DNA of 64,000 bases from a virus: IMG/VR virus record IMGVR_UViG_3300045988_150172; one strand, given 5' to 3'. The notes below the pieces were generated by a model that did not search any database, was not told the DNA's origin, and saw nothing but the letters and a program-made list of their open reading frames with translations. Below are positions 1 through 64,000 of the stretch, piece after piece. Both the position numbers and the translations under genes were made by a program. Positions within the stretch are counted from its first letter, which is position 1. Every line of letters starts with the position of its first letter.

Positions 1-141
1 AGCGTCATGCTCTCTAAATTTACGTAATGAACCTGTACTTACTCATTACAACCTTTTAACACTGCAAATATAACTCGATTTCCTGGAATCACAATGAACA
101 AAATAGAAAATTCGTGAAAAATATTATAAAATATTCAGAAT

Positions 142-933
142 ATGCTAAAGGATAGAAACATAATTGATGCACCTGAAGCGTCACTGTATGGACAGCCTGC
201 TGTTCAATTTAGACCCAACGACTTTGATGCTGTCATCTGGTCACACGGATATGATGTTGTCTGTGAACAGGCTGTTAGATGTCCTTGTTGTGGGAGTTCT
301 GATGCAGCACTTCCGGATTGTGAGAACTGTCACGGATTTGGTTATTTCTTTATTAATCCAGTACGTACAAAGGCTCTTATAACAGGCTTGAATCGTTCTA
401 CGAACTATGTTCAATGGAATCCGGAATTGATGGGTACGGCAGCAATTACGGTTCGAGATGAGGACAGGCGTCTTGTTTCATTTCTTAATAGGGTTACTGT
501 GGAGGATGAAATAGCGTCTTTTACGGAGTCGCGGCTTGTGTCTGAAGCAACTGATGGGAATGTGATATGTTTCCTCTCCTATGCTCCTGTAAACATTGAA
601 AGGGTGTATAAATTTTATGCGTCTGATCAGAAGCTGTATCGTCTTGATGATACCTGTTATGAAATTACACCTGATAATCCATACTGTCTTCGATTTACAA
701 AGGGAAATGTTGATGCTGGTACAGCTATATCCATAGTATACACACATCGAGTTGAATATCACATTATAGATATGCCGCATGAAATAAGGGCTTCACTTGG
801 TAGAGATAAGTTGTCTGGGCAGTTTCAGATATTGAAGATGCCTGTTCAAAGTATAGGTCGTAGAACCCATCTCCTCGCTGGCAAGCCGAATTATGGTGGT
901 GGCGGTTTATTGGTAAATGATGACATAGAGTAA
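142..933 (+). CDS. virion-module protein with DnaJ-type zinc-finger motif, function unknown
   Basis: 263-aa ORF. CPCCGS-(7)-CENCHGFGYF gives a CxxC plus CxxCxGxG arrangement. TAATGA stop/start overlap with the next ORF in the structural block. Confidence 0.6.
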   Translation: MLKDRNIIDAPEASLYGQPAVQFRPNDFDAVIWSHGYDVVCEQAVRCPCCGSSDAALPDCENCHGFGYFFINPVRTKALITGLNRSTNYVQWNPELMGTAAITVRDEDRRLVSFLNRVTVEDEIASFTESRLVSEATDGNVICFLSYAPVNIERVYKFYASDQKLYRLDDTCYEITPDNPYCLRFTKGNVDAGTAISIVYTHRVEYHIIDMPHEIRASLGRDKLSGQFQILKMPVQSIGRRTHLLAGKPNYGGGGLLVNDDIE

Positions 934-1706
934 TGATACCTCTGAATATAGACCTCAGTGAAGTGGCCGAGGAATTTTCTCTTACAGCCACACAGTCAAT
1001 GGAATTAAGCGATGCTATCATTGACAGAATTGTTGTGGAATATACGTCTAAGTGGGAGAATCTTGTTGATAATGACCTAAAGGGGCTTCGCGATGTCTAC
1101 AAGAATGCGATGTATGTTGACAAGAAAAGCTCATTTGAGGTTATATTTGGTCTGCGTGAGGGTGAGAATGGTCTTGCTATTGCATTGGAGGAGGGGAAGT
1201 CTGCTTGGGATGAAAAACCGTTTTTTGAAGCATCCCCTAAAAAGCATCGCAAGGCAATGGGTGACGGTTGGTATTTGACTGTTCCATTTAGGCATGCTAC
1301 TCCGGAAGCAGTTGCTGAATCAGGTATATTTCAAAGCATCCTGCCAAAGGAGATTTATGACGTGGCAAAAAACAATGGAGGGCATCAAGTTTCCATGTCA
1401 CAGCTTCCAGAACAGTATAGACAGCTTGGGCGTAGGAAGGAAATTGTGACTGCTGGTGGTGTTATACCTGAATACGTGCATAAGGCTCCTAAATATCTTG
1501 GACTGGTACGTGTAGACATATCGTCTACCAGTAAAGAAAGGAGGGGTGGGTATATGACATTTAGATGTGTGAGTGATAAGAGTGATCCAAATTCGTGGAT
1601 TCATCCTGGATTTGATGCCCATAAGTTTATGGATAAGGCACTTGATCAATCTGACATCTATACTGTTGCAGATATGGCTATTGATAAATTTTTGGAACAA
1701 TTATGA
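933..1706 (+). CDS. hypothetical virion-module protein
   Basis: 257-aa ORF, translationally coupled on both sides (ATGA overlaps). No recognisable motif. Confidence 0.55.
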   Translation: MIPLNIDLSEVAEEFSLTATQSMELSDAIIDRIVVEYTSKWENLVDNDLKGLRDVYKNAMYVDKKSSFEVIFGLREGENGLAIALEEGKSAWDEKPFFEASPKKHRKAMGDGWYLTVPFRHATPEAVAESGIFQSILPKEIYDVAKNNGGHQVSMSQLPEQYRQLGRRKEIVTAGGVIPEYVHKAPKYLGLVRVDISSTSKERRGGYMTFRCVSDKSDPNSWIHPGFDAHKFMDKALDQSDIYTVADMAIDKFLEQL

Positions 1707-2581
1707 TACTTGTAGCTAAAATAAAGAGACTTGTCTTAGGGCTGATTGATTACATTCAACAGGACTATAATAGTGGTATTCCTGAAACACAGACGTTTTT
1801 ATATCAGATGTTTTGGGGTGTCAGGGACGGTAGTTTTGATTTTTATGAACAGGCTAAGAAAATTTTCTTGAGGACAAATGATAGTCCTAGGCGAATTGCT
1901 GTGACAATGGAGTACCCGAAGGATAAGACTTTTCTTCCGTGTATTGTTGTTCGTGAACCGTCTAAACAGCCACCCCAAAACAGTCCATTTGGCGGTGTGG
2001 GTTCTCCAGATGGTTCATTTGGAATTCCTGGATATGAGAGGGAAGCGTTTACGACATTTAGTGAATCCAAGGTGAATTTAATGTGCTTTAGTGATAACCC
2101 TATGGAATCCCTGTTGATCGGTGAAGTCTTGTATGCACTACTTCAGGGGTCTAGGAATTTATTTGAACAGGAATTTACTAATTTTTCTTTCTCGACGTCT
2201 GAACTTGTTGCTGAAAATAACCTGTTTCCACTTCCTATTATAATTAAGACTGTTACAATTTCTGTAACGGACAATGAAGACTATGCTTCCTTAATAAGGG
2301 AGAATTTGATTTCATGTTTTAAATTTGATAGTCCTGTGGTTGTTAATGATGTGGAAAGACCTGAGCCTGAGCCTATTAGTAAGTATTTTGTCTTTGAAAA
2401 TCCATATTTGTGGCTGGATTCATTGGTTGCTGATGGGCAGATGGGTGTGTTAAGTAATACTGACTGGGTATTGGAGTATGGTGGAGAACTGTTCCAGTTT
2501 GGTGTAGATATCTTGTACTTGAATAATGATAATTATGGTGAACAGAATATAAAGGCACAGACAACTTGGATGCTTGAATGA
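1703..2581 (+). CDS. hypothetical structural protein ending in two BACON-like half modules
   Basis: 292-aa ORF. The C-terminus carries ..GVLSNTDWVLE.. and ..NIKAQTTWMLE*, matching the first half of the BACON pattern (SNxxWxhE). Confidence 0.55.
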   Translation: MILVAKIKRLVLGLIDYIQQDYNSGIPETQTFLYQMFWGVRDGSFDFYEQAKKIFLRTNDSPRRIAVTMEYPKDKTFLPCIVVREPSKQPPQNSPFGGVGSPDGSFGIPGYEREAFTTFSESKVNLMCFSDNPMESLLIGEVLYALLQGSRNLFEQEFTNFSFSTSELVAENNLFPLPIIIKTVTISVTDNEDYASLIRENLISCFKFDSPVVVNDVERPEPEPISKYFVFENPYLWLDSLVADGQMGVLSNTDWVLEYGGELFQFGVDILYLNNDNYGEQNIKAQTTWMLE

Positions 2582-2601
2582 TGTTTAATCATATTATTAA
2601 T

Positions 2602-2609
2602 TATATTTG
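2602..2609 (+). promoter_or_regulatory. Bacteroidota-type -7 promoter box TATATTTG
   Basis: TATATTTG(TG) lies in the 88-nt gap upstream of the 2676 ORF. No good -33 element is seen at the 19-21 nt spacing. Confidence 0.4.
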
Positions 2610-2675
2610 TGTCGTAAAAAGAAGGAAACTTTATAGTTTTCATTTATATAGTGTTTAATTTAATTCTTTTTGTTT

Positions 2676-3308
2676 ATGGCAAAAGCAGCTTGGTTGACTC
2701 TAAGTCCAATGTCAGGACAGGGTAATGCAACCGTACAGAACACAGCGACAGTACATACTGGTCGTGTTCAGAGAACTACAACTGTTACAGGTGTTGCGGC
2801 AGGTGTGTCTCCTAATAAGACATATTCTGTAATTCAGAAACCTAAACCGGAGTTTGTTTCCTTTGACAATGGTACTGAAGTTACTGTTGGTAAGGAGGGT
2901 GGATCTCTTACTCTTAAGGGTAAGTCTAACTCCGCAAAACTGGCGTTTAGTCTTGTTGATAATGCAGAGGGTACATTGAATGACCTTTCTCTTAATCTTC
3001 CGGCTAAATACACGGCAGCAGGAGCAGAAACAGCTAATGAGGCAACAATTACTGGAGACCCAGGAGCATCAGCAGAGTATGAATTCTCAATTACCTTTAC
3101 AGGTATTGCCGAGAACCTTACCATCAATGAGCTTCAGTGCGCTCTTCTTGTAAAGGCTGGTGATAATGCAGCTCAGGCTCAGATTACGATTAAGCAGACC
3201 GCTGGAGATCCTACATTCAGCTTCGACAACGACAGCATCACAATCGAAGCAAGCGGTGTAGCTGTTTCTCAGGGTGTCAAGTCAAATACTTCTTGGACAT
3301 TGTCATAG
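2676..3308 (+). CDS. BACON/Ig-like surface (decoration?) protein, paralog of 4146..5507
   Basis: ATG at 2676 (the track ORF begins at TTG 2670). The N-terminus AAWLTLSPMSGQGNATV resembles the second half of a BACON domain. QKPKPEFVSFDNG..LKGKSNSAKLAFS aligns with QKGKPEFITLNDS..LTGVSNSARLTATFS of the 4146 ORF. Ends in SNTSWTLS*. Confidence 0.6.
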   Translation: MAKAAWLTLSPMSGQGNATVQNTATVHTGRVQRTTTVTGVAAGVSPNKTYSVIQKPKPEFVSFDNGTEVTVGKEGGSLTLKGKSNSAKLAFSLVDNAEGTLNDLSLNLPAKYTAAGAETANEATITGDPGASAEYEFSITFTGIAENLTINELQCALLVKAGDNAAQAQITIKQTAGDPTFSFDNDSITIEASGVAVSQGVKSNTSWTLS

Positions 3309-3343
3309 TGTTTTTGAAGGTAGGTTTTCACCTGACAGAAATG

Positions 3344-3375
3344 AGGGGAGGGGCACATTATACTCCTCCCCTTTT
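3344..3375 (+). terminator. intrinsic terminator-like hairpin
   Basis: The stem aggggagg / cctcccct encloses a 13-nt loop and is followed by ttt, directly after the stop codon at 3306-3308. Confidence 0.55.
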
Positions 3376-3396
3376 AATTAAAAAGGGCTTATTGTT

Positions 3397-3582
3397 ATGA
3401 TTAATGAGGAATTCGATAAAGAGGTACGGATAACAGGTAGGGTGACTGAAGGAACACTTCCAGCAGAGGATTCCATCATTGTTGTTCATTTAGGTTTGCG
3501 TGAACCGTTTATTCCTATGGGGGATACTGAACCTATGCTTGATTTGAATGATATGGCCTATGGAGTTATGAAAGATAGTTAA
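3397..3582 (+). CDS. small hypothetical protein
   Basis: 61-aa ORF downstream of the terminator. No motif. Confidence 0.35.
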   Translation: MINEEFDKEVRITGRVTEGTLPAEDSIIVVHLGLREPFIPMGDTEPMLDLNDMAYGVMKDS

Positions 3583-3616
3583 TACTATAATATATTGAAA
3601 ATTAATATTTAAGGTT

Positions 3617-3832
3617 ATGGCATATAAATCTAAGTTTACAGGAGCTGAAATTGATGAAGCTATAGAGCAGGTTAGAAAGTGGCAGGCTAATCCAGAGACA
3701 ATTCTGTCTGGTGAGCAGATTATGGCACAACTGACAGGTCAGCAAATTATTGATAAGATTAATTCTGTTTCAGGTTCTATTGTATTTACGAAATTCGTTG
3801 ATGCACAGGCTGGGGCAGGCAATACGAAATAG
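3617..3832 (+). CDS. small hypothetical protein
   Basis: 71-aa ORF in the same orientation, tightly spaced before the next ORF. Confidence 0.45.
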   Translation: MAYKSKFTGAEIDEAIEQVRKWQANPETILSGEQIMAQLTGQQIIDKINSVSGSIVFTKFVDAQAGAGNTK

Positions 3833-3835
3833 TGT

Positions 3836-4135
3836 ATGGCAGAATTTAGAATGTTTGCGACTGCCCAACAGGCTGCTGATATTGGCGGTATTACTCCAGC
3901 GGATATTGGTGTAGCTTCAACGGCATTTGTTCGCAAGAGTGAGCTTATAGCGACAGGTAAGTTTGATAATGACAAGATTGTAGAAGAGAATGTCTATAAT
4001 TTTGTTCATCTTGATAATATATACCCGAAAGCTTCTTCTGGGTTCACCGTAGAACCTACAGAATTGAATTTTATCGGAGATGGTTCTTCTAAGGATATTG
4101 TTATTCGTACAGAGGAAAGCTGGGTAATTGAATAG
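3836..4135 (+). CDS. small structural protein ending in a BACON-like half module
   Basis: 99-aa ORF. The C-terminus LNFIGDGSSKDIVIRTEESWVIE* closely parallels LNFAGNGSSLDLTIESNGSWDIG* at the end of the next gene. Confidence 0.5.
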   Translation: MAEFRMFATAQQAADIGGITPADIGVASTAFVRKSELIATGKFDNDKIVEENVYNFVHLDNIYPKASSGFTVEPTELNFIGDGSSKDIVIRTEESWVIE

Positions 4136-4145
4136 GAGGTTTGTG

Positions 4146-5507
4146 ATGGCACGAAAAGCATATAGATCCGTTAGTCGTTCTGGAGTTGGTGGTATTACCA
4201 AAAACGGGATTACAGCTACTCCTGCCGCTGGAACAGGTGATGGAATGTTGACAATTACAGGGGTTGAACGAACAGGTAGAAATAACGTCCAAGCATCCTT
4301 TACAGCTACACTTGATAAATTTCCTTCGATTAAGAAGTCATTTGATGTGGTGCAAAAGGGAAAACCTGAATTCATTACGTTGAATGATTCAAGTATTACC
4401 GTTGCAAATATTGGGGAAAATATTGTTTTGACAGGCGTTTCCAATTCTGCAAGGTTGACAGCTACTTTTAGTGATGGCCAGATGGTCGTATTGGATAATT
4501 ATTACAAGGCCAATGGTGTTTCTGTAGAGAATGGGAAAAATATTCCTAGTGATCCAGGATCATCTGCTCAATATACATTTGAAGTTGCTGTTTCTGTGAA
4601 GGAAAATCCTGATGCACAGTCAAGGCAGGGCGTATTTACGATAACAACAGCAAATGGGGAGAGTGCTTCTTGTGTTTTCACACAGAATGCGTCAGTATTT
4701 ACATACAGTCTTTCAGCAGTAGCGGATGTTTCTGTAATCGGTGCAGGTGGAGGATCTTCAACAATTACTGGAACTTATTCTACCTATAGAAATGGCGTGC
4801 AACTTAATCATGAATCAGTTGTTCCTACGTGTTCTATTCCTGCTGGATCTGCATTTAGTCTAACTGGAAATAAAGTTTCAGCCCCTAATAGAGGGGTTGC
4901 AGTTGGGGATGCAAGGTCTGTTGTTGTTTCAGTATCCTATGGGAATGCCTCGAATACTGTAACAGTGTCTCAGGAAAAGAATGAAGCTACCTATGGCGAA
5001 GTTGTAATGACTGTGGACACAAATGTGTCCATTCCTTCAAGTGGAGGTGATTATACGATTGTTCCTACTACAAGTCAGACCGTATCCTATACATCTGGAT
5101 CAACTCGGGATGGAAATGTGGTATTGTCCTATGCAGTTAAGAGTAGTGTGACAGGCTTTAGTCTTGATGGGGATACAGTGACTGTAACAGAGAATCCTTC
5201 TACATCTGTTAGGGATGGTTTTATTGTAACAGTTACAGCTACTGGCGAGGGTTCTAGGTCTGCGGTTGAGGATGTATATTTTAGTCAAGTTGAAGCAGAT
5301 CCTTATTTGTATTTGTTACCTGCAACATTGGTTTTTGATCATAATAGTTCAGAGCTTGATGTTTTGGTTGATTCAAATACATCTTGGAAGATATTTACAT
5401 TCGATCCGATTCATCTAACTGTTAGTCCTGAGACATTGAATTTTGCTGGGAATGGTTCAAGTCTTGATCTTACAATTGAATCAAACGGTTCATGGGATAT
5501 TGGGTAG
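4146..5507 (+). CDS. multi-domain Ig/BACON-like surface protein
   Basis: ATG at 4146 is preceded by AGGAGG (the track start is TTG 4128). Ser/Thr/Val/Gly-rich beta-type repeats. Two C-terminal SN(T/G)SW modules. The N-terminal ~100 aa are paralogous to the 2676 ORF. Confidence 0.65.
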   Translation: MARKAYRSVSRSGVGGITKNGITATPAAGTGDGMLTITGVERTGRNNVQASFTATLDKFPSIKKSFDVVQKGKPEFITLNDSSITVANIGENIVLTGVSNSARLTATFSDGQMVVLDNYYKANGVSVENGKNIPSDPGSSAQYTFEVAVSVKENPDAQSRQGVFTITTANGESASCVFTQNASVFTYSLSAVADVSVIGAGGGSSTITGTYSTYRNGVQLNHESVVPTCSIPAGSAFSLTGNKVSAPNRGVAVGDARSVVVSVSYGNASNTVTVSQEKNEATYGEVVMTVDTNVSIPSSGGDYTIVPTTSQTVSYTSGSTRDGNVVLSYAVKSSVTGFSLDGDTVTVTENPSTSVRDGFIVTVTATGEGSRSAVEDVYFSQVEADPYLYLLPATLVFDHNSSELDVLVDSNTSWKIFTFDPIHLTVSPETLNFAGNGSSLDLTIESNGSWDIG

Positions 5508-5576
5508 TTAGAATATGAAAGAATGTATTACCTTTATACCTGAGAATGTGAAAATATAAAATTTAATAGTGATAAT

Positions 5577-7211
5577 ATGGCTACAAGTGTTTATTTTAAT
5601 GGTAAAATGAGGTCACTTCCAGGAGTGTATTCTACGATTACTTCTGGGGATAATACTCAGACCAGAACTCTTGATTACGGTACTGTCTTGCTTATAGACA
5701 CTGGGAAATTTGGTGCTGGCTGGGGCGGAGGTTCTGGTGTAAATGGTGCTGGTAAACAGGGGAAAGATGCTGTTTATGAGTTTGATGACTTACAGGCATT
5801 TAGAGATTTTGTTAAGGGTGGAATGTACTGGAAAGCAGCAGAAGCTCTTTTTACACCAGACCCTTACAATCAGGATGCAGTAGGTATTAGTAAGCTTTTG
5901 TTTGCTCGTGCTTGTACCACAGCACCTGCTAAAATGGAACTTTCTTCTGGTGAGAGTAAATTTGTTGTTAGGACAATAGATGAGGGTCTGAATGCCAATG
6001 GTGTTCTTGAAAGTGGACATCTGAAATATGGTTATGCTTATACCATAGAAAAGGGTGCTGATGATGAGACTGCCTTTGTTGTAAAATTCTGGAGAGGAAC
6101 TTATACAGGTGATTATATTGATCCTGTTACAGGTGTGACTCTTTCCTATGATGAATTGACAGTTGCACAGGCTGAACCATTGCTGATATGTCAGTCGCCT
6201 GAAGTTAAGACGATTCAGGATCTGATTGCGTGGGCTAATGTGGATGAGAATTTTGGTGCAAGATTTGTTCTTGATGCTGACAGCAAGGTTGCTGGTGATG
6301 GTGCTATCAGCAATCCTACATTGGACACCTATGTTCTTGCAGTGGGTGGTACAGAGGATTATAAGTCTACTGATATTGATGATCTTTTGAACGCTATTTC
6401 GGATGTTGACTATAATATAGTGTTTACGGATCAGATTGAAGATAATGCTAATTCAGCACTTCAGAAGAAAGTCATTGCTCATCGTAATACACAGGCGAAA
6501 TTTGACAAGTTTGTCTATGTTGGTGCATATAGCACAAAAGCGAAGTTTAATGATTCTTTGAATATTGCAAAGGCATTGAACAATCAGTGGATTGTTGCTG
6601 TTCACGGTGGTGTTGCTACGGCTTCTGATGCTACGGCATCAGGATTTAGATGGTGGGGTGTCTTCTATAATTTGTGCCAAGTAATTGGTAGAGTTTCTGG
6701 AAAACCACCTTATATTCCTGTAACAAATAAAACCATTGGAGGTGATAAGTTGCAGCATATTCCGACTGATAAGGAAATGGAAAAGGCATTGAAGTTTGGT
6801 CTTGTGGTTGTGTATCCAAATCCATATCTTCAAAGATTTGTTATTCTTCAGGGTGTCACAACACTTCAGGATAATTCATTGCTCTTTAATAAGAAAGGTG
6901 CGTCATTCAGTATTCAGTTTATGCGTATTATTGCACAGCTGAATAAGGAGTGTGTTGTGAATGCTTCCATTGATCTTCTTGGGGATGAAAATGGTGTAAA
7001 CATTAACACCTTGTCAAAGGGTGCATTGGAAACTTGGACAATTAACTTTTTACAGACAAGAGTTGCAACCGACCAGCAGGATAATTTGATACAAAGATTC
7101 CAGAATGTTGTTGCAAAGAGGGTTGATGACTGTTATCATGTTTCCTATGAAGTCGTTCTTAACAATGAAGTAACGAAGATATTCTTCACAGGATTTCTTC
7201 TTAGAAACTAA
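5577..7211 (+). CDS. tail sheath protein
   Basis: 544 aa. N-terminal ..SLPGVYSTI.. is a sheath-like PGVY motif. Sits immediately upstream of a ~160-aa tube-sized ORF, two small chaperone-sized ORFs and the tape measure gene. Confidence 0.75.
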   Translation: MATSVYFNGKMRSLPGVYSTITSGDNTQTRTLDYGTVLLIDTGKFGAGWGGGSGVNGAGKQGKDAVYEFDDLQAFRDFVKGGMYWKAAEALFTPDPYNQDAVGISKLLFARACTTAPAKMELSSGESKFVVRTIDEGLNANGVLESGHLKYGYAYTIEKGADDETAFVVKFWRGTYTGDYIDPVTGVTLSYDELTVAQAEPLLICQSPEVKTIQDLIAWANVDENFGARFVLDADSKVAGDGAISNPTLDTYVLAVGGTEDYKSTDIDDLLNAISDVDYNIVFTDQIEDNANSALQKKVIAHRNTQAKFDKFVYVGAYSTKAKFNDSLNIAKALNNQWIVAVHGGVATASDATASGFRWWGVFYNLCQVIGRVSGKPPYIPVTNKTIGGDKLQHIPTDKEMEKALKFGLVVVYPNPYLQRFVILQGVTTLQDNSLLFNKKGASFSIQFMRIIAQLNKECVVNASIDLLGDENGVNINTLSKGALETWTINFLQTRVATDQQDNLIQRFQNVVAKRVDDCYHVSYEVVLNNEVTKIFFTGFLLRN

Positions 7212-7229
7212 TTAAAATGAAAGAATATT

Positions 7230-7718
7230 ATGGCTAAAGGGAAAGTTTTTACAGCTCCAAAGGCATTTATTAAGATAGATAATCAGGTTGCTGGATATGT
7301 CCGCAACCTGACATTCTCAGAGAATGTTCAAAGGGCTAACGTTCAAGGTCTTGGAAGTCTTACCTATCAGGAAGCTCCACCAGTGGTTTATACCTGTAAT
7401 TGGCAAGTGGATCAATATTTTATTTCTTTTGATACACCTGTAATGAAAAAGATGCTGAAGAAGTTTGGTTCCATTGCAGCAATTAAAAACAGTCTTGTGC
7501 TAGGTGATGTTTCATTTGACATTACCGTTTATGCTAAAGCAGTCAAGTCGGAAGACAGTCAGTCAGGGCTGGTTACTGAAGTTGATAACACAGGAGAAAC
7601 AATAGCACGTCTTCAGGGCTGTCTATTGAATTCACAGTCATTTCAGATGTCTGAAGCGGGAATTGCAGGCGTAAATATTCAGGGTATCTATCTGGAGCCT
7701 ATTTCAATGGCAAAGTAG
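7230..7718 (+). CDS. tail tube protein
   Basis: 162 aa. Called from its size and its position between the sheath and chaperone genes. Confidence 0.6.
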   Translation: MAKGKVFTAPKAFIKIDNQVAGYVRNLTFSENVQRANVQGLGSLTYQEAPPVVYTCNWQVDQYFISFDTPVMKKMLKKFGSIAAIKNSLVLGDVSFDITVYAKAVKSEDSQSGLVTEVDNTGETIARLQGCLLNSQSFQMSEAGIAGVNIQGIYLEPISMAK

Positions 7719-7741
7719 AATTTATAAATAAAAGATGATAT

Positions 7742-8104
7742 ATGTTACAGGAAGAAGTAAAATTTGTTGTAAAGGGTCATGAATATACAATTAAGTACCC
7801 TACTGTTGGGCAGTATTATAACATTGAAGCCTTAAAACAGTCATTGGGTCGAGGTAATTATAATATGATGCTTCAAAGTCCTCTTCGCAGTGTTCAGGAT
7901 GCACTTGATATGATTGACATTGAAGCTACCCTTACAATAATGTGCCCCGATTTGATTAAGGATTTGAAAGTACCAATTACGGAGCTGGATGTTCGTGATT
8001 TTGTGGCTGTTAAGGATGCTTATATAAAGCAGGTTGCACCATTTTTCAAGTCTATCAATGATGCTTTGCATGGGGATGCTGGTATTTCTGAAAATGTAGG
8101 ATGA
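7742..8104 (+). CDS. tail assembly chaperone (putative)
   Basis: 120-aa ORF in the canonical slot between the tube and tape measure genes. Confidence 0.5.
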   Translation: MLQEEVKFVVKGHEYTIKYPTVGQYYNIEALKQSLGRGNYNMMLQSPLRSVQDALDMIDIEATLTIMCPDLIKDLKVPITELDVRDFVAVKDAYIKQVAPFFKSINDALHGDAGISENVG

Positions 8105-8105
8105 T

Positions 8106-8417
8106 ATGAAGAGTTCCGAACTGGAACAGGCAGTTGTCAGTTGGAATAATAGATTCCCTCTGGATAGGTGGTGGCGTAATAAGCATGAAGTCGCATTTAT
8201 GTCCCCTGTTCATAGGGAATCCTCTTTTCTATATCAACTGTTTGAATTTGAAGAGGAAAAACTGTTTTCCAAGGTTGTTGAAACAGGTTCTTTCAATGAA
8301 GCAGAATATATTCCTGGAAGTGGTGATATATTTAGAACACCTGCAACAATGGAGGATTTTACAAAGGAAGCGCAGAGAGAGATTTGTGAAATGTTAAAGA
8401 TGGAAGAAAATGGCTGA
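8106..8417 (+). CDS. second tail assembly chaperone-like protein
   Basis: 103-aa acidic ORF with its own ATG one nt after the preceding stop. Overlaps the tape measure start. Confidence 0.45.
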   Translation: MKSSELEQAVVSWNNRFPLDRWWRNKHEVAFMSPVHRESSFLYQLFEFEEEKLFSKVVETGSFNEAEYIPGSGDIFRTPATMEDFTKEAQREICEMLKMEENG

Positions 8418-10503
8418 TAAACAGATTAGAGTCACGACGGATACTTCTGCTATAGAGCGATTTAAGGTGGAAGCAGATGAACTGTATAGAAATCTTAGAA
8501 AGTATTCCAAGGATTATCTTACGGCATCAGAGAGTGATATAGACGCTATCGTACAGAGACATGAAAAGTTACTTAATCTTTACCGTGAACTTGATATTGC
8601 GAATAGTTCTAGGGCTGGTGATAGAGCTTTTCAGCGACTTGATTATCAGTTTACAGAGAACAACATAAATCGTAATAGGTATCAAGAGCAACATCCACAG
8701 GTGGATCCGGATTCTAATTCAAGAAAAACAATTCTTGAGCAGATTAGGGACACATTGAACAAGATGTTTAACAAGGATCAGACTGTTGGTGGCCGTTCAT
8801 TACGCCCAGAAGATGATACAGATCCATTTAGAAGAATGAGTAATCCTGCTGGGGGTGGGGGTGCTGTAAGGTCTGATGTTCAAGGGGGTTTACAGGCTAT
8901 TGCATCAGGAGATATTATTGGTGGGTTTGGCAAATTGCTTGGTCTTGCTGGGGTTGGTGCTATCGGTGCAGGGCTTGCTAAAGCATTTCAGGAGGCATAT
9001 CAAACACAGACTTCAGTTTATGGTGCTGGTTCTTCTATTGAGAGGGAATTAGATCGATTAAATGTATGGAGATATGTTCCATTTAGTGCTAGGGGTAGGA
9101 ATGTTGATACAGCTAGATACAATTTGGAAGCCTATTGGAATAACAGAGGGTCACAATATCAGATGGCTCTTATGTCTGGTGTGGGTATAGACTCTGCGTT
9201 TAATCAACAGATTGCTGGTTCTAGTGTAAGTGGTAGTGTAAATGATCCAAAGTATAGCAGAGCTTTGTCACAGGCCATTAAAACGGCTGGGGCTTTTGGT
9301 GCTGGTGGTGCTGGAATCGGTACAGCCTTTAATCCAGGAATCGGTACAGCTATTGGTGGAGGTATTGGTGCTTTTGCAGGATTTTTGACAGGTGCTGGAG
9401 TAGGTGCTTGGAATGAGTACATGAATAATAAGATTCCAGAACTGGAAGTGCATAATAGGGGGTCAGTTGTGCTTGGAAAGAATATTTCTGAAATGACATC
9501 TGATCTCTATGATTATAGACGTGCAGCAGTTACAGCAGAAAATGCAGATGCCAATTCTATCTGGCAGAGTATGCTTGCTGAAAAGATATATGGTCTTGAC
9601 AGGGGGGCTTTGACAGGTGTCTATGGTGTCAATAGATATCAGAATGGTGCTTTGCGTGCTGATAGGGTGGCTTCTGATGTGCTGGCTACACTAAAGACTC
9701 AGACATTTGATCCTTTTGAACGTTCCATTCGATTGCAGGAAGGATTGAATACATATACTCAAGTTGCTAATTCCATTATAGGGCAGACAGGTTCATTTGA
9801 TTCCAATACAGTAAAGAATATTATTCAGGGGTTGACGGCTAGGGGTGTTCAAGGGCAGAACTTAACTTCCTTGGCTCAGGCTTTTGCAGGTAATACGATG
9901 TCTAGTGGTGATGTATCGAGAGCACTGATTATGCAGGCAGCTGCAATGTCTGGAAATGGTGGCTCGTTACTTGACTTACAGGCAGAACTTGAACACCCTG
10001 AAAGAGGGACAATGAAGACATTGTTAGGTAATCTTTGGAATATGTCAGGTGGGAATAAGGATTTCTTTGAAACCACACTGGCTTCCACTCTTGGAATCAG
10101 TGCTTCCAAATTGCGTACAGCCAAGAGGGATGCGGCTAGAAAGGGTAGAAATTTTCTGTATGATAAGAATGGTAATCTGGATATAGATTCTATTTATGAT
10201 AGTGGGTTACTTGGGCAGGATTTTTTGGAGAGTGATGCTGCATCCATGGTAACGGATCAGGAACGAAGCGAAGCTGGAACAGCCAATAGAAATATAGTTG
10301 GTGGTAAACTTGCACAGGATGCTTACCAACGTGGTGATGAGGACTGGTTTAAGTCGTTTAAGAATATAGATGAGAATTTGGGTGCGTTGCTTGATAAGGC
10401 CAATGGGGAAGGGATTAATGTTAATATGGTGAATGTTGCACCAAAGGCTGTGCAGGGTGGTAAGACTTCTGTGGTTATTAAAAATAGTGCTCAAAAACAT
10501 TAA
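8410..10503 (+). CDS. tail tape measure protein
   Basis: 697 aa. Coiled-coil N-terminus and Gly/Ala-rich hydrophobic segments (GGFGKLLGLAGVGAIGAGLA, GAGGAGIGTAFNPGIGTAIGGGIGAFAGFLTGAGVGA). Position is after the chaperones. Confidence 0.75.
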   Translation: MADKQIRVTTDTSAIERFKVEADELYRNLRKYSKDYLTASESDIDAIVQRHEKLLNLYRELDIANSSRAGDRAFQRLDYQFTENNINRNRYQEQHPQVDPDSNSRKTILEQIRDTLNKMFNKDQTVGGRSLRPEDDTDPFRRMSNPAGGGGAVRSDVQGGLQAIASGDIIGGFGKLLGLAGVGAIGAGLAKAFQEAYQTQTSVYGAGSSIERELDRLNVWRYVPFSARGRNVDTARYNLEAYWNNRGSQYQMALMSGVGIDSAFNQQIAGSSVSGSVNDPKYSRALSQAIKTAGAFGAGGAGIGTAFNPGIGTAIGGGIGAFAGFLTGAGVGAWNEYMNNKIPELEVHNRGSVVLGKNISEMTSDLYDYRRAAVTAENADANSIWQSMLAEKIYGLDRGALTGVYGVNRYQNGALRADRVASDVLATLKTQTFDPFERSIRLQEGLNTYTQVANSIIGQTGSFDSNTVKNIIQGLTARGVQGQNLTSLAQAFAGNTMSSGDVSRALIMQAAAMSGNGGSLLDLQAELEHPERGTMKTLLGNLWNMSGGNKDFFETTLASTLGISASKLRTAKRDAARKGRNFLYDKNGNLDIDSIYDSGLLGQDFLESDAASMVTDQERSEAGTANRNIVGGKLAQDAYQRGDEDWFKSFKNIDENLGALLDKANGEGINVNMVNVAPKAVQGGKTSVVIKNSAQKH

Positions 10504-10515
10504 TTATGATCTATT

Positions 10516-13236
10516 ATGGGGGATATTAGTAAGAATTATTCTTTTAGTGAATTTGTGCGTTCTGAAACAGCAGCTAGAGAGGGGTGGGACAACACTATTC
10601 CTGAACAGTATAAGGCTAATATTATTCGCCTATGTACGTCTGTTTTACAGCCTATAAATGATGCAACAGGGTGGACTAATATAATTTCATCGGGGTATCG
10701 TTCAAGTCGGCTAAATAAGGCTGTTGGCGGTGTGAATAATTCTTTACATTTAACAGGTTGTGCCGCAGACTGTAATTTCTACAGGAAGACAAATGGAATC
10801 AATGTAAGGGTTTCGCCTGTTGACGTGGAAAAGAAAGTTAAGGAATTAGGTCTTCCATATACGGAATTGATTCAATACAATGAAAAAGGCTTTGTTCACA
10901 TTGGATATAATGGTGTTTCGAAACGTCTTGTGAAGCCGGAGGATCCATTGGATGGGGCTGATATACAGACAGTTTATCCTCAGGATACTGCTTCTGAATC
11001 ATATAGCGTATATGTTATACAGAGAGCAGATGGTGCTGATGAAAATGGTGTTATTACCATTGATGGGTTTAACACCGTGTTAAAGAATCTTGGGTTTATG
11101 TTTGACGGTGACGGTAATGTAAATGAGAAATGGTTGGAATTTACAGACGGCAATCAAACAAACCTGGATCGTATAGTTGAGATGTATTCTCCAACGGAAA
11201 AAGTGAAGTATAAGGATGAGATTAATAACGGTAAGATTCCTTTTGTAAAGGTTGGTACGCGTCTGTTGATAAAATCTTCAGTGCTGGATGCTTATAAGGT
11301 AAGATTTGAGAATTCTAATGTGTTTGAAGTTCCAGGAAAGACGGCTGTGATGTATTGGAATGACAACGTAAAAAGAATTACGAGTGACCCCTTGTATCAA
11401 TCCACATGGAAAAACCCTCTTGGTAGTGTTGTCGTTCAGCAAAAGACTGTAAGCGTCAAGGCATGGGTCTATAGTAGAGCCTTTAAGGGTTTTGTTGATA
11501 TTTCCCCCTACATTATTTCGGCCAGCACTAACAAGAGTGGATTCAATGGTTCATTTTCAATTCAGGTAAACCCTGTGGCAGTTAGTAAGATTGCTGGTGG
11601 GTTTAATTATAATGAAGTGAATCAATACAATACGGACAAGGAATTGAGGTGGGTAGATAATGGTGATGATTCTGACTATGCTAAAGGACATGCCAAGACG
11701 CTGGACTGGTTTGGCGTATTTATGCAGCAGAATGATATGGTGTGGCTACGGTTTGAAGAACTTCAATGTGAAAAGAACCAAGATGCTTCGGAAAGCAAAT
11801 CCCTGATTAAGTCAGATTCTGATTTAACGGATTCTCTTATATGGGATATGATTGGTTTTGTGGATAGTGTTACGAGTAGTGCTAATTATGATGGCAATTC
11901 TTATTCCATAGCCATAGAGGGTCGAGATTTTTCAAAATTGTTTGAAGATGACGGTATAAGCTTTATCCCATTCAATGCGATATTTGGTTCGGCGCATAAC
12001 ATGACATTGATGGGTAATGATGAGAGCCCATTTCTTCGCAGGAATATGGACGGTATGATTGCCTTTGGCATGTATTTTCAGTCGATAAAATCAAGTCTTG
12101 GCTTTATTTTTGAAAAATGCTCTCAGATAGAAGTTATGCCGTCAACTATTTTTAATAGTTGCAACAGGTATGATAATGATTCTACATTTACTCCTAAAGG
12201 TGCTTGGAAGTTGTTTAAGATATGGTGTGATAGTCAGCTGGACAGTAGGATTTTTTATAATAACATCTTGGTGAATCCCGATGGAAGTATTGCCGATTTC
12301 ATACGTTCAACATGTAAGGAGCCATTTGTGGAGGTGCTGGGTGACACTTGGGGTGCTGGGTATGACTTGATGGTACGTAAACCACCATTTGATAAGTCTT
12401 CCATACAGACAATGCTGTATGCAAAGAATAATGACAGTGCGTCTGTTGAGTCATATATTGACATTATGGATGAAGATCTGTACGACTTTAATCTGTCGTT
12501 TGACAATAGGGTGTATTCTTGGTATAAGATTGTTCCTGCTGATGGTCTGATTCCAGGGCTTGATTCCAAGACTTCAACCATTTTGATTCCTATATTCTAT
12601 TTGGATGAGTATGTTCGTGTGTTTGGAAATAAGCGATGCATCATTCAAGATCCTTATGTTCTCTCGGCTTATCTTGGTGGAAATAAGTCGAAGGAGAAGA
12701 CTGGTTCCTTGTTCACCACTTTGGCGGCTGATTATATTTTTGCGATAGAGAGTACCGCCTATTTACCTTTTACCAGAAGAGGGCAGATAACTATTAATGG
12801 AGATAGGAGAATAAAGGTTGGAACATTTGTTCGTCTTGCAGCTACAAATGAAATCTTTTATGTTGTTGGCGTTAATCAGAGTGTTTCATTTGGAGAATCT
12901 AATGTGGATAGGCGTACAGTTCTTACGGTTGAACGAGGTATGGTTGTGGACTATATTACAAATGAGAGGTATAATTATTTTAACATTGTAAATATAGATG
13001 GGTTGAAGGATACATTGGAAAATAATCTTACGTCTGGTAAAGCTAACATGGAATTGAACACTACGCTAACACGTAATGGTGAAGTGTTTTATTTCTTTCT
13101 AAACAGATGGCAGTTTGTTAAGCGAGCATATCGGGCTGTAACAATGACATTTGACATCAATGATGCTGCTGTGTATGATAGTGATACGGCAGGGGAGTTT
13201 AATATGACAAAAGTGATAAGTTCTAAGGAGAGTTAA
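10516..13236 (+). CDS. tail hub/baseplate protein with N-terminal M15-type peptidoglycan peptidase domain
   Basis: 906 aa. SGYRSSRLNKAVGGVNNSLHLTGCAADC .. GFVHIGY matches the SxHxxGxAxD ... H signature of VanY/M15 zinc peptidases. Confidence 0.7.
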   Translation: MGDISKNYSFSEFVRSETAAREGWDNTIPEQYKANIIRLCTSVLQPINDATGWTNIISSGYRSSRLNKAVGGVNNSLHLTGCAADCNFYRKTNGINVRVSPVDVEKKVKELGLPYTELIQYNEKGFVHIGYNGVSKRLVKPEDPLDGADIQTVYPQDTASESYSVYVIQRADGADENGVITIDGFNTVLKNLGFMFDGDGNVNEKWLEFTDGNQTNLDRIVEMYSPTEKVKYKDEINNGKIPFVKVGTRLLIKSSVLDAYKVRFENSNVFEVPGKTAVMYWNDNVKRITSDPLYQSTWKNPLGSVVVQQKTVSVKAWVYSRAFKGFVDISPYIISASTNKSGFNGSFSIQVNPVAVSKIAGGFNYNEVNQYNTDKELRWVDNGDDSDYAKGHAKTLDWFGVFMQQNDMVWLRFEELQCEKNQDASESKSLIKSDSDLTDSLIWDMIGFVDSVTSSANYDGNSYSIAIEGRDFSKLFEDDGISFIPFNAIFGSAHNMTLMGNDESPFLRRNMDGMIAFGMYFQSIKSSLGFIFEKCSQIEVMPSTIFNSCNRYDNDSTFTPKGAWKLFKIWCDSQLDSRIFYNNILVNPDGSIADFIRSTCKEPFVEVLGDTWGAGYDLMVRKPPFDKSSIQTMLYAKNNDSASVESYIDIMDEDLYDFNLSFDNRVYSWYKIVPADGLIPGLDSKTSTILIPIFYLDEYVRVFGNKRCIIQDPYVLSAYLGGNKSKEKTGSLFTTLAADYIFAIESTAYLPFTRRGQITINGDRRIKVGTFVRLAATNEIFYVVGVNQSVSFGESNVDRRTVLTVERGMVVDYITNERYNYFNIVNIDGLKDTLENNLTSGKANMELNTTLTRNGEVFYFFLNRWQFVKRAYRAVTMTFDINDAAVYDSDTAGEFNMTKVISSKES

Positions 13237-13237
13237 T

Positions 13238-14389
13238 ATGGGAATGTTTGATCAAGAAATATATATAGATCTATCGGGTTATAAGGATGGTATTACACCA
13301 GTTACGAGTGACAATCTGGATAATCAGAGTGTTGGTCTTGCACGAGTAATTGTCCCATCGGGTGTTGATAGAGATCAATATGTTTCAGACTGTTATCGTA
13401 CAGGTAGGATTGATCTGTATGATGAAAATCAAGGTGTATTTTTGAAACAGTGCTTTGTTACCAACGAGGTGCTGGAAAATATTCAATTTCCTAGGAATGC
13501 TGGTGATATTGGTGATCCTGTGGTGTGGGTCTGTCAACCTAAGATGTTGAACCATCCAATGGTTATAGGAACTTTTCCACATGGGGAAAGAATGCGCCTT
13601 GGTACAGATCAGACTCATGAGCTTCATAAGGAGTGGGATAAGGGTTATGTGGATGTTACGGCTGATGCCAAGGACGGTTCATTGAATATAGTTGTTCATG
13701 GGCAGGAAAAGTCTGGCGGTGTTGTGCGTGTTTCTGTTCTGGGGGATGAAAAGTCTGTTCTAGAGGTAAAGTCTGATGGTGTTGTGTCAGTTGAGTCCGG
13801 AAAGGAGCTTCGTGTTTTCTCCTATGAAAAAATGAATATACAGTTGGAAAATCCTGAAAATATGGATAGAACAGGTGTGGTTGTTACCAAGGACAGTATT
13901 GATGTTGCGGCTAATTATTCTGTGGATGAAGAGGATGCTGAAAAGGTGAACCATACCAAGGTTCATGTTGACAAGGATGGTATGCTTTGTGAGGGGTATT
14001 TTTGCGAGGATGACACAACGAAGTATAATGTTAATATTAATAAGGAAGGATTTGTAGCAAAATCAGCGATTAAGGGCGATGAAGTTCAGTTTACAAATAC
14101 AATTACCGATGAGGAGTATAAAGTCGTCTTTAGGGATGTTATTTTGTCCTTGAGAGAGAAATTAGCGGTGTTACAGCAGGGGGATGATATAAAGGTGGAA
14201 CTAAAGGACGGTAAGGTCTCCATTGTGAATTCTGGAACTGGCTTGAATGAAATTCTTTCGCTGCTAGTGAGTACCATTGAGAAATTGACTGTTTCTACAT
14301 CTATGGGTCCGAGTGGTACACCTCTTCCACCTACCATTCAAGCAACAACACAATTAAAACAGAAGTTGAATCAATTTTTTAACGAATAA
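13238..14389 (+). CDS. baseplate central spike-like protein
   Basis: 383 aa. Repetitive beta-strand run (VVRVSVLGDEKSVLEVKSDGVVSVESGKELRV). Position follows the hub gene. Confidence 0.45.
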   Translation: MGMFDQEIYIDLSGYKDGITPVTSDNLDNQSVGLARVIVPSGVDRDQYVSDCYRTGRIDLYDENQGVFLKQCFVTNEVLENIQFPRNAGDIGDPVVWVCQPKMLNHPMVIGTFPHGERMRLGTDQTHELHKEWDKGYVDVTADAKDGSLNIVVHGQEKSGGVVRVSVLGDEKSVLEVKSDGVVSVESGKELRVFSYEKMNIQLENPENMDRTGVVVTKDSIDVAANYSVDEEDAEKVNHTKVHVDKDGMLCEGYFCEDDTTKYNVNINKEGFVAKSAIKGDEVQFTNTITDEEYKVVFRDVILSLREKLAVLQQGDDIKVELKDGKVSIVNSGTGLNEILSLLVSTIEKLTVSTSMGPSGTPLPPTIQATTQLKQKLNQFFNE

Positions 14390-14394
14390 GCATT

Positions 14395-14616
14395 ATGGCA
14401 CTTGTACCTCAAAATTTAGCTACACAGTTATATAATTTCTTTCAGAAGATGCGTGCAGCTACTGATGCTGATGATAAGGCAATGGCTCAAGAGTTTGCCA
14501 ATATAATTGATGGGTACATTAAGACAGCACAGGTTGCTCCTGGAATTCCAGTAACGACATCTGGATCAGCGACTGCTCAAACTGGAATGACTACTGGGGC
14601 TGGAAAATTGGAGTAA
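14395..14616 (+). CDS. small baseplate-module protein
   Basis: 73-aa ORF between the spike-like gene and an internal promoter. Confidence 0.4.
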   Translation: MALVPQNLATQLYNFFQKMRAATDADDKAMAQEFANIIDGYIKTAQVAPGIPVTTSGSATAQTGMTTGAGKLE

Positions 14617-14622
14617 ATTAAT

Positions 14623-14630
14623 TATATTTG
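14623..14630 (+). promoter_or_regulatory. Bacteroidota-type -7 promoter box TATATTTG
   Basis: TATATTTGCG lies in the 39-nt gap before the 14656 ORF. The same octamer+CG recurs at 51686 and 53314. Confidence 0.45.
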
Positions 14631-14655
14631 CGTAAAAAGATAAATGGAGTAGATC

Positions 14656-15498
14656 ATGTCAAGTACGACTGAATTTTTACAGAATCGTGGAAATACTGTG
14701 GTGAATGAAGCAATGAGTCTTGCAAAGTCTATAGGTTTGCAGGCCATTGCGACTGCGATGCCACATGAGTTTGAATGGTATATGATTGCTCTTGAGTTGG
14801 CGACAGCTGATAATAAGACAATAGACTACCTTACATTTCCTATAATGCCTAATTCGCTGTCCAAGGTGGAACAGAATCGTACTTCCATTAAGAAGTCCAT
14901 GAGTGGTGTAACTGTTCTTCAGAATTCAGCACTTCCACTTGGAGAGATTATTCTTCGGGGTAATTTTGGACGTGGATTTAAGAATCTGGTGGGTATAAAT
15001 AATGATGTATCTGCTGGGGCTTTAGCTTATAGTATGAAAGCAGGGAAATATGACCTTTATTCTCTTAAGGAAGGAAGCAATAATAAGATTCCAAAGGCTA
15101 AGACTTTTAATGTAGCAATTAAGACAGGTTATGGCGTTATAAAGATGCTTCAAGCTATTTTGAGCAAGAGTGTGGGGTACGATAATCAGGGTAGGCCTTT
15201 TAGGCTGTTCTTTTATAATATGGCCTTTGGAGAGAATTATCAAGTTGTTGTTCCTCCTAATGGAACACGATTCTATCAGGATATTTCAAATAACATGATA
15301 TGGAGTTATGATTTGCGTCTTACCGTTGTTGCTCCTCTCGATGCAGTTGTAAAGGATTCTAAAAAATGGAAACAGCTTGCTGCATCAGCAATTCAAGGAA
15401 GCATTGATATAGTAAGTTCTGAAATAAAGAATGTTGTTGGTGATCTTGGTGAAAAAGCCAGCATGAAAATTGATGATTGGACTAGAATAGGAAAATGA
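14656..15498 (+). CDS. baseplate-module protein, unknown role
   Basis: 280-aa ORF, ATGA-coupled to the gp25-like gene. Confidence 0.5.
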   Translation: MSSTTEFLQNRGNTVVNEAMSLAKSIGLQAIATAMPHEFEWYMIALELATADNKTIDYLTFPIMPNSLSKVEQNRTSIKKSMSGVTVLQNSALPLGEIILRGNFGRGFKNLVGINNDVSAGALAYSMKAGKYDLYSLKEGSNNKIPKAKTFNVAIKTGYGVIKMLQAILSKSVGYDNQGRPFRLFFYNMAFGENYQVVVPPNGTRFYQDISNNMIWSYDLRLTVVAPLDAVVKDSKKWKQLAASAIQGSIDIVSSEIKNVVGDLGEKASMKIDDWTRIGK

Positions 15499-16412
15499 TG
15501 AATACAAAGATTTTTGAAAAGTTTCAGACGATTACAGGGTATGATATAAAGTCATACCTTGAAAACTTTGTATTATTTTGTCGTAACTCATATCCTATTA
15601 TTGTGCAGTATTATAACGGTAATACTGTTGACACTAAGAAAGTATTTAGTGAATTAGATTATCTTCTAGTACAGGCTGAGACGATAGAATCATTGTTTTC
15701 ATTGAAAGCTAATCAGATGGATACAATAGATTATTGGGAATTACTAGATGTTTTTACAAATAGTCAGACAAAACTATGGACAATAAATAATTCTTCTAAA
15801 TGGCTTAGAAGTGCTATTATTGGAAGATATGGCAATAATGTTGCATTACAGCGTACATTGAAATCCAGGGAAAATTTTGAGAATGTGTCAAATTCATTGG
15901 GTTCGTCTGAATTTGATGACTCATGGGTTGATATTGCTAGGCCGAATCAAATAGAGGAGGAAGCCTACACTCCTGATGACGGATCCCCTATGTTTAAGAT
16001 TAATGTTCGTACGAGTGGTGTGTCTTCAATTGATAACATTGTTGATTCATTAAGTGAAAAAAGCATTCTTGGTAAGGATATTGATAAGAATTTTGTATTT
16101 AAGGATGATGATTTGGCTGTGGTTGAATATGATGATGCGGTTCAACAGGCGCTTGATATCATTCTTAACAGCATACAGGGTTCTATTCCTGAGTTTCCGG
16201 AGTACGGTTTTGCAGATACCTCCGTTGGAGTTTCCATGAAGGCCATATCTTATCCGACAATTATTAAGAATATGATGGATATGTTTAGTAGAGATGGTAG
16301 GTGGAATGAGGTGAATATTCTTGATATTTTTGTTAAGGATGATAATGTCTTTTGCAAGATAAGTGCTTGCACAGTTACGAATAATTATATTATAACAAAT
16401 GTACAGATATGA
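15495..16412 (+). CDS. baseplate wedge protein with gp25/W-like C-terminal domain
   Basis: 305 aa. AVQQALDIILNSIQGSIPEFPEYGFADTSVG resembles the gp25-family core (..IL.T..G..P..P.FG..). Confidence 0.55.
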   Translation: MMNTKIFEKFQTITGYDIKSYLENFVLFCRNSYPIIVQYYNGNTVDTKKVFSELDYLLVQAETIESLFSLKANQMDTIDYWELLDVFTNSQTKLWTINNSSKWLRSAIIGRYGNNVALQRTLKSRENFENVSNSLGSSEFDDSWVDIARPNQIEEEAYTPDDGSPMFKINVRTSGVSSIDNIVDSLSEKSILGKDIDKNFVFKDDDLAVVEYDDAVQQALDIILNSIQGSIPEFPEYGFADTSVGVSMKAISYPTIIKNMMDMFSRDGRWNEVNILDIFVKDDNVFCKISACTVTNNYIITNVQI

Positions 16413-17611
16413 TAACAAAGACGGACAATACTATTAACAATTTGAAAAATCTGTTTTTAGAGGTACTTTTGAATAAGACTGATAAAGTGTCTGATATTAC
16501 AGATAATTCCGTATTGAATGGAGTGGCGTATGGAACTGCTAAGATAGCTCAAAAGGCCATTAAGGATATAGCTATTGTTGAAACTCAACTGTTTCCTGAG
16601 ACAGCTTCAGGTGAATGGTTGGATCGATCTGCACTGTTGTTTGGTGTTACTGCTAGAAAAACGGCACAAGGTTCTTCAACGTATGTCTGTGTGTTTGCCA
16701 ATCCAGGAACAATATATGATAAGGACACACAGGTGTTTGTAAATACAAACGGTGTTCGATTTCAGCCGGAAGAGACTGTTGTTGTCGGTGATTATGGGTA
16801 TGCCTATGTTAAGGTTAGAAGTATTGGTACAGGCGCTTATACGAATGTTGCAGCAAATAGTATAATTCGTGTTACACCTGTTCCAGCTGGGCATGTGGCA
16901 TGTACGAATGAATATTATGCACAAGGTGGCTGTGACAATGAGAATGATGATATGTTTAGGCGTAGAATATTGAATCATCAGAATCTATTTGCCACTGCCA
17001 CACTTGAGAAGATGACACAGGTGTTTCAAAATTTTGATAGCAGGGTTTTGAAAATTCTATGGGTAGGTGTTATGGAGGACGGTTTTCTTCATATTGAAAT
17101 AGCTACCCAGAATGGACAGGATTTATCAAAAGATGAACTGGCAACTTTGCTGGAACAGGCAAGACCCTATTTCGGCTTGAGTGATATGGTTTCCTCCGGT
17201 CGATTAATGGGTATAAAATTGGATAATGTTCAATGGTATGAAGTTGGCGGTGATGTAGGGGTTGATTTTAGGTGTGAGCTGGAAGCTGGGTATGAGGTTG
17301 CATCTGTTCGTAGAAAGATTCAGATTGGCATTACTAAATATCTTGATTGGAGGTATTGGAGTGCTGGTTCAAAGGTTGAATGGGATAATCTTCTGGAAAT
17401 TATTAAGAATACAGAGGGGGTTAAGTATGTTGCGTCAGAATGGTTTTATCCTAATAAGGACGAGTATGTTTCCGAATTTATGCTTCCACGTGTGAAGAGG
17501 TTTGTTATGCGTAATCTGGATGGAACAGTGATGGTTGATGCATCAACCTCCACTACAATAGAACAGCAGTATAATGAGCTTTTCCCAGCATATTATGCAG
17601 CTAATATTTAA
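16409..17611 (+). CDS. baseplate J/gp6-like protein
   Basis: 400 aa, directly after the gp25-like gene (the conserved W-J order) and coupled by ATGA. Confidence 0.55.
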   Translation: MITKTDNTINNLKNLFLEVLLNKTDKVSDITDNSVLNGVAYGTAKIAQKAIKDIAIVETQLFPETASGEWLDRSALLFGVTARKTAQGSSTYVCVFANPGTIYDKDTQVFVNTNGVRFQPEETVVVGDYGYAYVKVRSIGTGAYTNVAANSIIRVTPVPAGHVACTNEYYAQGGCDNENDDMFRRRILNHQNLFATATLEKMTQVFQNFDSRVLKILWVGVMEDGFLHIEIATQNGQDLSKDELATLLEQARPYFGLSDMVSSGRLMGIKLDNVQWYEVGGDVGVDFRCELEAGYEVASVRRKIQIGITKYLDWRYWSAGSKVEWDNLLEIIKNTEGVKYVASEWFYPNKDEYVSEFMLPRVKRFVMRNLDGTVMVDASTSTTIEQQYNELFPAYYAANI

Positions 17612-17634
17612 TTTTGGTAAAAATTATTGTAACT

Positions 17635-17934
17635 ATGGGACAGAATTATAATATGGGTAATTATGCACAGACAACAGGTGTTAAGATGAAGTCTGAAGAT
17701 GGTTTAAGAGATCTTACAGTTCAAATAGGTGAATTGTGGAATATTTCTGGGGATTATCTTGCTACAGAACCATTTGCCGTTAAGAATATTTCTGAGGACA
17801 ATATTATGTTGACTGTGCGCCTGTATGGTATGACAGAATTTATTGAAACAGTGTTTTATCCTGGATGGAATATTGAACTTGTTTGTGAGGTTAAAAATGC
17901 TCCAGCTGGGGTAATACAGGGAGGTCGCTTGTAA
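17635..17934 (+). CDS. small baseplate-module protein
   Basis: First ATG of the 17614..17934 ORF (the track start is TTG). Confidence 0.4.
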   Translation: MGQNYNMGNYAQTTGVKMKSEDGLRDLTVQIGELWNISGDYLATEPFAVKNISEDNIMLTVRLYGMTEFIETVFYPGWNIELVCEVKNAPAGVIQGGRL

Positions 17935-18131
17935 TGAACATTATTGGTAACATACACATTATTGGTAAGAAAGCCCTAAAGGTAATTTTAAGGTTTTTCT
18001 TTAAGAAGGATGTTGTATGGATTGATGATGAAACATTGGAGGGGGATCAAGAAATAGTGTCTAATACTACTTGGCAACTTTTTAAGGAAAATGAAGACAT
18101 TAGAATTAAAACTGACAAGAACAATCTTTAG
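17934..18131 (+). CDS. small hypothetical protein
   Basis: 65-aa ORF. Its end overlaps the next gene by 41 nt. Confidence 0.3.
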   Translation: MNIIGNIHIIGKKALKVILRFFFKKDVVWIDDETLEGDQEIVSNTTWQLFKENEDIRIKTDKNNL

Positions 18132-18558
18132 CGATAAAAGAACGATTGGCGAGCTTTTTGCTAATGGTGTTAAGCTGGCGGATACATTGGAGGATGCTTT
18201 ACGTAATCTTCCTGAAAAATGTCCGAATACTCCTAAATTTATGCCTTGTGCGTGTTCAGAAAAGGTTTATGGTGAAACATGTATTCCAGCTGGTAGGTAC
18301 AGGGTTCGCTATCTTTATTCCAATCGATTTAAGAGGAAGTACCCATGTCTTCAGAATGTTCCACATTTTCTTGGGATTTTAATTCATGCTGGTTCCAATG
18401 AGGGTCATACAGAGGGGTGCATTCTTGTCGGGACACTTGCCTCCAGTGGTGATAGGTTGATTAACAGCTTTGTTGCTAGAGATAAGGTCTGTAAGATTGT
18501 TGAGGATGCTGAAAAGGCTGGTATGGAAGTTTGGATTACAATTGAAAATCAGCGGTAA
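18091..18558 (+). CDS. putative cell-wall-acting enzyme (YkuD/DUF5675-like H..G..GC motif)
   Basis: 155 aa. CIPAGRYRV.. and GILIHAGSNEGHTEGCILVG resemble the HxG...GC(I) catalytic motif of the L,D-transpeptidase-fold family. Followed by a membrane-anchored protein. Confidence 0.5.
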   Translation: MKTLELKLTRTIFSDKRTIGELFANGVKLADTLEDALRNLPEKCPNTPKFMPCACSEKVYGETCIPAGRYRVRYLYSNRFKRKYPCLQNVPHFLGILIHAGSNEGHTEGCILVGTLASSGDRLINSFVARDKVCKIVEDAEKAGMEVWITIENQR

Positions 18559-18560
18559 TT

Positions 18561-19202
18561 ATGTGGTCTGTTATTTTGAAATTTATTCGTAGAAACTGGA
18601 AGTTAATTGTGATAGCGGTATTGCTTATTGCATTGTTTCTTTCTGTGAAGCGTTCCTATACAATGCGGCAATATTGGCTTAGAGAAAAGGCGAATGTTGA
18701 TGCGTTGACCGCAGACTATATGTTGTCAGAAACTCAAAAGGGTGAAGCCGTTCTTACAATTAAAGAACTTCAATATACAGTAGATGAATTTAAGAAAAGA
18801 CAGGCTGCTGATGCCAAACTCATTAAGGAATTAAAGGTTAAGGCAAGTGAAGTTCGTGAGGTCGTTAAGACCATAACTGAAACAAAAATTGTTTATCGTG
18901 ATTCATTGGTTTTTGTAAATCCACAGAAAACCGTGTTGAGCTGGTCTAAGGATACGGAATGGTGGTCAGTGCATCAGACAATGGATCTAGGTGGTATGCC
19001 GCCTGTTACGGATTTTAATTTACAGGTTAGGGATAGTTTGACACATTTCCTGTATAAAGTTCCTAAATGTAGGTTTTTGGGAATTCGGTGGGGTGTTAAG
19101 GGTTATGAGATTAAAGTGGTTAATCATAATCCTGATTCCAAGATATCTTATGCTAGATGGATATCATTATCTAAGAATAAACGAAAAAGAGATAGAGAAT
19201 AA
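18561..19202 (+). CDS. membrane-anchored coiled-coil protein (holin/spanin-like lysis accessory)
   Basis: 213 aa. N-terminal transmembrane segment WKLIVIAVLLIALFLSV, then a coiled-coil and a basic C-terminus. Confidence 0.45.
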   Translation: MWSVILKFIRRNWKLIVIAVLLIALFLSVKRSYTMRQYWLREKANVDALTADYMLSETQKGEAVLTIKELQYTVDEFKKRQAADAKLIKELKVKASEVREVVKTITETKIVYRDSLVFVNPQKTVLSWSKDTEWWSVHQTMDLGGMPPVTDFNLQVRDSLTHFLYKVPKCRFLGIRWGVKGYEIKVVNHNPDSKISYARWISLSKNKRKRDRE

Positions 19203-21622
19203 TGGCTTCTTTTGTTGTAAAAGATTTTCCAGAGATTGGAGCAGGGTTCACAATTAAGACACAGTCAATTCCATTGGCTGGGCTTTTGTGTGTAATGCGT
19301 ATGGCCAAAACTGATGGTGGCGGCTTGTTTAGGTATTCTCTTGATGGTGGTATTACATACACAGAATGGACTATTGTTGATGAAGATTCACTGTTGGGCT
19401 GCTCAAAGATTGTTGACACATTTGACGTAATTCTGGATTATGTCGTTTCTATGAACGACACCAGTATTGCAACATTGAACAATGAAAGGTTTCAATATAC
19501 GGTTTTTAATAAAACGATATATAAGAATTTCTTTGATGCTAATGATGTTAAGGTTATCGGGTGGGCTTGGAACGTCCTGGAGAAGATGTATATTCATGGG
19601 GTTGTTCCAACATATATTTCTAGAGCCAATGTTGATGATTTTAACTCATTCTTTCTTGCGATAACCCATCTATTTGCGATCATTGTTGTTTATGCAAGGT
19701 GTTATCGTAGGCTGGAGGACAATGATGTTCTTATAAAGACGTTTTTGGAGCAATGGGGTCTTGTTTACGAAACTATTACGACACAACAGGAACGAAACAA
19801 TATATATAGTAACTGGGTAAATGAATTCAGTAAGAGGGGTACTGTTCAGATTGCTGGTGAGGGCACTCCTAATAGCGAATTGCGTAGACTGTTGGGTTAT
19901 ACTAAACCAAGCGAATTTTTATTTTCCATTCTAGAACCGTGTAATATTGGGTGGTGTATAGGATATTCTTCTCCGATGTGGTATGGAACAGAAGCCGTAA
20001 ATGCTGTATCTAAGGGATGGGATTATGGCATTGATTGGTTAAGGGGTGATTCTTCTCGAGGTATCGGTACAGTGTCTGATTATCCTATTGTTGGGTCTTT
20101 GTCCAAGGTTGTGGACAAGGATGGTCTTTCTGTATTTCAGACAGGCGGTTCTGGTGTAAGTGGAATATATTCTTCTGATATTTCCAAGGCAATGGAAATA
20201 TACGATGGGATGGACTATGAGGTTACTGTGTGGGTGAAAGCTTTGTCAGAAGGAAGTCAAAATATTGACTTTGGAGTTAATTGTTTTGGCTTTAATGGTG
20301 AAGCGGTAAAACAGGTCAGCCTTACAGACCTAAAGTTGTCAAACAGTTTTTTAAGTGAAGATGCAGACGGTAACCCTTGCTTAATTCCAAATGTATGGTA
20401 TAGACTTCGTGGTGTTGTTTACAATGTTCTTACTGATAAGGATACAGAGTTATATCTTAACTTTAAGGGTGGTAGGCCGTTAAAATTTGCAAACGGTACA
20501 GCATATTTAGCCCCATATATTGTTCAGGATAGAAGCTCTTCTAATGTTGATATTCAAATTGGTGGGATCTGTTTGAAGCCGCTGTATCTATTTCCTAGAC
20601 ATCAGACATATAATTTGTCCATTGGTGATTCTGTTCCATTATTGATGGATGGGTATCCAATTCAGGAACATTCATGGAAGAATGGTGCTGGGGATAATAT
20701 GGTCACGACAATATCGCCTGTTGGACAGGGTTTTTTAGGTTCAAAGGATGTTGCTGTCATTTATTCTCAAATAAATTCTTCTAGAACTAAAAAGGATATA
20801 GAAGCATTTATTAGGAATAATCTGCTATCCTATAAGGATGTTTTTTGGGGTGCGTGGCTTGACTATATTCGTAGGTCATCTTATTATTTGACTTTTGTTG
20901 TTTGTAAGGAGATAGATGGGAAGCCTATAATAGGTGCTGAAGTTACGCTTGACAATGGTCTTATCGGTGTTACCGATAAAGATGGTTATGTGCGATTTGA
21001 AGTTGAAGCAGGTGTTACTGTTAGATGGGCTGTTAATAAGAAAGGTGTTACCGTTAATGGTGTTGCTCAGGTTTCCAGTGACAAGTTGATTGAAGTTTCA
21101 TTGAACATACCTGTGGACATTAATCTTTCTGTTTATCAGGAAAGTTGGGGTTCCATTCATGTTGATGGGGATTTGAAGCCTAAATCTTCAGTAATCTTAA
21201 CAGCAGAACCGAGCAACGGCTATACATTTAAGTCCTGGGAAGTGAATTATAAGGATTTTGTTCAAAATCCATTGAAATATTTTATTTCTGGGCTAGAGGA
21301 TCCAATTGATGTGCTGGCTATTTTTGAGAGGAACGGTGAATTTGCATTTTCTACACATAGGGTGGAAATTCCATACGATGGTGGTTTTGTTACTGTCGGC
21401 GTGACTTCTTCTAAGAAATGGGCTTTGGATTCAATTACCGAAGAATGGCTATCTGTGAATCCAAAATCAGGTGAAGCGGGAACAACTGACATTTTAATTG
21501 AAATTGGCAGTTCAGAATATGATAAATTCATGGTAAGGTCACAGGATTCTGATGGTTATGAAGAGTTTGTATTAAAAACTGGGGGATCCGTTGGTGATGA
21601 AATGTTTGTTAAAAATAAATAA
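19202..21622 (+). CDS. tail fibre / receptor-binding protein with C-terminal BACON domain
   Basis: 806 aa. Full BACON pattern EIPYDGGFVTVGVTSSKKWALDSITEEWLSVNPKSGEAGTTDILIEIG. Upstream are beta-sandwich-like segments (YEVTVWVKALSEGSQNIDFGVNCFGFNG; SVILTAEPSNGYTFKSWEVN). Confidence 0.7.
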   Translation: MASFVVKDFPEIGAGFTIKTQSIPLAGLLCVMRMAKTDGGGLFRYSLDGGITYTEWTIVDEDSLLGCSKIVDTFDVILDYVVSMNDTSIATLNNERFQYTVFNKTIYKNFFDANDVKVIGWAWNVLEKMYIHGVVPTYISRANVDDFNSFFLAITHLFAIIVVYARCYRRLEDNDVLIKTFLEQWGLVYETITTQQERNNIYSNWVNEFSKRGTVQIAGEGTPNSELRRLLGYTKPSEFLFSILEPCNIGWCIGYSSPMWYGTEAVNAVSKGWDYGIDWLRGDSSRGIGTVSDYPIVGSLSKVVDKDGLSVFQTGGSGVSGIYSSDISKAMEIYDGMDYEVTVWVKALSEGSQNIDFGVNCFGFNGEAVKQVSLTDLKLSNSFLSEDADGNPCLIPNVWYRLRGVVYNVLTDKDTELYLNFKGGRPLKFANGTAYLAPYIVQDRSSSNVDIQIGGICLKPLYLFPRHQTYNLSIGDSVPLLMDGYPIQEHSWKNGAGDNMVTTISPVGQGFLGSKDVAVIYSQINSSRTKKDIEAFIRNNLLSYKDVFWGAWLDYIRRSSYYLTFVVCKEIDGKPIIGAEVTLDNGLIGVTDKDGYVRFEVEAGVTVRWAVNKKGVTVNGVAQVSSDKLIEVSLNIPVDINLSVYQESWGSIHVDGDLKPKSSVILTAEPSNGYTFKSWEVNYKDFVQNPLKYFISGLEDPIDVLAIFERNGEFAFSTHRVEIPYDGGFVTVGVTSSKKWALDSITEEWLSVNPKSGEAGTTDILIEIGSSEYDKFMVRSQDSDGYEEFVLKTGGSVGDEMFVKNK

Positions 21623-21625
21623 TAT

Positions 21626-22504
21626 ATGAGTAGGATTAATATACATAGAGGCACATTTCTGGAGAAGGAAGAACTTAAAAGGATGTTATCCTTCTTGGAA
21701 GATAGAAGCGATGTTTTAGCAATTTTATCTTCATCTATTTCTTATGGTATTGTTTCTCCAGGAGCAGTGGCTGGTAAACCATTTTCGGTTACGATTTCAG
21801 AAACAAAGGATGCGATAGATATTGCTGGGGGTTATATCGTTACGTCAAATAATAAGGTGTTTGAATTGACCAATGTTTCCGCATTTCCAATTCCTATGGA
21901 CAATAAATTTTATTGGCTAAAGGTTACACCTAGTGAATATAATTATGAAAACGGTGTTGTTCAAGTAGATGTTTCGGGAAATGTTTCGGGAAATGTATCA
22001 TTTAAGGGTATTGTTCGAAGCCAATCATCTGGTGTTGCCACTTGTATTCGGTTTGTTAAATCTGATGGGTCTATTCCTAGGAACAGTTATGTTTATCAAG
22101 TGGTAGATATAGTGGATGACAATAATATTGTTCTTTCTGGTGGGCATGTATTTGTTAAGGAATCTGATTTGAAAGTAATTGTATTGGGGAGCATTCCAAT
22201 GGGCGGTCGGTTTACTGATGAACAGTTGGAGGGCTTATATACTTTTACTGGTGTGAATGTAAGTCTTGTTCAAGAACAGGCAGTTGGTCAGGCTCCAGAA
22301 AAAGGTGCTGATGAATTCTATATTGCTAGAATTAAAAACAACGGTGGCGATATTGTATGGAACGATGAACGTCTGGAATTTTGGAAGTTGGGTGTTGGTG
22401 GTGCGCCATCACTACCAGACTATGAAGATTTTGATGTTGTATCTGCTAATGGAACGTATGAATCATACGAGGTTGTGGATGGCGTTGTAAAGGTTGTAAT
22501 TTAG
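21626..22504 (+). CDS. fibre-associated protein
   Basis: 292-aa ORF after the fibre gene. Contains a tandem VSGN VSGN duplication. Confidence 0.45.
   Translation: MSRINIHRGTFLEKEELKRMLSFLEDRSDVLAILSSSISYGIVSPGAVAGKPFSVTISETKDAIDIAGGYIVTSNNKVFELTNVSAFPIPMDNKFYWLKVTPSEYNYENGVVQVDVSGNVSGNVSFKGIVRSQSSGVATCIRFVKSDGSIPRNSYVYQVVDIVDDNNIVLSGGHVFVKESDLKVIVLGSIPMGGRFTDEQLEGLYTFTGVNVSLVQEQAVGQAPEKGADEFYIARIKNNGGDIVWNDERLEFWKLGVGGAPSLPDYEDFDVVSANGTYESYEVVDGVVKVVI
21971..21994 (+). repeat. perfect tandem duplication of a 12-mer (gtttcgggaaat x2)
   Basis: Read directly from the sequence. Encodes VSGNVSGN in frame. Confidence 0.9.
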
Positions 22505-22517
22505 AAAGGAGGTTATA

Positions 22518-23093
22518 ATGCAGTTATATTATACGACCACAACAGGGTATAATGCCATTCAGACAAACCCAAGTAGATCTCTTGGTGGGTTTAAGTCATC
22601 TACGCTTGTCATTAATGATGATTTTTCTAATCTCTTTGATGATGTGTCAATTATGACGGTGCGTAACGCACGCCCAGAATATAGGGCTATTATTTTGAGA
22701 AATGAATTGGTTAATCAAGTTCGTAAGGTAAAAGTGTCCATACAGAATGCACCTGATTCCATTTGTAAATATAAGATGGCTGTTGAATATCTGTCTGTTG
22801 CTGATAAGTATGGAACGAAGAAGATGAGTAATGTACAGTCTTCTCAAAGTAGGCCGTTTTCTGCTCAATTTGTGGATATGTCAGATGGTGTGACACTGGA
22901 TATTGCAGAGACACTTAATTCGGGACAGGAAGTCGGCATCTGGATATGCCGTGAAATTGATAAGGTGAAAGCTAAAGAACAGTATAACAACGTATGTAAG
23001 CCTGATCCAAGTGATCCTACTGGTAGGCGATACATAGCAGTGGAACGATTGACCGAAGAAGCCGTTAATATAGTAATTGACTGGAAAGGGTAG
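22518..23093 (+). CDS. hypothetical protein (last gene of the virion block)
   Basis: 191-aa ORF preceded by AAGGAGG 6 nt upstream of the ATG. Confidence 0.5.
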   Translation: MQLYYTTTTGYNAIQTNPSRSLGGFKSSTLVINDDFSNLFDDVSIMTVRNARPEYRAIILRNELVNQVRKVKVSIQNAPDSICKYKMAVEYLSVADKYGTKKMSNVQSSQSRPFSAQFVDMSDGVTLDIAETLNSGQEVGIWICREIDKVKAKEQYNNVCKPDPSDPTGRRYIAVERLTEEAVNIVIDWKG

Positions 23094-23099
23094 TCAATT

Positions 23100-23124
23100 T
23101 TAAGTTAAAAATGATTTTGTTATG
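23100..23124 (+). promoter_or_regulatory. conserved leader cassette TTAAGTTAAAAATGATTTTGTTATG
   Basis: The 20-mer ttaagttaaaaatgattttg is identical to 35633..35652. The cassette ends in the gene's ATG. Confidence 0.6.
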
Positions 23125-23649
23125 TTATATGATATAGATACATATCAGAACATTGTTCTGACATTATATGATTATCTTCAGAGAAGCGTGAAGAAGATGC
23201 CACGTTCCATAAAGTGGGAAAAATCTTCTCACCAGAAAACGGTTTTGTCCTTTATAAACAGTTTACCTGACACGGCTGGTGTGCAGTTTATTTGGGATTT
23301 TCTTGTTTTTCAGTTTTATATCTATAATTTTCAGGACCAAAAGTTGCGGCCTCTACCTGCTTGGTTTATGGGCAAGGAAGCATGGGAACGGTGGAATTCC
23401 TATGATAGTGGTGCAAGATATCACGCTTTTGAATGGGCAAGCGAACACCATATAGAAAATCCATTGAGGAATGTGAATTATAAAAATGTTGCACAGCATG
23501 TGCTGGAAGCGGAAAGGCTGAGAATGTCTCGTATATCTGGACCGAATTATTGTGGTTTGAAGTATGAGCACCCCTACGATGGTTCTAGTAGAATGTGTAT
23601 GTCATGTCCATTTGTATGGGACTGTGATACTCTTTATGGAGGGAAATGA
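23122..23649 (+). CDS. hypothetical early protein
   Basis: 175-aa ORF. Trp-rich, Cys cluster at the C-terminus (CMSCPFVWDC). Confidence 0.5.
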   Translation: MLYDIDTYQNIVLTLYDYLQRSVKKMPRSIKWEKSSHQKTVLSFINSLPDTAGVQFIWDFLVFQFYIYNFQDQKLRPLPAWFMGKEAWERWNSYDSGARYHAFEWASEHHIENPLRNVNYKNVAQHVLEAERLRMSRISGPNYCGLKYEHPYDGSSRMCMSCPFVWDCDTLYGGK

Positions 23650-23650
23650 T

Positions 23651-24046
23651 ATGGGTGTAAAGGGGGTGTGTCGTAGGTGTGGTCGTGAGACTGTAATAGT
23701 TAATAGAACGCACTGTTTGTGTGATTCATGCAACTATAGACGTCTGCACAATGGGCTGTCTCGTTTAGAATATAAGCTTGCAGTAAAAAGACCATCAAGC
23801 CAAACACGAAGGAAGTGTACTGGTGAAGCAGAACTTTTTAAGGAAATATGGGCAGAACGTGCACATATCTGTTCACATTGTGGTAGGCAGCTCTCCTCTC
23901 CTATGCGAGTAGGTTATTTTAGTCATATTCATTCTAAGGGTGCTAGACCTGATTTGCGACTTTGTAAGGACAATGTAGAGTTATTATGTCTTGAATGCCA
24001 CGCAAGGCATGAATTTGGGTTTAATTATGAAAGAGATTCTCGTTAA
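23651..24046 (+). CDS. HNH-type endonuclease
   Basis: Internal ATG of the 23564 ORF. CRRCGRE..CLCDSC and CSHCGRQL..HIHSKG..N..LLCLECH give Zn-ribbon pairs flanking an H-N-H arrangement. Confidence 0.6.
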   Translation: MGVKGVCRRCGRETVIVNRTHCLCDSCNYRRLHNGLSRLEYKLAVKRPSSQTRRKCTGEAELFKEIWAERAHICSHCGRQLSSPMRVGYFSHIHSKGARPDLRLCKDNVELLCLECHARHEFGFNYERDSR

Positions 24047-24416
24047 ATTAAAATTATTGTCGGATGCTTTAGGTATAAGCTCCGTATCTTCTGAAGTTGA
24101 TAAACTTATTCTTCAGGAACAGCAAATAACAGAATTGCATGTCTTACGATTATTCAGTGAACTGTTGAACGCATTATCCACTAGAAGTAAAAGGGTGATG
24201 CACTTTAGGGATAGGACAGGTCAGATTCTTTCCAAGGCTTTTATTATAATGTTTCGTAAGAGCGAAACTGTTGAAGGAGAACCTACGATTATTATAAATG
24301 ATTTTGGTGCTGGGCTAAAGGCTGAAAATAATCCCGTTATAGAGTTGGAGCTTGTATATGACGATATTGATGTGCGTGATGAGGATTTTGATACGTTATT
24401 ATTAATGAAAAATTAA
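24027..24416 (+). CDS. hypothetical protein
   Basis: Start chosen at the third ATG of the 23991 ORF to minimise overlap with the HNH gene. No motif. Confidence 0.4.
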   Translation: MKEILVKLKLLSDALGISSVSSEVDKLILQEQQITELHVLRLFSELLNALSTRSKRVMHFRDRTGQILSKAFIIMFRKSETVEGEPTIIINDFGAGLKAENNPVIELELVYDDIDVRDEDFDTLLLMKN

Positions 24417-24433
24417 AAATGATTTTGCTATGA
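24413..24433 (+). promoter_or_regulatory. leader cassette TTAAAAATGATTTTGCTATGA (mini-ORF MILL* overlapping the start codon)
   Basis: The mini-ORF atg att ttg cta tga spans 24419..24433. The gene's ATG is at 24430, giving an ATGA overlap. Confidence 0.6.
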
Positions 24434-25089
24434 ATTCTACAATCAAGTATATAATCGTTGGTGATAGTGAAACTGGTGGGCTTCCTGATAAGGGTAAAAA
24501 GGCATTCTATGATATTGCTTTATGTGAATTTGCCTTTGTTGTTATAGATATTCAGGAAATGAAAGTGGTAGAAGAATGGAGTACACTTTTTAGACCTTAT
24601 AAGGACAATCTTGAATATAATCCAAAAGCACTTGAAGTTAATGGGCTTACACTTGAGCAGCTTCGGGAAAGCGGTGATGATGTTAAGAATATCTACAAAG
24701 AGATGGTTTCCTTGTTCAAGAAGTATAAGAATCCTCGTATTGGTGCTGTGCTTGCTGGGCATAATTTCCAACCATTTGATATGCCATTTCTTATTAACAT
24801 GTTTGAATTCTGTGGTGATAATATTTGGAATTATACTACATTTGTTGAAGACACCATGAAATTGGCTTGGTATCGTGCTACAGAACAGGAGAACTATAAG
24901 CTGGGAACATGCTGTCGTATGGAGGGGGTTGATCTAGTTGATGCCCATCGTGCCCTTGCTGATACAAAAGCGAATGCACTGTTACTTTTGAAATATATTT
25001 CTTATTTGCGTGGTTCAGGTGAAGAGTCAACTGTTGCGGCTCCAAGGATGAAGCCTTCATCATTTAGAGAAACATTTCAACTTGTATAA
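24430..25089 (+). CDS. DEDDh 3'-5' exonuclease (DnaQ/epsilon-like)
   Basis: IVGDSETGGL (ExoI DxE), LAGHNFQPFDMPFL (ExoII), HRALADTKA (ExoIII H..x..D). Confidence 0.8.
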   Translation: MNSTIKYIIVGDSETGGLPDKGKKAFYDIALCEFAFVVIDIQEMKVVEEWSTLFRPYKDNLEYNPKALEVNGLTLEQLRESGDDVKNIYKEMVSLFKKYKNPRIGAVLAGHNFQPFDMPFLINMFEFCGDNIWNYTTFVEDTMKLAWYRATEQENYKLGTCCRMEGVDLVDAHRALADTKANALLLLKYISYLRGSGEESTVAAPRMKPSSFRETFQLV

Positions 25090-25091
25090 TA

Positions 25092-28000
25092 ATGATTCAG
25101 TTCAATGAAAATAATAAACTTTCTTTTCGGCAGCTGGATAGCATTATAGATACAGCAATAAGAATCATTCAGGATCTTCCTATAAAGGCAGTAAACCAGT
25201 TGATGGAAGCTTATAAGGGGGATCAGGATGCTATGTTGTCAGAAATATTTAGGCAGACGGAAAATGTCTTGAAATTGAACACCACATTAGAGACAGAACG
25301 CCTTTCCTATGTGGATCAGCTAACAGAAAGTATGGATGATTCCCTAAAGATAATGTCCTATAATTATTTTAAGACAACCATGCTTCCTAACTTTAGACAG
25401 GGGTGGAGGAATCTCGAGTGGGGGAATATGATACAGCTTTACCCAAACAGTGGCTATCTTGCCGCACGTTCTCACGGTAAATGTTTTTTGGCTGGTACAC
25501 ATATTCTTATGGCTGACTGGACTGTAAAGAATGTGGAAGACATCTATCCAGGGATGGAGGTAATGGGTATGGACTTCACACCAAGGAAAGTTCTTACTCG
25601 ACACATTGGTGCAGCTCAGATGTTTACAGTACATCAGGAGAATGGTGTTTCCTATACTGTGAACAGGTTTCACATTCTCTGTTTATGGGACACTAAAAGG
25701 AAGCATTATGTTGAAATTCCAATTGGTAATTTTCTAAAATATCCACAGGAAAAACAGAATAGATTTAGAGGGTACAGAGTGTTTTCAAGTGCCAAGCCAA
25801 TATTGGAATATTCACCAATAACAGTTGAGCCGTATGGTTATGGCTCCTATTATGGATTTGCCTGTGATGGTGATCACAAGTTTCTTCTGGAGGATAATAC
25901 TGTGGTGCATAATTCCTATGAATTTTGCATGGCGTTTCCCCTCTGGAGAATGTATTCTTATCGTAGGCCTAATTTTATGAAGCCTGACATACCGGATAAT
26001 ACCAATAGAAAAGAAACATGTATCATAACAAATACGGAAACTCTAGGTAAGGAGCATCTTGATAAGGTTAAGGAGGAGATTCATTCAAATGAAGCTCTTA
26101 CGGCTGTTCTTAATCCAAATGGTAAGGCTTCTCTTGGTGCTACTGGTTTTGAATGCGAAAATGGAACCAAATTGCATCTTAGAGGAAAGGATGGGTTTAT
26201 TCGAGGTCTTCACGTTGGGGCTGCTGTGTCTGATGACTTGCCTGATGAAAGTTCTATTTATTCCCTGGAACAGAGAGAAAAATTGAAGGACTTGTTCAAG
26301 GGTGCGATCACACCTATTGTGGAGCCGTATGGCTATAATATCGTGGATGGCTGTGTTACGCCTGATACACTTGTGTTGACGGCTGATGGCATTAAGGAAA
26401 TTGGGCGGCTTGCGCCTGTTGGTCTTGATTCCGAGCGTGGCTATTATGACTGGAATGGTCAGACATATAATGGTCAGAATCTGGAGGAAGTATCCTCCTA
26501 TTATGTGAATGGGAATACTGAGACCATTCGTGTGATACTTGATAGAGGGCTTGAACTGGAGACAAGCCATGTTCACCCAGTGCTTGTGTGTGATGTGGAT
26601 GGTCGATTTGTGTGGCGCAAATGTGAGGATCTTTCCGTTGGTGATTATGTGGCTGTAAAGATTGGTGCTGATGTATGGGGTAAGCCGTTGAATATTGACA
26701 GAGAGGAACTTTATCAGATGGGAATGTGTGTGGCTGATGGTTGCTTGAGTGGTGAACGAATAACGATAGCCAAAAAGGTTGACGGAATACGAAAGCATTT
26801 TATTGATGAACAGGGCTGGCATCCTGTAAAGGGTACTACTCACGATGATATTCACTTTAGGTGGTATAAGCAGGAGAAACGTGAGCTTTGGCATTCGTTT
26901 GGCTATGAATATGGCCTGTATAGTCACACTAAATATATCCCAGAGAAAGTGCTTTCAGCTTCCAAGGCTGATTTGTGTGCCTTTTTGTCTGGGTATTTTG
27001 ATGGTGATGGCTGTTTAACAAGGAATGATAGAGGTCGCTATCATATTAGCTGTTTTTCAGTGAGCAAGCGGTTAATTCAGCAGATTCAGTTCGTACTTTT
27101 GAATATGGGTATAGTTTCACACGTTACCTATAAGAAGTGTCAATCCACTGAAAAGGTCAAGACGGATAGAATGGGTTATTTATTGCGTATATCTTCACAG
27201 AATATGATTCAGAAGTTTATGCGTGAGATTGGCTTTCCTTATTCAGGCAAGGCAGACAAGTATGTTGATTCAGAAGTTAAGGTGAACAATGTCTGTCAAT
27301 ACGGTGTACCTTATCAGCGTGATTTGTTTAAGAGGATAAGAAAGCAGATTCATTTGACTGATGAAGATAGGAAGCGATTTGGGCTGGAATCATTTAAGAC
27401 ACAGAATAGAACGAAAATATCTATCTATACTGTGGGCGAGATGCAGAAACTGGCTGAGTGGGTTGAAAATTCAGGGTTATGTAATGAGGACACTTCCATC
27501 TTTTTGAGTAACGCAAAATTAGGATATGTTTTCTTGCCTGTGAAGCGGTTGGAACAGGGGCAGAGTGTTACTGTTGATTTTTCAATGCAGGAGACGCACT
27601 CCTTTGTTTCTAATGGAATTATTTCTCACAACACCCCATATTCTGAGAGAGACCTTTATTATGAACTGAAACAGGATCCTAAATTTAAGGTTTTTGAGTA
27701 CCCAGCTATATTTCCTGATGGTAGGCTTCTTGCTCCTGATAGATTTACATTTGATAAGCTAATGGAGGAAAAGAAGTCTGTGGGTACACTGGTGTTCAGC
27801 CGTGAGTATCTTGTTGTTCCTATTTCTGATGATGCCACCATTTTTCCGATGGAAATACTTATGCGAAGCACAATAGGAATGGAGAATGTGCGACTTGTGG
27901 ATAACATTGAGTCATTTCCGTTTAAGTTGTCTAGAGTGGTTGTAGGGTGTGACTTTGCTATATCAGGAAATGTAGGTGCGGATTATACCTGTTACACTGT

Positions 28001-28472
28001 GTGGGGGAAGGACTTGAATGATTCCTATTATCTTTTGTATGTTTATCGGGAACAGGGGCTTTCACACAATGAGCAGATAAATAAGATAGAATATTTGAAT
28101 ACTGTGTTTAAGCCGAATGAAATCGTGGTTGAGAATAACGGTTTTCAGTCTATTCTTGCTGACATGTGTGTTCAAAGGGGTATTAGGAATATTTTTCCGT
28201 TTACCACTACATCTGGAAATAAGAAAGATCTTAGAACAGGGTGGGCATCACTTGCGGCTTTGTTCGAAAGAGGTGACATACGATGCCCATATCATCCTGA
28301 CACACGACAGAAAATAGATACAATGTTTGGAGAATTTACATCCATTGCATTTCGACCTGATAGAGGTACATTGGAATCCATCAGTGGTCATGATGATACA
28401 GTATCATCCTCGTTTATGGCAATAAATAGATTACGTGAATCATCCGTTAGAATAAAGGTTGATTCAGTATAA
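25092..28472 (+). CDS. terminase large subunit interrupted by two inteins
   Basis: Exteins: YLAARSHGK|S P-loop. Nuclease motifs VVVGCDFAISG, VVENNGFQS, GHDDTVSS. The coding sequence stays in frame through both insertions. Confidence 0.85.
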   Translation: MIQFNENNKLSFRQLDSIIDTAIRIIQDLPIKAVNQLMEAYKGDQDAMLSEIFRQTENVLKLNTTLETERLSYVDQLTESMDDSLKIMSYNYFKTTMLPNFRQGWRNLEWGNMIQLYPNSGYLAARSHGKCFLAGTHILMADWTVKNVEDIYPGMEVMGMDFTPRKVLTRHIGAAQMFTVHQENGVSYTVNRFHILCLWDTKRKHYVEIPIGNFLKYPQEKQNRFRGYRVFSSAKPILEYSPITVEPYGYGSYYGFACDGDHKFLLEDNTVVHNSYEFCMAFPLWRMYSYRRPNFMKPDIPDNTNRKETCIITNTETLGKEHLDKVKEEIHSNEALTAVLNPNGKASLGATGFECENGTKLHLRGKDGFIRGLHVGAAVSDDLPDESSIYSLEQREKLKDLFKGAITPIVEPYGYNIVDGCVTPDTLVLTADGIKEIGRLAPVGLDSERGYYDWNGQTYNGQNLEEVSSYYVNGNTETIRVILDRGLELETSHVHPVLVCDVDGRFVWRKCEDLSVGDYVAVKIGADVWGKPLNIDREELYQMGMCVADGCLSGERITIAKKVDGIRKHFIDEQGWHPVKGTTHDDIHFRWYKQEKRELWHSFGYEYGLYSHTKYIPEKVLSASKADLCAFLSGYFDGDGCLTRNDRGRYHISCFSVSKRLIQQIQFVLLNMGIVSHVTYKKCQSTEKVKTDRMGYLLRISSQNMIQKFMREIGFPYSGKADKYVDSEVKVNNVCQYGVPYQRDLFKRIRKQIHLTDEDRKRFGLESFKTQNRTKISIYTVGEMQKLAEWVENSGLCNEDTSIFLSNAKLGYVFLPVKRLEQGQSVTVDFSMQETHSFVSNGIISHNTPYSERDLYYELKQDPKFKVFEYPAIFPDGRLLAPDRFTFDKLMEEKKSVGTLVFSREYLVVPISDDATIFPMEILMRSTIGMENVRLVDNIESFPFKLSRVVVGCDFAISGNVGADYTCYTVWGKDLNDSYYLLYVYREQGLSHNEQINKIEYLNTVFKPNEIVVENNGFQSILADMCVQRGIRNIFPFTTTSGNKKDLRTGWASLAALFERGDIRCPYHPDTRQKIDTMFGEFTSIAFRPDRGTLESISGHDDTVSSSFMAINRLRESSVRIKVDSV
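25482..25913 (+). mobile_element. mini-intein (144 aa, no endonuclease domain) inserted in the terminase Walker A loop
   Basis: Starts CFLAGTHIL, has block B TVNRFH, and ends ..DNTVVHN followed by Ser. Removing it restores GK|S. Confidence 0.8.
26352..27632 (+). mobile_element. full-length intein (427 aa) with LAGLIDADG homing endonuclease, in the terminase
   Basis: Starts CVTPDTLVLTADG, has block B ETSHVHP, LAGLIDADG motifs MGMCVADGC and LSGYFDGDGC, and ends NGIISHN|T. Confidence 0.85.
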
Positions 28473-28479
28473 ATAAAAT

Positions 28480-28497
28480 AGAAATGATTTTTGTATG
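28480..28497 (+). promoter_or_regulatory. leader cassette variant AGAAATGATTTTTGTATG
   Basis: Same ATGATTTT(T)G-TATG layout upstream of the helicase gene. The upstream ATG at 28484 opens a 13-codon out-of-frame mini-ORF. Confidence 0.45.
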
Positions 28498-30033
28498 CAG
28501 ACAAAGAAATTTGATGCGGTGTTAAGTCCAACATTTGTTGAGGAAATGCTTAAACTGGCTTATTCCAATAAGACATTTGCTGGTCTTGTGGTGGAAAATG
28601 TTAATGTAAGCAATTTTCCTCGGGAACTAGGGGCTTGTAAGGCGATGCTTAAAGTTTTGGCAGATAACTATCGTAATGGTGTTTTTGCTACGCTTGGCAT
28701 GGTGGAGATGGCCTTTCCTAAAAGTGAGGAAGTGGCTAAAAAGGTTGCTGAAATTAAGAGTATGCCTGTTCCTCCCTATGACGGTATGGTTAAGCAGTTG
28801 GAAATATTTATTAAGCGTCAGACATTTGTGGCTGTTCAGCATGAGGTGAGTGATATGTATAATGAGGGGAAACCTGATGAGGCGATGGATTTGCTTGGGC
28901 GTAAGATGTCTGAAATTTTATCATTTTCACTGGAACAGGATGCAAAAGGGAAGTTTTCTAGAATATATAGGGATTTTGTCCGTAATATAGCAATAGCGCA
29001 ACAGAAGCAGGATGATGAAGTTAGACGTGCTAAGATTCCATTGGGGATTACCACTCTTGACAATATTACTGATGGTGGAGTTCCTCGTCAGGATATTGTA
29101 CTATGGATTATGCGTTCTGGCGTTGGTAAGTCTACAGCATTGAAGTATCATGCTTGGTATAATACATCCATTGCTCATAATCATTGTCTTCACATTCAGC
29201 TAGAGGGTGGTGAACAGGAAGCTGTGGTGAAATTTGATCAAATGCTTGCACAGACCACCTATGCAAAAGTCTTGAGAGGGGATATTACCGCTGATAATCA
29301 GAAAAGACTTCAATCTCTTATAAAGAGGGCTATTACTGTAAATTCTGATATAGACGTGTATGCTTCAGAAGAAATGATGGAAATGACAATAGCTGATCTT
29401 GTAAAAGTAATAGAGGACTACTATTTGGAATATGGTTATTATCCGGATTTGATAACACTAGACTCCATTGACCTCCTGCTTACAGGCCAGAACAATAAGA
29501 TAGACTATGATCCTAATTTCATTAAGTATAGACTTCAGAAGTGTGCCCAGCGATTAAAGGATATTGCAACGAAATATGACTGTGTCGTAATAACAGCTAC
29601 ACAGACATGTGATGTTCCGATGGAACTGTGGAATGACCCATCTCGTGTTATAACACGTCAGCATACAGAGGGGGATAGAACACTGGTTAAGCCGTTTTCT
29701 TTTGTGTTTACAGGTAACGTAACGAATGAAGAGGGTGCTCAAAACGTTATGCGTATTTTTTGTGATAAGCTTCGAAACTACCGAAATAATGGAATTATTA
29801 TAAAGATACCGACCAACTATGAGGACGGTTTCTTTTATGACATTAAACGCTCCGTAAAAGAGGAACAGGTGCTTGATATGAATGCAATGCTGAAGATGGA
29901 TGGTGCACCTACGTGTAGAAGACGTACAAGTGACGGTCAACAAACGGAGACAAAGACTGTTGAAGTTGCAAGCGGTGTGTTCGTAACGCAGAATGTTGAG
30001 AAGAGGAAAATACCACAGAGGAGGAATGCTTAA
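28495..30033 (+). CDS. replicative DNA helicase (DnaB/RecA-fold)
   Basis: GITTLDNITDGGVPRQDIVLWIMRSGVGKSTAL (Walker A), LITLDSIDLL (Walker B). Confidence 0.8.
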   Translation: MQTKKFDAVLSPTFVEEMLKLAYSNKTFAGLVVENVNVSNFPRELGACKAMLKVLADNYRNGVFATLGMVEMAFPKSEEVAKKVAEIKSMPVPPYDGMVKQLEIFIKRQTFVAVQHEVSDMYNEGKPDEAMDLLGRKMSEILSFSLEQDAKGKFSRIYRDFVRNIAIAQQKQDDEVRRAKIPLGITTLDNITDGGVPRQDIVLWIMRSGVGKSTALKYHAWYNTSIAHNHCLHIQLEGGEQEAVVKFDQMLAQTTYAKVLRGDITADNQKRLQSLIKRAITVNSDIDVYASEEMMEMTIADLVKVIEDYYLEYGYYPDLITLDSIDLLLTGQNNKIDYDPNFIKYRLQKCAQRLKDIATKYDCVVITATQTCDVPMELWNDPSRVITRQHTEGDRTLVKPFSFVFTGNVTNEEGAQNVMRIFCDKLRNYRNNGIIIKIPTNYEDGFFYDIKRSVKEEQVLDMNAMLKMDGAPTCRRRTSDGQQTETKTVEVASGVFVTQNVEKRKIPQRRNA

Positions 30034-31067
30034 TGAAGTATGACAAGGAGAATATTATTGATGAGCTAGGGCTTGTTCCATTTGGTTCTCAGGGGTGGCT
30101 GTCGAATAAGGAGATGGTCTGTCCGTTCTGTGGTAAGTCTGGAAAGTGGGGCGTCATATTTAATGACACTGGAGGGGCTACATTCCATTGCTGGAAGTGT
30201 CCACGTAAAACATCCTTATATGAATTTCTTAAAAAGATAGGTAGGGTTGATCTTGCAAAGGTTACATATACAGCCAAGCCTGATGAAATTTGTCCTAAGA
30301 TAGGTGTTGAACAGACAGAGGAATCCCAATGGATGATTTCTACTGAATTACAGCCGCTGGAATTGAAGCCAGTTACACTCCCCCTACGACTGAAACCACT
30401 TGTGGGGGATGAATATCTTGAAAGCAGGGGGTTCAATGATTATCATTATAAACTATTTGAACCATCATATACGAATACACCGCTGGAGCCGAAGTTGAGG
30501 AATTATATTGTGTTTAAGATGAAGATGGACGGTGTGTGTGTGGCTTGGTGGGCTAGAAGTCGTTATTCAAAGGAATGGCACAAGGAGAATCTGGAACTTT
30601 ACAAGCAGCACAAGGCTGAACTTGTGCTTCGGTATAGGAATTCAGAAAGCAATTTTCAGGACTTGCTTGGTGGTTATGATCAACTTGTTGAGGGTGTTAC
30701 ACAGACGGTGATTCTGGTTGAAGGCATCTTTGATATGATCAATATTACGAATATTTTAGGACTTGCTGGTGTGGATGATGTTAAGTGTTGTTTTACCTTT
30801 GGTAATAGTATCGGTAAAGGACAGATAGAGTCCTTATTACGGAAAAGGGTTAGGAATATTGTACTTTTGTATGATGATGGAACAATAGATGAGAGCCGTG
30901 AAGCAGCATTAAGGATGAGGGAATTGTTTGATAGTGTAATGGTTGCTGCCATCAGGCGTAAGGGTGTTGATCCTGGAAATATAGATATAGATTACTTACT
31001 GGAAGTGTTGGATGGGGCTTGTGATCCTCTGACATTTTCCTATAATAGGCTTGAAATGAAGATTTAG
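30033..31067 (+). CDS. DNA primase (zinc finger + TOPRIM)
   Basis: CPFCGKSGK..FHCWKCPRK zinc ribbon. VILVEGIFDMI and VLLYDDGTIDES are TOPRIM E / DxD motifs. Confidence 0.75.
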   Translation: MKYDKENIIDELGLVPFGSQGWLSNKEMVCPFCGKSGKWGVIFNDTGGATFHCWKCPRKTSLYEFLKKIGRVDLAKVTYTAKPDEICPKIGVEQTEESQWMISTELQPLELKPVTLPLRLKPLVGDEYLESRGFNDYHYKLFEPSYTNTPLEPKLRNYIVFKMKMDGVCVAWWARSRYSKEWHKENLELYKQHKAELVLRYRNSESNFQDLLGGYDQLVEGVTQTVILVEGIFDMINITNILGLAGVDDVKCCFTFGNSIGKGQIESLLRKRVRNIVLLYDDGTIDESREAALRMRELFDSVMVAAIRRKGVDPGNIDIDYLLEVLDGACDPLTFSYNRLEMKI

Positions 31068-31071
31068 TGTT

Positions 31072-31530
31072 ATGAAGAAGGAAATTGTACAGACTCAAAG
31101 AGAATTTATTTATAAATTACAGCTGGAGTATCTTACGCATAAGTTGAGATCCTTTGTCTATCGCAAGGCAAAATATATAAAGCTTTCAAAAGATATGGCA
31201 GAGAAAAAGAAGGATAAGATAAAGATTCTAGGTGCAAAATTTGGTATTCCAACAATGTTTGACACAGGGGTTCAGCAGTTTGTGAAGGAGCATTTTTGGA
31301 ATAATCACGGTCTTCCTAATTTTTCATATAAGGATTCTGAACAGGAACGCGTTCAAGGTAATTATGATGCGTGGTATCTTTTGTATAGAGGTACTGTAAT
31401 CATGTATAATGGTGAACTGTGTACTGTTGTAAGTAATAATCCTTCTACAAGGACAGTTCAGGTGGTTGATGGTTGCTTCATATTAAGTTATGATGAAATA
31501 TCATTGATAGATGATTATAACTGGGAATAA
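31072..31530 (+). CDS. hypothetical protein
   Basis: 152-aa ORF. No motif. Confidence 0.5.
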   Translation: MKKEIVQTQREFIYKLQLEYLTHKLRSFVYRKAKYIKLSKDMAEKKKDKIKILGAKFGIPTMFDTGVQQFVKEHFWNNHGLPNFSYKDSEQERVQGNYDAWYLLYRGTVIMYNGELCTVVSNNPSTRTVQVVDGCFILSYDEISLIDDYNWE

Positions 31531-31558
31531 GTTATTATTAAAAATTAAAATAAGAAAA

Positions 31559-32014
31559 ATGATTAAGGTAAAGATTTTTAATGAGAGTAAGTTTCTGGAA
31601 CCAACGTATCTTCCGGAATACAAGAGTTTGGGTGCATCAGGTGTGGATCTTAGAGCTGATATAGAAGAAGACATTGTGCTACATCCTATGCAGAGAATAT
31701 TGGTTTCTTCAGGGTTACGGCTGTCGATTCCTCAGGGCTATGAAGCTCAAGTTCGTTCTCGTTCAGGGCTTACAGTAAAGAATGGTGTTATTGTGCTTTC
31801 TCCAGGAACTATTGACAGCGATTTTAGAGGGGTGGTTGGTATTCCTTTGGCTAATTTGGGTGATGATGATTTTGTGATTCATAGGGGTGATCGTGTTGCA
31901 CAACTTGTTTTTCAAAAAGTGGAAATTGCCTGTTTTGAGCCAGTAACCTGTATTCAGGAACTTGGTGCTACAGATCGTGGTGATGGTGGTTTTGGTCATA
32001 CAGGGGTAAAATAA
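31559..32014 (+). CDS. dut: dUTP diphosphatase (trimeric dUTPase)
   Basis: GASGVDLRA, RSRSG, GTIDSDFRG, GDRVAQLVF and RGDGGFGHTG cover all five dUTPase motifs. The start is the internal ATG preceded by AAAAATGATT. Confidence 0.9.
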   Translation: MIKVKIFNESKFLEPTYLPEYKSLGASGVDLRADIEEDIVLHPMQRILVSSGLRLSIPQGYEAQVRSRSGLTVKNGVIVLSPGTIDSDFRGVVGIPLANLGDDDFVIHRGDRVAQLVFQKVEIACFEPVTCIQELGATDRGDGGFGHTGVK

Positions 32015-32033
32015 GAAAAAATCTAGAATTATT

Positions 32034-32065
32034 CTAGGATTTCAAAAGAAAAGTGGTTATATTTG
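32034..32065 (+). promoter_or_regulatory. Bacteroidota-type promoter (-33-like CTAG.. / -7 TATATTTG)
   Basis: ctaggatttcaaaagaaaagtggtTATATTTG. A 20-nt spacer. Aligns with the promoters at 42475, 51663 and 53291. Confidence 0.55.
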
Positions 32066-32089
32066 TAGTCATAAATTTATTAAATAAAA

Positions 32090-32653
32090 ATGATTATGGA
32101 AAACAAAGAATTGGCAGTACGAATGAAGATTCGGAGGCACAAAAATGACAGTGCAAAGTTGACGGAAATTATTGAATCAGCAACATCCACCGACTTGGAA
32201 AAGAAGATTGCTTCAGAATACCTTAATAAGGTTACTGAACTAGGGTGTGATACCAGCAAATCTGATACGACAGCAGCCGACACGGTTGCTACCGAAGTTA
32301 CAAGTTCAGAATTGACACCTGAGGAAGTTGATCGTCTTGGTGATGCAGAAAAAAGATTTGATAAGCGACAGGCTAATCGTAAGACACCATCTAAGGCTGA
32401 TAAGAATATGCGTGAATCCAAAAGAAGCACCTCCGTTTCTACCAGTAATTTGCATGAAAGCAAAAGGGAGAATCTGGAAGAGTCTGTTGAGGTTTCCGGT
32501 CTAAAGGTGGGCTCTATGGTTAGAATTGGTGATGAAGAGGGTGTTGTGGTACGTATTTATCGTAGTGCGGATGGTAAGGAGAAGTGTATGGTTAAGATAG
32601 GTGACAATAAACCTATTAAGAAACGTGTTACTTCTGTGGAACTTATGAAATAA
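32090..32653 (+). CDS. acidic/basic low-complexity protein with C-terminal SH3/KOW-like segment
   Basis: 187-aa ORF (an alternative ATG lies at 32096). C-terminus VGSMVRIGDEEGVVVRIYRSADGKEKCMVKIGD. Confidence 0.5.
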   Translation: MIMENKELAVRMKIRRHKNDSAKLTEIIESATSTDLEKKIASEYLNKVTELGCDTSKSDTTAADTVATEVTSSELTPEEVDRLGDAEKRFDKRQANRKTPSKADKNMRESKRSTSVSTSNLHESKRENLEESVEVSGLKVGSMVRIGDEEGVVVRIYRSADGKEKCMVKIGDNKPIKKRVTSVELMK

Positions 32654-32662
32654 TTAGAATTT

Positions 32663-33397
32663 ATGGTTGCAGATTCGGGAACCATAATCCTTATCAAGGG
32701 AGTCAGTGGAAGCGGTAAATCTACAAGGGTTTACTGTTTCCTTGATTTTCTGGAAAGCATTGGTATGGAATTAAGACCATATCAGTTTGTGAACATTCTT
32801 GGGCAGAAACAGGAAATAGGTGTGTATTCAGAAGAATTGAATATGCTTTTTCTTGGTAAGTTCTATGATGATAACGGAGTACGTAGATGGCAAGGTCTTG
32901 ATGCTGTTACAGGACGACTGCATACAGCGGAAGGGCTTTCTTATTTCTTGAAATGGGCTGGTCAACAGAAGTTGAATGTTGTACTGGAGGGTGCTGGAAC
33001 GTCTGTGACATGGCGATTGCGCCCGATGGAGATATGTGCTGAATACGAATTCCTAAACATCCTATATTTAGTCTATACGTTTAAGTTGGAACAGTATGAT
33101 GACTATGTTAGGAGGATAGAGTATCGTTCCGGCAAGGCTCCGAAAAGCGACGCCATGTGGCGGAAGCGCAAGGGGTTTGAATCTGATTATGCTCAGACTG
33201 TGGTGGAAGCGAAGGACTTGAATATGGCTGGGGCTGATATCGTCATTAAGTATAATCTTTTTGATGCGGATCCATGGGATTTAGGTACAAGCATTATGCA
33301 GTATTTTGGTCTTGATGAACTGTGTGATGAATTTAGGCAGTTTGTGGAAAATAGTAGTTATATTGAAGAGAATTCTTTTGAAAACATTAGAAAATGA
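32663..33397 (+). CDS. P-loop kinase (candidate nucleotide/DNA-base kinase)
   Basis: Walker A IKGVSGSGKST at the N-terminus. 244 aa. ATGA-coupled to the next gene. Confidence 0.55.
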   Translation: MVADSGTIILIKGVSGSGKSTRVYCFLDFLESIGMELRPYQFVNILGQKQEIGVYSEELNMLFLGKFYDDNGVRRWQGLDAVTGRLHTAEGLSYFLKWAGQQKLNVVLEGAGTSVTWRLRPMEICAEYEFLNILYLVYTFKLEQYDDYVRRIEYRSGKAPKSDAMWRKRKGFESDYAQTVVEAKDLNMAGADIVIKYNLFDADPWDLGTSIMQYFGLDELCDEFRQFVENSSYIEENSFENIRK

Positions 33398-34404
33398 ATG
33401 GAATAGTTCCAAATGATAACCTGACATACTTATTCTATTGGTGCTGTGAACGAATGAACATATTCTGGAAGCGGTACAATGGGGAACAGCAGCCGTGGAC
33501 TAGTGATGAAATCTTACAGCAGTATAAGTTCACGAACGTGTATCGTGTGCTGGATAGGTCTAGTCAGTATATGCTTCGTAATGTCATCTATAATGGTAGG
33601 GAGTATTCCAGGGAAGACATGTTCTTTCGTATTCTACTGTATAAGCATTTTAATCTTCCTGAGACTTGGGATGCTCTTATGACTGAGTTTGGGGATATTA
33701 CCTATGATACTGGATGGGAGGATATTGCACGCTTTCTTGATGATAGAATTGAACATGAAGTCATTTATTCTAATGCTTTTATGTTGACAGGGTGGTTTTA
33801 TTCTCTTCCGGAGTATGCTAATATTCGTGGAGCATCAAAACATCGTGGGTATTTTGAAGTGTTTAGACGTAAAATTTTTGAGAATGGCGAAATTGAGGCC
33901 TTTCTTAATGCCACAGGCTTCGAAGAACTTTTTTATATGTTTAAGAAGTTGGAACCATTCAGTGATTTCATGGCACAGCAGTATTGTCTTGACCTGAATT
34001 ATTCTCCTTTATATGACTTCACAGAAAATGACTTTGTTGTAACTGGTCCTGGAAGTAAGAGAGGTATTCAATTTGCATTTGAGGGTGAACATAAACATGA
34101 TGGTGAAGCTGTCTTACAATGGACACAGGAACATTTTGAAGAGTTGATGGATAGGTTTTGTGAGGACACAGGTATGGTTTGGAATCCATTACCGTGGGAG
34201 CCAGTACCTACATTGACAAATATTCAAAATTGTTTTTGTGAATTATCAAAGTATGCTAAATGTATGGGTGTGCAGTTTAAGAAGAATACTAAAGGTAGAC
34301 TGAAGAATGTTTATACTACACCAAAATCAGAAATATCCTATATGTTTCCACGGAAATGGAATGTGGAAATGCCGTTAAAGGGGCAAATAGAAACTTATAA
34401 ATAG
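33394..34404 (+). CDS. candidate DNA base hypermodification protein (5-hmdU-kinase-helical / aGPT-pyrophosphorylase-like)
   Basis: The N-terminus ERMNIFWKRYNGEQQPWTSDEILQQYKFTNVYRVLDRSSQY matches, from memory, the PWT.D.IL..Y+F.NVYR.LDR signature of that family. Not verified by any search. Confidence 0.45.
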   Translation: MNGIVPNDNLTYLFYWCCERMNIFWKRYNGEQQPWTSDEILQQYKFTNVYRVLDRSSQYMLRNVIYNGREYSREDMFFRILLYKHFNLPETWDALMTEFGDITYDTGWEDIARFLDDRIEHEVIYSNAFMLTGWFYSLPEYANIRGASKHRGYFEVFRRKIFENGEIEAFLNATGFEELFYMFKKLEPFSDFMAQQYCLDLNYSPLYDFTENDFVVTGPGSKRGIQFAFEGEHKHDGEAVLQWTQEHFEELMDRFCEDTGMVWNPLPWEPVPTLTNIQNCFCELSKYAKCMGVQFKKNTKGRLKNVYTTPKSEISYMFPRKWNVEMPLKGQIETYK

Positions 34405-34412
34405 AAACGATT

Positions 34413-35528
34413 ATGTATTTTGAATTTGATAATCTTAGTCAGGCTCTTGTCGGGCTTTTGAGGGATCTTAAAAGTGCTGGTATTTGGACACGTAGAGGAA
34501 CCAACCCAGCAGGAAATATGTGCTTGGAATTTCCAGAAGCAGTCCTTATAAAGATAAATAATCCACTGAATAGATATGTCTTTGTTCCAGAGCGTAAATG
34601 GAATAAGACATTGGGGTGGATAGAATCCCTCTGGATTGCACGTGGAGATAATTGTTTGGAAATGCCGTCTGCCTATGTTAAGAACCTGTTGTCTTTTTCG
34701 GATGACGGTGAGACAATGCGTGCAGGGTATGGTCCGAGGATTCGTAACTATGGTGCTCATTTTGTGACAAGCTTTTACAAGAATGATGAATCATACAAGA
34801 TATATAGTCAGTATGATTCTAGGTGTATGAGTGCTGTAAAAGCAACAGACCAGTTGAGATTTATAGTGGATAAGTTTAAGCAGGATATTACCACCAGAGA
34901 AGCCGTAATTACCATTCATGATCCTATTGCTGATGACTTTAACAATGGAGAGATTCTTATAACAAAGGACACCCCATGTACGCGATCCATTCATTTTATG
35001 ATTGTTGACGGCAAGATGAACTGTTATGTGGATATGAGGAGTAATGACTTAATTTGGGGATTAAGTGCTGTTAATATCTTTAATTTTACCTTAATGCAGG
35101 AGTATGTTGCTGCAATGGTAGGTGTGCCTGTGGGGGCATACTATCATAAAGTTGATAATCTGCACATTTATGAGGGTTCACTTCCTATGCTTCAGAGTAT
35201 TATTGCGGTAAATGAGACACCACGAAGTCTTGAGATGTGGTCAGATTGGTACAGATTTTCGGAATGTAGTGATTGGCATGGTTATGAACATACATTTACT
35301 ACACTGGAGGAATTTGATATGCTGATTAGTCTGTTGTCTGTTTTTGAGCGAGGTGTGCGTGGTGCTGACGACTTACCGTATAGCAATAAGGAAGCTATCT
35401 CTGAGATAGAGTCCAAGTTTAGCGATGAACCTATGTTTAAGGACTGGGCAAAGGTTATTTATCGTAAGTGGTCAAAAGATACGTCTGTGACATTTGATAA
35501 TCCATACTTGACAAAGTTATTTATATAA
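34413..35528 (+). CDS. thymidylate-synthase-fold enzyme (ThyA or dUMP hydroxymethylase)
   Basis: RRGT.., ESLWIARGDN, TPCTRSIHFMIVDGKMNCYVDMRSNDLIWGLSAVNIFNFTLMQ, DNLHIYE align with PCH..FQFYV.DGKLSC.LYQRS.D.FLG.PFNI.SY / D.HLY. It has the catalytic Cys and the uracil-specifying Asn, plus an extra C-terminal extension of about 100 aa. Confidence 0.8.
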   Translation: MYFEFDNLSQALVGLLRDLKSAGIWTRRGTNPAGNMCLEFPEAVLIKINNPLNRYVFVPERKWNKTLGWIESLWIARGDNCLEMPSAYVKNLLSFSDDGETMRAGYGPRIRNYGAHFVTSFYKNDESYKIYSQYDSRCMSAVKATDQLRFIVDKFKQDITTREAVITIHDPIADDFNNGEILITKDTPCTRSIHFMIVDGKMNCYVDMRSNDLIWGLSAVNIFNFTLMQEYVAAMVGVPVGAYYHKVDNLHIYEGSLPMLQSIIAVNETPRSLEMWSDWYRFSECSDWHGYEHTFTTLEEFDMLISLLSVFERGVRGADDLPYSNKEAISEIESKFSDEPMFKDWAKVIYRKWSKDTSVTFDNPYLTKLFI

Positions 35529-35558
35529 GTTACTTTAGAAACCATTGTGTATTGGAAC

Positions 35559-35626
35559 AGCCGTGCAACCTTGGTCTGGGAAGCCTGTGACAGGTGAGGA
35601 GAAAGTTCGAATCTTTTCACGGCTGC
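35559..35626 (+). ncRNA. tRNA-like element (canonical acceptor and T arms, defective anticodon arm)
   Basis: AGCCGTG pairs with CACGGCT (7 bp; 8 bp if C35558/G35625 are included). The T arm is GAAAG-TTCGAAT-CTTTT. The centre folds only as GCCTG-TGA-CAGGT, a 3-nt loop, and position 8 is C rather than U. Confidence 0.35.
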
Positions 35627-35632
35627 AATTGA

Positions 35633-35658
35633 TTAAGTTAAAAATGATTTTGATATGA
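35633..35658 (+). promoter_or_regulatory. leader cassette TTAAGTTAAAAATGATTTTGATATGA (mini-ORF MILI* overlapping the start codon)
   Basis: Mini-ORF at 35644..35658. The gene's ATG is at 35655 (ATGA overlap). Confidence 0.6.
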
Positions 35659-36200
35659 ACTACAAAAAGATTGAATATCTGCTTCAGATGAAGCAGATAC
35701 AAAGACTTCCAAACGTTCCACACCACAGAAGTTATAATATTCTTGAACATGGGTTTGTCGTAGGTATGCTTTTTAGGTGGTTTGCTTCTGCTTGTGATGT
35801 ATCCTATGATATTAATGTGTGGGATAAGGTGCTGATGCACGACTATCTGGAGGCATTTACAGGCGATTTGAACTTTGTTGTTAAGAACCTTTCAGAGAAG
35901 ACTTCCAGTGCGTGGGCTACAATAGAGAAGGAGGTTTGTGATCGTGATACAGCGTTGAACCACTATTCTGATGAAGCTATAAAGTCTGCCATGACGGAAG
36001 AACAGTATACACTCTTTAAGGTGTGTGACTATCTCGATCTGTGGATTTTCTGTAAGCAGGAAGAAGCCCTTGGGAATACTACAACAGGGAATATGACCGT
36101 GATAAATAATTGTAAAAGGCTTATCTATAATCTTTGTGGGCAGGGGCAGAATAGAAAGTGGCTTCCTATTTTTGATTTTATGGCTAAATATCAAGCATAG
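35655..36200 (+). CDS. HD-domain phosphohydrolase (YfbR-like 5'-deoxynucleotidase)
   Basis: HHRSYNILEHGFVVG ... VLMHDYLEAFTGDL gives the H..HD..D metal-ligand pattern. Confidence 0.65.
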   Translation: MNYKKIEYLLQMKQIQRLPNVPHHRSYNILEHGFVVGMLFRWFASACDVSYDINVWDKVLMHDYLEAFTGDLNFVVKNLSEKTSSAWATIEKEVCDRDTALNHYSDEAIKSAMTEEQYTLFKVCDYLDLWIFCKQEEALGNTTTGNMTVINNCKRLIYNLCGQGQNRKWLPIFDFMAKYQA

Positions 36201-36202
36201 TT

Positions 36203-36874
36203 ATGATGAAGATTCCAGTTGAAATATATGCCTTTGTTGGTGTAATAGGTTCAGGAAAGAGCCATCGTCTTGAACAGATGAAAAAGGAGTATAATGGCGA
36301 TGGTCAGGTTGTGATTACTGCTGATTTTTCCGATGGAATTCGTGATTTGACACGGCAGATATTTGGGTACAGTAGTGAATTTGGAGATGTAAATTCAGAA
36401 GAATATCGCGACTGGAAGAACAATGTTGTATGTGAATTTAGTGAGATGACTCCTTACGGTGTTATTGAAAATAAAATGAGGGGTAGGGAAATTCTGTGTC
36501 GTATTGGTGAGGGTGTAAAGAGTGTTGCAGGGGTGGATGTATGGGCTAGATACACAACAGCCAGAATTTATGATCAAGTATGCAAGCAGTCATTTCGTTC
36601 TGATGTCCGTGTGAATGGAGTGCGAGTATTGATTGGTTCCGTTCGGTTTAAGGATGAAGTTCAGTCTATTTTTCAACTATACAGGGATTTAATGGATAAG
36701 GCTCAATTCTTGGGTATGGAACCTCAGATTCATTTTATCTTCTGTGATTACCATTCACAGAGCTATGATGCTACAAGTCATCACATCAGTGAAGCATTTG
36801 CACAGGCAGTGATTAATTTGGGCAAGTATAAGGATGGGGATGATATTACTGAAATTGTAAATTACGTAGTATGA
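36203..36874 (+). CDS. P-loop deoxynucleoside-monophosphate kinase-like protein
   Basis: Walker A FVGVIGSGKSHR near the N-terminus. 223 aa. ATGA-coupled to the polymerase gene. Confidence 0.55.
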   Translation: MMKIPVEIYAFVGVIGSGKSHRLEQMKKEYNGDGQVVITADFSDGIRDLTRQIFGYSSEFGDVNSEEYRDWKNNVVCEFSEMTPYGVIENKMRGREILCRIGEGVKSVAGVDVWARYTTARIYDQVCKQSFRSDVRVNGVRVLIGSVRFKDEVQSIFQLYRDLMDKAQFLGMEPQIHFIFCDYHSQSYDATSHHISEAFAQAVINLGKYKDGDDITEIVNYVV

Positions 36875-38508
36875 GACAGGAATTTGAACAGTATCTTCAA
36901 AGGAATTTAATGTCGTATAAGGAAGTCAGTCCTTATGTGTACGAAATAGGCGGCAAGACATTTGAACTTTATAAGCCTGACAATGACGGTGCTCTGTTTG
37001 ATGACGACTTTAGGTTCACAGGCATTCCGGCCAACCCAGACAGATATACTTCTTCGGAGACCACCATTGACACCCAGTGTGATTTCTATGCCTATAAGTT
37101 CGGTGGTGTGTGGTATATGCTTCCGAAGGATGGACGGGATGGTGTAAAGCTAAGACGGCTGAAATATATTGGAGAAGCTGTGCAGGAGATTCCTACGCCT
37201 GTTTTTATGGGTGTTCATGGTCAGTATGAAATTATGTCAGGCTCTGGAACCTATGCTGATTGGTGTGCAAAGGCAAAATTCTATGGGGTGACCACGCTTG
37301 GTATTTGTGAGAAGAATACTCTGTCGGGTGCTTTGAAGTTTCAGGTGGAATGCCAGAAGAATGGTTTGAAGCCTGTTATCGGAATGGAGTGTACCGTATA
37401 TGATACAGTTAAGGACTTTAGGTTTACTGCCAAGGTGTTTGTAAGAAACGAAGTTGGGTGGCAGAGTTTACTTACCATGTCGGAAGCTATTAACTGTGAT
37501 AATCCAGGGTATATATCTATTGACCAGTTTAAGGATGAAATTAGCCGAAATGCTGATGGGCTGGTGGTAGTTGCAGACCCCAAGACGACCGACTATGATA
37601 CATTCGCTAAAATAGGTCTAAAAATCGGTTATTATCAACTTGATCCTGTTAGGTATGTGGAAGAGTCTCGCGATGAAGTATATTTGAAGAATCTGAGGAA
37701 ATTCTATCATAGTGGTATGCTTGCACTTCCTATGGTTGATGCGTGGTATCTAGACGAAGAATATAGCTGCATTAGAGCTAGGCTTGCGAGTATAGGTGGG
37801 TCCAACTTTTATGACAGTGATGACCAGTGGTTTAAGCCGAATGATGTATTGTTCTGTCAGCTTGCTGACATGTTCCCAAGCACGGATGATGGTCTGGGGC
37901 TTGCATATCAGGACTTTTTGGATGGGCTGGAAAGGTTGATGGATATTGCTGACAGTATTGATTTTACTGTGGACACAACCAAGAGACATCTTCCACGTTA
38001 CATTATGACGGAAGAGGAAGCAGCCAAGTATGCCACCAATGAGGACATGTTCTGGGGGCTTATTGATGAGGGACTTCAGCGGCATCCTGAACTGATTGAA
38101 CGGTACGGTGAGGATGTTGTGATGGAACGTATTGACAGGGAGGTTGGCGTAATTAAGCTGGGGGATACAATTGATTACTTCCTAATTACAAGGGATATCA
38201 TTAACTGGTGTCATCGTAATGGCATTATGACAGGGATTAGTCGTGGTTCAGCCGGAGGGTGTCTTATTTCGTATCTGTTGGCTATCACTAAATTGGATCC
38301 GATAGGCTATAATCTTCTTTTTGAGAGGTTCCTGAATGAGGGTCGTGTTGGTTATTGGAAGGATGAACAGATTGTTATTATTAGTTTTGAGGATGGTCGG
38401 CAGATGGAATTTGATTCCAAGAAAAAACTTGTTGTAGAACGTAACGGCCAACACATAGAATTATGTGCGAAGGATTTTGAAGTCGGGGACAATATACTTG
38501 CATATTGA
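36871..38508 (+). CDS. dnaE: DNA polymerase III alpha (DnaE-type), N-terminal segment; conserved sequence ends near 38349
   Basis: Degenerate PHP region, then ISRGSAGGCLISYLLAITKLDPIGYNLLFERFLNEGRV. The last 53 codons (VGYWKDEQ..NILAY*) have no DnaE counterpart. Confidence 0.85.
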   Translation: MRQEFEQYLQRNLMSYKEVSPYVYEIGGKTFELYKPDNDGALFDDDFRFTGIPANPDRYTSSETTIDTQCDFYAYKFGGVWYMLPKDGRDGVKLRRLKYIGEAVQEIPTPVFMGVHGQYEIMSGSGTYADWCAKAKFYGVTTLGICEKNTLSGALKFQVECQKNGLKPVIGMECTVYDTVKDFRFTAKVFVRNEVGWQSLLTMSEAINCDNPGYISIDQFKDEISRNADGLVVVADPKTTDYDTFAKIGLKIGYYQLDPVRYVEESRDEVYLKNLRKFYHSGMLALPMVDAWYLDEEYSCIRARLASIGGSNFYDSDDQWFKPNDVLFCQLADMFPSTDDGLGLAYQDFLDGLERLMDIADSIDFTVDTTKRHLPRYIMTEEEAAKYATNEDMFWGLIDEGLQRHPELIERYGEDVVMERIDREVGVIKLGDTIDYFLITRDIINWCHRNGIMTGISRGSAGGCLISYLLAITKLDPIGYNLLFERFLNEGRVGYWKDEQIVIISFEDGRQMEFDSKKKLVVERNGQHIELCAKDFEVGDNILAY

Positions 38509-38661
38509 TGATAATTCATGATTATATTCACGGAATGTGTTATTAAAGTATAGATAATATAATTATGTCGAAGATAACAAAAATTAAGATTGAGGACAGG
38601 AAGGGATTCGTGCGTGTTTCCCTTCCTGACGAGTAGCCCCCATCAGTAATGGTGGGGGCAG
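38350..38661 (+). mobile_element. intervening sequence in dnaE, candidate self-splicing (group I-like) intron; boundaries inferred
   Basis: 312 nt. It follows a U and ends in G. AT-rich core with two GC-rich hairpins lacking U-tracts (aggaaggga/tcccttcct and gccccca/tgggggc). Its removal fuses ..FLNEGRV to SEIDVDF.. in frame. Confidence 0.45.
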
Positions 38662-41643
38662 AGTGAAATTGATGTAGATTTTCCCGGAGAAGACCGAGGA
38701 AAAGTCAAGCAGTATATGGAACAGCGTTTTGGTGAAGTTAATGTCTGTTCAGTGGGTACTTACTCCGCCTTGCAGTTAAGAGCGGCTATTAAGGACATGT
38801 CTCGTGTGTATGGGCTGGAGTTTCAGGAGGTGAATGACATGATGAAACTCTTTGGAGTGGATGATCGTAAGCCTGAAGACCTGTTTAGGATAGCCTGTGC
38901 TCAACCGCGTGTGAAGAAGTTCGTTAAGGATCACCCTGACTTGGTCAATGAGGTCATGCTGATTATGCCAGCACCAAAGGCACGTTCAGTTCACGCCTGT
39001 GCAACCATGATATTTCCAAAGGAGCATGATATGTTCCACTGGACGCCTATTCGTAAGCAGAATGGAGAATATGTGACTGAATGGGAGGGTGGTGAAATGG
39101 ACGGTGCTGGATTTTTGAAAAATGATATTCTGGGTATTAAACAGCTGGATAAGTTTCAGAATATGGTGCGTCTTGTGAAAGAGAATGAGGGTGTTGATGT
39201 GGACATTTTCAATGTACCGCTTGACGACCCAGAGGTTTATCGTTATTTTCAGAATGGCTGGACGGAAGATAATTTTCACTTTGGCTCACGTGGTTTGACA
39301 GGCTACTGTAAGGAGATGAAACCTGAAAACATAGAGGACTTGATTGCAGCTATTGCCCTGTATCGCCCTGGAGCAATGGAGAACGGTTTCCATACGGAGT
39401 ATGTTAAGCGTAAGGAGGGTGCGCCTGTAAGTTACTTTGTAGGTTCCGAAGAAATTCTCTCTAATACTTATGGGATTTTTTGTATTTCGGAAGATAGCGA
39501 TGTGCTGACTGAAAGAGGTCTTGTTAAGATTCAGGATATCATTCCTGGAAAGGACAGAGTTAAAACAGAGGATGGTTCTTTTCAGACAGTCTATTTGAAG
39601 AAGGATAATGGTGTTAGAGATGTCGTTGAAGTCCAAACAGGCTTTGGGCGGCCAGTGCTCTGCACCCCTAATCATAAGTTTCTAACAAGAGAACGTGGTT
39701 GGCAGGAAGCACAGAATTTGCGACACAATGAGGAAATTGTATGTTATTTTGAACAACCGTTAAGAAAGGATGATCTAACTGAAAGGGAATGTCTTGAACA
39801 TTGGCTGTTAGGGTATTTTCTTGCAGAGGGTAGTTGTGGTTCATCTCCATATTTTACTGTTACCAATAAGGAAGTTGCTGAAAAGGTGTCTCAGATTATA
39901 TTGAAACTCTTTCCATCTATGATGGTAGGTATTAAGGAGAAAAAGACTGTTCATAAATCAGGTAGGATTGGTATAACAACACGAGTATATGTGAGACAGA
40001 AGAATGGCAACAATGGCTATTTTAATGCGAATTATGAACCTAATCAGTTTATTGTTTGGTTGAAAAAATGGGGTGTTTGGGGTCAGAGCTGTTATACCAA
40101 GAGACTTCCTAAAGATTATTCCTTGGACATGATTGTTGGTCTATTGGAGGGTGACGGCTGTATGAAGAATTATACTTTGCGTCTTTGTAATAAGGAACTT
40201 TCTATGGATGTTTATATGGGGTTGCAGTCTTACGGGATTCAGTCTTCATATAAAATTAGTAAGAGTGGAATACCTGTTGTAAGTTGGAATGACTTGAATC
40301 AAGAGTTTAATCTTAGATTGTTTAGTCATAAAAAATTGGTAAGACCGTCGACAGTACATTCTGGTTATGGTAGGGTTCGTTCTATTACTCCTATGGGGGC
40401 ACGGAGAGTGTATGATTTGAGTGTGGATAATGTTCATAGTTTTGTTGTAAATGGCTGTGTTGTAGCGAATTGCTTCCAGGAACAAATTATGGAATTGTGT
40501 AAGTGCTTGGGTGGGCTTTCACTTGTGGAAGCTGATGATGTGCGAAAGGCTATGGTGAAGAAGAAGTATGAAGCACTTCACCAGTATCATCCACGATTTG
40601 TCGACAACTACGTGACACAGTTCGGTGTGACGAATGAATATGCTGAAAATGTGTGGGATGCTATTGACAAGGCTTCCACCTATCTGTTCAACCGTTCTCA
40701 TGCTGTTGCCTATGCTCTTACAGGTTATATCTCACAGTGGATGAAAGTTCATTATCCGATAGAATACTGGAGTGTGGCATTTAAGGAAGCAACAACAGAT
40801 GACTATCCTCGTTATATTGCTGAGATCAATAAGACAGGGGTCTGTACCGTAAAACCTGTGGACATTAATCTGTCAGGAACAGGTGTGTATATTGACTTTG
40901 CGGCGAAGACGCTTTATTGGTCAGTTACAGGTGTGAAACAGGTTGCCGACAAGGCAGCAACGCAGATACTCAAGGAACGGGACGAAAATGGTAGGTACTG
41001 GTCTCTTGATGACTTTGTAACTCGACACAAGTGGAAGGGTTCTGCTGTGAACACAAGGGTTGTGCAGAATCTAATTCTTGCAGGTGCATTTGATGCAGTA
41101 GAGAACATTACTGATGCCCCACAGAGGGTGGAACTGCTGATATCCTATTTAGCTTCCACGAAAAACAAGCTGAATGGGGAGGATCCTATTATAGCAGGGT
41201 TTGACAATCACAGGAATGATGCTTGGTGGTGGCAGCTTATGCAGAAGAAGCTTTCAGGGCTTGCATTCTTTGATTATAGTAGTATCTATGAAAAGGTGAA
41301 GCAGTTCTTTCCTGACGGTTATGAATATCACACATTTGAGGACTGTAATGATGTTGAATATCGTCCTAACAGGGGTTATGTGATTGTTGGGGGTTATGTG
41401 TCTGCAATAGACCTTAAAAAGACTAAAAAAGGAGATGTTCTGTGTCGCATTACACTGGAAAATAATTATGAGTTCCTGGATTTGGTGGTATTTCAGTCAG
41501 AATATGAACGTCTTCAGGAGGAAATTACGGCAAGCAAGGATAATATTGTGCTTTTGAATGCAACGCTCTACTATGATGCACGAAATGATAGAAATGCCTT
41601 ACGTGCTGACATGGAGACCAATATGGTGACATTTAAGTTATAG
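38662..41643 (+). CDS. dnaE: DNA polymerase III alpha, C-terminal segment (first ATG only at 38716)
   Basis: The open frame upstream of the ATG reads SEIDVDFPGEDRGKVKQYMEQRFG.., which is the catalytic PDxDxDF region. Downstream motifs: YRPGAME, FQEQIMEL, FNRSHAVAYAL. Confidence 0.85.
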   Translation, partial: SEIDVDFPGEDRGKVKQYMEQRFGEVNVCSVGTYSALQLRAAIKDMSRVYGLEFQEVNDMMKLFGVDDRKPEDLFRIACAQPRVKKFVKDHPDLVNEVMLIMPAPKARSVHACATMIFPKEHDMFHWTPIRKQNGEYVTEWEGGEMDGAGFLKNDILGIKQLDKFQNMVRLVKENEGVDVDIFNVPLDDPEVYRYFQNGWTEDNFHFGSRGLTGYCKEMKPENIEDLIAAIALYRPGAMENGFHTEYVKRKEGAPVSYFVGSEEILSNTYGIFCISEDSDVLTERGLVKIQDIIPGKDRVKTEDGSFQTVYLKKDNGVRDVVEVQTGFGRPVLCTPNHKFLTRERGWQEAQNLRHNEEIVCYFEQPLRKDDLTERECLEHWLLGYFLAEGSCGSSPYFTVTNKEVAEKVSQIILKLFPSMMVGIKEKKTVHKSGRIGITTRVYVRQKNGNNGYFNANYEPNQFIVWLKKWGVWGQSCYTKRLPKDYSLDMIVGLLEGDGCMKNYTLRLCNKELSMDVYMGLQSYGIQSSYKISKSGIPVVSWNDLNQEFNLRLFSHKKLVRPSTVHSGYGRVRSITPMGARRVYDLSVDNVHSFVVNGCVVANCFQEQIMELCKCLGGLSLVEADDVRKAMVKKKYEALHQYHPRFVDNYVTQFGVTNEYAENVWDAIDKASTYLFNRSHAVAYALTGYISQWMKVHYPIEYWSVAFKEATTDDYPRYIAEINKTGVCTVKPVDINLSGTGVYIDFAAKTLYWSVTGVKQVADKAATQILKERDENGRYWSLDDFVTRHKWKGSAVNTRVVQNLILAGAFDAVENITDAPQRVELLISYLASTKNKLNGEDPIIAGFDNHRNDAWWWQLMQKKLSGLAFFDYSSIYEKVKQFFPDGYEYHTFEDCNDVEYRPNRGYVIVGGYVSAIDLKKTKKGDVLCRITLENNYEFLDLVVFQSEYERLQEEITASKDNIVLLNATLYYDARNDRNALRADMETNMVTFKL
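39481..40470 (+). mobile_element. intein (330 aa) with LAGLIDADG endonuclease in dnaE
   Basis: Starts CISEDSDVLTERG, has block B CTPNHKF, LAGLIDADG motifs LLGYFLAEGSC and IVGLLEGDGC, and ends VYDLSVDNVHSFVVNGCVVAN|C. Removal restores TYGIF-CFQEQIM. Confidence 0.85.
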
Positions 41644-41647
41644 ACTT

Positions 41648-42178
41648 ATGATAATTACAACACATTTTGCGAATGTTCCGGTAGAACTGGAAACTAATGG
41701 CTTTGACGGTCGTATAGACATAGATAGACTGACCAGTATAAATTATGAAAATCTGTTTGGGGAAGCCGTTACAGTTAGTGCGCTTTTGAATAAGGTAGGA
41801 ATTCTTAGGGCTGAAGCTGAAAAGGTCGTAGCAGAAAAGAAGCTGGAGAAGGACATCTATGAAGCAGATAGAAAAAAGTTTTATCGTAGGCAGGCACAGA
41901 AGAACGGTGGTAAGTTCTTCTTTGACAATGATGAGATAAAGATGTCTGAAAAGGCTTTGGAGGAAGTTATTTTACTTGACGAGGAATACCAGCAACTGTC
42001 CTGTGAGTTGATAGAGGCACAGAAGAATTTTGCTATTCTTGACACGCTGCAATGGTCTGTTCAGGACAAAAGTAGGAAGTTGAATAACCTTTTGAAGCCT
42101 GTTACACCAGCAGAGTTTTTACAGGAGCTAGTGGATGGTGAGGTTAATTCATTTTTAATTCGTAAAAAAGGATTTTGA
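41648..42178 (+). CDS. coiled-coil protein, possibly UvsY-like recombination mediator
   Basis: 176 aa. Only loose by-eye similarity to the T4 UvsY pattern (..AEKK.. / MSEKALEEVILLDEEY.. / ILDTLQWSVQDKSRKL). Sits beside the recombination genes. Confidence 0.3.
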   Translation: MIITTHFANVPVELETNGFDGRIDIDRLTSINYENLFGEAVTVSALLNKVGILRAEAEKVVAEKKLEKDIYEADRKKFYRRQAQKNGGKFFFDNDEIKMSEKALEEVILLDEEYQQLSCELIEAQKNFAILDTLQWSVQDKSRKLNNLLKPVTPAEFLQELVDGEVNSFLIRKKGF

Positions 42179-42179
42179 T

Positions 42180-42455
42180 ATGAAATTTGAGGATGTAGAA
42201 GAACTAAAGGAAGCCCTGTGGGAAAGAGATGCAGAAGATACGACATTCTTTGTTGATCCTGACTATATATCTGCTGTTATAGGTATTTCTACGGATGACA
42301 GGGTTGTGTATTCCTATGAGAAGATGGTTGAGTTCTTAGTGAATAGTGATGGCATAGCCTATGAGGACGCAGAAGAGTTTATAGAATATAACACCATTCG
42401 TACGATTCCTTATATGGGTAAAAATTCACCGATAATTGTTAAGGAAGAAATATAA
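42180..42455 (+). CDS. small acidic hypothetical protein
   Basis: 91-aa ORF starting 1 nt after the previous stop. Confidence 0.5.
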   Translation: MKFEDVEELKEALWERDAEDTTFFVDPDYISAVIGISTDDRVVYSYEKMVEFLVNSDGIAYEDAEEFIEYNTIRTIPYMGKNSPIIVKEEI

Positions 42456-42474
42456 AGAAATTCCTGATAAACTC

Positions 42475-42505
42475 CTTGGATATCCAAGAAAAATAATTAC
42501 CTTTG
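42475..42505 (+). promoter_or_regulatory. Bacteroidota-type promoter with a perfect 14-bp palindrome over the -33 element
   Basis: CTTGGATATCCAAG (42475..42488) is its own reverse complement. TACCTTTG at 42498..42505 follows a 19-nt spacer. Confidence 0.6.
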
Positions 42506-42532
42506 CCGTGTAATCATTAAATCAATAAAGTT

Positions 42533-42751
42533 ATGAAAATCGGAGACAAGAACTTTAACGAAGCATTGAGCATTATTGCTAAATCACCAACAAGGGTCAA
42601 TGTCACTATTAACGAACCTGTTGAGGACAACTATTCCAATGTCCACCCTATTCTTTTACATCAGGCGTGTGCAAAACTTATCAATAATTTGATTGGAGCC
42701 GGATTTTCAATAGGCGTGTGTTCAAAAGGTACTTGGGTTGATAAATTTTAA
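42533..42751 (+). CDS. small hypothetical protein
   Basis: 72-aa ORF downstream of the promoter. Confidence 0.45.
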   Translation: MKIGDKNFNEALSIIAKSPTRVNVTINEPVEDNYSNVHPILLHQACAKLINNLIGAGFSIGVCSKGTWVDKF

Positions 42752-42760
42752 TTTTAAGTT

Positions 42761-42859
42761 ATGGCAGAATTTATCCATATTTCAGGTGAGTTTTATATTA
42801 AACAGTGTGAAACAGCCCCACAGGCATACGACATTTATCGTAAGAAAAATGAATGTTAA
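42761..42859 (+). CDS. very small ORF (32 aa), uncertain
   Basis: ATG..TAA, followed in frame by TAG. Below the ORF-track cutoff. Confidence 0.2.
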   Translation: MAEFIHISGEFYIKQCETAPQAYDIYRKKNEC

Positions 42860-42883
42860 TAGAGAAAGGCATCCTATGGTAAA

Positions 42884-43054
42884 ATGGAAGACATTTCTTA
42901 TGCAGTTCCTCTTCCGTATGCACTTCATCGTATAGCGAATGCGTTGGCAGCAGAAGAATCAGCTAACATTTATGAGCTTGCAGATAATCTTAAGAAATAT
43001 CAGGATGATTTCTTGGAAAGCGTTAAACAAATAGTGAAAATTTACAAATCCTAA
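42884..43054 (+). CDS. small ORF (56 aa), uncertain
   Basis: MEDISYAVPLPYALHRIANALAAEES.. fills an otherwise empty gap. Same frame as 42761..42859. Confidence 0.3.
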   Translation: MEDISYAVPLPYALHRIANALAAEESANIYELADNLKKYQDDFLESVKQIVKIYKS

Positions 43055-43072
43055 TTATAAATAAAAGAAATT

Positions 43073-44479
43073 ATGGCAAGTTTTAACAGAGACAGGTTCA
43101 GGGCAACACCACTATCAACGGTAAATTCAACCGTTACGGAAACAAAGCAGTATGACACCTTTTACGGTGGAAGCAGCGACTATGCACCATTCTTTAAGAA
43201 TGTGGAGGGTGTGACCATTAAGAGGGTTCTCCCAGCACATGAGCCAGGAGACAGTCCTTACGTTCCTATGATGACTTCAATGCTTGAGTGTGAAGTTGAG
43301 GACAAGAAGGATGGTGTGGTTATTGGTAAGAAGATTGCCAAGAAGAAAATCTTTATTGCCACACTTCATGCAGGATCAAAGTACGACATCATTGATGAGT
43401 ACATTAAGAGGGTGTATGCTCTTGCGGAGCAGTATCAGGATAAGGATGAACGTAGCAGATTCCTTAACCCAATTACAGGCTATAGAATGGGTAAACAGTG
43501 GGTTTCAGGCATTCGTCCACAGCTGGAGTATGTCTATTATGCACTCATTAACGGTCAGATTTATCGCGATAGCTTGAAGCCGAAACAGATGGAAGCTCTC
43601 AACAAGGAGTCCGCTGAAATGTGTGCACAGGATGATACAGCAGCAATAGACATTTTCAGTGATCCTTCAACTGGTTACCCTATTCAGTGGTCACGTGAAA
43701 AGGATGAGAACGGTAAGACTGTTGAAGTCTTGAAGGCACTTCCGCTTCCTCGCACAATGTCCTGGGATCAGTATTTTGAAAAGTACGCTGTTCCTGATAA
43801 GGTGCTTGAGGATCTTCTTAAGCTTCCTTCGCTTAAGAGCTTGTACGTTGGTTCCTATCGTAAGAAGGACTTCGAGTATGCACTGGATGGCCTGAAGAGG
43901 TTTGACCAGAACAATGGTTACAATGTCTTTGCTGATGAGGACTATCTGGACTATATAGAAAGAGCCGAAGCTGAGCTTTCCAAGAAGTGGGGTTCAGAGG
44001 AGGATACTGATTCAGCACCACAGCCAAAGACAGCACCAGCACCTCAGGAGGAAGCACCTGCAAAGCCGAAGCCTGTTACAAAGAAGTCAGTGGCTAAGAA
44101 AGTGGCACCTGAAGAACCCACACTGGAGCAGAAGCTGAAAGTTATTAATGTGGAATTTGTTAGGCAGTATGGTAATGAGTATGAGGAAATTACTATTGAT
44201 GACTTGGGTTCTGATCTAGATTCCATCTATGCACTTGCAGTTAAGAAGGAGGATCTTGGCTATGATCTTGACCATGTTCCTGGATGGGATGCTAAACCTG
44301 AAGCACCTGCAAAGCCGAAGCCGAAGCCAGTTTCAAAGGTTGAGGATCCTGAACCTGAAGCAGCTCCAGAACCAGAGCCACAGGCAGCAGCTCCACAGCC
44401 ATCAGGCAATGCAACGGCACAGTCTGCTCTGGAAAGAATTAAGGCTATGCGTGAAAGGGCTAAAATGAACAAACAATAA
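43073..44479 (+). CDS. hypothetical protein with Pro/Ala/Lys/Glu-rich repeat tail (possible ssDNA-binding/recombination accessory)
   Basis: 468 aa. EAPAKPKP occurs twice, encoded by an exact 23-nt direct repeat. Precedes the Mre11/RecA/Rad50 genes. The function is inferred from context only. Confidence 0.55.
   Translation: MASFNRDRFRATPLSTVNSTVTETKQYDTFYGGSSDYAPFFKNVEGVTIKRVLPAHEPGDSPYVPMMTSMLECEVEDKKDGVVIGKKIAKKKIFIATLHAGSKYDIIDEYIKRVYALAEQYQDKDERSRFLNPITGYRMGKQWVSGIRPQLEYVYYALINGQIYRDSLKPKQMEALNKESAEMCAQDDTAAIDIFSDPSTGYPIQWSREKDENGKTVEVLKALPLPRTMSWDQYFEKYAVPDKVLEDLLKLPSLKSLYVGSYRKKDFEYALDGLKRFDQNNGYNVFADEDYLDYIERAEAELSKKWGSEEDTDSAPQPKTAPAPQEEAPAKPKPVTKKSVAKKVAPEEPTLEQKLKVINVEFVRQYGNEYEEITIDDLGSDLDSIYALAVKKEDLGYDLDHVPGWDAKPEAPAKPKPKPVSKVEDPEPEAAPEPEPQAAAPQPSGNATAQSALERIKAMRERAKMNKQ
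44051..44073 (+). repeat. 23-nt direct repeat copy 1 (gaagcacctgcaaagccgaagcc)
   Basis: Identical to 44300..44322. Confidence 0.9.
44300..44322 (+). repeat. 23-nt direct repeat copy 2
   Basis: Identical to 44051..44073. Confidence 0.9.
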
Positions 44480-44498
44480 TGAAGTAGTAAATGTGATT

Positions 44499-44528
44499 GA
44501 GGGGTGGCAGTGATACCACCCCTCTTTT
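44499..44528 (+). terminator. intrinsic terminator
   Basis: The stem gaggggtgg / ccacccctc (9 bp, GC-rich) has an 8-nt loop and is followed by tttt, 20 nt after the stop codon. Confidence 0.75.
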
Positions 44529-44541
44529 AATCTAATCATAT

Positions 44542-45570
44542 ATGATGAAACAACCTTTAGCAATAATCAGCACGGACTGGCATATTAAGGCTGATAATAA
44601 GGAATCAATTTTGAGTATTACAGAACAGGAGATACAGTTGGCTCAGAACTGTGGCGTGAGTACGATTATATGGCTTGGCGACATATTTGACAGTAGAACG
44701 AGCCAGAGTCAGGAGCTTCTTACCCTTATGGATAGCATTCTGAATATGTATTATCTTGCAGGGTTGACCGTACACTGTATTCCTGGAAATCATGATAAAA
44801 CAGATTACGGTGATGATAAAAGCTTCCTAACAGTGTTCAAGTATCATCCAAATTTCCATTTACATGAAGAACTGGACATGTTTGTTCTTGGGCAATATAA
44901 ATTCTGGTTAATGCCTTTTTACAGACAGGATGTGTATCTTAAGAAATTTGAAATGTGTACCCCTTTGGGTCGGTGTGTTCTATTCAGTCACACAGCTATT
45001 CAGGGTTCTATCAACAATGATGGCAGCAAGGTGGAGTCTTCCATTAAGGCTTCTCTGTTTAAGGGGTTTGAAAAGGTCTTTCTTGGGCATTATCATAATA
45101 GACAGCAGCCAGCCAAGAACATCTTTCATCTACCGAGCGTGCAGCAGAACAATTTTGGGGAGGATGAGGACAAGGGTTTTACCGTTCTGTATGATGATCT
45201 GTCCTTTGACCTTGTAAAGTCAGTTTTTAAGCCTTATAAGGAGATTGTAGTTGATGCTCGGACAGTCACCTCGGAGGAACTTGTAGAACTTTCCAAGTCG
45301 TCCGTAGATGGGGTGAATCTGCGTCTTACGTTTACAGGGGATAAACAGGCAGTAAAAAAGATTGACCGAAAAAAATTCACAGCCGTCGGTATAAGTGTGC
45401 AGGTTAAGTATGATGATGTCAATGTTGATGAGGTGGATGAGCACCAGAATATCATTGCAATGACCGGAACCAGTATTGCGGAGAAATTTGAAGAATTTTG
45501 TAAGGAAAAAGGTTATGATTATATAAAGGGTTACGAACTATTAAAAGAAATAATGAAATGGCAGGAATAG
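44542..45570 (+). CDS. Mre11/SbcD-like nuclease
   Basis: Metallophosphoesterase motifs ISTDWH, WLGDIFD, IPGNHD, FSHTAI, LGHYH. Confidence 0.8.
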   Translation: MMKQPLAIISTDWHIKADNKESILSITEQEIQLAQNCGVSTIIWLGDIFDSRTSQSQELLTLMDSILNMYYLAGLTVHCIPGNHDKTDYGDDKSFLTVFKYHPNFHLHEELDMFVLGQYKFWLMPFYRQDVYLKKFEMCTPLGRCVLFSHTAIQGSINNDGSKVESSIKASLFKGFEKVFLGHYHNRQQPAKNIFHLPSVQQNNFGEDEDKGFTVLYDDLSFDLVKSVFKPYKEIVVDARTVTSEELVELSKSSVDGVNLRLTFTGDKQAVKKIDRKKFTAVGISVQVKYDDVNVDEVDEHQNIIAMTGTSIAEKFEEFCKEKGYDYIKGYELLKEIMKWQE

Positions 45571-46520
45571 AAGAACTTGTATCCACCCTACAGAAGAAAT
45601 TCGGTAAGGAGATTGTAGCTGGGAACACTTCACAGGAAGTTACATTCATATCGTCAGGCAGTATGGGTCTAGACTTGGCCTTGGGTGGGGGTTATCCTCT
45701 TGGAAGAATAGTGGAACTCAGAGGATATGAATCAAGCGGTAAGACGACTCTTGCACTTACAGCCTGTGCAAGCATTCAAAGGCAGACAGGTAAGGCGATT
45801 ATCTATGTTGACAGGGAGAATGCTATTGACATGGACTATGTGGAAGCTCTTGGCGTGGATATCTCTCCTGATAAATTCATTCTGACACAGGCAGGCACTG
45901 CTGAGGAATGTCTTGAAATTATACGTGAATCGGCAAAGTCAGATGCTGTTGGTGGTATTGTCATGGATTCTGTGGCGGCTATGTTTCCACGGTGCTATCT
46001 GGATGCGGAGGTGGGGGATGCCAAGATGGGTGTTCTGGCTCGACTGATGTCAGCGTGGCTTCCAGGAATTGTGGGTGACTTGAAGAGAAACAACATCATT
46101 GCTCTGTTCATCAACCAGTATCGTGAAAAGATAGGTGTGATGTATGGTTCACCTAAGACAACTCCAGGAGGAAAGAGTTTGGGTTTTTATGCAAGTCAGA
46201 TTCTGGATATTGCTAAATCAGGTGTTATAGGTGACAAGGGTGAGGAATCAGCCATTCACGTTAAGGTACGCGTGGAGAAGAATAAGGTTGCACCACCACT
46301 TCGCAAGGCGGAGTTTGATATTCGCTTTGGAGAGGGGGTTGATAGGGCTTCTGAAGTGCTTGAGCTGGCTGTTGGTTATGAAGTCATTGAGAAGAAAGGC
46401 ACGTTTTTCCGCTATAATGGTAGTTTGATTGGTCAGGGTGCTGAAAAGGCAAGAATTTTTCTTAGAGACAATCTAGAACTGATGCAGGAGATTGAATCAA
46501 AGATAACAGAAAAGATTTAG
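45558..46520 (+). CDS. recA: RecA-family recombinase
   Basis: GLDLALGGGYPLGRIVELRGYESSGKTTLAL (a bacterial RecA-like P-loop region), IVMDSVAAM (Walker B). Confidence 0.85.
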   Translation: MAGIEELVSTLQKKFGKEIVAGNTSQEVTFISSGSMGLDLALGGGYPLGRIVELRGYESSGKTTLALTACASIQRQTGKAIIYVDRENAIDMDYVEALGVDISPDKFILTQAGTAEECLEIIRESAKSDAVGGIVMDSVAAMFPRCYLDAEVGDAKMGVLARLMSAWLPGIVGDLKRNNIIALFINQYREKIGVMYGSPKTTPGGKSLGFYASQILDIAKSGVIGDKGEESAIHVKVRVEKNKVAPPLRKAEFDIRFGEGVDRASEVLELAVGYEVIEKKGTFFRYNGSLIGQGAEKARIFLRDNLELMQEIESKITEKI

Positions 46521-46524
46521 GCGT

Positions 46525-48519
46525 ATGCGACTGGAAACGTTAAGATTAAAGAATTTTCTATCTTTTAGGGAATTGAACCATACATTCCGTAATGGGGCGA
46601 CCCTTATTCAGGGTAAGAATCTTACGGATGATAGCAAGGAGACAAATGGTGCTGGAAAGTCCACTATGGAAGCTGGTATTTCTTATGCACTGATGGCTAC
46701 ATCGCTTCGTAAGCAGACACTGGATAGGGATCTAATAAGGTGGGGTGAGGATGAAGCAGAAGTTGAATTAACACTGTTTTGCCCAGTAAGGAATCAACGC
46801 CTTAGAATTTTTAGAAAAATCCGTAGCAAGGGATCAGCGACACTTGAACTATATGTAAATGAACAGCCTGTTCAGTTTGCTTCTGTGCTGGAAGGAAACA
46901 GGTATATTCTGGACTGGATAGCTATAACACCTGACGACCTAAAGTCATTCTATATTCTTAATAAGGAAAATTATAAGTCGTTCTTGAGTGCTTCCAATAC
47001 AGACAAGCTTGCTCTTATTAATCGGTTTATGAAAGCAGAGCAGCTGGAAGCCGCTGATGATGTTGTAAAGGAGAGAAGCATTCCTTACATTGAAAAGCGC
47101 GATGCGGCTCAGAAAAAGGTTTTTTCGGTGGAGGGGGAATTAGACGCTTACAGGAGTCAATTGACCCATGAACAGTCCCGTAATCTTGATGAGGAGCTTG
47201 AACAGCAAATTGGGGTGATTAACGAGCGAATAAGTGGGTATAGGCTGAAGATCCAAACGTGTGAGGATAATAATAGGCAGATGGAAGAACTGCAAGGTAA
47301 GGTTGAGCTGGAAGTTGATCAGAGAAAGAAAGTCTTGGCGACAGTGAAACAATCACTTGAAGCAATGGTGGTTGACAACACACTTGAACAACAGAAGGAA
47401 TCAATCAGGCAGGAACGTCAGGGGTTGGATAATGCAGTGCTTGAAGCACGTAATTTTCGTAACGAAGAGAATAGAAGACTTGATGAAACGAACAGAAAAT
47501 TAGCTGAACTGAATAAGATGCTTGCAGGTACTGTTACGTGTCCACACTGCCACCACAGATTCCTACTTAATGATACGGAACATTCTATTGCCGCACTTGA
47601 AAGTGAAAAGGTAAATCTGACCTATGATGTGCAGATTCATAATGACACAATCAATGAAGTTAATAAAGTGCTTGATGAACTTGCAGACAATCTTTCCACC
47701 TATGCTGGTAAGGAGGAGGAAATTGTTGAAGCTATGAACAAGCGTGATATTGAATTATCAGCATTGCGTAAACAGGTTGCGGAAGCGGAGCGTACAATTT
47801 ACAGTAAAGAGGCCTTATTGAGTCAATATGAGGAGACTGTTAATCGTAACAATTCTACTATTGAAAATCTACAGAAGGATATTCAACAGGAGGAGGAACG
47901 AATTGCTGTACTGGAAAAGAATGGCATTCAGACAAAGGTTGAAGAATATGAGGGTTTAATAACTTTGACGGAAAGGAAACTGGAGCGTGCTCAGAAGGAA
48001 CTTGAAAAGGCAGAAGCTGAACTCAGTGAACTTCAACAGTGGGGGCAGCGATTTAAGGACTTTAGAATGTCATTAGCCTGTGGCCAGTTGAAAGTGATTC
48101 AGGATGCTGCAAATCTGTCTCTTGAACGGCAAAAATCTGAACTTCGTGTTTCCATTGACGGTTTCAAGGTGAATGCTAAAGGTCAGATTAAGAGTGAAAT
48201 TACAGTGCTTGTTATCAACGGTGAGGGTGAATATAAAAGTTTCTGGTCATATAGTGGGGGTGAACGTGCTAGAGTGGAGATGGCTATGATACAGGCATTT
48301 CAGGAAATGCTCAACGCTACGAACCCCTATGGTGGGCTGGATTTTTTGATGATTGATGAAGTGCTGGAGGGGACTGACCCCCTTGGGTTAAGTTTACTCA
48401 TTGAATCGTTGAAGGACGTAGAAAATCCAGTTTATATAATTAGTCATGTGATGAACATTAAGGTTGGAACACCAATTTTAACTGTTGTGAAAGAAAAAGG
48501 TATAAGCAGAATTGAATGA
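46525..48519 (+). CDS. Rad50/SbcC-like ATPase
   Basis: NGAGKST Walker A, long coiled-coil with CPHCHH zinc hook, YSGGERARV signature, LMIDEV Walker B. Confidence 0.8.
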   Translation: MRLETLRLKNFLSFRELNHTFRNGATLIQGKNLTDDSKETNGAGKSTMEAGISYALMATSLRKQTLDRDLIRWGEDEAEVELTLFCPVRNQRLRIFRKIRSKGSATLELYVNEQPVQFASVLEGNRYILDWIAITPDDLKSFYILNKENYKSFLSASNTDKLALINRFMKAEQLEAADDVVKERSIPYIEKRDAAQKKVFSVEGELDAYRSQLTHEQSRNLDEELEQQIGVINERISGYRLKIQTCEDNNRQMEELQGKVELEVDQRKKVLATVKQSLEAMVVDNTLEQQKESIRQERQGLDNAVLEARNFRNEENRRLDETNRKLAELNKMLAGTVTCPHCHHRFLLNDTEHSIAALESEKVNLTYDVQIHNDTINEVNKVLDELADNLSTYAGKEEEIVEAMNKRDIELSALRKQVAEAERTIYSKEALLSQYEETVNRNNSTIENLQKDIQQEEERIAVLEKNGIQTKVEEYEGLITLTERKLERAQKELEKAEAELSELQQWGQRFKDFRMSLACGQLKVIQDAANLSLERQKSELRVSIDGFKVNAKGQIKSEITVLVINGEGEYKSFWSYSGGERARVEMAMIQAFQEMLNATNPYGGLDFLMIDEVLEGTDPLGLSLLIESLKDVENPVYIISHVMNIKVGTPILTVVKEKGISRIE

Positions 48520-49016
48520 ATGATAAAACGATAATAGGCGTTGATCCTGGAAAGGAAGGATTTATAACTGTAATGAGGGGTGGTGCGTTTGTTCACCATC
48601 CCATACCCATGGTAGGTCATCGGGAACTGGATATGGTTGCTCTTTCAGCTTTAATTGTTAGTATTGCAAGTGAATGTGATCCTAAGATGACACAGGTTGT
48701 TATAGAGGATGTTCATGCTATCTATGGTAGTTCTGCTGGAGCAACATTTACATTTGGAGGGATAGCCTATGCTCTTAGAATGGGGTTCATCATGGTGGGG
48801 CTTCCTGTGGTGCTTGTAGCTCCTAAGAAGTGGCAGAAGGAGATGTTTGAAGGGGTTAAGGTTGATCCAGATAAAAAGGTGATGTCCATAGCAGCCGCAA
48901 AGCGTCTGTGTCCTGGAGCTGATTTACGAAGAACACCAAGGTGTACCAAGCCTGATGATAATCTTACCGATTCGTTACTTATTGCCATCTATGGTTCAAG
49001 ACATTATGTATTATGA
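48516..49016 (+). CDS. RuvC-like Holliday junction resolvase
   Basis: IIGVDPGKEG, VVIEDVH and LTDSLLIA supply acidic catalytic residues in RuvC order. Confidence 0.65.
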   Translation: MNDKTIIGVDPGKEGFITVMRGGAFVHHPIPMVGHRELDMVALSALIVSIASECDPKMTQVVIEDVHAIYGSSAGATFTFGGIAYALRMGFIMVGLPVVLVAPKKWQKEMFEGVKVDPDKKVMSIAAAKRLCPGADLRRTPRCTKPDDNLTDSLLIAIYGSRHYVL

Positions 49017-49366
49017 AATGGGTGTTAAAGTGTTCAAATAAGGCAGATTGTGAATTTGCTAATAGTGGTAAGTGGCTGGAGTCAGGCTGTTATACGCTAA
49101 AGTATGATAGGAAAAGGAAAAGAATGTTTCCAACTTCAGATGAGGATGTAAGGTGTCCAGTCTGTGGCAGGATTCTTCGATGGGAGGAGCAGTCTGTTCC
49201 TATATCAAATTTTGGTGTCAGTACATTTAATGGTCTTTCGGATGAAGCAAAGAAGAAAGTTCTTCGTGAAAGGTTTGATGCTGACAATAAGCGTACTGGG
49301 AATGACATTAAGGCAAATAATCATCGTAAGGCGATGGAAAAACTAATAGGATATGACAAGCAATGA
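49013..49366 (+). CDS. zinc-ribbon protein
   Basis: CSNKADC ... CPVCGR. 117 aa. Confidence 0.5.
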   Translation: MKWVLKCSNKADCEFANSGKWLESGCYTLKYDRKRKRMFPTSDEDVRCPVCGRILRWEEQSVPISNFGVSTFNGLSDEAKKKVLRERFDADNKRTGNDIKANNHRKAMEKLIGYDKQ

Positions 49367-49670
49367 AATGTTTTTGGATGCCTGTCAAGGCATTGTAATG
49401 AACTGCAACAGGCAGATTCTTGTGATTAAGATTATGGATGAGTGGCGTGCAATTTTGACAAAATATGTTCGTCTTCCAAATAGAGAAGTTCGTTATTCTG
49501 AAGTTATAGGACAGGACATTACTAGAATAGTACAAAACTTTCAAAGTAATTTTCAGGGTATGACAGAGCAGCGTCTTGAAGAACTGGTACAGTCAGTATG
49601 TATACAGACGTTCAAATTTGGAACGAGTGATTACATTTGGCTAACACAGGTGGATTTGAATAAGGGCTAA
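49353..49670 (+). CDS. hypothetical protein
   Basis: 105-aa ORF overlapping the previous gene by 14 nt. Confidence 0.45.
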   Translation: MTSNEMFLDACQGIVMNCNRQILVIKIMDEWRAILTKYVRLPNREVRYSEVIGQDITRIVQNFQSNFQGMTEQRLEELVQSVCIQTFKFGTSDYIWLTQVDLNKG

Positions 49671-49685
49671 TTGATATATAATAAC

Positions 49686-49693
49686 TACATTTG
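49686..49693 (+). promoter_or_regulatory. -7 promoter box TACATTTG
   Basis: Lies in the 53-nt gap before 49724. No convincing -33 element. Confidence 0.35.
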
Positions 49694-49723
49694 TGTTGTA
49701 TATTGTTTAATGTTTTTTGAAAA

Positions 49724-50341
49724 ATGGATACGACACAGATTGTAAATTCAGCTATTGACACAGGCAAGGCGATTGGTGATGTTGGCATGATGGCTATTAC
49801 GGCCGGATTTTTTTTGGTTCTTTCTGGAATCCTTATGGTGGTGTGCTTTAAGTGGTTCATTAAACTTATTAACAGCATGATGGAGGATCAAAAGCGAACC
49901 ATGGAAGAACTTCTAAAGGAAACGCGCGATCAGAATTCAAAGCTTGCAGAACTGTCAGAATGTCTTACTCCTGAAAATCAGCTAAAGACAAAAGTGATTT
50001 CGAATGCTTTCTTTGACCTAGGTATTGAAAAGGTCTGTCGCGTCATTAAAAAGGTTAGAGTGGAAAACCACATCATTGATAAGGAAGCAACAACGGCAAA
50101 GGTTCATAAATTGCTGAAAAATTTGCATGATGATAGGAACAGTAAACTGGATTCGTTTGCCTATTTAGGCAGACCTCTTTCAAGTTATACTGATGAAAAG
50201 TGGGTTGCCAAGGTTGCAGAAGTCGTTCTTAGTGAAATTTACAATGAAAATGGAGTTAATGATGAAAGAGCCAATACGAACGTTACAGCCGTGTACGATC
50301 AGATAAAGTTGGACTTCTATAGTAATATGATGCAGAGATAA
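49724..50341 (+). CDS. membrane-anchored coiled-coil protein
   Basis: Transmembrane segment GMMAITAGFFLVLSGILMVVCF near the N-terminus. Confidence 0.5.
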   Translation: MDTTQIVNSAIDTGKAIGDVGMMAITAGFFLVLSGILMVVCFKWFIKLINSMMEDQKRTMEELLKETRDQNSKLAELSECLTPENQLKTKVISNAFFDLGIEKVCRVIKKVRVENHIIDKEATTAKVHKLLKNLHDDRNSKLDSFAYLGRPLSSYTDEKWVAKVAEVVLSEIYNENGVNDERANTNVTAVYDQIKLDFYSNMMQR

Positions 50342-50343
50342 TT

Positions 50344-51414
50344 ATGAGTCTTTTTGAATTTATAGCTAAATCACGTTCAGGTGTCTATAAGGATACTTCA
50401 GAAAATCGTAGACTTCATCGTGTAGGCCAGCGTTATGGTGCAATTCAACAGATTGTTGATGAGGGGGAACTTGTTCCTGGAATGCCTAATTCGACAAAGG
50501 TGAATCTGAAGAAGTACCTTTCAGGTAAGATGAAGCACCAAGTAGATGCATATATTAATGCACTAAAGGTTACTCCTGCTTGGAATGATATTGAGAAGCT
50601 TCGTGCTGTGACTAAAGCTTATCAGGATATGTTTAATGGCAGTTTTGATTCCTTGTCTAAAAGCAATAGAGCTCTTTTTGTTGAAATTGTTAAAAGACTT
50701 CAGAATAGAATTGCTGAACTTGGTGATGCGAAGAAACCTGATAATGCTGTTGTTACGACAAATGTGGGCACAAAATCTAAATTTGAACAGGCGGCTGAAA
50801 AGGCTGGTTTTGAACGTGGTGAGCCGATGTCTATTGATTTGGCTGATGATAAACATGCCAATCCTAAATATATGAAATCAGTTGATGGAAGTTTTCGTCC
50901 ATATACTTGTAATTGTCAGACATGCGTTGTTGCCTATGAACTTAGACGTAGAGGTTATGATGTAGAAGCAATGGGTGCTGGTGTTCAAAAGGGTTTTATT
51001 AATGAATATCAACACTCACTTGCACTTGATAGCACAAATGCCTTTTTGGGAATATCATTTAAGCGTTCTACATTAAATTGGAATAATTCAATTAAGAGTA
51101 ATACACCTAAAGGTCGTCGTGAGTATGTTGCTAATCTGTTTGATGCAACAAAAGAAGAGGGTCGGTATTTCCTTTCCATGAAAAATAGAAGAAGATCTAC
51201 TGGACACATTGTTGTAGTGGAATCCACTGAGGATGGTGGAAAACTTTTAGTTGATCCTCAATCTGGGGAAAGGATTAATCTTACTGATGGTGCTGCCGTT
51301 GATAAATACTTTTCTAGAGTAGATGTTAAGCATCTCTATAATAAAGTATTTAGGGTTGATAATCTGGAATTTAATCCTGCCGTGTTTACCGTTGTAACTA
51401 AAAATTCTGAATAA
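50344..51414 (+). CDS. leader-bearing cargo protein A1 with Cys/His papain-fold-like C-terminal domain
   Basis: The N-terminus MSLFEFIAKSRSGVYKDTSENRRLHRVGQRYG is shared with 51712. The C-terminal CNCQTCVVAYELRRRGYDVEA ... STGHIVVVE resembles, from memory, toxin-type domains found at the ends of MuF/gp7 head proteins. Confidence 0.55.
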   Translation: MSLFEFIAKSRSGVYKDTSENRRLHRVGQRYGAIQQIVDEGELVPGMPNSTKVNLKKYLSGKMKHQVDAYINALKVTPAWNDIEKLRAVTKAYQDMFNGSFDSLSKSNRALFVEIVKRLQNRIAELGDAKKPDNAVVTTNVGTKSKFEQAAEKAGFERGEPMSIDLADDKHANPKYMKSVDGSFRPYTCNCQTCVVAYELRRRGYDVEAMGAGVQKGFINEYQHSLALDSTNAFLGISFKRSTLNWNNSIKSNTPKGRREYVANLFDATKEEGRYFLSMKNRRRSTGHIVVVESTEDGGKLLVDPQSGERINLTDGAAVDKYFSRVDVKHLYNKVFRVDNLEFNPAVFTVVTKNSE

Positions 51415-51416
51415 AA

Positions 51417-51653
51417 ATGATTGCTGAAAAGGACATATTGAAGATCTGTGAAGCAGCAGGTTGGAAAGGTGGAGAACTTCTTTATGGAGGTTTTGCCGAT
51501 GGAAAGTATTACGTATCCTATGGTGGTAAGAGTGAGGATGGTGTTATTCTGCTAGTGGGAGATCCTATAATTCTCATTGTAGAAAATGGTGTGTGTAGGG
51601 TTGCTACTGATAGTGAAAGGGTTTATTTTTATGAAAATTTCGTGAAAGATTAA
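51417..51653 (+). CDS. small protein B1 (paralog of frameshifted 52688..52925)
   Basis: 78 aa: DILKICEAAGW..LLYGGFADGKYYVSYG..PIILIVENGVCRVATDSERVYFYENFVKD. Confidence 0.55.
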   Translation: MIAEKDILKICEAAGWKGGELLYGGFADGKYYVSYGGKSEDGVILLVGDPIILIVENGVCRVATDSERVYFYENFVKD

Positions 51654-51662
51654 GGAATAATC

Positions 51663-51693
51663 CTTGGATATTTCAGAAAAGTGATTATATTTG
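51663..51693 (+). promoter_or_regulatory. Bacteroidota-type promoter (CTTG -33 / TATATTTG -7, 19-nt spacer)
   Basis: cttggatatttcagaaaagtgatTATATTTGcg. Aligns with the 42475 promoter. Confidence 0.6.
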
Positions 51694-51711
51694 CGTTATA
51701 AAATTTAGGCT

Positions 51712-52440
51712 ATGGGCTTGTTTGAATACATAATTAAAGCTAAATCTGGTGTTTATAAGGATAATCCAGAGAATAGACGACTGCATAGGGCTGGATTACA
51801 ATATGGTCAGAAAAAGCAGCAGGAAAGCGTTCCTGATGTAAACAAGGAGGATTTTGAACTTGCGGAAGCAAAGGTCGAGAAAATGCTTGCCGTGAAACAG
51901 AACTTTGATAATGTTTCACAGGCTGTGTGTATGGAGGTTGGTTGTATTGTCTCCCCTACCAACATTAAAAAGCCCATAAGGATTGCTCAGAAAATGGCTT
52001 CTGATAATTCTACTATTGATGATATTAAGGATGTTATGCGTAACACCTTTGTTGTTAATAGTGACGCTGATGTTGGCAAGGTTATAGAAGTCATATCCAA
52101 GCATTATAAAGTCGTTAGAGTAAAGCGTCAAATGCCTGACAAGTTCGCTGGTTATAGTGGCAATATTGTCAATGTGGAGCTTCCTAATGGTGAAATTGGT
52201 GAAATGCAGGTGAACACGCCACAAATGATATTTGGTAAGGAGGTTGAACGTGATGCTAGAATGATTCTGGGTGATAGTCTATGGGAACGATTAAAGGCCA
52301 ATGCAGGAAACCTTATCCCTGGACTTGGTCATAGGATGTATGAGGTGCTTCGGGATGATTCCATTGACGATGAAAGACTTGATATTGTTGAACGCAATAG
52401 TAGAATTTATTATGATAGAATTAGAAAGATTTCGCTATGA
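51712..52440 (+). CDS. leader-bearing cargo protein A2 with divergent RelA/SpoT-like nucleotidyltransferase domain
   Basis: The N-terminus MGLFEYIIKAKSGVYKDNPENRRLHRAGLQYG matches A1 at about 22 of 32 residues. IKDVMRNTFVV.. / GYSGNIVNVELPNGEIGEMQVNT parallels D.aG.RiiV / GYrSlHl.v....vEiQiRT. Confidence 0.5.
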   Translation: MGLFEYIIKAKSGVYKDNPENRRLHRAGLQYGQKKQQESVPDVNKEDFELAEAKVEKMLAVKQNFDNVSQAVCMEVGCIVSPTNIKKPIRIAQKMASDNSTIDDIKDVMRNTFVVNSDADVGKVIEVISKHYKVVRVKRQMPDKFAGYSGNIVNVELPNGEIGEMQVNTPQMIFGKEVERDARMILGDSLWERLKANAGNLIPGLGHRMYEVLRDDSIDDERLDIVERNSRIYYDRIRKISL

Positions 52441-52685
52441 GAACAGTAACTAACAAGGAACTGGGGGAGTTGCTCCGTTCCAATGAAATGGTCTATCTAT
52501 TAGACGACACCGATGAAATTGCATGGGGGTTTCTTGGTGAAGGAAAGAACCGTAGAAGAGTGGTAAGCAAGGCAAAGGGAAGAGAGCCTTTCGAGCACAA
52601 CCCAAAGCAGCAGAACTCCAACAGTATGATCCGTGCCTATATGAATAAGGATGTGATGACAAAGGAGGAATTTGAAAATTACTGA
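52437..52685 (+). CDS. small hypothetical protein ATGA-coupled to A2
   Basis: 82-aa ORF. Confidence 0.45.
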   Translation: MRTVTNKELGELLRSNEMVYLLDDTDEIAWGFLGEGKNRRRVVSKAKGREPFEHNPKQQNSNSMIRAYMNKDVMTKEEFENY

Positions 52686-52687
52686 AT

Positions 52688-52925
52688 ATGTGTGAGCGAA
52701 AGAATGACATATTAAAGGTCTGTCAATCGGCAGGTTATACAGAGGGAAACCTCATCTATGGTGGTTTTTGTCAATGGGAAACATTATGTGTCCTACGGGC
52801 AGGATGATGCGGAGGAACTCCAATGTGTAGGTGCTCCTGTCATTCTGATAGTAGAGAACGGTCTATGCAGAATTGCCACTGATGATGAACGAAATTACTT
52901 TTATAGATTTCTTGTGAAAGATTAA
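52688..52925 (+). pseudogene. B2, paralog of 51417..51653 disrupted by a +1 shift in a T5 run
   Basis: Frame 1 gives MCERKNDILKVCQSAGYTEGNLIYGGF. After skipping one T of ttttt (52765..52769) the reading is VNGKHYVSYG..PVILIVENGLCRIATDDERNYFYRFLVKD*. The total is 78 aa, the same as B1. Confidence 0.6.
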
Positions 52926-52968
52926 GGATGGTTATTGTATATGCGTTTCTGACAGAGTTAAAGACTAT

Positions 52969-53268
52969 ATGGAAATGAAAAATGATTTCGCGAAGTCCAT
53001 TCTTGACAACCCTTATAACAGGGTTGAGGGTGGCCAGAAGATTGAATTGTTCAATGTTCTGTCCAAGTACAGGTATCAGCGTCAGAATAGGCAGTTGACC
53101 ACCTATGTTGCGTATGCCGAGGATCTTGGAATAACCAAGGAGGAAGCTGTGGCTTACCAGAATTGGATAAACGACGGCAATCCGACAGGCATTGAGTCCG
53201 ATGAGCAGTTTTATGAGATTCAGAAACAGGTATATGGCAAGGTTGTTATAAAATTGTCGTGGCTTTAA
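52969..53268 (+). CDS. hypothetical protein
   Basis: 99-aa ORF. No motif. Confidence 0.4.
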   Translation: MEMKNDFAKSILDNPYNRVEGGQKIELFNVLSKYRYQRQNRQLTTYVAYAEDLGITKEEAVAYQNWINDGNPTGIESDEQFYEIQKQVYGKVVIKLSWL

Positions 53269-53290
53269 TTGATTTTTCATGGGTTATTCT

Positions 53291-53321
53291 TTTGGAAATT
53301 CAAGAACAACGACTATATTTG
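53291..53321 (+). promoter_or_regulatory. Bacteroidota-type promoter (TTTG -33 / TATATTTG -7, 19-nt spacer)
   Basis: tttggaaattcaagaacaacgacTATATTTGcg. Confidence 0.6.
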
Positions 53322-53333
53322 CGTTGTAAAATT

Positions 53334-53352
53334 AAAAATGATTTTGTTATGA
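53334..53352 (+). promoter_or_regulatory. leader cassette AAAAATGATTTTGTTATGA (mini-ORF MILL* overlapping the start codon)
   Basis: Mini-ORF at 53338..53352. The gene's ATG is at 53349. Confidence 0.6.
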
Positions 53353-53798
53353 ACATGGTTGTTAAATCTAAAGATCAGTTTCGTCTGGCTACTGAAATCG
53401 CAGTTCAGGCACACAATGGGCAGGTTGATAAGAATGGAGTTCCGTATATCTGTCATCCTATTGCTGTTGCTAATAAATGTTCACTTCCAATAGCCAAGTG
53501 TATTGCTATGCTTCATGATGTGCTGGAAGATACAAAAGTTACAGCAACAGATTTGATTGGTATGGGTGTTGACCCATATATTGTTGAATGTGTGGGGAAG
53601 CTGACACACAGAAAAGGCACTCCATATTTGGACTATATTCAAAGTATAATTGATACAGGAATCTATAACGTTATCAGGGTGAAGTACGCTGACTTATGTG
53701 ACAATCTTGATCCTGCGAGGGGTGGTTTGAACGAGCGGAAGATGCCTTTGTATCTTAAGGCTAAAAGAATGTTGGAGGAAGCGTTATGTCGTGTATAG
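53349..53798 (+). CDS. HD-domain small alarmone hydrolase-like protein (SpoT/Mesh1 hydrolase fold)
   Basis: AVQAHNGQVDKNGVPYICHPIAVA ... AMLHDVLEDT ... VKYADLCDNL match H.GQ.rk.g.PYi.HP / LHDv.EDT / k.aDr..N. Confidence 0.7.
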   Translation: MNMVVKSKDQFRLATEIAVQAHNGQVDKNGVPYICHPIAVANKCSLPIAKCIAMLHDVLEDTKVTATDLIGMGVDPYIVECVGKLTHRKGTPYLDYIQSIIDTGIYNVIRVKYADLCDNLDPARGGLNERKMPLYLKAKRMLEEALCRV

Positions 53799-55711
53799 AA
53801 CTAAGAAATGAAATCCTCCGTTTGAATTCTCTGTATAGGCAAGGTAAGCCGGAGGTCAGTGATGTTGAGTACGATTCACTTGTGGAGCAGCTGAGAGCTA
53901 TATCTCCTGATGATGACTTCTTCAAGTCGGGTGTTGCTGAAAAGGCAACAGATAGAATGCAGAAGCTTCCCCTTCCTATGTTTTCTCTGGAGAAAATAAA
54001 GACGTTTAAGGAGTTTTTGACGTGGGTTGATAGGATGGCTAGGGCTGGGTGTAAAAATCTCGTAATAACGCCTAAATACGATGGAATAAGTCTTCTTGTT
54101 AGTGAACTGTCACAGGCTGCCTGGACAAGGGGTGACGGTGTGCAGGGTCAGCGAAGCGATGCACACTTTTCACGAATGAAGAATGGTGAGGTTGAACAGC
54201 CTGTGTTTGAATATACATGGGGTGAAGCCATCTGTTCTAAAAAGGATTTTGAATCCGTTAAGGGTGAGTATAAGAATGTTCGCAACATGGTTGCAGGTCT
54301 GTTCAACTCTCCTATGGGGGCTAATACGGAACAGATAGGGGCTGTGACCTTTGTAAGGTACGGTATTGATTCTGATGAAAATAAATCCGTTCAACTGGAT
54401 TATCTTAATGGTCGTTACCAATACACTACACCATATAGACTGATACAGATTGAAAACATTCTTATGTATAATGAGAATGATGTGCTGGGTATGTTGGATA
54501 GGCTTTATAGAGAATGGAAGTTGGCATATCAGATAGACGGCCTAGTGATTGAGGTTGATGAAAACAGTGTTCGAAAGAAGTTGGGTCGCAAGCCAAATGG
54601 AAATCCTGACTATGCCGTTGCATTTAAGAGGGAGGAATGGTTGCAGTCCTATACAACAACCGTGGAAAAGGTTGAATGGAATGTTAGCAAGGATGGCTGT
54701 CTGTGTCCTGTGGTATGCGTAAAGCCTGTTGAGATGGAGGGTGCTACCGTGTCCAAGGTAACAGGATATAATGCTAAATACATTCTTGACAATCATATTG
54801 CAGGTGGTTCCACGATAGACATTATTCGTAGTGGTGACGTTATTCCAAAGCATATTAGAACGCTTGGTTATTCTACGGAAACATGTTCAAAGGAATTTCC
54901 TGCTGTCTGTCCATGCTGTGGCAAGCCTGTTCAATGGGATGCGACGCATACCGAGCTTGTATGTACGAATAAGAATTGTAGGCAACAGGTTATTTCCAGA
55001 ATGGTGTACTTTTTCAGAACAATGGGTTGTGAGGGTTTTGATGAACCTATCGTGCGTCGCCTGTATGACGCTGGAATGGATAGTATCCAGCTTGTCGTGG
55101 CGAGCAGGTCATTGGCATTTATGCACGTACTTGGAGAGAATAAGGGGTTGGCTGTATATAATGAGATCTGGAATAAGGTGCTTAATACAAAAAATCCTGT
55201 TGCAAGACTTATGACCGCATATAATGTGTTTGAGGGTGTTCTTGCTGAAAAGACAGCTCAAAGCATTATAGATGGAAGTGAAGCAGTTCAATATCTGTTG
55301 CGTTTCGGTATCAATCAACCTATGAGAGACAAGGATATTTTGGCAGTTCTTCACGAGGAGCTCTGTTCCATCTCTGGTGTGGGTGCTGTTACGGCTGACA
55401 CATTCATTACAGGCATGAATAAGTTCTTGGATATGAGGTGTCTGTATCCCTATTACACCTGCACCCCTAAGAAAAATTTGGCTGATAACTGTATGTATGT
55501 CTGCATGACAGGTTTTAGAGATAAGGAACTGGAGAATGAGCTTATAAAACAGGGGCACGAAGTTTTGAGCGGTGTTACGGCCAAATGTACTGTTCTTGTG
55601 GTGGCTGACTTGAATTCAACAAGCAGTAAGATGCAAAAGGCTCAGAAAATGGGAATTCGTATTGTGGACAGAAAGACATTTGAAGATGAAATATACAGCA
55701 ATAAGGGATAA
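53786..55711 (+). CDS. ligA: NAD+-dependent DNA ligase
   Basis: N-terminal YRQGKPEVSDVEYDSL (Ia domain), KYDG adenylation lysine motif, DGLVIEVD, Zn finger CPCCGKPV..CTNKNC, BRCT-like C-terminus. Confidence 0.9.
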   Translation: MSCIELRNEILRLNSLYRQGKPEVSDVEYDSLVEQLRAISPDDDFFKSGVAEKATDRMQKLPLPMFSLEKIKTFKEFLTWVDRMARAGCKNLVITPKYDGISLLVSELSQAAWTRGDGVQGQRSDAHFSRMKNGEVEQPVFEYTWGEAICSKKDFESVKGEYKNVRNMVAGLFNSPMGANTEQIGAVTFVRYGIDSDENKSVQLDYLNGRYQYTTPYRLIQIENILMYNENDVLGMLDRLYREWKLAYQIDGLVIEVDENSVRKKLGRKPNGNPDYAVAFKREEWLQSYTTTVEKVEWNVSKDGCLCPVVCVKPVEMEGATVSKVTGYNAKYILDNHIAGGSTIDIIRSGDVIPKHIRTLGYSTETCSKEFPAVCPCCGKPVQWDATHTELVCTNKNCRQQVISRMVYFFRTMGCEGFDEPIVRRLYDAGMDSIQLVVASRSLAFMHVLGENKGLAVYNEIWNKVLNTKNPVARLMTAYNVFEGVLAEKTAQSIIDGSEAVQYLLRFGINQPMRDKDILAVLHEELCSISGVGAVTADTFITGMNKFLDMRCLYPYYTCTPKKNLADNCMYVCMTGFRDKELENELIKQGHEVLSGVTAKCTVLVVADLNSTSSKMQKAQKMGIRIVDRKTFEDEIYSNKG

Positions 55712-57375
55712 TGCGGTACTTCTATCGTGACAGTGCTTGGTGGCACATCGGGTTTAGTTATGATCCGGAGCTGGTAAAGGAAGTCAAGTCCTTTGCCAAT
55801 TCCGGATTTAACCCTGAATTGCGCGAATGGTACGTTTTAATTCATATAACTACATTGGCAGCAGTGCAAAAGTGGCTTGCAGACAATAATTTTCGGGAGG
55901 AAAGGGTGTATATACCATCCAGGAGAGTTGTGGAGTATCAGGAACCACCTGAAGTGATTACGGCTGATGATGTGCTTGCAGCATGTAAGGAGGTTGAGTT
56001 AAAGCGTACACCACGACACTATCAGGCGGAGGGTATTGCCTATATGATTAATCACGGTAACTGTATAAATGGTGATGACTGTGGGCTTGGCAAAACCGGA
56101 CAGGCTATTGTTACTGTAGAGCTCATGGATGTGTTTCCTACTCTTGTTATCTGTCCAGCGTCCGTTAAATACAACTGGAAAAAGGAATGGCAGAGGTGGA
56201 ATCCAGCCAGAACGGTGGGTATAGTGGAATCTGGAAAGAAATATGATGAATCCGTATGGAACAGTGACGTGGTGGTTATAAACTTTGATATTCTTGGCGA
56301 GCGAAGTACGGATAAGCCAAAGGTGAAATATAAGGAGCTGTTGAAGAAATACTGGGGTTCATGTATAATTGATGAGATTCACTTTTTGAAGTCAGAAAAG
56401 GCAATTCGTACCCGAATGACCAAGAAGATAACGAAGCATATTGCTCACGTGTGGGGGTTGACTGGAACGCTGACGCAGAATCGTCCTCTGGAACTCATTC
56501 AGCCTTATCAGATACTTCGTAGGTTCAGCGAAATTTTTGGTGACACCCTTGCATTCAAGTTCAGGTACTGTGATGCAAAGAAGACGATGTTCGGTTTTGA
56601 TGCAAGTGGGTTCAGCAATCTGGAGGAGCTTCACGAACTGTTGCGAATGGCTGGGTATGTTCGACGGGATAAAAGAGATGTGCTTACGGAACTTCCACCA
56701 GTTATAGAACAGACAGTTGATGTTCCTATAAGCAATGCAAGAGAATATCACCATGCGGAGGACGACCTGTTGAACTATCTGGAGGCAATAGATGTGGAAA
56801 GGGCAAGTTCAGCGGCCAATGCTCCTCATCTTGTGATGTTGAATACACTCCGTACGTTGAGCATTGTGGGTAAGATGGCCTTTATCAAGTCCTATATTCA
56901 GGAGTGGCTTGAATCCAATGAGGAAAAACAGCTTGCTGTCTTTGGGGTGCATCGTGAGCCGCTTCAGGAGCTTGCAGATTACTTTAAGGCTCCAGTCATT
57001 CAGGGTGGTGTGTCCATAGAGAATAAACAGAAGATTGTGGATGCGTTTGCGGCACAGAAGCATCGTCTTCTGTTTGCCAACATTCAGTCGGCTGGAACAG
57101 GTACTGATGGACTTCAGACACACTGTTCAGATATGATATATATAGAACTTCCCGACCGAAGCACTGATGTTGAACAGACGAATGCTCGACTGGAGCGTAT
57201 GGGGCAGAAAAATACCATAACGGTTACCTATCTGTTGTCGCCTGAAACAATTGATGTTGAAATGAAGGAGACACTGGACGGTAAGAAGATGCTTACCGAT
57301 GTTGTGAATGCAGGGAAAAGCGAAAATGACCTCATTGCTATGAAATTTTTTAGAAATCGTAGGAGAAATCCATGA
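55711..57375 (+). CDS. SNF2-family helicase/translocase
   Basis: DCGLGKTGQAI (I), IIDEIHFLKS (II), LTGTLTQNRPLEL (III), QSAGTGTDGLQ (V/VI region). Confidence 0.85.
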   Translation: MRYFYRDSAWWHIGFSYDPELVKEVKSFANSGFNPELREWYVLIHITTLAAVQKWLADNNFREERVYIPSRRVVEYQEPPEVITADDVLAACKEVELKRTPRHYQAEGIAYMINHGNCINGDDCGLGKTGQAIVTVELMDVFPTLVICPASVKYNWKKEWQRWNPARTVGIVESGKKYDESVWNSDVVVINFDILGERSTDKPKVKYKELLKKYWGSCIIDEIHFLKSEKAIRTRMTKKITKHIAHVWGLTGTLTQNRPLELIQPYQILRRFSEIFGDTLAFKFRYCDAKKTMFGFDASGFSNLEELHELLRMAGYVRRDKRDVLTELPPVIEQTVDVPISNAREYHHAEDDLLNYLEAIDVERASSAANAPHLVMLNTLRTLSIVGKMAFIKSYIQEWLESNEEKQLAVFGVHREPLQELADYFKAPVIQGGVSIENKQKIVDAFAAQKHRLLFANIQSAGTGTDGLQTHCSDMIYIELPDRSTDVEQTNARLERMGQKNTITVTYLLSPETIDVEMKETLDGKKMLTDVVNAGKSENDLIAMKFFRNRRRNP

Positions 57376-57414
57376 TATTTCGTTGTAATTATATAATTAA
57401 ATGAATTTCATTAG

Positions 57415-57591
57415 ATGAATACATTGAAAAGATTTAAGTGTAAATTCTTTGGTAGCAGAGAACGCAAGGGGCAAATCACACAGCAGACATCTTTTGTGAC
57501 AACCTATGACCGTGCTATGGTTGAGGATGTCCTTAGAAATCAAGGGTGGGTTAAGATCAACGGCCTAAAGATTAGAGAATGCGAAGAATAG
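57415..57591 (+). CDS. small ORF (58 aa), uncertain
   Basis: MNTLKRFKCKFFGSRERKGQ.. fills the gap before rnh and overlaps its start by 13 nt. Confidence 0.3.
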   Translation: MNTLKRFKCKFFGSRERKGQITQQTSFVTTYDRAMVEDVLRNQGWVKINGLKIRECEE

Positions 57592-58055
57592 ATATATACA
57601 CTGATGGGAGCTGTAATGCACGAACTAGGGTTGGCGGATATGGTGTATATGCTAGGGATGGTGAGAATGAGGTGGTGATACACCAAGGCTACACCAGCAC
57701 AACAACAGCTAGGATGGAAATGAGAGCTGTGCTTCATGCAATACGCTTGGTATCCAATGAACCTCTGGACGTCTATATTCATTCTGATTCTCAATTCGTA
57801 GTAAATGCGTTTAAGGAGGGGTGGCTATCCAGATGGCGGCTGTCTAATTTTGTTGGAGTGATGAACGCCCCCATCTGGAAAGTTATTGTGCTTGAATTGG
57901 CAAAACGACCACAGGTTCATTTTCACATTAGATGGCTTCATGGACACCAGAAGGATATTCTGGATGAAGCAGTCTTTGGAAATACGGTGGCTGATGCACT
58001 GGCTGACTATAAGAATCAGGAATCATATATAAAAGATAAAGACGATAATCTATGA
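57579..58055 (+). CDS. rnhA: ribonuclease HI
   Basis: IYTDGSC (D), ARMEMRAV (E), IHSDSQFV (D), HGHQ..GNTVADALA (H, D). Confidence 0.85.
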   Translation: MRRIDIYTDGSCNARTRVGGYGVYARDGENEVVIHQGYTSTTTARMEMRAVLHAIRLVSNEPLDVYIHSDSQFVVNAFKEGWLSRWRLSNFVGVMNAPIWKVIVLELAKRPQVHFHIRWLHGHQKDILDEAVFGNTVADALADYKNQESYIKDKDDNL

Positions 58056-59506
58056 CACCGGACAAGTACCAGCAGGCAGTAATTGATGAGTATAGGAATA
58101 CGAATCATAATATCTTTATAAGCGCAACAGCAGGATCTGGAAAGACAACCTGTCTATTGGAACTTGCGAAGCGTACACCTCCAATAAAGTCTTCAATCTT
58201 TCTTGCATTCAATAAGTCCATAGCAGAGGAGCTTGGTAGGAAGCTTCCTCCTACTGTTAAGGCTATGACTCTTCATGGGTGTGCTCTTGCAGCATTAAGA
58301 AAGGCATTTTCCTTGAAATTTACAATTAAGGAAAATAAATACTTTAGTCTTGCAAGTGAAATTCTAGAAGCACATAAGATACATTTTAAGAAGATTCCTG
58401 GGCTTGCCATGCGTATGTGCAGGATGCATGACTTGATGCGATATAATCTTGTCAGCGGTGGTGTGAATGATGTCTGTGTTTTAGCTGAACGATATGGGGA
58501 GGACTGTGATGAAAAACTGGCTGGATATACCTGTGAACTATATACAGCAGCAGTGCGGAATGCTGACATGTTCTTTGCAGGTGGCGGTCAGGGGACTGTT
58601 CCTATGGATTTTACTGATATGCTTGTCTGGGCTGTAAAGTATGTTCCAAAGTCAGAGTTTAAGCAGTATAATGTCGTAATGTGTGATGAAAGTCAGGACA
58701 TCAGTCCCTTGCAATATGAACTGATAAAAAGGTTAAAGACCCCGAAAGGACGTCTTGTGGCTGTGGGTGACCCTAAACAGTCTATCTATTCATTTCAGGG
58801 ATCCAACTTGGATTCCCTCCATGCGATACAGAATTCATCAAATACTGTGACACTTCCACTGTCCATTACGTATAGGTGCGGTAAGGCTATTGTGAAGGAA
58901 GCCCAGACAGTATTTCCAGAGGGTATAGAAGCGGCTCCGACGGCTGTTGAGGGTACGGTCAGGAGGGGGCGACTTAATGAAGCCGTTGAGGGTGACTTCA
59001 TTCTATGTCGTAATAATGCACCATTGATAGACGCGTGGCTAAAGCTTGTTAAGATGGGTCGTAGGTGTGTGATACTTGGTAAGGACTTTGGAGATTCTCT
59101 TATGGAATTGCTGGATGATGCAGAATGCGTGGAGGATCTTGAAAAGCCGCTTGTGGATCTTCTGGAGCGACTGTATCGCAAGGGCATTGAAAGACCTGAA
59201 AGAACAGAGGCATACGCCAATCTGGATGAAAAAGTGGGCATTTTATTAAACCTGTTCGACTTTTTTGGAAGCCTTGATGCTGTTCGGGATAGAATTTTTG
59301 ATATTTTCGTGGAAAATGTTGATGAGAAACATGTTATTTTATCAACAATTCATAAGTCTAAGGGGTTGGAAGCTGATAGAGTGTTTTTCCTTGCACCTGA
59401 GTTGATTCCAAGCAAGTTTGCAACTACGGAACTGGCTATGTATGCGGAAAAATGTCTCATGTTTGTGGCTATTACTAGAGCTAAAAAAGAACTGATTTAT
59501 ATATAA
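58052..59506 (+). CDS. UvrD/Rep-family SF1 helicase
   Basis: SATAGSGKTT (I), VMCDESQD (II), VGDPKQSIYSFQG (III), TIHKSKGLEADRV (V), AITRAKKEL (VI). Confidence 0.85.
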   Translation: MTPDKYQQAVIDEYRNTNHNIFISATAGSGKTTCLLELAKRTPPIKSSIFLAFNKSIAEELGRKLPPTVKAMTLHGCALAALRKAFSLKFTIKENKYFSLASEILEAHKIHFKKIPGLAMRMCRMHDLMRYNLVSGGVNDVCVLAERYGEDCDEKLAGYTCELYTAAVRNADMFFAGGGQGTVPMDFTDMLVWAVKYVPKSEFKQYNVVMCDESQDISPLQYELIKRLKTPKGRLVAVGDPKQSIYSFQGSNLDSLHAIQNSSNTVTLPLSITYRCGKAIVKEAQTVFPEGIEAAPTAVEGTVRRGRLNEAVEGDFILCRNNAPLIDAWLKLVKMGRRCVILGKDFGDSLMELLDDAECVEDLEKPLVDLLERLYRKGIERPERTEAYANLDEKVGILLNLFDFFGSLDAVRDRIFDIFVENVDEKHVILSTIHKSKGLEADRVFFLAPELIPSKFATTELAMYAEKCLMFVAITRAKKELIYI

Positions 59507-59508
59507 TT

Positions 59509-59916
59509 ATGGGAAAAGAAAAAGAATTTAAGATTTACATTACAGTGCCACGAGGTCAGGATCGTGTGCTGCTTAACTGTAATACGATGAAGTCCATGGC
59601 TGGACTAACTCCAACAAAAGAGATTCTGATTACACATCTTCAAGCAGAGCGAGTTCGGATGGAAATCTGGAAAAGAGACCACCCTGAATGGGATAAGTTA
59701 TCAGTCAATCAAAAACTGGCTTCAGCGGAGCAGCCGTATAAACCTCAACCTCTATACATAGAGACACAGCCTGATAAGTTTAAGGATATTGTTGACGAAG
59801 TCAGAAGTAAGGTGGTTGGGTGCGGTGATCTATCCCATATTGCATTAACGACTGGGTCAGCGTATCTACCATGCTGTATAATCAGTGAATTACACATAGA
59901 GGACTATAAGAAATAA
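59509..59916 (+). CDS. hypothetical protein
   Basis: 135-aa ORF. No GroES-like mobile-loop pattern. Confidence 0.5.
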   Translation: MGKEKEFKIYITVPRGQDRVLLNCNTMKSMAGLTPTKEILITHLQAERVRMEIWKRDHPEWDKLSVNQKLASAEQPYKPQPLYIETQPDKFKDIVDEVRSKVVGCGDLSHIALTTGSAYLPCCIISELHIEDYKK

Positions 59917-59921
59917 TTTTT

Positions 59922-61550
59922 ATGAATACAAAGATTTTGTTTGGAAAGGACGCTAGAGGTGCACTTCTAGCTGGAGCTGAAGAACTTTATTCAGCAGTAG
60001 CATCCACCCTCGGACCGCGAGGTCATACGGTTGCGATTGACAAGGGGTATGGAATTCCACACATCACGAAGGACGGTGTGACGGTTGCTCGTGCCTATGA
60101 CACTGATGATCCTATGAAACGAATGGGCGCGACACTTGTGAAGATGGTGGCTGCGAAGACATGTGATCAAGCAGGTGATGGAACAACTACGGCTACGATT
60201 CTGTCCTATGCTATGATGAAGCGTGGTGTGTCTGGATCTGTAAATATTCAAAACCCACACGAATATCGTAGGGGCATGGAGGATGCTAGGGATGAAGCCA
60301 TCAACTATATCAAGGGGTGTGCTGTAAAGATTGCCCCTGATGAGATTGATAGAATTAGACAGGTGGCTAGGATATCTGCCAATGGGGATGATATGGTTGC
60401 AGACCTCATAACGTCAGCAATTGACAGTGTTGGCAATGACGGTATCATTACCGTGGAGGAAAGTCCTAAAGGTGATGAATCTACCGTTGAAGTTACAACT
60501 GGCTTCCAATGGAGTAAGGGGATTATAAATCCATATTTTGTTACCGACAGTGAGCGAATGGAGTGTGTTCTGGATAAGCCGTATGTTCTTATCTGGGGTC
60601 AGAACATCAATTATGTTCAGGAGATTCTTGCTGTGGTGCAGACTGTATATACAGCCAAGAGATCCCTTTTGATTGTGGCTCCAAATGCCTCCAATGACGT
60701 GATAAAGTTTCTCGTCACAAACGTTCAGCAAAACAACGGTCTAAAGGCATGTTTTGTAAAGGCTCCAGGATTCGGTCAGATGCAGAAGGACTTGATGCAG
60801 GACTTGGCTGTAAAGGTGGGCGGCAAAATTGTTGGTGAGGAATACGGTAACGCCATTGAGTCATTTGGAACTGACTGGCTTGGTGAAGTGGACAAGGCCA
60901 CAATTTCAGCAAACAGAACAGTTCTTGTCGGTGGTGCTGGTAGGACAGGTGATATAGAAGCAAGAATAGAATTCATTAAGAATGAAATGGCTGAAAATTT
61001 CAACACCTATGACAGAGAGAAGTATAGAGAGCGTATTAGCCGTCTTACAGGTGGTGCTGCCGTCATCTATGTTGGGGCTGATTCTGAAGTTGAGTTGAAG
61101 GAGCGCAAGGATAGAGTTGATGATGCTATTGCAGCCACTAGAGCAGCACTTGATGAGGGGTATGTTCCTGGAGGGGGAACGATTCAATACAAGTTGGCAA
61201 AGTTTTTGGACGGATCCCTGAAGAGCAACCCTAGCTGGAACCCTGACTATGTGGAGGGCTACCGTGCTGTAATTGATGCCCTGATGGAACATTTTAACAC
61301 ATTGTGCTTGAATGCAGGTGTTGAACCGATAAGAATTGAGGTGTTAATGGATTTAAGATCCAAGGAGTTACAGTATGGATATAATCCATTTAAGAATAAG
61401 GTTGAGGACATGTATAAGGCTGGTATCATAGACCCTGCAAAGGTAACAAGAGCATCTCTTGAAAATGCTGTTTCCGTGGCCGTTCAATTTCTTGGCATGT
61501 CGTGTGCCATGTCAGCGGATGAAAGTACAATAACCAACAATAAACCATAA
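59922..61550 (+). CDS. groL: GroEL-type chaperonin
   Basis: FGKDARGALLAGAEELYSAVASTLGPRGHTVAIDK..ITKDGVTVAR..AGDGTTTATIL is collinear with bacterial GroEL. 542 aa. Confidence 0.9.
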   Translation: MNTKILFGKDARGALLAGAEELYSAVASTLGPRGHTVAIDKGYGIPHITKDGVTVARAYDTDDPMKRMGATLVKMVAAKTCDQAGDGTTTATILSYAMMKRGVSGSVNIQNPHEYRRGMEDARDEAINYIKGCAVKIAPDEIDRIRQVARISANGDDMVADLITSAIDSVGNDGIITVEESPKGDESTVEVTTGFQWSKGIINPYFVTDSERMECVLDKPYVLIWGQNINYVQEILAVVQTVYTAKRSLLIVAPNASNDVIKFLVTNVQQNNGLKACFVKAPGFGQMQKDLMQDLAVKVGGKIVGEEYGNAIESFGTDWLGEVDKATISANRTVLVGGAGRTGDIEARIEFIKNEMAENFNTYDREKYRERISRLTGGAAVIYVGADSEVELKERKDRVDDAIAATRAALDEGYVPGGGTIQYKLAKFLDGSLKSNPSWNPDYVEGYRAVIDALMEHFNTLCLNAGVEPIRIEVLMDLRSKELQYGYNPFKNKVEDMYKAGIIDPAKVTRASLENAVSVAVQFLGMSCAMSADESTITNNKP

Positions 61551-61551
61551 T

Positions 61552-61773
61552 ATGAGTAGAAAAGTTATAGGCAAGGGTGATATTGTTCGGATACGACACA
61601 ATACATCTGACCACCAGTTCAAGGAGAATGAGCTGGTTGTTGTTAAGGAGACATATCCTTTGCATGAGGAGGAGCCCGAATATCTAAAATGTGCAAATAG
61701 AGAGACACACTGGATGGTCAATATGTCAGATGTAACACTATTTGAACGCAACCCCCACCCTGATGACGAATAA
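61552..61773 (+). CDS. small hypothetical protein (SH3-like pattern)
   Basis: 73-aa ORF starting 1 nt after the groL stop. Confidence 0.45.
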   Translation: MSRKVIGKGDIVRIRHNTSDHQFKENELVVVKETYPLHEEEPEYLKCANRETHWMVNMSDVTLFERNPHPDDE

Positions 61774-61801
61774 GTTTAACAAGTTAAATGAAAAAATAAT
61801 T

Positions 61802-62263
61802 ATGTATTACGAAGTAAAAGTTAAGAGAACCTGTATTGCTGAGGAGAATAACGCCTATGGTACAATTAAGGAGTCCTATCTGGTGGACGCTGTCAATTAT
61901 ACCGACGTGGAAGCAAGCGTTGCTCGCTATATGAATAGTGAACATTCTGGAGATGACTATAACATTCAGAAAATTTCAAAGAGCAAGGTTGATGATCTTA
62001 TTATAAAAGTCTTGGTTGACGGTGAGGAAAAACTTGAGACCTATTATAAGGTTCGATGTGCTTATATGGAGAGTGTTAATGGTCACATGAAGAAGCGTAA
62101 ACTTATAGCTCTCGTGAATGCTGGTGGTGTGGAGGAAGCATCCTCTATGGCTTTGACAAATTATGATCCAGAGGACATCCTGCATTATGAAGTTGTGAAA
62201 GTTGAGAAGACTTCCATTGTTGGCGTTATTAATAATGCATGTGATGAAGAACGTGAGTCATAG
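61802..62263 (+). CDS. hypothetical protein (resembles Bacteroidota DUF4494-type small proteins)
   Basis: Start taken at the internal ATG. MYYEVKVKRTCIAEENNAYGTIKESYLVDAVNYTDVEASV recalls the WFECK..Y.....G......YLVDA.SFTEAE pattern. The family assignment is from memory only. Confidence 0.45.
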   Translation: MYYEVKVKRTCIAEENNAYGTIKESYLVDAVNYTDVEASVARYMNSEHSGDDYNIQKISKSKVDDLIIKVLVDGEEKLETYYKVRCAYMESVNGHMKKRKLIALVNAGGVEEASSMALTNYDPEDILHYEVVKVEKTSIVGVINNACDEERES

Positions 62264-62328
62264 TTTTGTGTGTGAATCACCCCTATTGTGCAGGAGGCTG
62301 TCAATGGGGGTGTTAATTCTTTCTTATT

Positions 62329-63771
62329 ATGTCTGATAAAAAGGCTACACCAAAGAGAATTATAACGGAACAGGATGTGGAACGTATTATGCGTACAGCT
62401 CCTGACTGGATTCTGGATGCGGCTGATGACATACAGGATTTATGGGTATCATCAGAATGGGCGAAGGAGGAACGTGATCTATCTCCAAGGCGATACTTTG
62501 ACATTACTTTGAATGCTGGCACAGCAAAGGAGAAGGAGCTTCACATTGACTTTCAGCAGACTGTAAATCCATCGGCAGTCATCAAGTCGGCAGGAGGATC
62601 TCTGGAGGACATGCAGAAAGCCAATGGTGCTCGCCTAGGGTATCTGGCTCTTGACCGTGCCTATAACAATGCAGTCCTTGCATTGAATACGGCAATGGGC
62701 ATTCGAAGTCGGAAGCCGCGAAATATCGTGGACTACACTGGAACGATAATGGAGCTGTTCGGCAAGTTCTACACTGTGGCTGACGTACACAATGTTCTGA
62801 GCAAGGAATATCGTATAAAGGTTCCAGAGGATGAGCTTCGTAAGTTCTATGTTGAGCATCGTGACCTGATAACCAAGCGAAGAGCGGAATATGTTCTTAA
62901 CAGCAAGGAATTTCGCATCGCAACTGAGACTGGACGGCTGGAGATTCTGAACAGGCTTCTTGTGGAGTTTGAAATAAAGAACAAGAATGCTGGCGGCAGC
63001 AATCTGGAAATATCAAATATGATACTAAAGATTGTCGAACAGGCTCGAAAGGAGGTCAAGGGAAACGAACTGAAGATGACCGTTGACGGTCGCATAGATG
63101 TTTCCGCTACCGTTCATGCTGAATCCAACGTGGTGGATGTGATGAAGCACCTGTCCATCAATGCTCTAGTCATCGGTCTAACAGCAGCAAAGGCAGGACT
63201 GAATCCAGCAGTGCTGATAGGACAGCTGGCGAACAGCTGGTATAGTCAATTTAATGGCTTTAACGGTAACATTATGGAGGGTAAGGAAGTTCGACTTCCT
63301 TCCGCACTGATACGATCCTACGACTGGGGTAAGATTGAAGATGGAAGTAAGGCATTTGTCGGTGAATTCACCCCTATATCGGAAGTTGTGGATGAACAGG
63401 ACACCATCGCTCGGGAACAGGGTGAAAGTCGCCGTGAGGAGCTTATAAATCGCCTTAGAAACATAAAGAATGCAAAGAACAGAGAACAGGAAAGAGCCAA
63501 CCCCTACACCACGGACGGACTGTCAGAGGAGACCTCTGGAGGTCTGGTGGCAGCTCCTGTCACGGCAGGAGAAGGAGCAGCGGAGCCAAAGCACGAATTT
63601 GAAGTGGATTACGCGTTGAACAATAACCAAAAGCAGAAGCATAATATTCGTATTCGCGGTAAGATTCATGAATCAATTAAGAGACATGCAGCACAGAGGG
63701 AAGAAGAATCTGTAAAAAGAAGAAGTCGTGCATTAAGGAAGAAGGATGCACAGAAGCCTACTAACGAATAG
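62329..63771 (+). CDS. hypothetical protein with basic C-terminal tail
   Basis: 480-aa ORF. No recognised motif. Confidence 0.55.
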   Translation: MSDKKATPKRIITEQDVERIMRTAPDWILDAADDIQDLWVSSEWAKEERDLSPRRYFDITLNAGTAKEKELHIDFQQTVNPSAVIKSAGGSLEDMQKANGARLGYLALDRAYNNAVLALNTAMGIRSRKPRNIVDYTGTIMELFGKFYTVADVHNVLSKEYRIKVPEDELRKFYVEHRDLITKRRAEYVLNSKEFRIATETGRLEILNRLLVEFEIKNKNAGGSNLEISNMILKIVEQARKEVKGNELKMTVDGRIDVSATVHAESNVVDVMKHLSINALVIGLTAAKAGLNPAVLIGQLANSWYSQFNGFNGNIMEGKEVRLPSALIRSYDWGKIEDGSKAFVGEFTPISEVVDEQDTIAREQGESRREELINRLRNIKNAKNREQERANPYTTDGLSEETSGGLVAAPVTAGEGAAEPKHEFEVDYALNNNQKQKHNIRIRGKIHESIKRHAAQREEESVKRRSRALRKKDAQKPTNE

Positions 63772-63777
63772 AAATAT

Positions 63778-63785
63778 TATATTTG
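63778..63785 (+). promoter_or_regulatory. -7 promoter box TATATTTG
   Basis: Lies in the 37-nt gap upstream of the 63809 ORF. Confidence 0.4.
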
Positions 63786-63808
63786 TGCGGTTAAATAGTA
63801 ATAATATC

Positions 63809-64000
63809 ATGAAGATTGTCTATAATAAGTTTATCCCCTTTGAGGGGTATCTTGCAATTAATCTGTTTGGTATCCTGTTTGTGCGTGGAACACGAGAAGC
63901 CACCCAGCATAGAATTAACAACAGACTATTGACACATGAGAGGATTCATACGGCACAGATGAAGGAACTAGCATATATCTTCTTCTATCTGTGGTATTTC
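63809..64000 (+). CDS. putative zinc metalloprotease (HExxH), 5' partial at window end
   Basis: MKIVYNKFIPFEGYLAINLFGILFVRG..LTHERIHTAQMKE. The ORF runs off the window. Confidence 0.45.
   Translation, partial: MKIVYNKFIPFEGYLAINLFGILFVRGTREATQHRINNRLLTHERIHTAQMKELAYIFFYLWYF

Follow-up and report, generated by a model that had tools for sequence, protein, structure and literature searches.

A predicted two-stage thymine-replacement module in a myovirus-like phage of gut-type Bacteroidota

A myovirus-like phage of gut-type Bacteroidota, about 99 kb in size, carries a gene cluster that we consider, with somewhat better than even confidence, to be a two-stage module for replacing thymine. The window, i.e., the whole stretch of 64,000 nucleotides analyzed here (IMG/VR record IMGVR_UViG_3300045988_150172), contains the seven ORFs of the cluster at 31556-36874, all on the + strand, in the order dUTPase, u187, HMUD2 kinase (K2), HMUDK_hel protein (HEL), ThyA-like enzyme, YfbR-like HD protein, and dNMP-kinase-like protein, after which comes a DnaE-type polymerase (Table 1). 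Profile searches confirmed the families that a preliminary description had proposed for the HMUDK_hel protein, the 5-hmdU DNA kinase, the hydroxymethylase-type ThyA, the YfbR-like HD protein, and the dUTPase. Judged from the sequence, the gene set for exchanging thymine for 5-hydroxymethyluracil and then phosphorylating it appears complete, and 5-hmdU replacement followed by processing at the DNA level is likely. That the virion DNA contains non-canonical thymidine, as was suggested at the outset, we infer with more reserve because aGPT-Pplase2 is absent and the literature reports no demonstrated activity for HMUDK_hel or Pplase1 proteins.

Table 1. Genes of the predicted thymine-replacement cluster and the polymerase gene that follows it
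Product	Coordinates	Strand	Family evidence
dUTPase	31556..32014 (alternative upstream start 31511)	+	Pfam PF00692, NF001862, PHROG 135
u187, conserved, no family assigned	32090..32653	+	homologues in 41 related loci
K2, P-loop kinase, HMUD2 family, predicted 5-hmdU DNA kinase	32663..33397	+	Pfam PF18747
HEL, HMUDK_hel / "Pplase clade 1" protein, 336 aa	33394..34404	+	Pfam PF18723
ThyA-fold enzyme, pyrimidine hydroxymethylase clade, predicted dUMP 5-hydroxymethylase	34413..35528	+	Pfam Thymidylat_synt
HD-domain YfbR-like 5'-deoxynucleotidase, candidate dTMP-clearing enzyme	35655..36200	+	Pfam PF12917
P-loop dNMP-kinase-like protein, candidate 5-hmdUMP kinase	36203..36874	+	PHROG 139
DnaE-type replicative polymerase	36871..41643	+	Pfam domains, Intein_splicing

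The ThyA-like enzyme matches Pfam Thymidylat_synt (4.9e-17) over residues 71-269 only, its Cys189 and Asn221 align with C146 and N177 of the E. coli enzyme, and it ends in an extension of about 100 aa, in agreement with the catalytic Cys, the uracil-specifying Asn, and the C-terminal extension already read from the sequence. Residues C189, E71, Y106, R209, S210, D212, and N221 are conserved, whereas three residues typical of thymidylate synthase (TS) are replaced (W80 by L, H147 by T, and D205 by N) and the closing C-terminus is lost; the ViI enzyme shows the same losses. Among PDB entries, the CMP hydroxymethylase MilA (1.5e-21) is matched far better than any TS (3.7e-10 or weaker), the best matches from cultured phages are the SP10, SPO1-like, YuA/M6-like, and ViI enzymes, and the protein falls under all NCBIfam TS equivalog cut-offs (e.g., 44.7 bits vs 108). 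Of the two activities initially entertained, TS and dUMP hydroxymethylase, the latter is thus favored by the MilA match and the failed TS cut-offs; we predict that the enzyme belongs to the hydroxymethylase clade and not to TS, with the proviso that sequence does not separate hydroxymethylase from synthase with certainty. The same features make it very improbable that a divergent TS simply boosts the dTTP supply of a phage with canonical DNA, even though the protein does match the Pfam TS family, databases often label such genes thymidylate synthase, and large phages frequently encode a dUTPase, a dNMP kinase, and a nucleotidase. In addition, ordinary nucleotide metabolism would leave the conserved, co-transcribed pair of HEL and a 5-hmdU DNA kinase homologue unexplained.

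The remaining nucleotide enzymes differ in how firmly they can be assigned. The dUTPase is recognized by Pfam PF00692 (3.1e-27) and PHROG 135 (2.4e-49), passes the NCBIfam NF001862 dUTP diphosphatase equivalog cut-off (156.7 bits vs 103), and displays the full set of five motifs attributed to it earlier (ASGVDLRA, VRSRSGL, GTIDSDFRG, GDRVAQLVF, and RGDGGFGHTG). The HD protein matches Pfam PF12917 YfbR-like (4.3e-16) and E. coli YfbR (PDB 2paq, 2.2e-5) with the EH..., HDxxExxxGD, and D residues aligned; with these catalytic residues kept, its reading as a YfbR-like deoxynucleotidase stands, even if it scores under the NCBIfam equivalog cut-off (35 vs 122). The second P-loop protein (GVIGSGKS) is indeed present, and its likeness to dNMP kinases comes from its sole family match, PHROG 139 deoxynucleoside monophosphate kinase (2.2e-11), as no Pfam family exceeded its cut-off and the PDB yielded nothing. 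For u187, searches of Pfam, PHROG, NCBIfam, and PADLOC gave no family, in line with its listing as unknown, but the label "acidic" does not hold for the protein overall (pI 8.7; D+E 34 vs K+R 37). The protein combines a helix at its N-terminus with a low-complexity linker, the motif RQxxRKTPSKxDKxM, and, at the C-terminus, a small beta domain, and its 41 homologous loci, each with the gene between dUTPase and kinase, occur only in the kinase-only clade. The polymerase expected after the cluster contains the Pfam domains PHP, DNA_pol3_alpha, DNA_pol3_finger, HHH_6, and Intein_splicing, but two elements interrupt the gene, an insertion of 315 nt at 38350-38664 and, at about 39493-40443, an intein, as seen by tblastn against an uninterrupted relative. 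The 315-nt insertion is sporadic among relatives.

The arrangement was compared with 76 IMG/VR loci that have an HMUDK_hel gene, scoring neighbors within 10 kb. Nearby were a ThyA-like gene in 63 of the 76, HD in 55, dUTPase in 53, kinase in 49, and a dNMP-kinase-like gene in 47, and because these neighbors recur, the arrangement is not due to chance. Gene order is constant in the clade of the window, without exception, and is kept across clades that are 50-95% identical. Sister clades retain HEL, ThyA-like, and HD genes and exchange a neighbor: seven loci have a kinase with Pplase2, with or without a PLP enzyme; seven others have a GT1, a cytidylyltransferase, and a HAD-like protein, including an 837-aa GT1::HEL fusion; and 5-6 have a TAGT. 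The variable partner of HEL is either a kinase or a glycosyltransferase, for which derivatization of the hydroxymethyl group is known in the former case and presumed in the latter.

K2 belongs to the HMUD2 family (Pfam PF18747, 3.8e-22, 79 bits vs a cut-off of 25), and by blastp it is 29% identical to ViI gp243 over 180 aa (8.6e-17), compared with just 0.038 for ViI gp67. Since gp243 has in vitro kinase activity on 5-hmdU in DNA (PMC8989533), K2 is predicted, by analogy with this homologue, to be a 5-hmdU DNA kinase. As first described, this GVSGSGKST P-loop kinase is, to judge by the ATGA overlap of the two ORFs (33394-33397), translationally coupled to the 336-aa HEL. The likeness of HEL to the helical-domain/pyrophosphorylase family, proposed at the outset, was borne out by the profile search that could have contradicted it (Pfam PF18723 HMUDK_hel, 5e-72, 243 bits). 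Its AlphaFold model is all-alpha (pLDDT 93.6), and Foldseek against BFVD returned SP10 gp186 as the best structural match (E 1.6e-11, TM 0.76), together with PhiW-14, phiRSL1, and "Pplase1" proteins, while blastp linked it to ViI gp160 (1.3e-23). HEL is of the same family as SP10 gp186C, ViI gp160, and a PhiW-14 helical-domain protein. N279, C282, E283, and K286 are invariant in family members from phages, Bacteroidota, and E. coli, and the Cys282-Glu283 dyad is invariant in 47 homologues plus five very distant members. With Pplase2, HEL shares no sequence or profile similarity (hhalign probability 0.1; no PDB match, including PaMx11 gp46) and only weak structural similarity.

We predict that HEL acts on 5-hmdU or 5-PmdU. 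It could instead work on the nucleotide pool, for example by binding or hydrolyzing dTMP or 5-hmdUMP-type molecules, with K2 being another nucleotide kinase and the product being plain 5-hmdU DNA as in SPO1. This is improbable, yet several observations agree with it: HEL is linked most tightly to the ThyA-like gene, both in the viral loci and in bacteria (42/80 loci, usually adjacent); the fusions in a representative library include thymidylate-kinase-like::HEL and HEL::MazG::MazG_C; ViI gp160 adjoins a MazG-like gene; and the best solved-structure resemblance of HEL by TM-score, a weak one, is to the nucleotide-binding DUF2419. Against it, gp243, the closest characterized kinase relative, acts on DNA, and HEL also occurs fused to, or next to, proteins that act on DNA bases, such as the SP10 DNA kinase, TAGT and GT1 glycosyltransferases, and an MT-A70 methyltransferase (HEL::MT-A70). 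Moreover, aG/PT-PPlase was not found in SPO1 or the other non-hypermodifying phages compared by Lee 2018.

Under the two-stage reading that we prefer, the first stage, deduced from family membership, would precede replication. The dUTPase would produce dUMP and keep dUTP out of DNA, the ThyA-like enzyme would add a hydroxymethyl instead of a methyl group to give 5-hmdUMP, the HD nucleotidase would clear competing dTMP, and the dNMP-kinase-like protein and the host NDP kinase would convert 5-hmdUMP to the triphosphate, which the phage DnaE polymerase would accept, placing 5-hmdU where T would be. In the second stage, on the DNA polymer, K2 would phosphorylate the 5-hydroxymethyl group to yield 5-PmdU, as judged from gp243, and the coupled HEL would process this base, the two genes together corresponding, in split form, to the kinase::helical-domain fusion of SP10 gp186. 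HEL may flip the base out, which fits its distant resemblance to HhH glycosylases; Cys282 may then attack C6 with help from Glu283, the leaving group being expelled to form an exocyclic methylene that a nucleophile or hydride would resolve. This scheme draws on the fold that HEL has in common with SP10 gp186C and the PhiW-14 protein and on its homology to ViI gp160. Points against it are that bacterial HEL genes are paired with ThyA-like genes but have neither K1 nor K2 kinases, that the thymidylate-kinase-like and MazG fusions would also suit a free-nucleotide role, that HEL lacks sequence or profile similarity to Pplase2, that the SP10 gp186 kinase domain retains phosphorylation when its helical domain is missing (PMC8989533), and that the dNMP kinase was assigned from a single PHROG match.

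The end product could be a new adduct, thymine, or residual 5-hmdU/5-PmdU, because neither the window nor the near-complete genome of a close relative, searched in all but about 3.2 kb, has aGPT-Pplase2 (the amino-acid:DNA transferase) or a recognized tailoring enzyme; the initial remark that the window lacks tailoring enzymes thus extends to nearly a whole genome. Only for aGPT-Pplase2 enzymes has the attachment of groups to 5-PmdU been proven. These absences suit a transient modification, in which the phage replicates with 5-hmdU and K2 and HEL then restore thymine before packaging, or leave 5-hmdU/5-PmdU, so that the virion has no hypermodified base. SP10, PhiW-14, ViI, and M6 convert un-hypermodified 5-hmdU to canonical T on the polymer by a step for which no enzyme is named (PMC8989533), and SP10, PhiW-14, and ViI all have an HMUDK_hel-family protein. 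We found no report that gp160 is required for hypermodification in ViI, where the necessary aGPT-Pplase is gp247. However, thymine formation requires a hydride donor and HEL has no cofactor domain recognizable by Pfam or in the AlphaFold model, a complete round trip to T offers no obvious benefit, and the GT-type sister clades keep HEL with no kinase within 10 kb; we regard this course as rather unlikely.

Known systems share parts of this gene set. SP10, a Bacillus phage with alpha-glutamylthymidine, encodes gp186 (a 5-hmdU DNA kinase with a C-terminal helical domain), a second kinase (gp218), and a dUMP hydroxymethylase, the last among the best ThyA-like matches; Pplase2 was not detected in it (Lee 2018 Table 3), and its portal is a distant relative at 34.5%. 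It differs in host phylum and in identity (~24-30%), K2 is of the HMUD2 (gp243/gp218) and not the gp186/gp67 type, and no radical SAM gene was found here. The pathway of the Salmonella phage ViI (5-NeOmdU) comprises HMase, dnk, dUTPase, the kinases gp67 and gp243, the serine:DNA transferase gp247, the PLP decarboxylase gp226, and gp160. Homologues of its HMase (27%, 3e-30), gp243 (29%, 9e-17), and gp160 (25%, 1e-23) occur here, its kinase, thyA, dnk, and dUTPase genes are likewise clustered, and sister clades (L006, L055, and L060-L067) resemble it in carrying K2, Pplase2, and a PLP enzyme. In contrast, no gp247-type transferase, PLP enzyme, or gp67-type kinase was found in the clade of the window, which carries an HD nucleotidase instead of a dTTPase of the MazG or bifunctional type. 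The Bacillus phages SPO1/SP8, with full 5-hmdU substitution and no further modification, share the dUMP hydroxymethylase (SPO1-like enzymes being among the best ThyA-like matches), dTMP/dTTP clearance, and a dNMP kinase. Unlike SPO1, in which the glycosylase-fold aG/PT-PPlase was not found, the window has HEL, and it has in K2 a homologue of the DNA kinases listed among genes unique to hypermodifying phages (Lee 2018).

The closest cellular counterparts are the E. coli NTTI operon (TS - adenylate kinase - HMUDK_hel - TIR - Nmad2), a validated anti-phage system (DefensePredictor, Science 2026, PMC13092281), and a widespread Bacteroidota operon (HEL - ThyA-like - DUF1599 - TIR - Nmad2). They share the Cys-Glu motif, a small P-loop kinase, and a hydroxymethylase-type ThyA with the same C-terminal extension, the full-length identity of this ThyA to the Bacteroidota version being 39.5%. 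The TS, kinase, and HEL of NTTI have homologues in ViI (HMase, dnk, and gp160) and among the proteins of the window, and Bacteroidota operons are 36-40% identical to its HEL and ThyA-like pair. It is nevertheless hardly credible that the phage carries such a defense operon against competing phages and not for its own DNA. The window lacks the ThsB-like TIR and Nmad2 genes, the bacterial partners of HEL, whereas it has the HMUD2 kinase, dUTPase, HD, and polymerase genes that are missing from the cellular operons; the companions are those seen in ViI (dUTPase, DNA kinase) plus the HD nucleotidase, and throughout a large phage family, without exception, the genes lie inside the replication module beside the polymerase.

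The clade of the window represents abundant phages in which a kinase and HEL occur with neither Pplase2 nor a recognized tailoring enzyme in the near-complete genome, a combination that is new. A cluster of this kind, lacking the known finishing transferase, makes the uncharacterized HEL enzyme family testable.

The window is a single phage genome segment in which the plus strand carries nearly all of the genes. Tail and baseplate genes with BACON domains are followed by an intein-bearing large terminase and then by a replication block. The seven ORFs of the candidate modification cluster (31511/31556-36874) sit between the primase and the polymerase, and their assignments with Pfam, PHROG and NCBIfam, collected in the table below, bear out the gene list of the preliminary description, including the resemblance of the 336-aa protein, hereafter HEL, to the HMUDK_hel type, which had been proposed there and was recovered when the protein was checked for profile similarity to hypermodification families. 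Two details of that description had to be changed: the protein called acidic, u187, has a pI of 8.7 and a basic net charge, and the polymerase that follows the cluster is indeed present, but its gene is interrupted by an insertion and an intein. The gene cluster itself is confirmed, and its interpretation in terms of DNA modification is supported.

Coordinates and assignments of the cluster genes and of related features in other genomes (L, fetched loci from IMG/VR contigs, bacterial genomes and phage records; P, proteins of a representative library)
Feature	Location	Strand	Assignment or remark
dUTPase	start at 31511 or 31556	+	Pfam, 3e-27; NCBIfam dUTP diphosphatase equivalog, 156.7 bits (cut-off 103)
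u187	32090-32653	+	no family match in any library
P-loop kinase	32663-33397	+	Pfam HMUD2, "5-hmdU DNA kinase 2", 3.8e-22
HEL	33394-34404	+	HMUDK_hel, 5e-72, 243 bits; ATGA overlap with the kinase gene
ThyA-fold enzyme	34413-35528	+	Pfam, 4.9e-17
YfbR-like HD protein	35655-36200	+	Pfam, 4e-16
dNMP-kinase-like protein	36203-36874	+	PHROG 139 alone, 2e-11
Sister-clade glycosyltransferase modules (IMG/VR contigs)	L058:8462-10975; L087; L049:6462-9332; L056:9136-9993; L059:2555-3502		
HEL fusion proteins	P0137, P0141, P0155, P0164, P0167, P0178, P0251		
Chromosomal operon HMUDK_hel - ThyA-like - DUF1599 - ThsB-like TIR - Nmad2	L007:10001-13974; L088-L167		mostly Bacteroidales

Regarding the interrupted polymerase gene, dnaE (36871-41643) carries a 315-nt insertion (38350-38664) with in-frame stops, located just before a catalytic PDIDxDF-type motif, after which the frame resumes unchanged. 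This insertion is 98.7% identical in the loci L015 and L016, L039 and L047 have ~1-kb versions of it at an identical position, and it is absent from L012-L014 and L025, a distribution that fits a mobile self-splicing intron. Its RNA fold z-score is -2.9, with two strong 3' hairpins. No recognised group I intron was found in it with Rfam at gathering or E-value thresholds, and the sub-threshold match of its 3' hairpin (38633-38669) to CRISPR-DR9 (27.7 bits; gathering score, 45) is most likely due to chance. An intein with LAGLIDADG and Hint domains occupies part of the second half of dnaE (~39493-40443), a second intein is found in the large terminase (25092-28472; 1126 aa versus 699 aa in a relative), and relatives have GIY-YIG homing endonuclease genes as insertions within the modification cluster, e.g., between the kinase and HEL in L004.

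The portal and DnaE proteins have their closest relatives (50% and 40%, respectively) in uncultured human-faecal phages. Phages infecting Chryseobacterium, Bacteroides, Cellulophaga and Tenacibaculum supply the next matches, and the portal of the window is also distantly related to that of SP10. Because of these relatives and of the BACON and DUF4494 domains, the sequence supports a Bacteroidota host. When the cluster was compared by megablast with 50,697 phage records, no close cultured relative was matched, and a search of the literature found no description of the phage clade or of its modification genes. Elsewhere, the window (50344-52440 and 59922-61550) encodes a GroEL-type chaperonin, a protein with a papain-fold glutamine deamidase toxin-like domain, and a candidate RelA/SpoT-like small alarmone synthetase whose score falls short of the Pfam cut-off.

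An enzyme with the ThyA fold could belong to plain thymidylate metabolism, a reading of the whole cluster that we consider very improbable. The best solved relative of the ThyA-like enzyme is the CMP 5-hydroxymethylase MilA (1.5e-21), with any thymidylate synthase (TS) at 3.7e-10 or weaker, and its best matches in cultured phages are the SP10 dUMP hydroxymethylase, the SPO1-like deoxyuridylate hydroxymethyltransferases, and the YuA/M6-like and ViI enzymes; Maribacter, Bacillus G and actinophage proteins are also matched. It scores 6.9e-63 against PHROG 5131 versus 8.8e-28 against PHROG 160, which likewise carries a thymidylate synthase annotation, and it lies below all the NCBIfam TS equivalog cut-offs (best 63.5 bits versus 174.55; TIGR03284, 44.7 versus 108.35). 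Aligned to E. coli ThyA, whose sequence was verified to be identical to PDB 1AOB, the protein keeps the residues equivalent to C146, E58, Y94, R166, S167, D169, N177, H207 and Y209, its own catalytic Cys and uracil-specifying Asn being C189 and N221. The replacements are W80 to L92, H147 to T190 and D205 to N249, along with a C-terminal segment swapped for an extension of ~100 aa, and the same pattern of kept and replaced positions is displayed by the ViI enzyme and by a protein of the E. coli NTTI operon, discussed later. Membership in the NCBIfam equivalogs of the thymidylate synthase ThyA was rejected on the failed cut-offs and on the replacement of the TS-specific residues and of the closing C-terminus; the fold, the Cys and Asn, and the nearest relatives, which are hydroxymethylases, make the protein a putative dUMP 5-hydroxymethylase of the SPO1 gp29 / SP10 / ViI type. 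Uracil is the likely substrate, since Asn221 stands where MilA, which acts on cytosine, has Asp. In TS, the exocyclic methylene intermediate is protected by W80, without which it can be trapped by solvent or thiols; the loss of this residue from the ThyA-like enzyme would fit a hydroxymethylase, which the fold by itself does not distinguish from a synthase.

A hydroxymethylase-type ThyA also occurs in the Maribacter phage Molly_1 (L002, NC_062751 72234-74727), directly after genes for a beta-glucosyltransferase, a UDP-glucose dehydrogenase and a nucleotide-sugar epimerase, an arrangement that suggests a glycosylated hydroxymethylpyrimidine in the DNA of Flavobacteriia phages of this type.

The P-loop kinase matches PF18747 (HMUD2) with 79 bits against a cut-off of 25, over profile positions 3-180 of 298 only, and has an intact Walker A motif (GVSGSGKST); no match was found in the PDB. 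The ViI genome was fetched, and the proteins of Lee et al. were identified there via their accession and orf numbers: by blastp, the kinase is similar to ViI gp243 (29% over 180 aa, 8.6e-17) and barely to gp67 (0.038). ViI gp243 phosphorylates 5-hmdU within DNA in vitro (PMC8989533). With this active homologue, the profile match and the Walker A motif, the window protein is predicted to be a 5-hmdU DNA kinase of the ViI gp243 / SP10 gp218 type.

Of the two putative nucleotide-pool proteins, the HD protein exceeds the PF12917 cut-off (59.6 versus 25.9 bits), stays under that of the NCBIfam equivalog (35 versus 122), and retains EH, HDxxExxxGD and D when aligned to 2paq. In YfbR, the metal and catalytic residues are H33, H68, D69, E72, D77 and D137, and the protein is a putative YfbR-like HD 5'-deoxynucleotidase. 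A structural kinship of the second P-loop protein with a dNMP kinase of solved structure was considered; the protein has no sequence match in the PDB, and its dNMP-kinase assignment therefore stays weak. Both proteins would presumably act in the same pathway as the other cluster genes.

HEL matches the HMUDK_hel profile (PF18723; cut-off 25 bits) along almost its entire length, residues 11-291 covering profile positions 5-275 of 281, and its AlphaFold model is all-alpha with a pLDDT of 93.6. Compared by Foldseek with the predicted viral structures of BFVD, this model returned SP10 gp186, a fusion of a kinase with a helical domain (E 1.6e-11, TM 0.76), the PhiW-14 helical-domain protein C9DG43 (2.5e-7), phiRSL1, Microbacterium and Nodularia phage proteins, and proteins annotated as "Pplase1", with only weak similarity to amino-acid:DNA transferases (E 8e-3 to 0.16). 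Among solved structures in the PDB, Foldseek found nothing significant, only a faint similarity of the HhH-glycosylase kind. By blastp, HEL is related to ViI gp160 (25%, 1.3e-23) and does not match the ViI transferase gp247; the modelled fold matches that of the SP10 gp186 helical domain and its PhiW-14 and ViI counterparts.

In a profile of 47 homologues, the HEL family has an invariant Cys282-Glu283 pair within an N-x-x-C-E-x-x-K motif, retained in ViI gp160, a Glutamicibacter phage protein, a Bacteroidota chromosomal homologue and the E. coli NTTI protein; our literature search found no reported activity or function for gp160 or the HMUDK_hel family. The Pplase2 family includes the amino-acid:DNA transferases ViI gp247, M6 gp51 and PaMx11 gp46, as well as PhiW-14 gp109, which transfers putrescine. 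In these enzymes, a Cys, proposed to attack C6 of 5-PmdU (phosphorylated 5-hmdU in DNA), and a nearby Glu, which contributes to holding the active-site metal, are both needed for activity, and because of this dependence we infer, by analogy, that HEL may have a similar chemistry. HEL is not itself a member of Pplase2: its profile of 47 homologues aligns to ViI gp247 with an hhalign probability of 0.1 and retrieves nothing from the PDB sequences, Foldseek does not return PaMx11 gp46, and its active-site pattern is C-E and not E-T-x-x-C.

A transferase encoded elsewhere was searched for in the relative IMGVR_UViG_3300045988_160295 (99,357 bp), which shares 95-100% identity with the window across the compared genes and was covered in all but ~3.2 kb. 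Thirteen Pplase2 and PLP-enzyme queries and the gp67-type kinase gave no tblastn match in the window, in this relative or in 2.2 Mb of clade loci, the window proteins have no Pplase match in Pfam, and the remaining large ORFs of the relative yielded a UvrD helicase, a PNK-type phosphatase and a lysin only, so that a hidden transferase or PLP enzyme in the covered part of the 99-kb genome was rejected on both tblastn and Pfam. The preliminary remark that the window has no obvious tailoring enzyme thus holds and extends to the covered part of the relative. In terms of the pathway of Lee et al. 2018/2021, the hydroxymethylase and the 5-hmdU DNA kinase are present by family, and the transferase and the recognised tailoring enzymes are absent from these sequences. 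In the main rival reading, to which we give a modest chance, the pathway would end in ordinary thymine or in plain 5-hmdU.

HEL homologues all belong to PF18723, the close ones lying on contigs of ~100 kb. The companions of HEL across 76 IMG/VR loci are, with the number of loci for each, the ThyA-like enzyme (63), the HD protein (55), the dUTPase (53), the kinase (49) and the dNMP-kinase-like protein (47). In the clade of the window (50-95% identical), the order is always dUTPase - u187 - kinase - HEL - ThyA-like - HD - dNMP-kinase-like - DnaE. More distant clades retain HEL, the ThyA-like enzyme and the HD protein, and the content upstream of HEL varies: kinase and Pplase2, with or without a ViI gp226-like PLP enzyme (seven loci, plus L006); a GT1 glycosyltransferase, a cytidylyltransferase and a HAD-like protein in place of the kinase (seven loci), with GT1 fused to HEL as an 837-aa protein in two independent contigs; or a TET-associated glycosyltransferase, again replacing the kinase (5-6 loci). 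As a side observation, the conserved protein u187 is restricted to the kinase-only clade, where its gene separates those of the dUTPase and the kinase. Its middle part is of low complexity, it contains the motif RQxxRKTPSKxDKxM, and it ends in a small beta domain (PGxKVGS...DGKEKCMVK).

Among 1.84 billion scanned representatives, 5,201 belong to HMUDK_hel, counted at 50% identity, with fusions that include thymidylate-kinase-like P-loop::HEL, HEL::MazG::MazG_C and HEL::MT-A70 (a DNA adenine methyltransferase), and ViI gp160 adjoins a MazG-like gene. Since neighbours and fusion partners change while HEL stays, HEL is the constant element, and its variable partner in the phage loci is a kinase or a glycosyltransferase. 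By analogy with the kinase type, whose known target is the hydroxymethyl group, the glycosyltransferases may act there too, and their genes suggest glycosylated 5-hmdU in the sister phages that bear them. An action of HEL on free nucleotides is, in our judgement, improbable.

HEL also has 397 relatives in a one-genome-per-species bacterial set, mostly in Bacteroidales, Clostridia and Psychrobacter. In 42 of the 80 best of these loci, a ThyA-like gene lies within the ~8-kb flank, usually adjacent to HEL and often together with DUF1599, a ThsB-like TIR and Nmad2; the HMUD2 kinase occurs in one of the 80. The pair from Bacteroidota shares 36% (HEL) and 39.5% (ThyA-like, over its full length) identity with that of the window. 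The widespread chromosomal operon listed in the table, found mostly in Bacteroidales and devoid of the HMUD2 kinase, is the counterpart of the E. coli NTTI operon, validated as an anti-phage defence in the DefensePredictor study (PMC13092281). The first three NTTI proteins, a TS, an adenylate kinase and an HMUDK_hel protein, most closely resemble ViI HMase, dnk and gp160; a TIR protein and Nmad2 complete the operon. Despite this kinship, a defence-like role of the phage cluster is rated unlikely, indeed scarcely credible, because TIR and Nmad2 are absent from the window, which lacks an operon of NTTI type, and because the genes sit inside the replication module; the cluster proteins gave no defence-protein match in PADLOC either.

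Given the family memberships, the synteny and the published activity of the kinase homologue, we favour, with reasonable though not strong confidence, a pathway in which thymine is replaced by 5-hmdU during replication, followed by phosphorylation and further processing on the polymer by the kinase and HEL, a pair that would be the equivalent of SP10 gp186; the chemistry of HEL, the parts played by the HD and dNMP-kinase-like proteins, and the final base are what we infer. More tentatively, HMUDK_hel/Pplase-1 might be a self-sufficient Cys-dependent enzyme acting on 5-hmdU in DNA, a constant core that bears kinases or glycosyltransferases. With a kinase alone, it could produce an undescribed thymine derivative in an abundant gut-phage clade, or be the missing enzyme that converts (phospho)hydroxymethyluracil to thymine on the polymer, and NTTI would then use the same chemistry.

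A handful of cultured phages are known to hypermodify thymidine, and in these the Pplase2 transferase performs the step on which the chemistry depends. An earlier survey queried only gp54-, gp67- and gp37-type kinases and probably missed the phages described here, because the kinase of this clade is of the gp243 type. If their virion DNA is modified, restriction digestion, amplification and nanopore base-calling would be affected, and these phages could be under-counted in gut viromes. HMUDK_hel reaches from SP10, PhiW-14 and ViI to a validated E. coli anti-phage operon, and through this link to NTTI the function of HEL matters beyond phage DNA modification. Since this large family of ~100-kb phages, whose hosts are apparently human-gut Bacteroidota, keeps the precursor pathway, the DNA kinase and HMUDK_hel without the transferase, it offers a natural minimal system for the function of HMUDK_hel.

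Follow-up and report, generated by a model that had tools for sequence, protein, structure and literature searches.

A peptide motif of about 32 residues forms the common leader of two otherwise unrelated predicted toxins, A1 and A2, in a 64,000-nucleotide stretch of viral DNA (IMG/VR record IMGVR_UViG_3300045988_150172; hereafter, the window). Judged against Pfam and the literature, the leader appears to be a widespread and previously undescribed motif. Head-assembly proteins encoded beside the portal gene carry it too, which makes it a good candidate signal for loading enzymes into the virus particle, and we regard such loading as plausible.

Two predicted toxins, their common leader and their small neighbours

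All features of the window described here lie on the + strand. A1 (50,344..51,414; 356 aa) and A2 (51,712..52,440; 242 aa) can be aligned with each other only at residues 1-36 (23/36 identical, pairwise E = 5e-13), and pairwise alignment detects no further significant similarity beyond residue 36. A first-pass annotation, made from the letters of the window, had reported a leader with about 22 of 32 residues in common and full divergence thereafter; the count of 22/32 and the divergence thereafter were both confirmed, as were its ORF coordinates for A1, A2 and the small genes B1, B2 and an additional 82-aa ORF. The A1 copy of the leader (MSLFEFIAKSRSGVYKDTSENRRLHRVGQRYG) occupies 50,344..50,439, as delimited by alignment, HMM and codon comparison. 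The consensus is approximately xLxExIxK[SA]RSGvYkDtpENRrLhRVGqxYG, in outline a short helix plus G-x-Y-x-D-x-x-x-N-R-x-L-x-R-V-G-x-x-Y-G, and the motif is highly charged and net positive. In the AF2 model of A1, leader residues 10-30 reach a pLDDT of ~75 between disordered stretches on both sides, and the motif may resemble the GIY-YIG beta-hairpin. A search of all six frames of the window with a motif HMM returned these two copies only (E = 5e-19 and 1e-17), the match ranked after them having E = 3.

Of the 22 identical residues in the first 32 codons, nine are encoded by different codons (for example CGT versus AGA/AGG), nucleotide identity over the leader is 64/96, and the DNA 5' of A1 is dissimilar to that 5' of A2. 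Given the different codons and the dissimilar upstream DNA, the leader is conserved as a peptide and does not reflect a recent DNA duplication. Its interpretation as such a duplication, or as a nucleic-acid element, was rejected on the grounds of synonymous divergence, unrelated upstream DNA and the lack of a match in Rfam.

Between leader and enzyme, A1 contains a second conserved module, termed here “mid” (aa ~42-131; 50,467..50,736; PNSxKVNLKKYLSxK...FNxxFDxxxKxxRA), which AF2 models as a helical bundle with a pLDDT of 83-94. By phmmer it recurs in roughly a third of the motif proteins compared (about 50 of 150), frequently in C-terminal position, and A1 has it in common with leader proteins of the head module, with matches in L009, L010, L022 and L041. 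The enzyme domain of A1 (50,779..51,411) matches Pfam PF15644, Gln_amidase, at 46.1 bits (cut-off 24.1; E = 1.2e-11). Homologues number 218, and C191, H288 and D304 are invariant among 43 of them. Foldseek matches of the AF2 model (pLDDT 82.8) are papain-like toxins and clippases; a profile of A1 found no match among PDB sequences. The Cys/His papain-fold-like domain suggested for the A1 C-terminus is hereby upheld, with an Asp added to the Cys-His pair, and we predict a papain-fold toxin domain of the glutamine-deamidase family, with deamidase or protease chemistry. Elsewhere, A1-type cargo domains are fused to PF04233 (MuF), PF06152 (minor capsid), PF14550 and prohead-protease/MuF fusions.

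The A2 domain is related to the toxin Tas1. A profile of five A2-type proteins matches PDB 6OX6 Tas1 with E = 1.8e-29 over 180 aligned residues (aa 60-239), and Pfam RelA_SpoT itself gives 25 bits, under its cut-off of 27. The RelA/SpoT-like nucleotidyltransferase core that had been recognised in A2 therefore stands by way of Tas1, and the predicted activity is that of a Tas1/Apk-like (p)ppApp synthetase. A Pfam scan of A1 and A2 finds no MuF domain (PF04233), in agreement with the first-pass annotation, which had also stated that both cargo types are known as C-terminal toxin modules of MuF proteins, Gln deamidase and Apk2-like domains being found on MuF proteins of Bacteroidales (PMC11699363, PMC12226406).

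Small genes follow both toxins. B1 (51,417..51,653) encodes a 78-aa small alpha/beta protein (AF2 pLDDT 77.6; nothing significant in a comparison of the model with PDB folds) and, within the lineage of the window, is always located directly 3' of A1-type genes (L001-L005, L026, L032). The B family comprises only six clusters among 5.8 billion proteins, with no homologue there beyond the window lineage, and none adjoins MuF-deamidase genes in Bacteroides phage p00. B2 (52,688..52,925), a second member of the family, is 58% identical to B1 over 53 aa (E = 2e-20) and is broken by a +1 frameshift, one extra T relative to B1 in the T run 52,765-52,769; intact B2-like genes were found as P0270 and P0271. 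B also occurs away from deamidase genes, following ORF82 both in the window and in L112. This 82-aa ORF (52,437..52,685), which overlaps the A2 stop codon (ATGA), accompanies A2 in L004, L026 and, weakly, L006-8, is missing where a Zeta toxin replaces A2, and in L112 adjoins an HD gene. It has no Pfam or PDB match and no detectable similarity to known immunity proteins. The homology of B1 and B2, the frameshift and the placement of ORF82 between A2 and B2 had all been read correctly from the letters. From their positions we infer that B1 is a candidate cognate inhibitor of A1, and that ORF82, which travels with A2, is a candidate A2-specific inhibitor or antidote.

Further downstream lies an HD-domain small alarmone hydrolase gene (53,349..53,798; 149 aa; phrog_990), for which ATG 53,349 is the most likely start. 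Among PDB sequences phmmer ranks 7SMG, annotated “(p)ppApp hydrolase”, first (E = 8.9e-21) and scores RelA/SpoT hydrolase domains far lower, and the product is predicted to be an Aph1-like (p)ppApp hydrolase. All relatives retain the gene whether or not they have A2, and the idea of the HD/SAH gene as an antidote private to A2 was discarded on that ground.

A polymorphic slot and a crossover within the leader

In close relatives the A2 slot is either empty, occupied by A2 and ORF82, or occupied by a leader::Zeta toxin gene. The intergenic region before it (51,654..51,711), defined by DNA alignment, contains a Bacteroidota-type promoter-like box (TTGGATATTTCAGAAAAGTGATTATATTTG) and is near-identical in L001, L004 and L005 regardless of the cargo; boxes of the same type stand upstream of 32,090, 42,533 and 53,349. 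A four-way DNA alignment places a recombination junction within the A2 leader, at about codons 20-25 (51,770..51,785). On its left side the sequence agrees at ~100% DNA identity with the L001 Zeta-toxin gene, and on its right side it tracks the L004 copy of A2. Identity with L001 picks up again at about 52,955, just ahead of a 99-aa ORF (52,969..53,268) that is 98% identical to aa 321-419, the C-terminal tail, of the L001 leader::Zeta-toxin protein. This ORF is a remnant, or a free-standing version, of the tail; in the cassette exchange the Zeta-toxin body was lost and the 99-aa ORF stayed behind.

An origin of the locus as two toxin-immunity-like cassettes through duplication and domain swapping had been proposed as an alternative by the first-pass annotation. 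Domain swapping is well supported by the polymorphic slot, the crossover in the leader and the MuF-type cargo. This alternative is compatible with the annotation's other proposal, a leader for capsid targeting, and each of the two is right in part.

Both A1 and A2 are surrounded by replication and repair genes, lying between RuvC-like/SbcC-like genes and a ligase gene, and the boxes before A2 and the HD gene are of the class found before replication-module genes. Such neighbours and promoter boxes suggest early or middle, not late, expression.

Spread of the motif and its association with the head module

An exhaustive profile search with the motif retrieved 778 protein-cluster representatives at E<=1e-3, with diverse cargo, so that the search for the leader on other phage proteins, proposed earlier as a check, was answered in the affirmative. 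Positions were scored in a sample made up of the best 150 profile matches plus eight short, mostly truncated ORFs from an initial word-index search with the 44-aa leader. Within this sample 79 proteins carry a single N-terminal copy, about 45 have internal copies and 20 contain arrays; many proteins have 2-3 copies, and the motif sits in charged, low-complexity linkers. Its partners include Zeta-toxin, NUDIX, ART, kinase and HEAT/LRV domains as well as domains without assignment, and one multidomain protein (L016) combines NUDIX with two motif copies. Pfam recognises Zeta_toxin, NUDIX, Kinase-PolyVal, ADPrib_exo_Tox, Gln_amidase and RelA_SpoT among the cargo, whose domains in the majority of the representatives sampled match nothing in Pfam. 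A hallmark of MuF toxins is thus present, namely one leader followed by variable C-terminal toxin domains (Gln_amidase, Tas1-like, Zeta_toxin, NUDIX, ART, kinase and unassigned ones).

Among 185,579 species genomes the motif gave two matches only, both on phage-like MAG contigs. Cultured motif-bearing relatives are SJC03 and DAC16-23, which grow on B. thetaiotaomicron and whose motif proteins are annotated as hypothetical only; among GenBank phages, a DNA search at near identity turned up no match to the locus. The leader, the mid module, B1, ORF82 and the 99-aa tail are all without a Pfam family. Full-text literature searches with motif strings (LGRVG, NRKLGRVG and others) returned nothing relevant, and the leader motif is not among the domains in the polyvalent-protein paper PMC5512222. 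Against PDB sequences the motif profile gave chance-level matches only and showed no relationship with RHIM, HET-s or BASS motifs.

Protein kinases of molluscs and starfish carry the same core motif as well, repeated 6-13 times with linkers of ~20 aa between copies. These animal arrays are a puzzle in their own right.

In phages, two conserved genes that immediately precede the portal, MuF-like and prohead-protease genes have the motif as their hallmark, and 52 of the 79 motif loci in IMG/VR have portal, MuF-like or prohead-protease genes at most 7 kb away. The window lineage has a second motif locus of this kind, on contig L041, with the gene order [N-domain-2xmotif] - [leader..mid] - 229 aa - portal - MuF-like - NUDIX - protease. 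The first of these products belongs to a conserved family with an ~85-aa N-domain and two motif copies, which adjoins single-copy motif proteins. The MuF-like gene of L041 (6304-7251) is a stand-alone gene by the portal (phrog_115, E = 1.4e-8; PF04233 weak, E = 1.3e-3), and the same head arrangement recurs in L009, L010, L022, L024, L018 and L031.

The notion that the leader is a capsid-targeting or processing signal, as put forward from the sequence at the outset, is accordingly retained in part. Capsid targeting agrees with the head-module synteny and with the occurrence of the cargo on MuF and capsid carriers elsewhere; internal and multiple copies, the animal kinases and the replication-type promoter boxes before A2 and the HD gene tell against it, and the kinase arrays indicate that the property of the motif is not specific to the phage capsid. 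Processing found no backing, as no conserved protease or cleavage site was seen after the tag in motif proteins. T4-like L/I-x-E cleavage sites precede the motif in many copies (..LIEK, ..ILEK), but inconsistently, and are absent from A1 and A2, so that this candidate site was set aside.

Proposed virion loading, rival readings and known systems

A formal parallel to the tag is the T4 capsid-targeting sequence of IPI-III and Alt, which is ~10 aa long, strictly N-terminal and cut by the prohead protease. It is reviewed in PMC9958956. Both are short N-terminal peptides common to unrelated proteins, and the T4 proteins are carried in the head and injected, host-modifying enzymes included. Our tag differs in its length of ~30 aa and the lack of sequence similarity, and it is also internal and repeated, with about 45 internal cases among the best matches and many proteins with 2-3 copies, unlike the strictly N-terminal T4 peptide. 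Encapsulin cargo-loading peptides and the N-terminal packaging signals of PVC/eCIS effectors are likewise short, sometimes repeated in disordered linkers, and bring enzymes of many kinds into an HK97-fold shell or, in the second case, a contractile particle; their sequences are unrelated to the tag and the systems are different, so that the analogy is one of logic only.

In content, the locus parallels the MuF polymorphic toxins of phages and prophages (Jamet et al. 2017, PMC5576092). The MuF toxins of Bacteroidales (Bxa family) bear Gln-deamidase, Apk2-like or ART domains; a small immunity ORF comes after each of them, and an Aph1-like hydrolase after the Apk2-like ones (PMC11699363). Apk2 toxins come with a binder that is specific and a hydrolase that is interchangeable, one of each (PMC12226406). 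The window and its relatives share with these systems a conserved N-terminal carrier, variable C-terminal toxins (deamidase, Tas1/Apk2-like, ART, Zeta-like), recombinational cargo exchange, a small ORF after each toxin and an Aph1-like hydrolase accompanying the synthetase. In contrast to them, the carrier of A1 and A2 is the 32-aa motif, plus the ~90-aa module in A1, and the MuF-like gene is separate, by the portal; moreover, MuF toxins belong to the head module of temperate phages and prophages, whereas the motif hosts are large virulent-type phages and the cassettes of the window are placed within the replication module. Polyvalent proteins, which occur in phages and conjugative elements and are predicted to be delivered together with DNA (Iyer et al. 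2017, PMC5512222), overlap with motif proteins in their domains (Kinase-PolyVal, ART, NUDIX, Zeta-like, papain-like peptidases), but unite 2-15 effector domains in one polypeptide; A1 and A2 have one enzyme domain each, and most tagged effectors are separate. Similarly, A2 is homologous in its catalytic domain to Tas1 of the T6SS Tas1-Tis1 pair and, as in toxSAS/SAH pairs, has an Aph1-type HD hydrolase adjacent, but a T6SS context is absent, ORF82 is unlike known immunity proteins and the hydrolase is kept without A2.

The explanation we favour, and hold to be about evenly poised between right and wrong when taken whole, is that these are polymorphic toxin/immunity cassettes of the MuF type, with a short tag in the place of MuF, and that they are loaded into the virion. 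On this view the locus is a polymorphic effector slot of a ~100-kb virulent-type myovirus of gut Bacteroidota, holding two predicted toxin/antidote pairs, A1 with B1 and A2 with ORF82, the resident Aph1-like (p)ppApp hydrolase serving as backup. The cargo consists of the same modules that are fused to the MuF head protein in Bacteroidales prophages, with MuF replaced by the portable ~32-residue tag, followed in A1 by the ~90-residue helical mid module. Tag and mid module would both stem from the conserved proteins whose genes come right before those for the portal, the MuF-like protein and the prohead protease. The tag would dock its bearer onto a partner in the assembling head, for which the portal, the MuF-like protein, the capsid interior and the two-motif adaptor protein encoded beside the portal are candidates, and the tagged enzymes would be packaged and enter the next host together with the DNA. 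Meanwhile, the small downstream proteins and the hydrolase would hold the presumed toxins harmless in the producer cell, or shut them off after takeover. The tag may double as a homology patch for the exchange of cargo genes between phages.

Several other readings deserve consideration. The effectors may be freshly expressed and act, unpackaged, only in the infected cell, with the tag as a short linear motif through which different enzymes are anchored to a single conserved machine of cell or phage, such as nucleoid/DNA, ribosome, chaperone or replisome, and with the head-module carriers using the same partner for another purpose. The location of A1 and A2 in the replication module and the promoter boxes of A2 and the HD gene are in keeping with this idea, as are the internal and multi-copy occurrences in charged linkers and the animal arrays, which suggest a generic partner or property. 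We nevertheless consider it unlikely, if deserving of real weight, since two thirds of the motif loci belong to head modules with portal, MuF-like and protease genes alongside, the range of cargo matches that known from MuF-fused and polyvalent proteins, which are thought to be virion-delivered (PMC5512222, PMC5576092), and making a toxin together with its own inhibitor would have no evident use unless the two later separate. A more specific version of packaging would make the motif its own partner: a homotypic assembly element (beta-hairpin/beta-augmentation, possibly amyloid-like), through which effectors co-assemble with the two-copy N-domain protein into an internal head body and animal kinase arrays self-associate for signalling. 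That the two-copy family adjoins single-copy motif proteins, that the kinases carry closely spaced arrays and that AF2 models the motif, at moderate confidence, as a small structured element amid disorder all fit such self-assembly; the high and net positive charge of the motif, atypical of known amyloid signalling motifs, and the PDB search that found no RHIM, HET-s or BASS homology make it quite improbable.

Finally, the leader could be functionless in the mature proteins, either a conserved 5' segment which, with the promoter, captures cargo by homologous recombination, or a propeptide removed by the prohead protease. The in-leader crossover, the promoter region conserved whatever the cargo and the protease gene of the head module can be read in this way; strong amino-acid conservation despite synonymous divergence, persistence of the motif in distant phages, at internal positions and in animals, and the lack of a conserved cleavage motif after the tag leave it little credence. 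Broader than all of these is the conception of the motif as a universal portable docking or assembly peptide, by which phages load enzymes into capsids without structural fusion and which molluscs and echinoderms recruited for signalling kinases. We think this doubtful; if true, it would amount to a new cross-kingdom module of peptide recognition or co-assembly, and to a programmable tag with which proteins could be packaged into Bacteroides phage particles.

To return to virion loading by a tag in place of MuF, phage-delivered toxins have so far been recognised mainly through MuF fusion or as giant polyvalent proteins. Should a 32-residue tag do the job of MuF, a large and so far hidden stock of effectors injected by abundant gut phages would become identifiable by sequence, and weapon swapping between such phages would be explained, because the tag is also a recombination handle. 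It would likewise offer a small handle for loading foreign proteins into Bacteroides phages, and the existence of cultured motif carriers makes the idea directly testable. Lastly, the predicted trio of A2, ORF82 and the Aph1-like hydrolase would extend (p)ppApp toxin biology to virulent-type phages.

Genes of the cassette region

A common N-terminal peptide of about 32 residues (the leader, or tag) joins two otherwise unlike enzyme genes, A1 (50344-51414, + strand, 356 aa) and A2 (51712-52440, +, 242 aa). Together with B1 (51417-51653, +, 78 aa), these were recovered by ORF calling exactly as listed in the first-pass annotation, as were ORF82 (52437-52685, +, 82 aa), which overlaps the A2 stop codon, and B2 (52688-52925, +), an apparently frameshifted paralogue of B1. 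B1 and B2 are indeed homologous (58% identical), and the apparent frameshift of B2 comes from a single additional T in the T run at 52765-52769. In pairwise alignment the similarity between A1 and A2 is confined to residues 1-36 (23/36 identical, E 5e-13), with 22 identical residues in the first 32 codons, matching the earlier count. The codons differ at nine of these 22 residues (e.g. Arg CGT versus AGA/AGG), nucleotide identity across the same 32 codons is 64/96, and comparison of the DNA upstream of the two genes found it unrelated. Given the codon differences and the unrelated upstream DNA, conservation lies in the leader peptide and does not reflect a recently repeated stretch of DNA. In all six frames of the window, an HMM of the motif finds only these two copies. 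The original observation is real, and richer than first described.

A1 scores over the curated cut-off for Pfam PF15644 (“papain fold toxin 1, glutamine deamidase”), and its residues C191, H288, and D304 are invariant in 43 homologues. Its AF2 model (pLDDT 82.8) matched papain-like toxins, Josephin-type clippases, and one CdiA-CT toxin in the PDB, and, in BFVD, deamidase domains on minor capsid and “capsid maturation protease and MuF-like” proteins; the papain-fold-like Cys/His domain noticed earlier is borne out by both the family match and the model. Residues ~42-131 of A1 (PNSxKVNLKKYLSxK...FNxxFDxxxKxxRA), between the leader and the enzyme domain, form a helical bundle in the model, and this mid module also occurs, mostly C-terminally, in ~50 of 150 motif proteins. 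A1 thus amounts to a leader-plus-mid protein to which a toxin has been joined, and A2 has the leader alone. A2 falls under the Pfam RelA_SpoT cut-off, and its assignment as a RelA/SpoT-like nucleotidyltransferase is upheld by a profile of five A2-type proteins, which matches Tas1, a T6SS (p)ppApp synthetase toxin (PDB 6OX6, E 1.8e-29). The downstream HD gene is nearest to the (p)ppApp hydrolase Aph1 (PDB 7SMG, E 9e-21); its likely start is the ATG at 53349, giving 149 aa, the same length as its homologues. No family or structural match was found for B1, ORF82, or a 99-aa ORF at 52969-53268, and the B family is tiny, with six clusters among 5.8 billion proteins.

The phage is a large myovirus. 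Its genes in the window all lie on the + strand, at ~40% GC, and encode a tail sheath, baseplate protein, large terminase, DnaB-like helicase, and DNA polymerase; RecA and NAD-dependent DNA ligase were assigned via Pfam families on relatives' products, and a RuvC-like resolvase through a PHROG match on a window ORF. By one baseplate protein, the closest cultured relatives are Chryseobacterium phage MA9V-3 and the Bacteroides thetaiotaomicron phages SJC03 and DAC16-23. The locus is common to metagenomic relatives of 99-107 kb, at 80-99% protein identity. Across 1-64000, where every long ORF is on the + strand, GC skew is strong, uniform, and positive (+0.16 to +0.32 per 2 kb). The large terminase ORF (25092-28472, 1126 aa) matches terminase only over ~aa 408-1120, its N-terminal part matching other PHROG families, and may represent a fusion or insertion. 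The 906-aa protein encoded at 10516-13236, in the tail region, carries an endolysin-like domain at its N-terminus (phrog_894) and is probably a lysin associated with the virion, and the 542-aa ORF at 59922-61550, counterpart of a Cpn60/GroEL-family protein (PF00118) in a close relative (L032), is a predicted phage-encoded chaperonin.

A polymorphic slot with exchange inside the leader

The cassettes occupy a slot bordered by a gene for a 205-aa membrane protein on one side and the HD and ligase genes on the other. Its content varies between relatives: A1-B1 alone (L002, L003), A1-B1-A2-ORF82 (L004, and L026 with A2 frameshifted), A1-B1 followed by a leader fused to a Zeta toxin of 417-419 aa (L001, L005, L032), or HD-A2'-ORF76 without A1 (L006-8). 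The HD gene is present in all slot genomes compared, with or without A2. The A2 gene of the window is a chimera: its upstream region and about its first 22 codons are nearly identical to those of the L001 Zeta gene, and from within the leader onward it tracks A2 of L004. The leader is the crossover point for cargo exchange in the slot. The match to L001 picks up again at ~52955, and the 99-aa ORF consequently matches the C-terminal tail of this Zeta protein (L001 aa 321-419) at 98% identity. Part of the Zeta-toxin protein in close relatives, this ORF is free-standing in the window and in contig L112, and may be an antidote, a dead remnant, or a domain in its own right.

L112, a 9.2-kb Logan contig (SRR19415671_81196), holds at 3411-5064 a block in which an HD gene is joined by ORF82 (91% identical), an intact B gene, and a gene for a 100-aa tail. 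This block matches window 52434-53275 at 82.6% DNA identity; there is no toxin gene on the contig. Adjoining the block are an 88-nt copy of window 1-88 and, on the opposite strand, a Bacteroidota-type tyrosine integrase. The contig may be another phage; it could also be an assembly chimera, or an antidote-only immunity island in a host element, which would back the immunity roles of these genes and toxin delivery into cells.

Promoter-like TAnnTTTG boxes, each with an TTGGAnATTTCAnGAAAA element upstream of it, lie ahead of A2, the HD gene, and replication-module genes, namely the ORFs starting at 32090 and 42533 (boxes at ~32025-32070, ~42470-42510, 51680-51700, and 53290-53325). Further boxes of this Bacteroidota type lie at 2600-2625, 14620-14640, and 49680-49700.

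Spread of the leader motif and its proximity to head genes

That the leader should be sought on other proteins had been suggested in the first-pass annotation. A degenerate-pattern scan of IMG/VR gave 25 leader loci and then 79 further, and a profile search run exhaustively over 1.84 billion cluster representatives returned 778 proteins at E<=1e-3, with varied cargo. In consensus, a short helix, hxxhxK[SA]RSG, leads into vYkD[TN]pENR[RK]LxRVGxxYG. Among the top 150 matches plus eight found earlier, 79 carry one N-terminal copy, ~45 internal copies (often two), and 20 arrays. Recognisable cargo comprises Gln_amidase, Tas1-like, Zeta_toxin, NUDIX, Kinase-PolyVal, and ADPrib_exo_Tox domains and LRV/HEAT repeats, and ~100 of 116 sampled motif proteins are without any Pfam domain. 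The motif falls in no Pfam family and in no PDB sequence, and none of the papers searched in full text prints it. Among 185,579 species genomes it had just two matches, each on a phage-like MAG contig; this near-absence implies that it belongs to phages not common as prophages. It is also present in cultured phages of B. thetaiotaomicron: SJC03 (L028, MT074146.1) has four neighbouring motif genes at 8938-13377 (SJC03_69, _72, _77, and _78), one Zeta-toxin-like and one apparently truncated, with a common longer leader that ends in the motif.

A second motif locus of the window's own lineage (L041, contig IMGVR_UViG_3300045988_160295) lies, by coordinate arithmetic, ~10 kb upstream of the window start. 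It encodes, in order, a protein of 657 aa in which two motif copies follow an ~85-aa N-domain, a 199-aa leader-and-mid protein, a 229-aa protein, the portal (PF04860, E 2e-17), a MuF-like minor head protein, a NUDIX protein (7241-8587 of L041), and the prohead protease (phrog_1028, E 5e-39). Similar arrangements, or motif genes adjoining portal or MuF-like genes, occur at L009, L010, L022, L024, L016/L018, and the Sulfuricurvum-binned L031. Portal, MuF-like, or protease genes lie within 7 kb at 52 of 79 motif loci; eight occupy a window-like replication-module slot, and 19 fall on short contigs or in other contexts. NUDIX proteins recur in the head module of motif phages (also L016 3769-6381), with two motif copies in L016 and L018 and none in the window lineage.

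The motif core also occurs in animals, in 6-13 copies N-terminal to TKL-type kinase domains of the molluscs Biomphalaria, Plakobranchus, and Physella and the starfish Acanthaster; Pfam has no repeat family over these arrays. Their core reads Y-x-D-N-x-x-N-R-x-L-G-R-V-G (P0009, P0011, P0014, P0016), with Ser-rich linkers between the copies; the kinases bearing the arrays include KAK0061970.1, GFO23876.1, XP_059146664.1, and XP_022104385.1.

A short tag in place of the MuF carrier

In MuF polymorphic toxins, a MuF head-protein domain carries a variable toxin, with an immunity gene downstream (PMC5576092). The MuF carriers of Bacteroidales prophages bear ART, glutamine-deamidase, and Apk2-like synthetase domains, in every case with a small ORF of predicted immunity function downstream, and with an Aph1-like hydrolase after the synthetase (PMC11699363); Apk2 toxins have one specific binding immunity protein and one interchangeable hydrolase (PMC12226406). 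The window cassettes agree with these systems module for module, but the carrier is a 32-aa tag and not MuF. Polyvalent proteins (PMC5512222) draw on the same domain repertoire but unite it in single giant polypeptides, and the T4 capsid-targeting sequence resembles the tag in its logic and differs from it in its features.

Gene neighbourhood and the analogy of domain architecture best support head recruitment and delivery: the tag, in A1 together with the mid module, would be borrowed from conserved head-module proteins and would bring the enzymes to heads under assembly, to be delivered along with the DNA, the small downstream proteins and the hydrolase serving as putative antidotes. Several observations qualify this reading. 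Motif copies are also internal and repeated, the window cassettes sit in the replication module, and the boxes before A2 and HD resemble those before ORFs 32090 and 42533. The motif core is also arrayed on animal kinases, which implies a generic binding or self-assembly property; the tag could instead tether its cargo in the cytoplasm or mediate homotypic co-assembly. As a further alternative, it could be purely a recombination handle or a propeptide.

The locus represents a new form of phage polymorphic toxin system, and what is new in it is the short tag, which is undescribed and very widespread. The function of this tag is open to testing with cultured phages, for which SJC03 offers an experimental system.

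What the first reader, a model, noticed from the sequence alone, without database searches (positions are those of the whole stretch)
51712..53798. Phage-encoded RelA/SpoT-like synthetase-type protein close to an HD alarmone hydrolase
The A2 core (IKDVMRNTFVV...GYSGNIVNVELPNGEIGEMQVNTPQM) follows the beta-strand pattern of small alarmone synthetases and toxSAS enzymes. Several canonical residues are substituted (QVNT for QIRT, GNI for SLH), so its substrate may differ (pyrophosphorylation of ATP, tRNA or another nucleotide). About 900 nt downstream, behind its own promoter and leader cassette, is a clear SpoT/Mesh1-type HD hydrolase (HNGQ..PYICHP, LHDVLEDT, ADLCDN). ToxSAS toxins neutralised by small alarmone hydrolases are an established toxin-antitoxin logic, and phage SAHs are thought to counter alarmone-based host responses. 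Both activities in a virulent-looking Bacteroidota phage suggest timed manipulation of host nucleotide signalling, or a self-contained toxin/antidote pair. The ATGA-coupled 82-aa ORF (52437) is an alternative antidote candidate.
Basis: partly seen in the sequence, partly recalled or inferred. Interest (0 to 1): 0.7.

Follow-up and report, generated by a model that had tools for sequence, protein, structure and literature searches.

The report
Phage (p)ppApp toxin with two antidotes
A roughly 100-kb gut Bacteroidota phage carries a swappable toxin gene that most likely makes the poisonous nucleotide (p)ppApp, next to a small partner protein and a (p)ppApp-degrading enzyme, and gut Bacteroidales chromosomes hold near-identical copies of the partner gene without the toxin, which suggests bacteria have captured the phage's antidotes.

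Summary

- **A2 (51712-52440)** has a C-terminal domain of the Tas1/Apk family of (p)ppApp synthetase toxins (PDB 6OX6 E 8e-18; model TM 0.83).
- **The HD protein (53349-53798)** is closest to Aph1, the (p)ppApp-specific hydrolase of a Bacteroides caccae prophage (7SMG, E 5e-21). It keeps 4 of Aph1's 6 signature residues, including D24 and R119.
- **orf82 (52437-52685)** stays coupled to the toxin gene across lineages whose toxins are about 38% identical. It is under strong purifying selection and is not Tis1-like. It is the likely protein immunity.

This is therefore a variant of the known Apk2-Tis1-Aph1 system, with these differences:
- A 35-aa N-terminal leader motif replaces the MuF domain. 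The same leader heads glutamine-deamidase, Zeta-toxin and ADP-ribosyltransferase proteins and is mostly encoded beside the portal gene.
- The toxin body was swapped in by recombination inside the leader.
- The hydrolase is present in nearly all relatives examined, with or without the toxin.
- Bacteroidales chromosomes carry an island holding orf82 (88-95% protein identity), an HD hydrolase and other non-toxin modules of this hot spot, but no toxin.

Virion delivery and enzyme activity are inferred, not shown.

The parts
49724..50341 (+). orf205, the conserved left border of the variable toxin hot spot
   Evidence: Its homologue precedes the variable region in every locus variant of the ligase-proximal type (56-93% identity). 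Matches phrog_19698, function unknown.
50344..51414 (+). A1: N-terminal leader motif, then a 'PNS.KVNLKKYL' middle module, then a papain-fold glutamine-deamidase toxin domain
   Evidence: Pfam Gln_amidase E 1.2e-11, residues 190-308. The leader is shared with A2. The middle module is shared with the portal-proximal leader proteins.
51417..51653 (+). 78-aa gene that always follows A1; candidate A1 immunity (inferred)
   Evidence: Follows the A1 homologue in L001, L006 and L008-L011. No family hit.
51686..51697 (+). Promoter-like element TATATTTGCGTT upstream of A2
   Evidence: Identical 12-mer before the HD gene. 3 matches at up to 1 mismatch against 0.49 expected. Contains TAnnTTTG, the Bacteroidetes -7 consensus (established knowledge).
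51712..51816 (+). Leader motif of A2 (aa 1-35, MGLFEYIIKAKSGVYKDNPENRRLHRAGLQYGQKK)
   Evidence: Shared at 77-89% identity with Zeta-toxin proteins of relatives. The profile finds 835 representative clusters. Predicted disordered, pLDDT 31-51.
51712..52440 (+). A2: leader plus a Tas1/Apk-like (p)ppApp synthetase toxin domain (aa 57-242)
   Evidence: PDB 6OX6 Tas1 E 8.3e-18. Foldseek 6ox6_A E 1.6e-10, TM 0.83, rmsd 2.8 A. RelA_SpoT 25 bits. Motif residues K86, K94, D107, R110, G147-G150, E164, Q166, H207 and Y210 are invariant.
51795..52957 (+). Recombinant segment that replaces the Zeta-toxin body of the closest relative
   Evidence: The flanks are 95.7% identical to L008. The left breakpoint lies inside leader codon ~28. 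The right breakpoint lies 11 nt before the start of the tail ORF.
52437..52685 (+). orf82: candidate cognate protein immunity of A2, with a fold unlike any solved structure
   Evidence: ATGA overlap with A2. A homologue follows the 38%-identical A2 homologue in L003 (BLASTP E 1e-7, hhalign 90%). dN/dS 0.02-0.34. Model pLDDT 86, no PDB fold match, not Tis1. Copies at 88-95% protein identity sit in Bacteroidales chromosomes without the toxin.
52688..52928 (+). Second copy of the 78-aa family gene, frameshifted; the 55-aa ORF at 52758-52925 is its 3' part
   Evidence: One extra T in a T-run relative to the intact copies in L084 and L085. 69% DNA identity to the first copy.
52969..53268 (+). 'Zeta tail': the C-terminal 99 aa of the leader-Zeta-toxin protein of relatives, here a free-standing ORF
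   Evidence: 98% identical to the last 99 aa of the L008 Zeta protein. dN/dS 0.06-0.30, including between bacterial copies.
53314..53325 (+). Promoter-like element TATATTTGCGTT upstream of the HD gene
   Evidence: In L006 the same region also matches the sequence upstream of A2.
53349..53798 (+). Aph1-like HD small alarmone hydrolase, predicted (p)ppApp-specific
   Evidence: PDB 7SMG E 5.4e-21, against about 1e-7 for Rel/SpoT hydrolases. Aph1 residues D24, K25, N114, D116, R119 and Y134 are conserved; R96 and K133 are not. phrog_990 2.8e-39.

Best explanation
This locus is one cassette of a hypervariable toxin hot spot. The hot spot lies between orf205 and the NAD ligase gene in a roughly 100-kb, apparently virulent Bacteroidota myovirus.

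Proposed roles:
- A2 is an Apk/Tas1-family pyrophosphokinase. It transfers pyrophosphate from ATP to the 3'-OH of ATP/ADP/AMP, makes (p)ppApp and drains the ATP pool.
- orf82 is translationally coupled to A2. It is proposed to be the cognate protein immunity that binds and blocks A2.
- The Aph1-like HD enzyme sits behind a copy of the same promoter-like element. It hydrolyses (p)ppApp back to usable nucleotides and so acts as an enzymatic antidote.
- The 35-aa N-terminal leader is proposed to be a delivery tag. It is shared by proteins carrying different toxin heads and is mostly encoded next to the portal gene. It would place these proteins in the virion so that they act in trans on the infected cell, with the phage-encoded antidotes switching the toxin off afterwards.
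- The conserved leader also serves as the recombination site at which toxin and immunity bodies are exchanged.

Shown here: family assignment of A2 and HD; linkage and selection on orf82; recombination breakpoints; distribution of the leader; the toxin-free island in bacteria.

Inferred: enzyme activities; the immunity function of orf82; virion packaging.
For: **Enzyme identity**
- A2 matches Tas1: sequence E 8e-18 and fold TM 0.83. All RSH synthetase motif positions are conserved.
- HD matches Aph1 (E 5e-21) and keeps the specificity residues D24 and R119.
- The same three-part logic was demonstrated experimentally for Apk2-BcTis1-Aph1 (PMC10083569).
- In L006 and L007 the three genes are contiguous. 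In the distant L003 lineage HD, the A2 homologue and the orf82 homologue are also adjacent.

**orf82**
- It is co-inherited with the toxin.
- dN/dS is 0.02-0.34.

**Cassette exchange**
- The breakpoints lie inside the leader and at the module border.
- Locus variants carry a Zeta toxin, A2, or no second toxin.

**Leader as a delivery tag**
- The profile finds 835 representative clusters.
- Leader proteins carry NUDIX, Gln_amidase, Kinase-PolyVal, Zeta and ADP-ribosyltransferase domains.
- About 55 of 69 IMG/VR leader loci lie just upstream of p229 and the portal gene.
- N-terminal domains are known to set the export route of alarmone-synthetase toxins (PMC12691689).

**Action in trans**
- Relatives that lack A2 keep the hydrolase.
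- Bacteroidales chromosomes carry an HD hydrolase, orf82, the 78-aa gene and the tail, but no toxin.
Against: - No activity data exist for any of the proteins.
- A2 falls 2 bits below Pfam's RelA_SpoT cut-off.
- orf82 shows no similarity to Tis1 or to any solved structure, so its immunity role rests on linkage alone.
- A1 and A2 lie in the replication module behind vegetative-looking promoters, not in the head module.
- No virion proteomics are available, and the leader matches no characterised packaging signal.
- The hydrolase is lineage-fixed. It could serve another purpose, such as countering host toxSAS or (p)ppApp signalling.
- Aph1 signature residues R96 and K133 are not conserved.
Confidence: 0.6

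Rival explanations
1. A purely intracellular toxin-antitoxin module of the toxSAS type II kind. A2 and orf82 are made only inside the infected cell. They act in phage-phage competition, superinfection exclusion or genome addiction. The leader is only a conserved recombination handle or a regulatory peptide, and nothing is packaged.
For: - The toxin and small-protein genes overlap in a bicistron.
- They lie in the replication module behind a vegetative-type promoter.
- Phage toxSAS TA pairs are known, for example Phrann PhRel (cited in PMC12691689).
- Leader-only orphan ORFs and breakpoints inside the leader fit a role in recombination.
Against: - The leader is conserved as protein across 835 clusters, can be internal or repeated, and is mostly encoded beside the portal gene.
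- Toxin-less phages and bacterial chromosomes keep the antidotes. That is easier to explain if the toxin arrives from outside.
Confidence: 0.22
2. A host-takeover enzyme pair. A2 is expressed early to collapse host ATP and purine metabolism and arrest host growth. The Aph1-like enzyme recycles the product for phage use. orf82 is a regulator. There is no conflict with other cells.
For: - Polyvalent-protein work predicted that phage RelA/SpoT domains shut down host transcription and translation (PMC5512222).
- The phage carries its own replication and nucleotide genes.
- A2 and HD share near-identical promoter-like elements.
Against: - A2 is dispensable: close relatives carry a Zeta toxin or nothing in its place.
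- ATP depletion would also harm phage replication.
- This reading does not explain the toxin-free immunity island in bacteria.
Confidence: 0.1
3. [quoted passage not shown] The HD enzyme would remove the tRNA modification.
For: - The RSH toxin fold is shared. CapRel structures are hit at E 1e-4.
- According to the toxSAS literature listed, some toxSAS act on tRNA.
Against: - A2 is far closer to Tas1 (33% identity, TM 0.83) than to CapRel (13-14% identity, TM 0.31).
- The adjacent hydrolase is closest to the (p)ppApp-specific Aph1.
Confidence: 0.06
4. A decaying mosaic. The region is a recombination scar, and A2, orf82 and HD are not currently working together.
For: A frameshifted 78-aa copy and an orphan Zeta tail lie between orf82 and HD.
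Against: - A2, orf82 and HD are intact.
- Their motifs are invariant among homologues at 86-98% identity.
- orf82 and the tail are under purifying selection.
Confidence: 0.02

Closest known systems
Apk2 (BcTas1) - BcTis1 - Aph1 tricistron of a Bacteroides caccae temperate phage (Ahmad et al. 2023, PMC10083569)
   Same: A phage-encoded Tas1-like (p)ppApp synthetase toxin is followed by a small protein and then an Aph1-type HD hydrolase. The three genes are contiguous in relatives L006 and L007. The host phylum is the same.
   Different: - No MuF domain; a 35-aa leader motif takes its place.
- The small protein is unrelated to Tis1 in sequence and predicted fold.
- The phage is a roughly 100-kb myovirus with its own replication genes, and no integrase was found among the 20 large ORFs tested.
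- The hydrolase is present in nearly all relatives examined and has its own promoter-like element.
- The toxin is one of several exchangeable heads.
Tas1/Apk1-Tis1 type VI secretion effector-immunity pair of Pseudomonas aeruginosa (PDB 6OX6)
   Same: The toxin domain is homologous (E 8e-18, TM 0.83). It shares the QVN[ST]P and GYSG variants of the RSH motifs.
   Different: Delivery by PAAR/T6SS against a phage context here. The immunity protein is different. No hydrolase partner is known in P. aeruginosa.
MuF-fused polymorphic toxins and polyvalent proteins of phages (PMC5512222; MuF toxins as cited in PMC10083569)
   Same: A conserved N-terminal module is joined to interchangeable toxin heads (RelA/SpoT, ADP-ribosyltransferase, Zeta, kinase, deamidase). 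The genes often lie near the portal gene. Co-injection with the DNA is predicted.
   Different: The N-terminal module is a short, apparently disordered motif rather than a folded MuF domain. The proteins are small and carry a single head. A second hot spot lies in the replication module.
Acquired interbacterial defence (AID / rAID-1) orphan-immunity clusters of Bacteroidales (Ross et al., bioRxiv 10.1101/471110)
   Same: A chromosomal, low-GC array of immunity-type genes without the toxins, found in gut Bacteroidales.
   Different: The genes match a phage toxin hot spot (85.7% DNA identity) rather than T6SS loci. No XerD-type recombinase is recorded in the flanks examined; a GIY-YIG gene heads the array instead.
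toxSAS toxin-antitoxin modules (FaRel/ATfaRel, CapRel, PhRel)
   Same: An RSH toxin is neutralised by an adjacent protein or by a small alarmone hydrolase.
   Different: A2 is much closer to Tas1 than to these families. It has an N-terminal leader shared with non-RSH toxins.

Membership tests
RSH synthetase superfamily (Pfam RelA_SpoT, PF04607) | Profile match at or above the Pfam gathering score | tested here: inconclusive
   25.0 bits against a 27-bit cut-off, E 2.5e-5, covering profile positions 3-102 of 113. Close homologues P0001-P0003, P0005, P0006 and P0008 carry a precomputed PF04607 assignment.
Tas1/Apk (p)ppApp synthetase toxins | Sequence homology to the Tas1 toxin domain | tested here: met
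   phmmer against PDB 6OX6_A: E 8.3e-18, residues 57-239 aligned to 255-435.
Tas1/Apk (p)ppApp synthetase toxins | Fold closer to Tas1 than to (p)ppGpp synthetases or tRNA-modifying toxSAS | tested here: met
   Foldseek: 6ox6_A E 1.6e-10, TM 0.83, rmsd 2.8 A, 33% identity. The next hits are Rel, SAS and CapRel at E 4e-6 or worse, TM 0.62 or lower, 11-20% identity.
Tas1/Apk (p)ppApp synthetase toxins | Conserved ATP-binding and catalytic motif residues of RSH synthetases | tested here: met
   K86, K94, D107-x-x-R110, G147-Y-S-G150, E164-x-Q166, H207-x-x-Y210 are invariant in 11 sequences and align with the same residues of Tas1. The assignment of motifs to function rests on established RSH knowledge.
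Tas1/Apk (p)ppApp synthetase toxins | Synthesis of pApp/ppApp/pppApp with ATP depletion; toxicity | not testable with these tools
   Needs expression and nucleotide profiling.
Apk1 (PAAR) or Apk2 (MuF) architecture classes | N-terminal PAAR or MuF delivery domain | tested here: not met
   No PAAR or MuF hit in Pfam, PHROGs or NCBIfam. The only PHROG hit is to the C-terminal toxin part of a head-morphogenesis family. The N-terminus is a 35-aa motif with low pLDDT.
Aph1-type (p)ppApp hydrolases | HD-domain small alarmone hydrolase homologous to Aph1 | tested here: met
   7SMG E 5.4e-21 over residues 12-143 of 149, the same length as Aph1 (149 aa). Rel/SpoT hydrolase domains score about 1e-7.
Aph1-type (p)ppApp hydrolases | Signature residues D24, R96, D116, R119, K133, Y134 (PMC10083569) | tested here: inconclusive
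   D24, D116, R119 and Y134 are conserved. R96 aligns with S and K133 with L. D24 and R119 are the two residues the paper links to specificity.
Aph1-type (p)ppApp hydrolases | Hydrolysis of (p)ppApp but not (p)ppGpp | not testable with these tools
   Needs an enzyme assay.
Tis1 / BcTis1 immunity proteins (tested for orf82) | Sequence or fold similarity to Tis1 | tested here: not met
   No PDB sequence hit. The model (pLDDT 86) has no Foldseek hit below E 0.3, although the 6OX6 complex, which includes the immunity protein, is in the library.
Cognate immunity gene in general (tested for orf82) | Immediately downstream of the toxin gene, co-inherited and co-diverging with it | tested here: met
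   ATGA overlap. The same arrangement is seen in L006/L007 and L003-5/L013-15, where the toxin is 38% and the small protein 26% identical.
rAID-1 orphan immunity clusters (tested for the bacterial island) | [quoted passage not shown] | tested here: not met
   No integrase or recombinase family is recorded among the genes within 5 kb of orf82 in L076-L083; the array starts with a GIY-YIG-type gene. Low GC is met: 0.43-0.44 against 0.49-0.53 in the flanks.

The most novel reading that the evidence does not exclude
A short N-terminal leader motif marks a large, undescribed family of phage cargo proteins with exchangeable toxin heads: (p)ppApp synthetase, glutamine deamidase, Zeta kinase and ADP-ribosyltransferase. 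These would be packaged near the portal and injected with the DNA. Gut Bacteroidales would answer by capturing the phage's own antidote genes (orf82, an HD hydrolase, the 78-aa gene and the Zeta tail) into chromosomal islands. That would be an anti-phage defence by immunity capture, analogous to AID clusters against type VI secretion.
Probability: 0.3. Interest if true: 0.85.

Novelty: new variant of a known kind. Interest (0 to 1): 0.66.

Why it matters
The 2023 Aph1 paper left open whether phage-encoded (p)ppApp toxins are carried in virions and what they are for. This locus gives that question three concrete handles.

1. A minimal 35-aa tag can be fused to reporters to test packaging.
2. 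Natural isogenic variants exist with A2, with a Zeta toxin, or with no second toxin, on backbones that are otherwise about 96% identical.
3. Bacterial chromosomes keep the antidotes without the toxin. That is population-genetic evidence that cells meet the toxin from outside.

The locus also adds a candidate new immunity family (orf82). It extends (p)ppApp warfare from prophages and type VI secretion to large, apparently lytic gut phages.

Tried and rejected
**Searches that returned little**
- DNA and protein searches of GenBank phages found almost nothing: one 3% DNA match and one 31% protein match in unannotated records.
- The word-indexed protein search with the 40-aa leader profile returned only short leader-only ORFs. 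The exhaustive representative search and an IMG/VR scan were needed instead.
- A literature search for the motif string LGRVG found nothing relevant.

**Ideas tested and dropped**
- I first suspected a crAss-like phage because of the contig sizes. Tail sheath and baseplate hits rejected that.
- orf82 as a Tis1 homologue: rejected by sequence and by predicted fold.
- The leader-associated portal-proximal proteins p589 and p229 as MuF or any known head protein: no PHROG, Pfam or NCBIfam hit.
- The bacterial island as rAID-1: no recombinase is recorded in the flanks examined.

**Error and gaps**
- One call failed because of wrong ORF coordinates.
- A resemblance of the leader's L-x-E start to the T4 capsid-targeting and protease site was considered from memory only. 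It was not pursued because it cannot be tested here.
Full report
**1. What is there**

All genes in the 64-kb window lie on the + strand, at about 40% GC. The gene order around the finding is:
- orf205 (49724-50341)
- A1 (50344-51414)
- a 78-aa gene (51417-51653)
- A2 (51712-52440)
- orf82 (52437-52685, ATGA overlap with A2)
- a 55-aa ORF (52758-52925)
- a 99-aa ORF (52969-53268)
- the HD gene
- an NAD-dependent ligase (53786-55711)
- an SNF2 helicase

The HD ORF is listed from a GTG at 53259. The ATG at 53349 gives a 149-aa protein and lies 35 nt after a promoter-like box, so it is the likelier start.

The phage has a tail sheath, a baseplate wedge, a large terminase, DnaB, primase, a split DNA polymerase, SbcCD, RecA, ThyX, RNase H and GroEL. 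No integrase was found among the 20 large ORFs tested. Relatives are 98-108 kb. The closest cultured phages by sheath protein infect Chryseobacterium (35% identity) and Bacteroides thetaiotaomicron (26%). It is therefore a large, apparently virulent Bacteroidota myovirus, not a crAss-like phage.

**2. A2 is a Tas1/Apk-type enzyme**

- Pfam RelA_SpoT falls just short of its cut-off: 25 against 27 bits, E 2.5e-5.
- The PDB sequence search gives Tas1, the P. aeruginosa type VI effector that makes (p)ppApp, at E 8.3e-18 over residues 57-239.
- An AlphaFold2 model (pLDDT 80; residues 45-242 mostly above 85) superposes on 6ox6_A with TM 0.83, rmsd 2.8 A and 33% identity. All (p)ppGpp synthetases and the tRNA-modifying CapRel score far worse.
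- The lysines, the D-x-x-R motif, the catalytic E-x-Q and the H-x-x-Y positions are invariant among 11 homologues that go down to 37% identity.

Synthesis of (p)ppApp is therefore the best-supported activity. It is inferred, not shown.

**3. The HD protein is Aph1-like**

- Its best solved relative is 7SMG, '(p)ppApp hydrolase' (Aph1 of a B. caccae prophage), at E 5.4e-21. The two proteins have the same length. Rel/SpoT hydrolase domains score about 1e-7.
- Of the six residues that the Aph1 paper gives as the family signature, D24, D116, R119 and Y134 are conserved. R96 and K133 are not. D24 and R119 are the two residues the paper ties to adenine specificity.

**4. The known precedent**

Ahmad et al. 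2023 (PMC10083569) showed experimentally that a B. caccae temperate phage encodes three linked proteins:
- MuF-Apk2, a (p)ppApp synthetase toxin;
- BcTis1, which blocks the active site;
- Aph1, which degrades the product.

Each antidote protects partly and both together protect fully. In the close relatives L006 and L007 of this window, A2, orf82 and HD are contiguous in exactly that order. The core of the finding is thus a variant of a known system.

**5. orf82**

It has no family or PDB sequence hit. A confident model (pLDDT 86, pTM 0.75) matches no solved fold, including the immunity chain of 6OX6. It is not Tis1-like.

It is nevertheless the best immunity candidate:
- It overlaps the toxin's stop codon.
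- A homologue (BLASTP E 1e-7 end to end; hhalign 90%) occupies the same overlapping position after the 38%-identical A2 homologue in a distant lineage.
- It is under strong purifying selection, dN/dS 0.02-0.34 at dS 0.16-0.80.

**6. A shared leader and swappable toxin heads**

A1 and A2 share only their first ~35 residues (MxLFE[FY]I.K..SGVYKD..ENRRLHR.G..YG). A1 continues into a papain-fold glutamine-deamidase toxin domain (Pfam E 1e-11). In relatives the same leader, at 77-89% identity, heads 417-aa Zeta-toxin proteins.

Between orf205 and the ligase the lineage shows these variants:
- A1-78aa-Zeta-HD
- A1-78aa-A2-orf82-HD
- A1-78aa-HD
- HD-A2-orf82 homologue, plus an unrelated 81-aa gene (distant lineage)
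- a Zeta-like gene with no HD detected (L062)

Against L008, whose flanks are 95.7% identical, window 51795-52957 replaces the Zeta body. The left breakpoint is inside leader codon ~28. The right breakpoint is 11 nt before the ATG of the 99-aa ORF, and that ORF is the intact C-terminal tail of the displaced Zeta protein. The 55-aa ORF is the 3' part of a second 78-aa-family copy that carries one extra T in a T-run. The 900-nt gap between orf82 and HD is therefore a recombination scar.

The HD gene of the window is 98% identical to that of the Zeta-type L008 but only 72% identical to that of the A2-type L006. The hydrolase therefore belongs to the backbone, and the A2-orf82 pair was brought in.

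An identical 12-mer with a Bacteroidetes-type -7 box precedes both A2 and HD. That suggests co-expression.

**7. The leader family**

- A 40-column profile finds 835 representative clusters at E 1e-3 or better among 1.84 billion proteins.
- It also finds 69 loci in IMG/VR contigs, mostly 55-113 kb.
- The motif is usually N-terminal, sometimes internal or doubled, and is predicted to be disordered.
- Among 103 representatives the recognisable domains are NUDIX, Gln_amidase, DUF5661, Kinase-PolyVal, Zeta_toxin and ADPrib_exo_Tox. This is the repertoire of phage polyvalent and MuF toxins, which are predicted to enter the cell with the DNA (PMC5512222).
- About 55 of the 69 viral loci occupy one site: immediately upstream of a 229-aa gene and the portal gene. 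About 11 occupy the ligase-proximal site seen in the window.
- A1 shares its middle module with the portal-proximal proteins.

This positional link to the head module is the main support for the idea that the leader targets proteins to the virion. There is no direct evidence.

**8. Antidotes without the toxin in bacteria**

orf82 has 76 clusters of homologues at 82-99% identity. Many lie in contigs that are clearly bacterial. Their neighbours include a thioredoxin-reductase-like gene, BamD, the RNA polymerase omega subunit, a RecN-like gene, LolA, Fe-ADH and glycosyltransferases. Two are MAGs named as Bacteroidales and Muribaculaceae.

The island reads:
- a GIY-YIG-type gene;
- three small genes, two of which look exported;
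- a 159-aa HD hydrolase (37% identical to the window's) that overlaps the start of orf82;
- orf82 (88-95% identical to the window's protein);
- a 78-aa-family gene;
- the Zeta tail.

Further points:
- Window 52434-53264 is 85.7% identical in DNA to this island. The similarity starts 3 nt before the orf82 ATG and ends 4 nt before the end of the tail ORF.
- No A2, A1 or Zeta toxin domain is present within the 5-8 kb flanks examined.
- A deletion variant has lost the hydrolase but keeps orf82 intact.
- Island GC (0.43-0.44) lies below that of its flanks (0.49-0.53) and nearer the phage's 0.40.
- The tail is also under purifying selection, including between bacterial copies (ω 0.15).

The simplest reading is that Bacteroidales have acquired non-toxin modules of this phage hot spot as orphan immunity. 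This parallels AID clusters against type VI toxins (bioRxiv 10.1101/471110), although no XerD recombinase, the defining feature of rAID-1, is recorded in the flanks. The direction of transfer and the protective function are both inferred.

**9. Mechanism and confidence**

| Step | Confidence |
|---|---|
| A2 is a (p)ppApp synthetase toxin and HD a (p)ppApp hydrolase | about 0.85 |
| orf82 is the protein immunity | about 0.7 |
| The leader is a virion-delivery tag and the toxin acts in trans | about 0.4 |

The rivals are an intracellular TA module for phage-phage conflict, a host-takeover enzyme pair, tRNA pyrophosphorylation, and decay. They are listed with their tests in the rival explanations.

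**10. Verdict**

The enzymatic trio is a new variant of a system described in 2023. The added interest lies in the leader motif, the documented cassette exchange, a new candidate immunity protein, and the toxin-free antidote island in host-type chromosomes.

Noticed in passing
P0046, P0047, P0049, P0055: The core of the leader motif (Y.DN..NR.LGRVG) occurs 8-13 times in tandem in the Ser/Thr-rich N-terminal regions of eukaryote-like protein kinases (Pfam Pkinase E 5e-51). Pfam has no family for the motif. The link between phage and eukaryote-like proteins is unexplained.
   Followed up: partly
window 52969-53268; L076 5527-5814; L084 8529-8825: The 99-aa C-terminal tail of the leader-Zeta proteins survives as a free-standing ORF in the window and in the bacterial islands. 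It is under purifying selection (dN/dS 0.06-0.30). It may be an independent module, perhaps a cis-encoded Zeta antidote.
   Followed up: partly
window 51417-51653 and 52688-52928: A 78-aa gene family always follows the A1 glutamine-deamidase gene, so it is a candidate A1 immunity. A second copy after orf82 is frameshifted in the window (extra T in a T-run; possibly an assembly error). It is independently frameshifted in L076 and intact in L084 and L085.
   Followed up: partly
L046 3362-7646; L012, L016, L018-L074: A conserved head-module site reads p589-type protein, variable leader protein, a 229-aa protein, portal. Neither p589 nor the 229-aa protein matches any PHROG, Pfam or NCBIfam family.
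   Followed up: partly
P0028-P0045; L019, L065: Many 35-69-aa ORFs consist of the leader only. They are probably remnants of cassette exchange.
   Followed up: no
window 36871-38508 and 38716-41643; 25092-28472: The DNA polymerase is split into two ORFs that match different parts of the same PHROG (phrog_405). The large terminase ORF is 1126 aa, with extra N-terminal regions. Relatives carry an intein in UvrD (L003) and a GIY-YIG/NUMOD3 homing endonuclease between the ligase and SNF2 genes (L004).
   Followed up: no
window 59922-61550: The phage encodes a GroEL-type chaperonin (phrog_5725, E 4e-138).
   Followed up: no
L080 4823-5017: In one bacterial island variant a 64-aa ORF fuses the N-terminus of the 176-aa island gene to the C-terminus of the HD hydrolase. 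This marks a deletion that removed three genes and most of the hydrolase but left orf82 intact.
   Followed up: yes
L085 2887-3291: The Muribaculaceae MAG island carries, after the Zeta tail, a fragment similar to the C-terminus of the phage HD protein (44% over 50 aa) and a further 78-aa-family copy. More of the phage hot spot has been captured there.
   Followed up: no
window 14623-14634: A third copy of the promoter-like 12-mer, with one mismatch (TATATTTGCGTA), lies upstream of the ORF at 14656 in the tail/baseplate region.
   Followed up: no
L026 1769-4381; P0057: Some proteins of 800-870 aa combine a NUDIX domain with two leader motifs, and one (P0057) also has a weak acetyltransferase match (E 0.003, below the Pfam cut-off). 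These are multi-domain members of the leader family.
   Followed up: no
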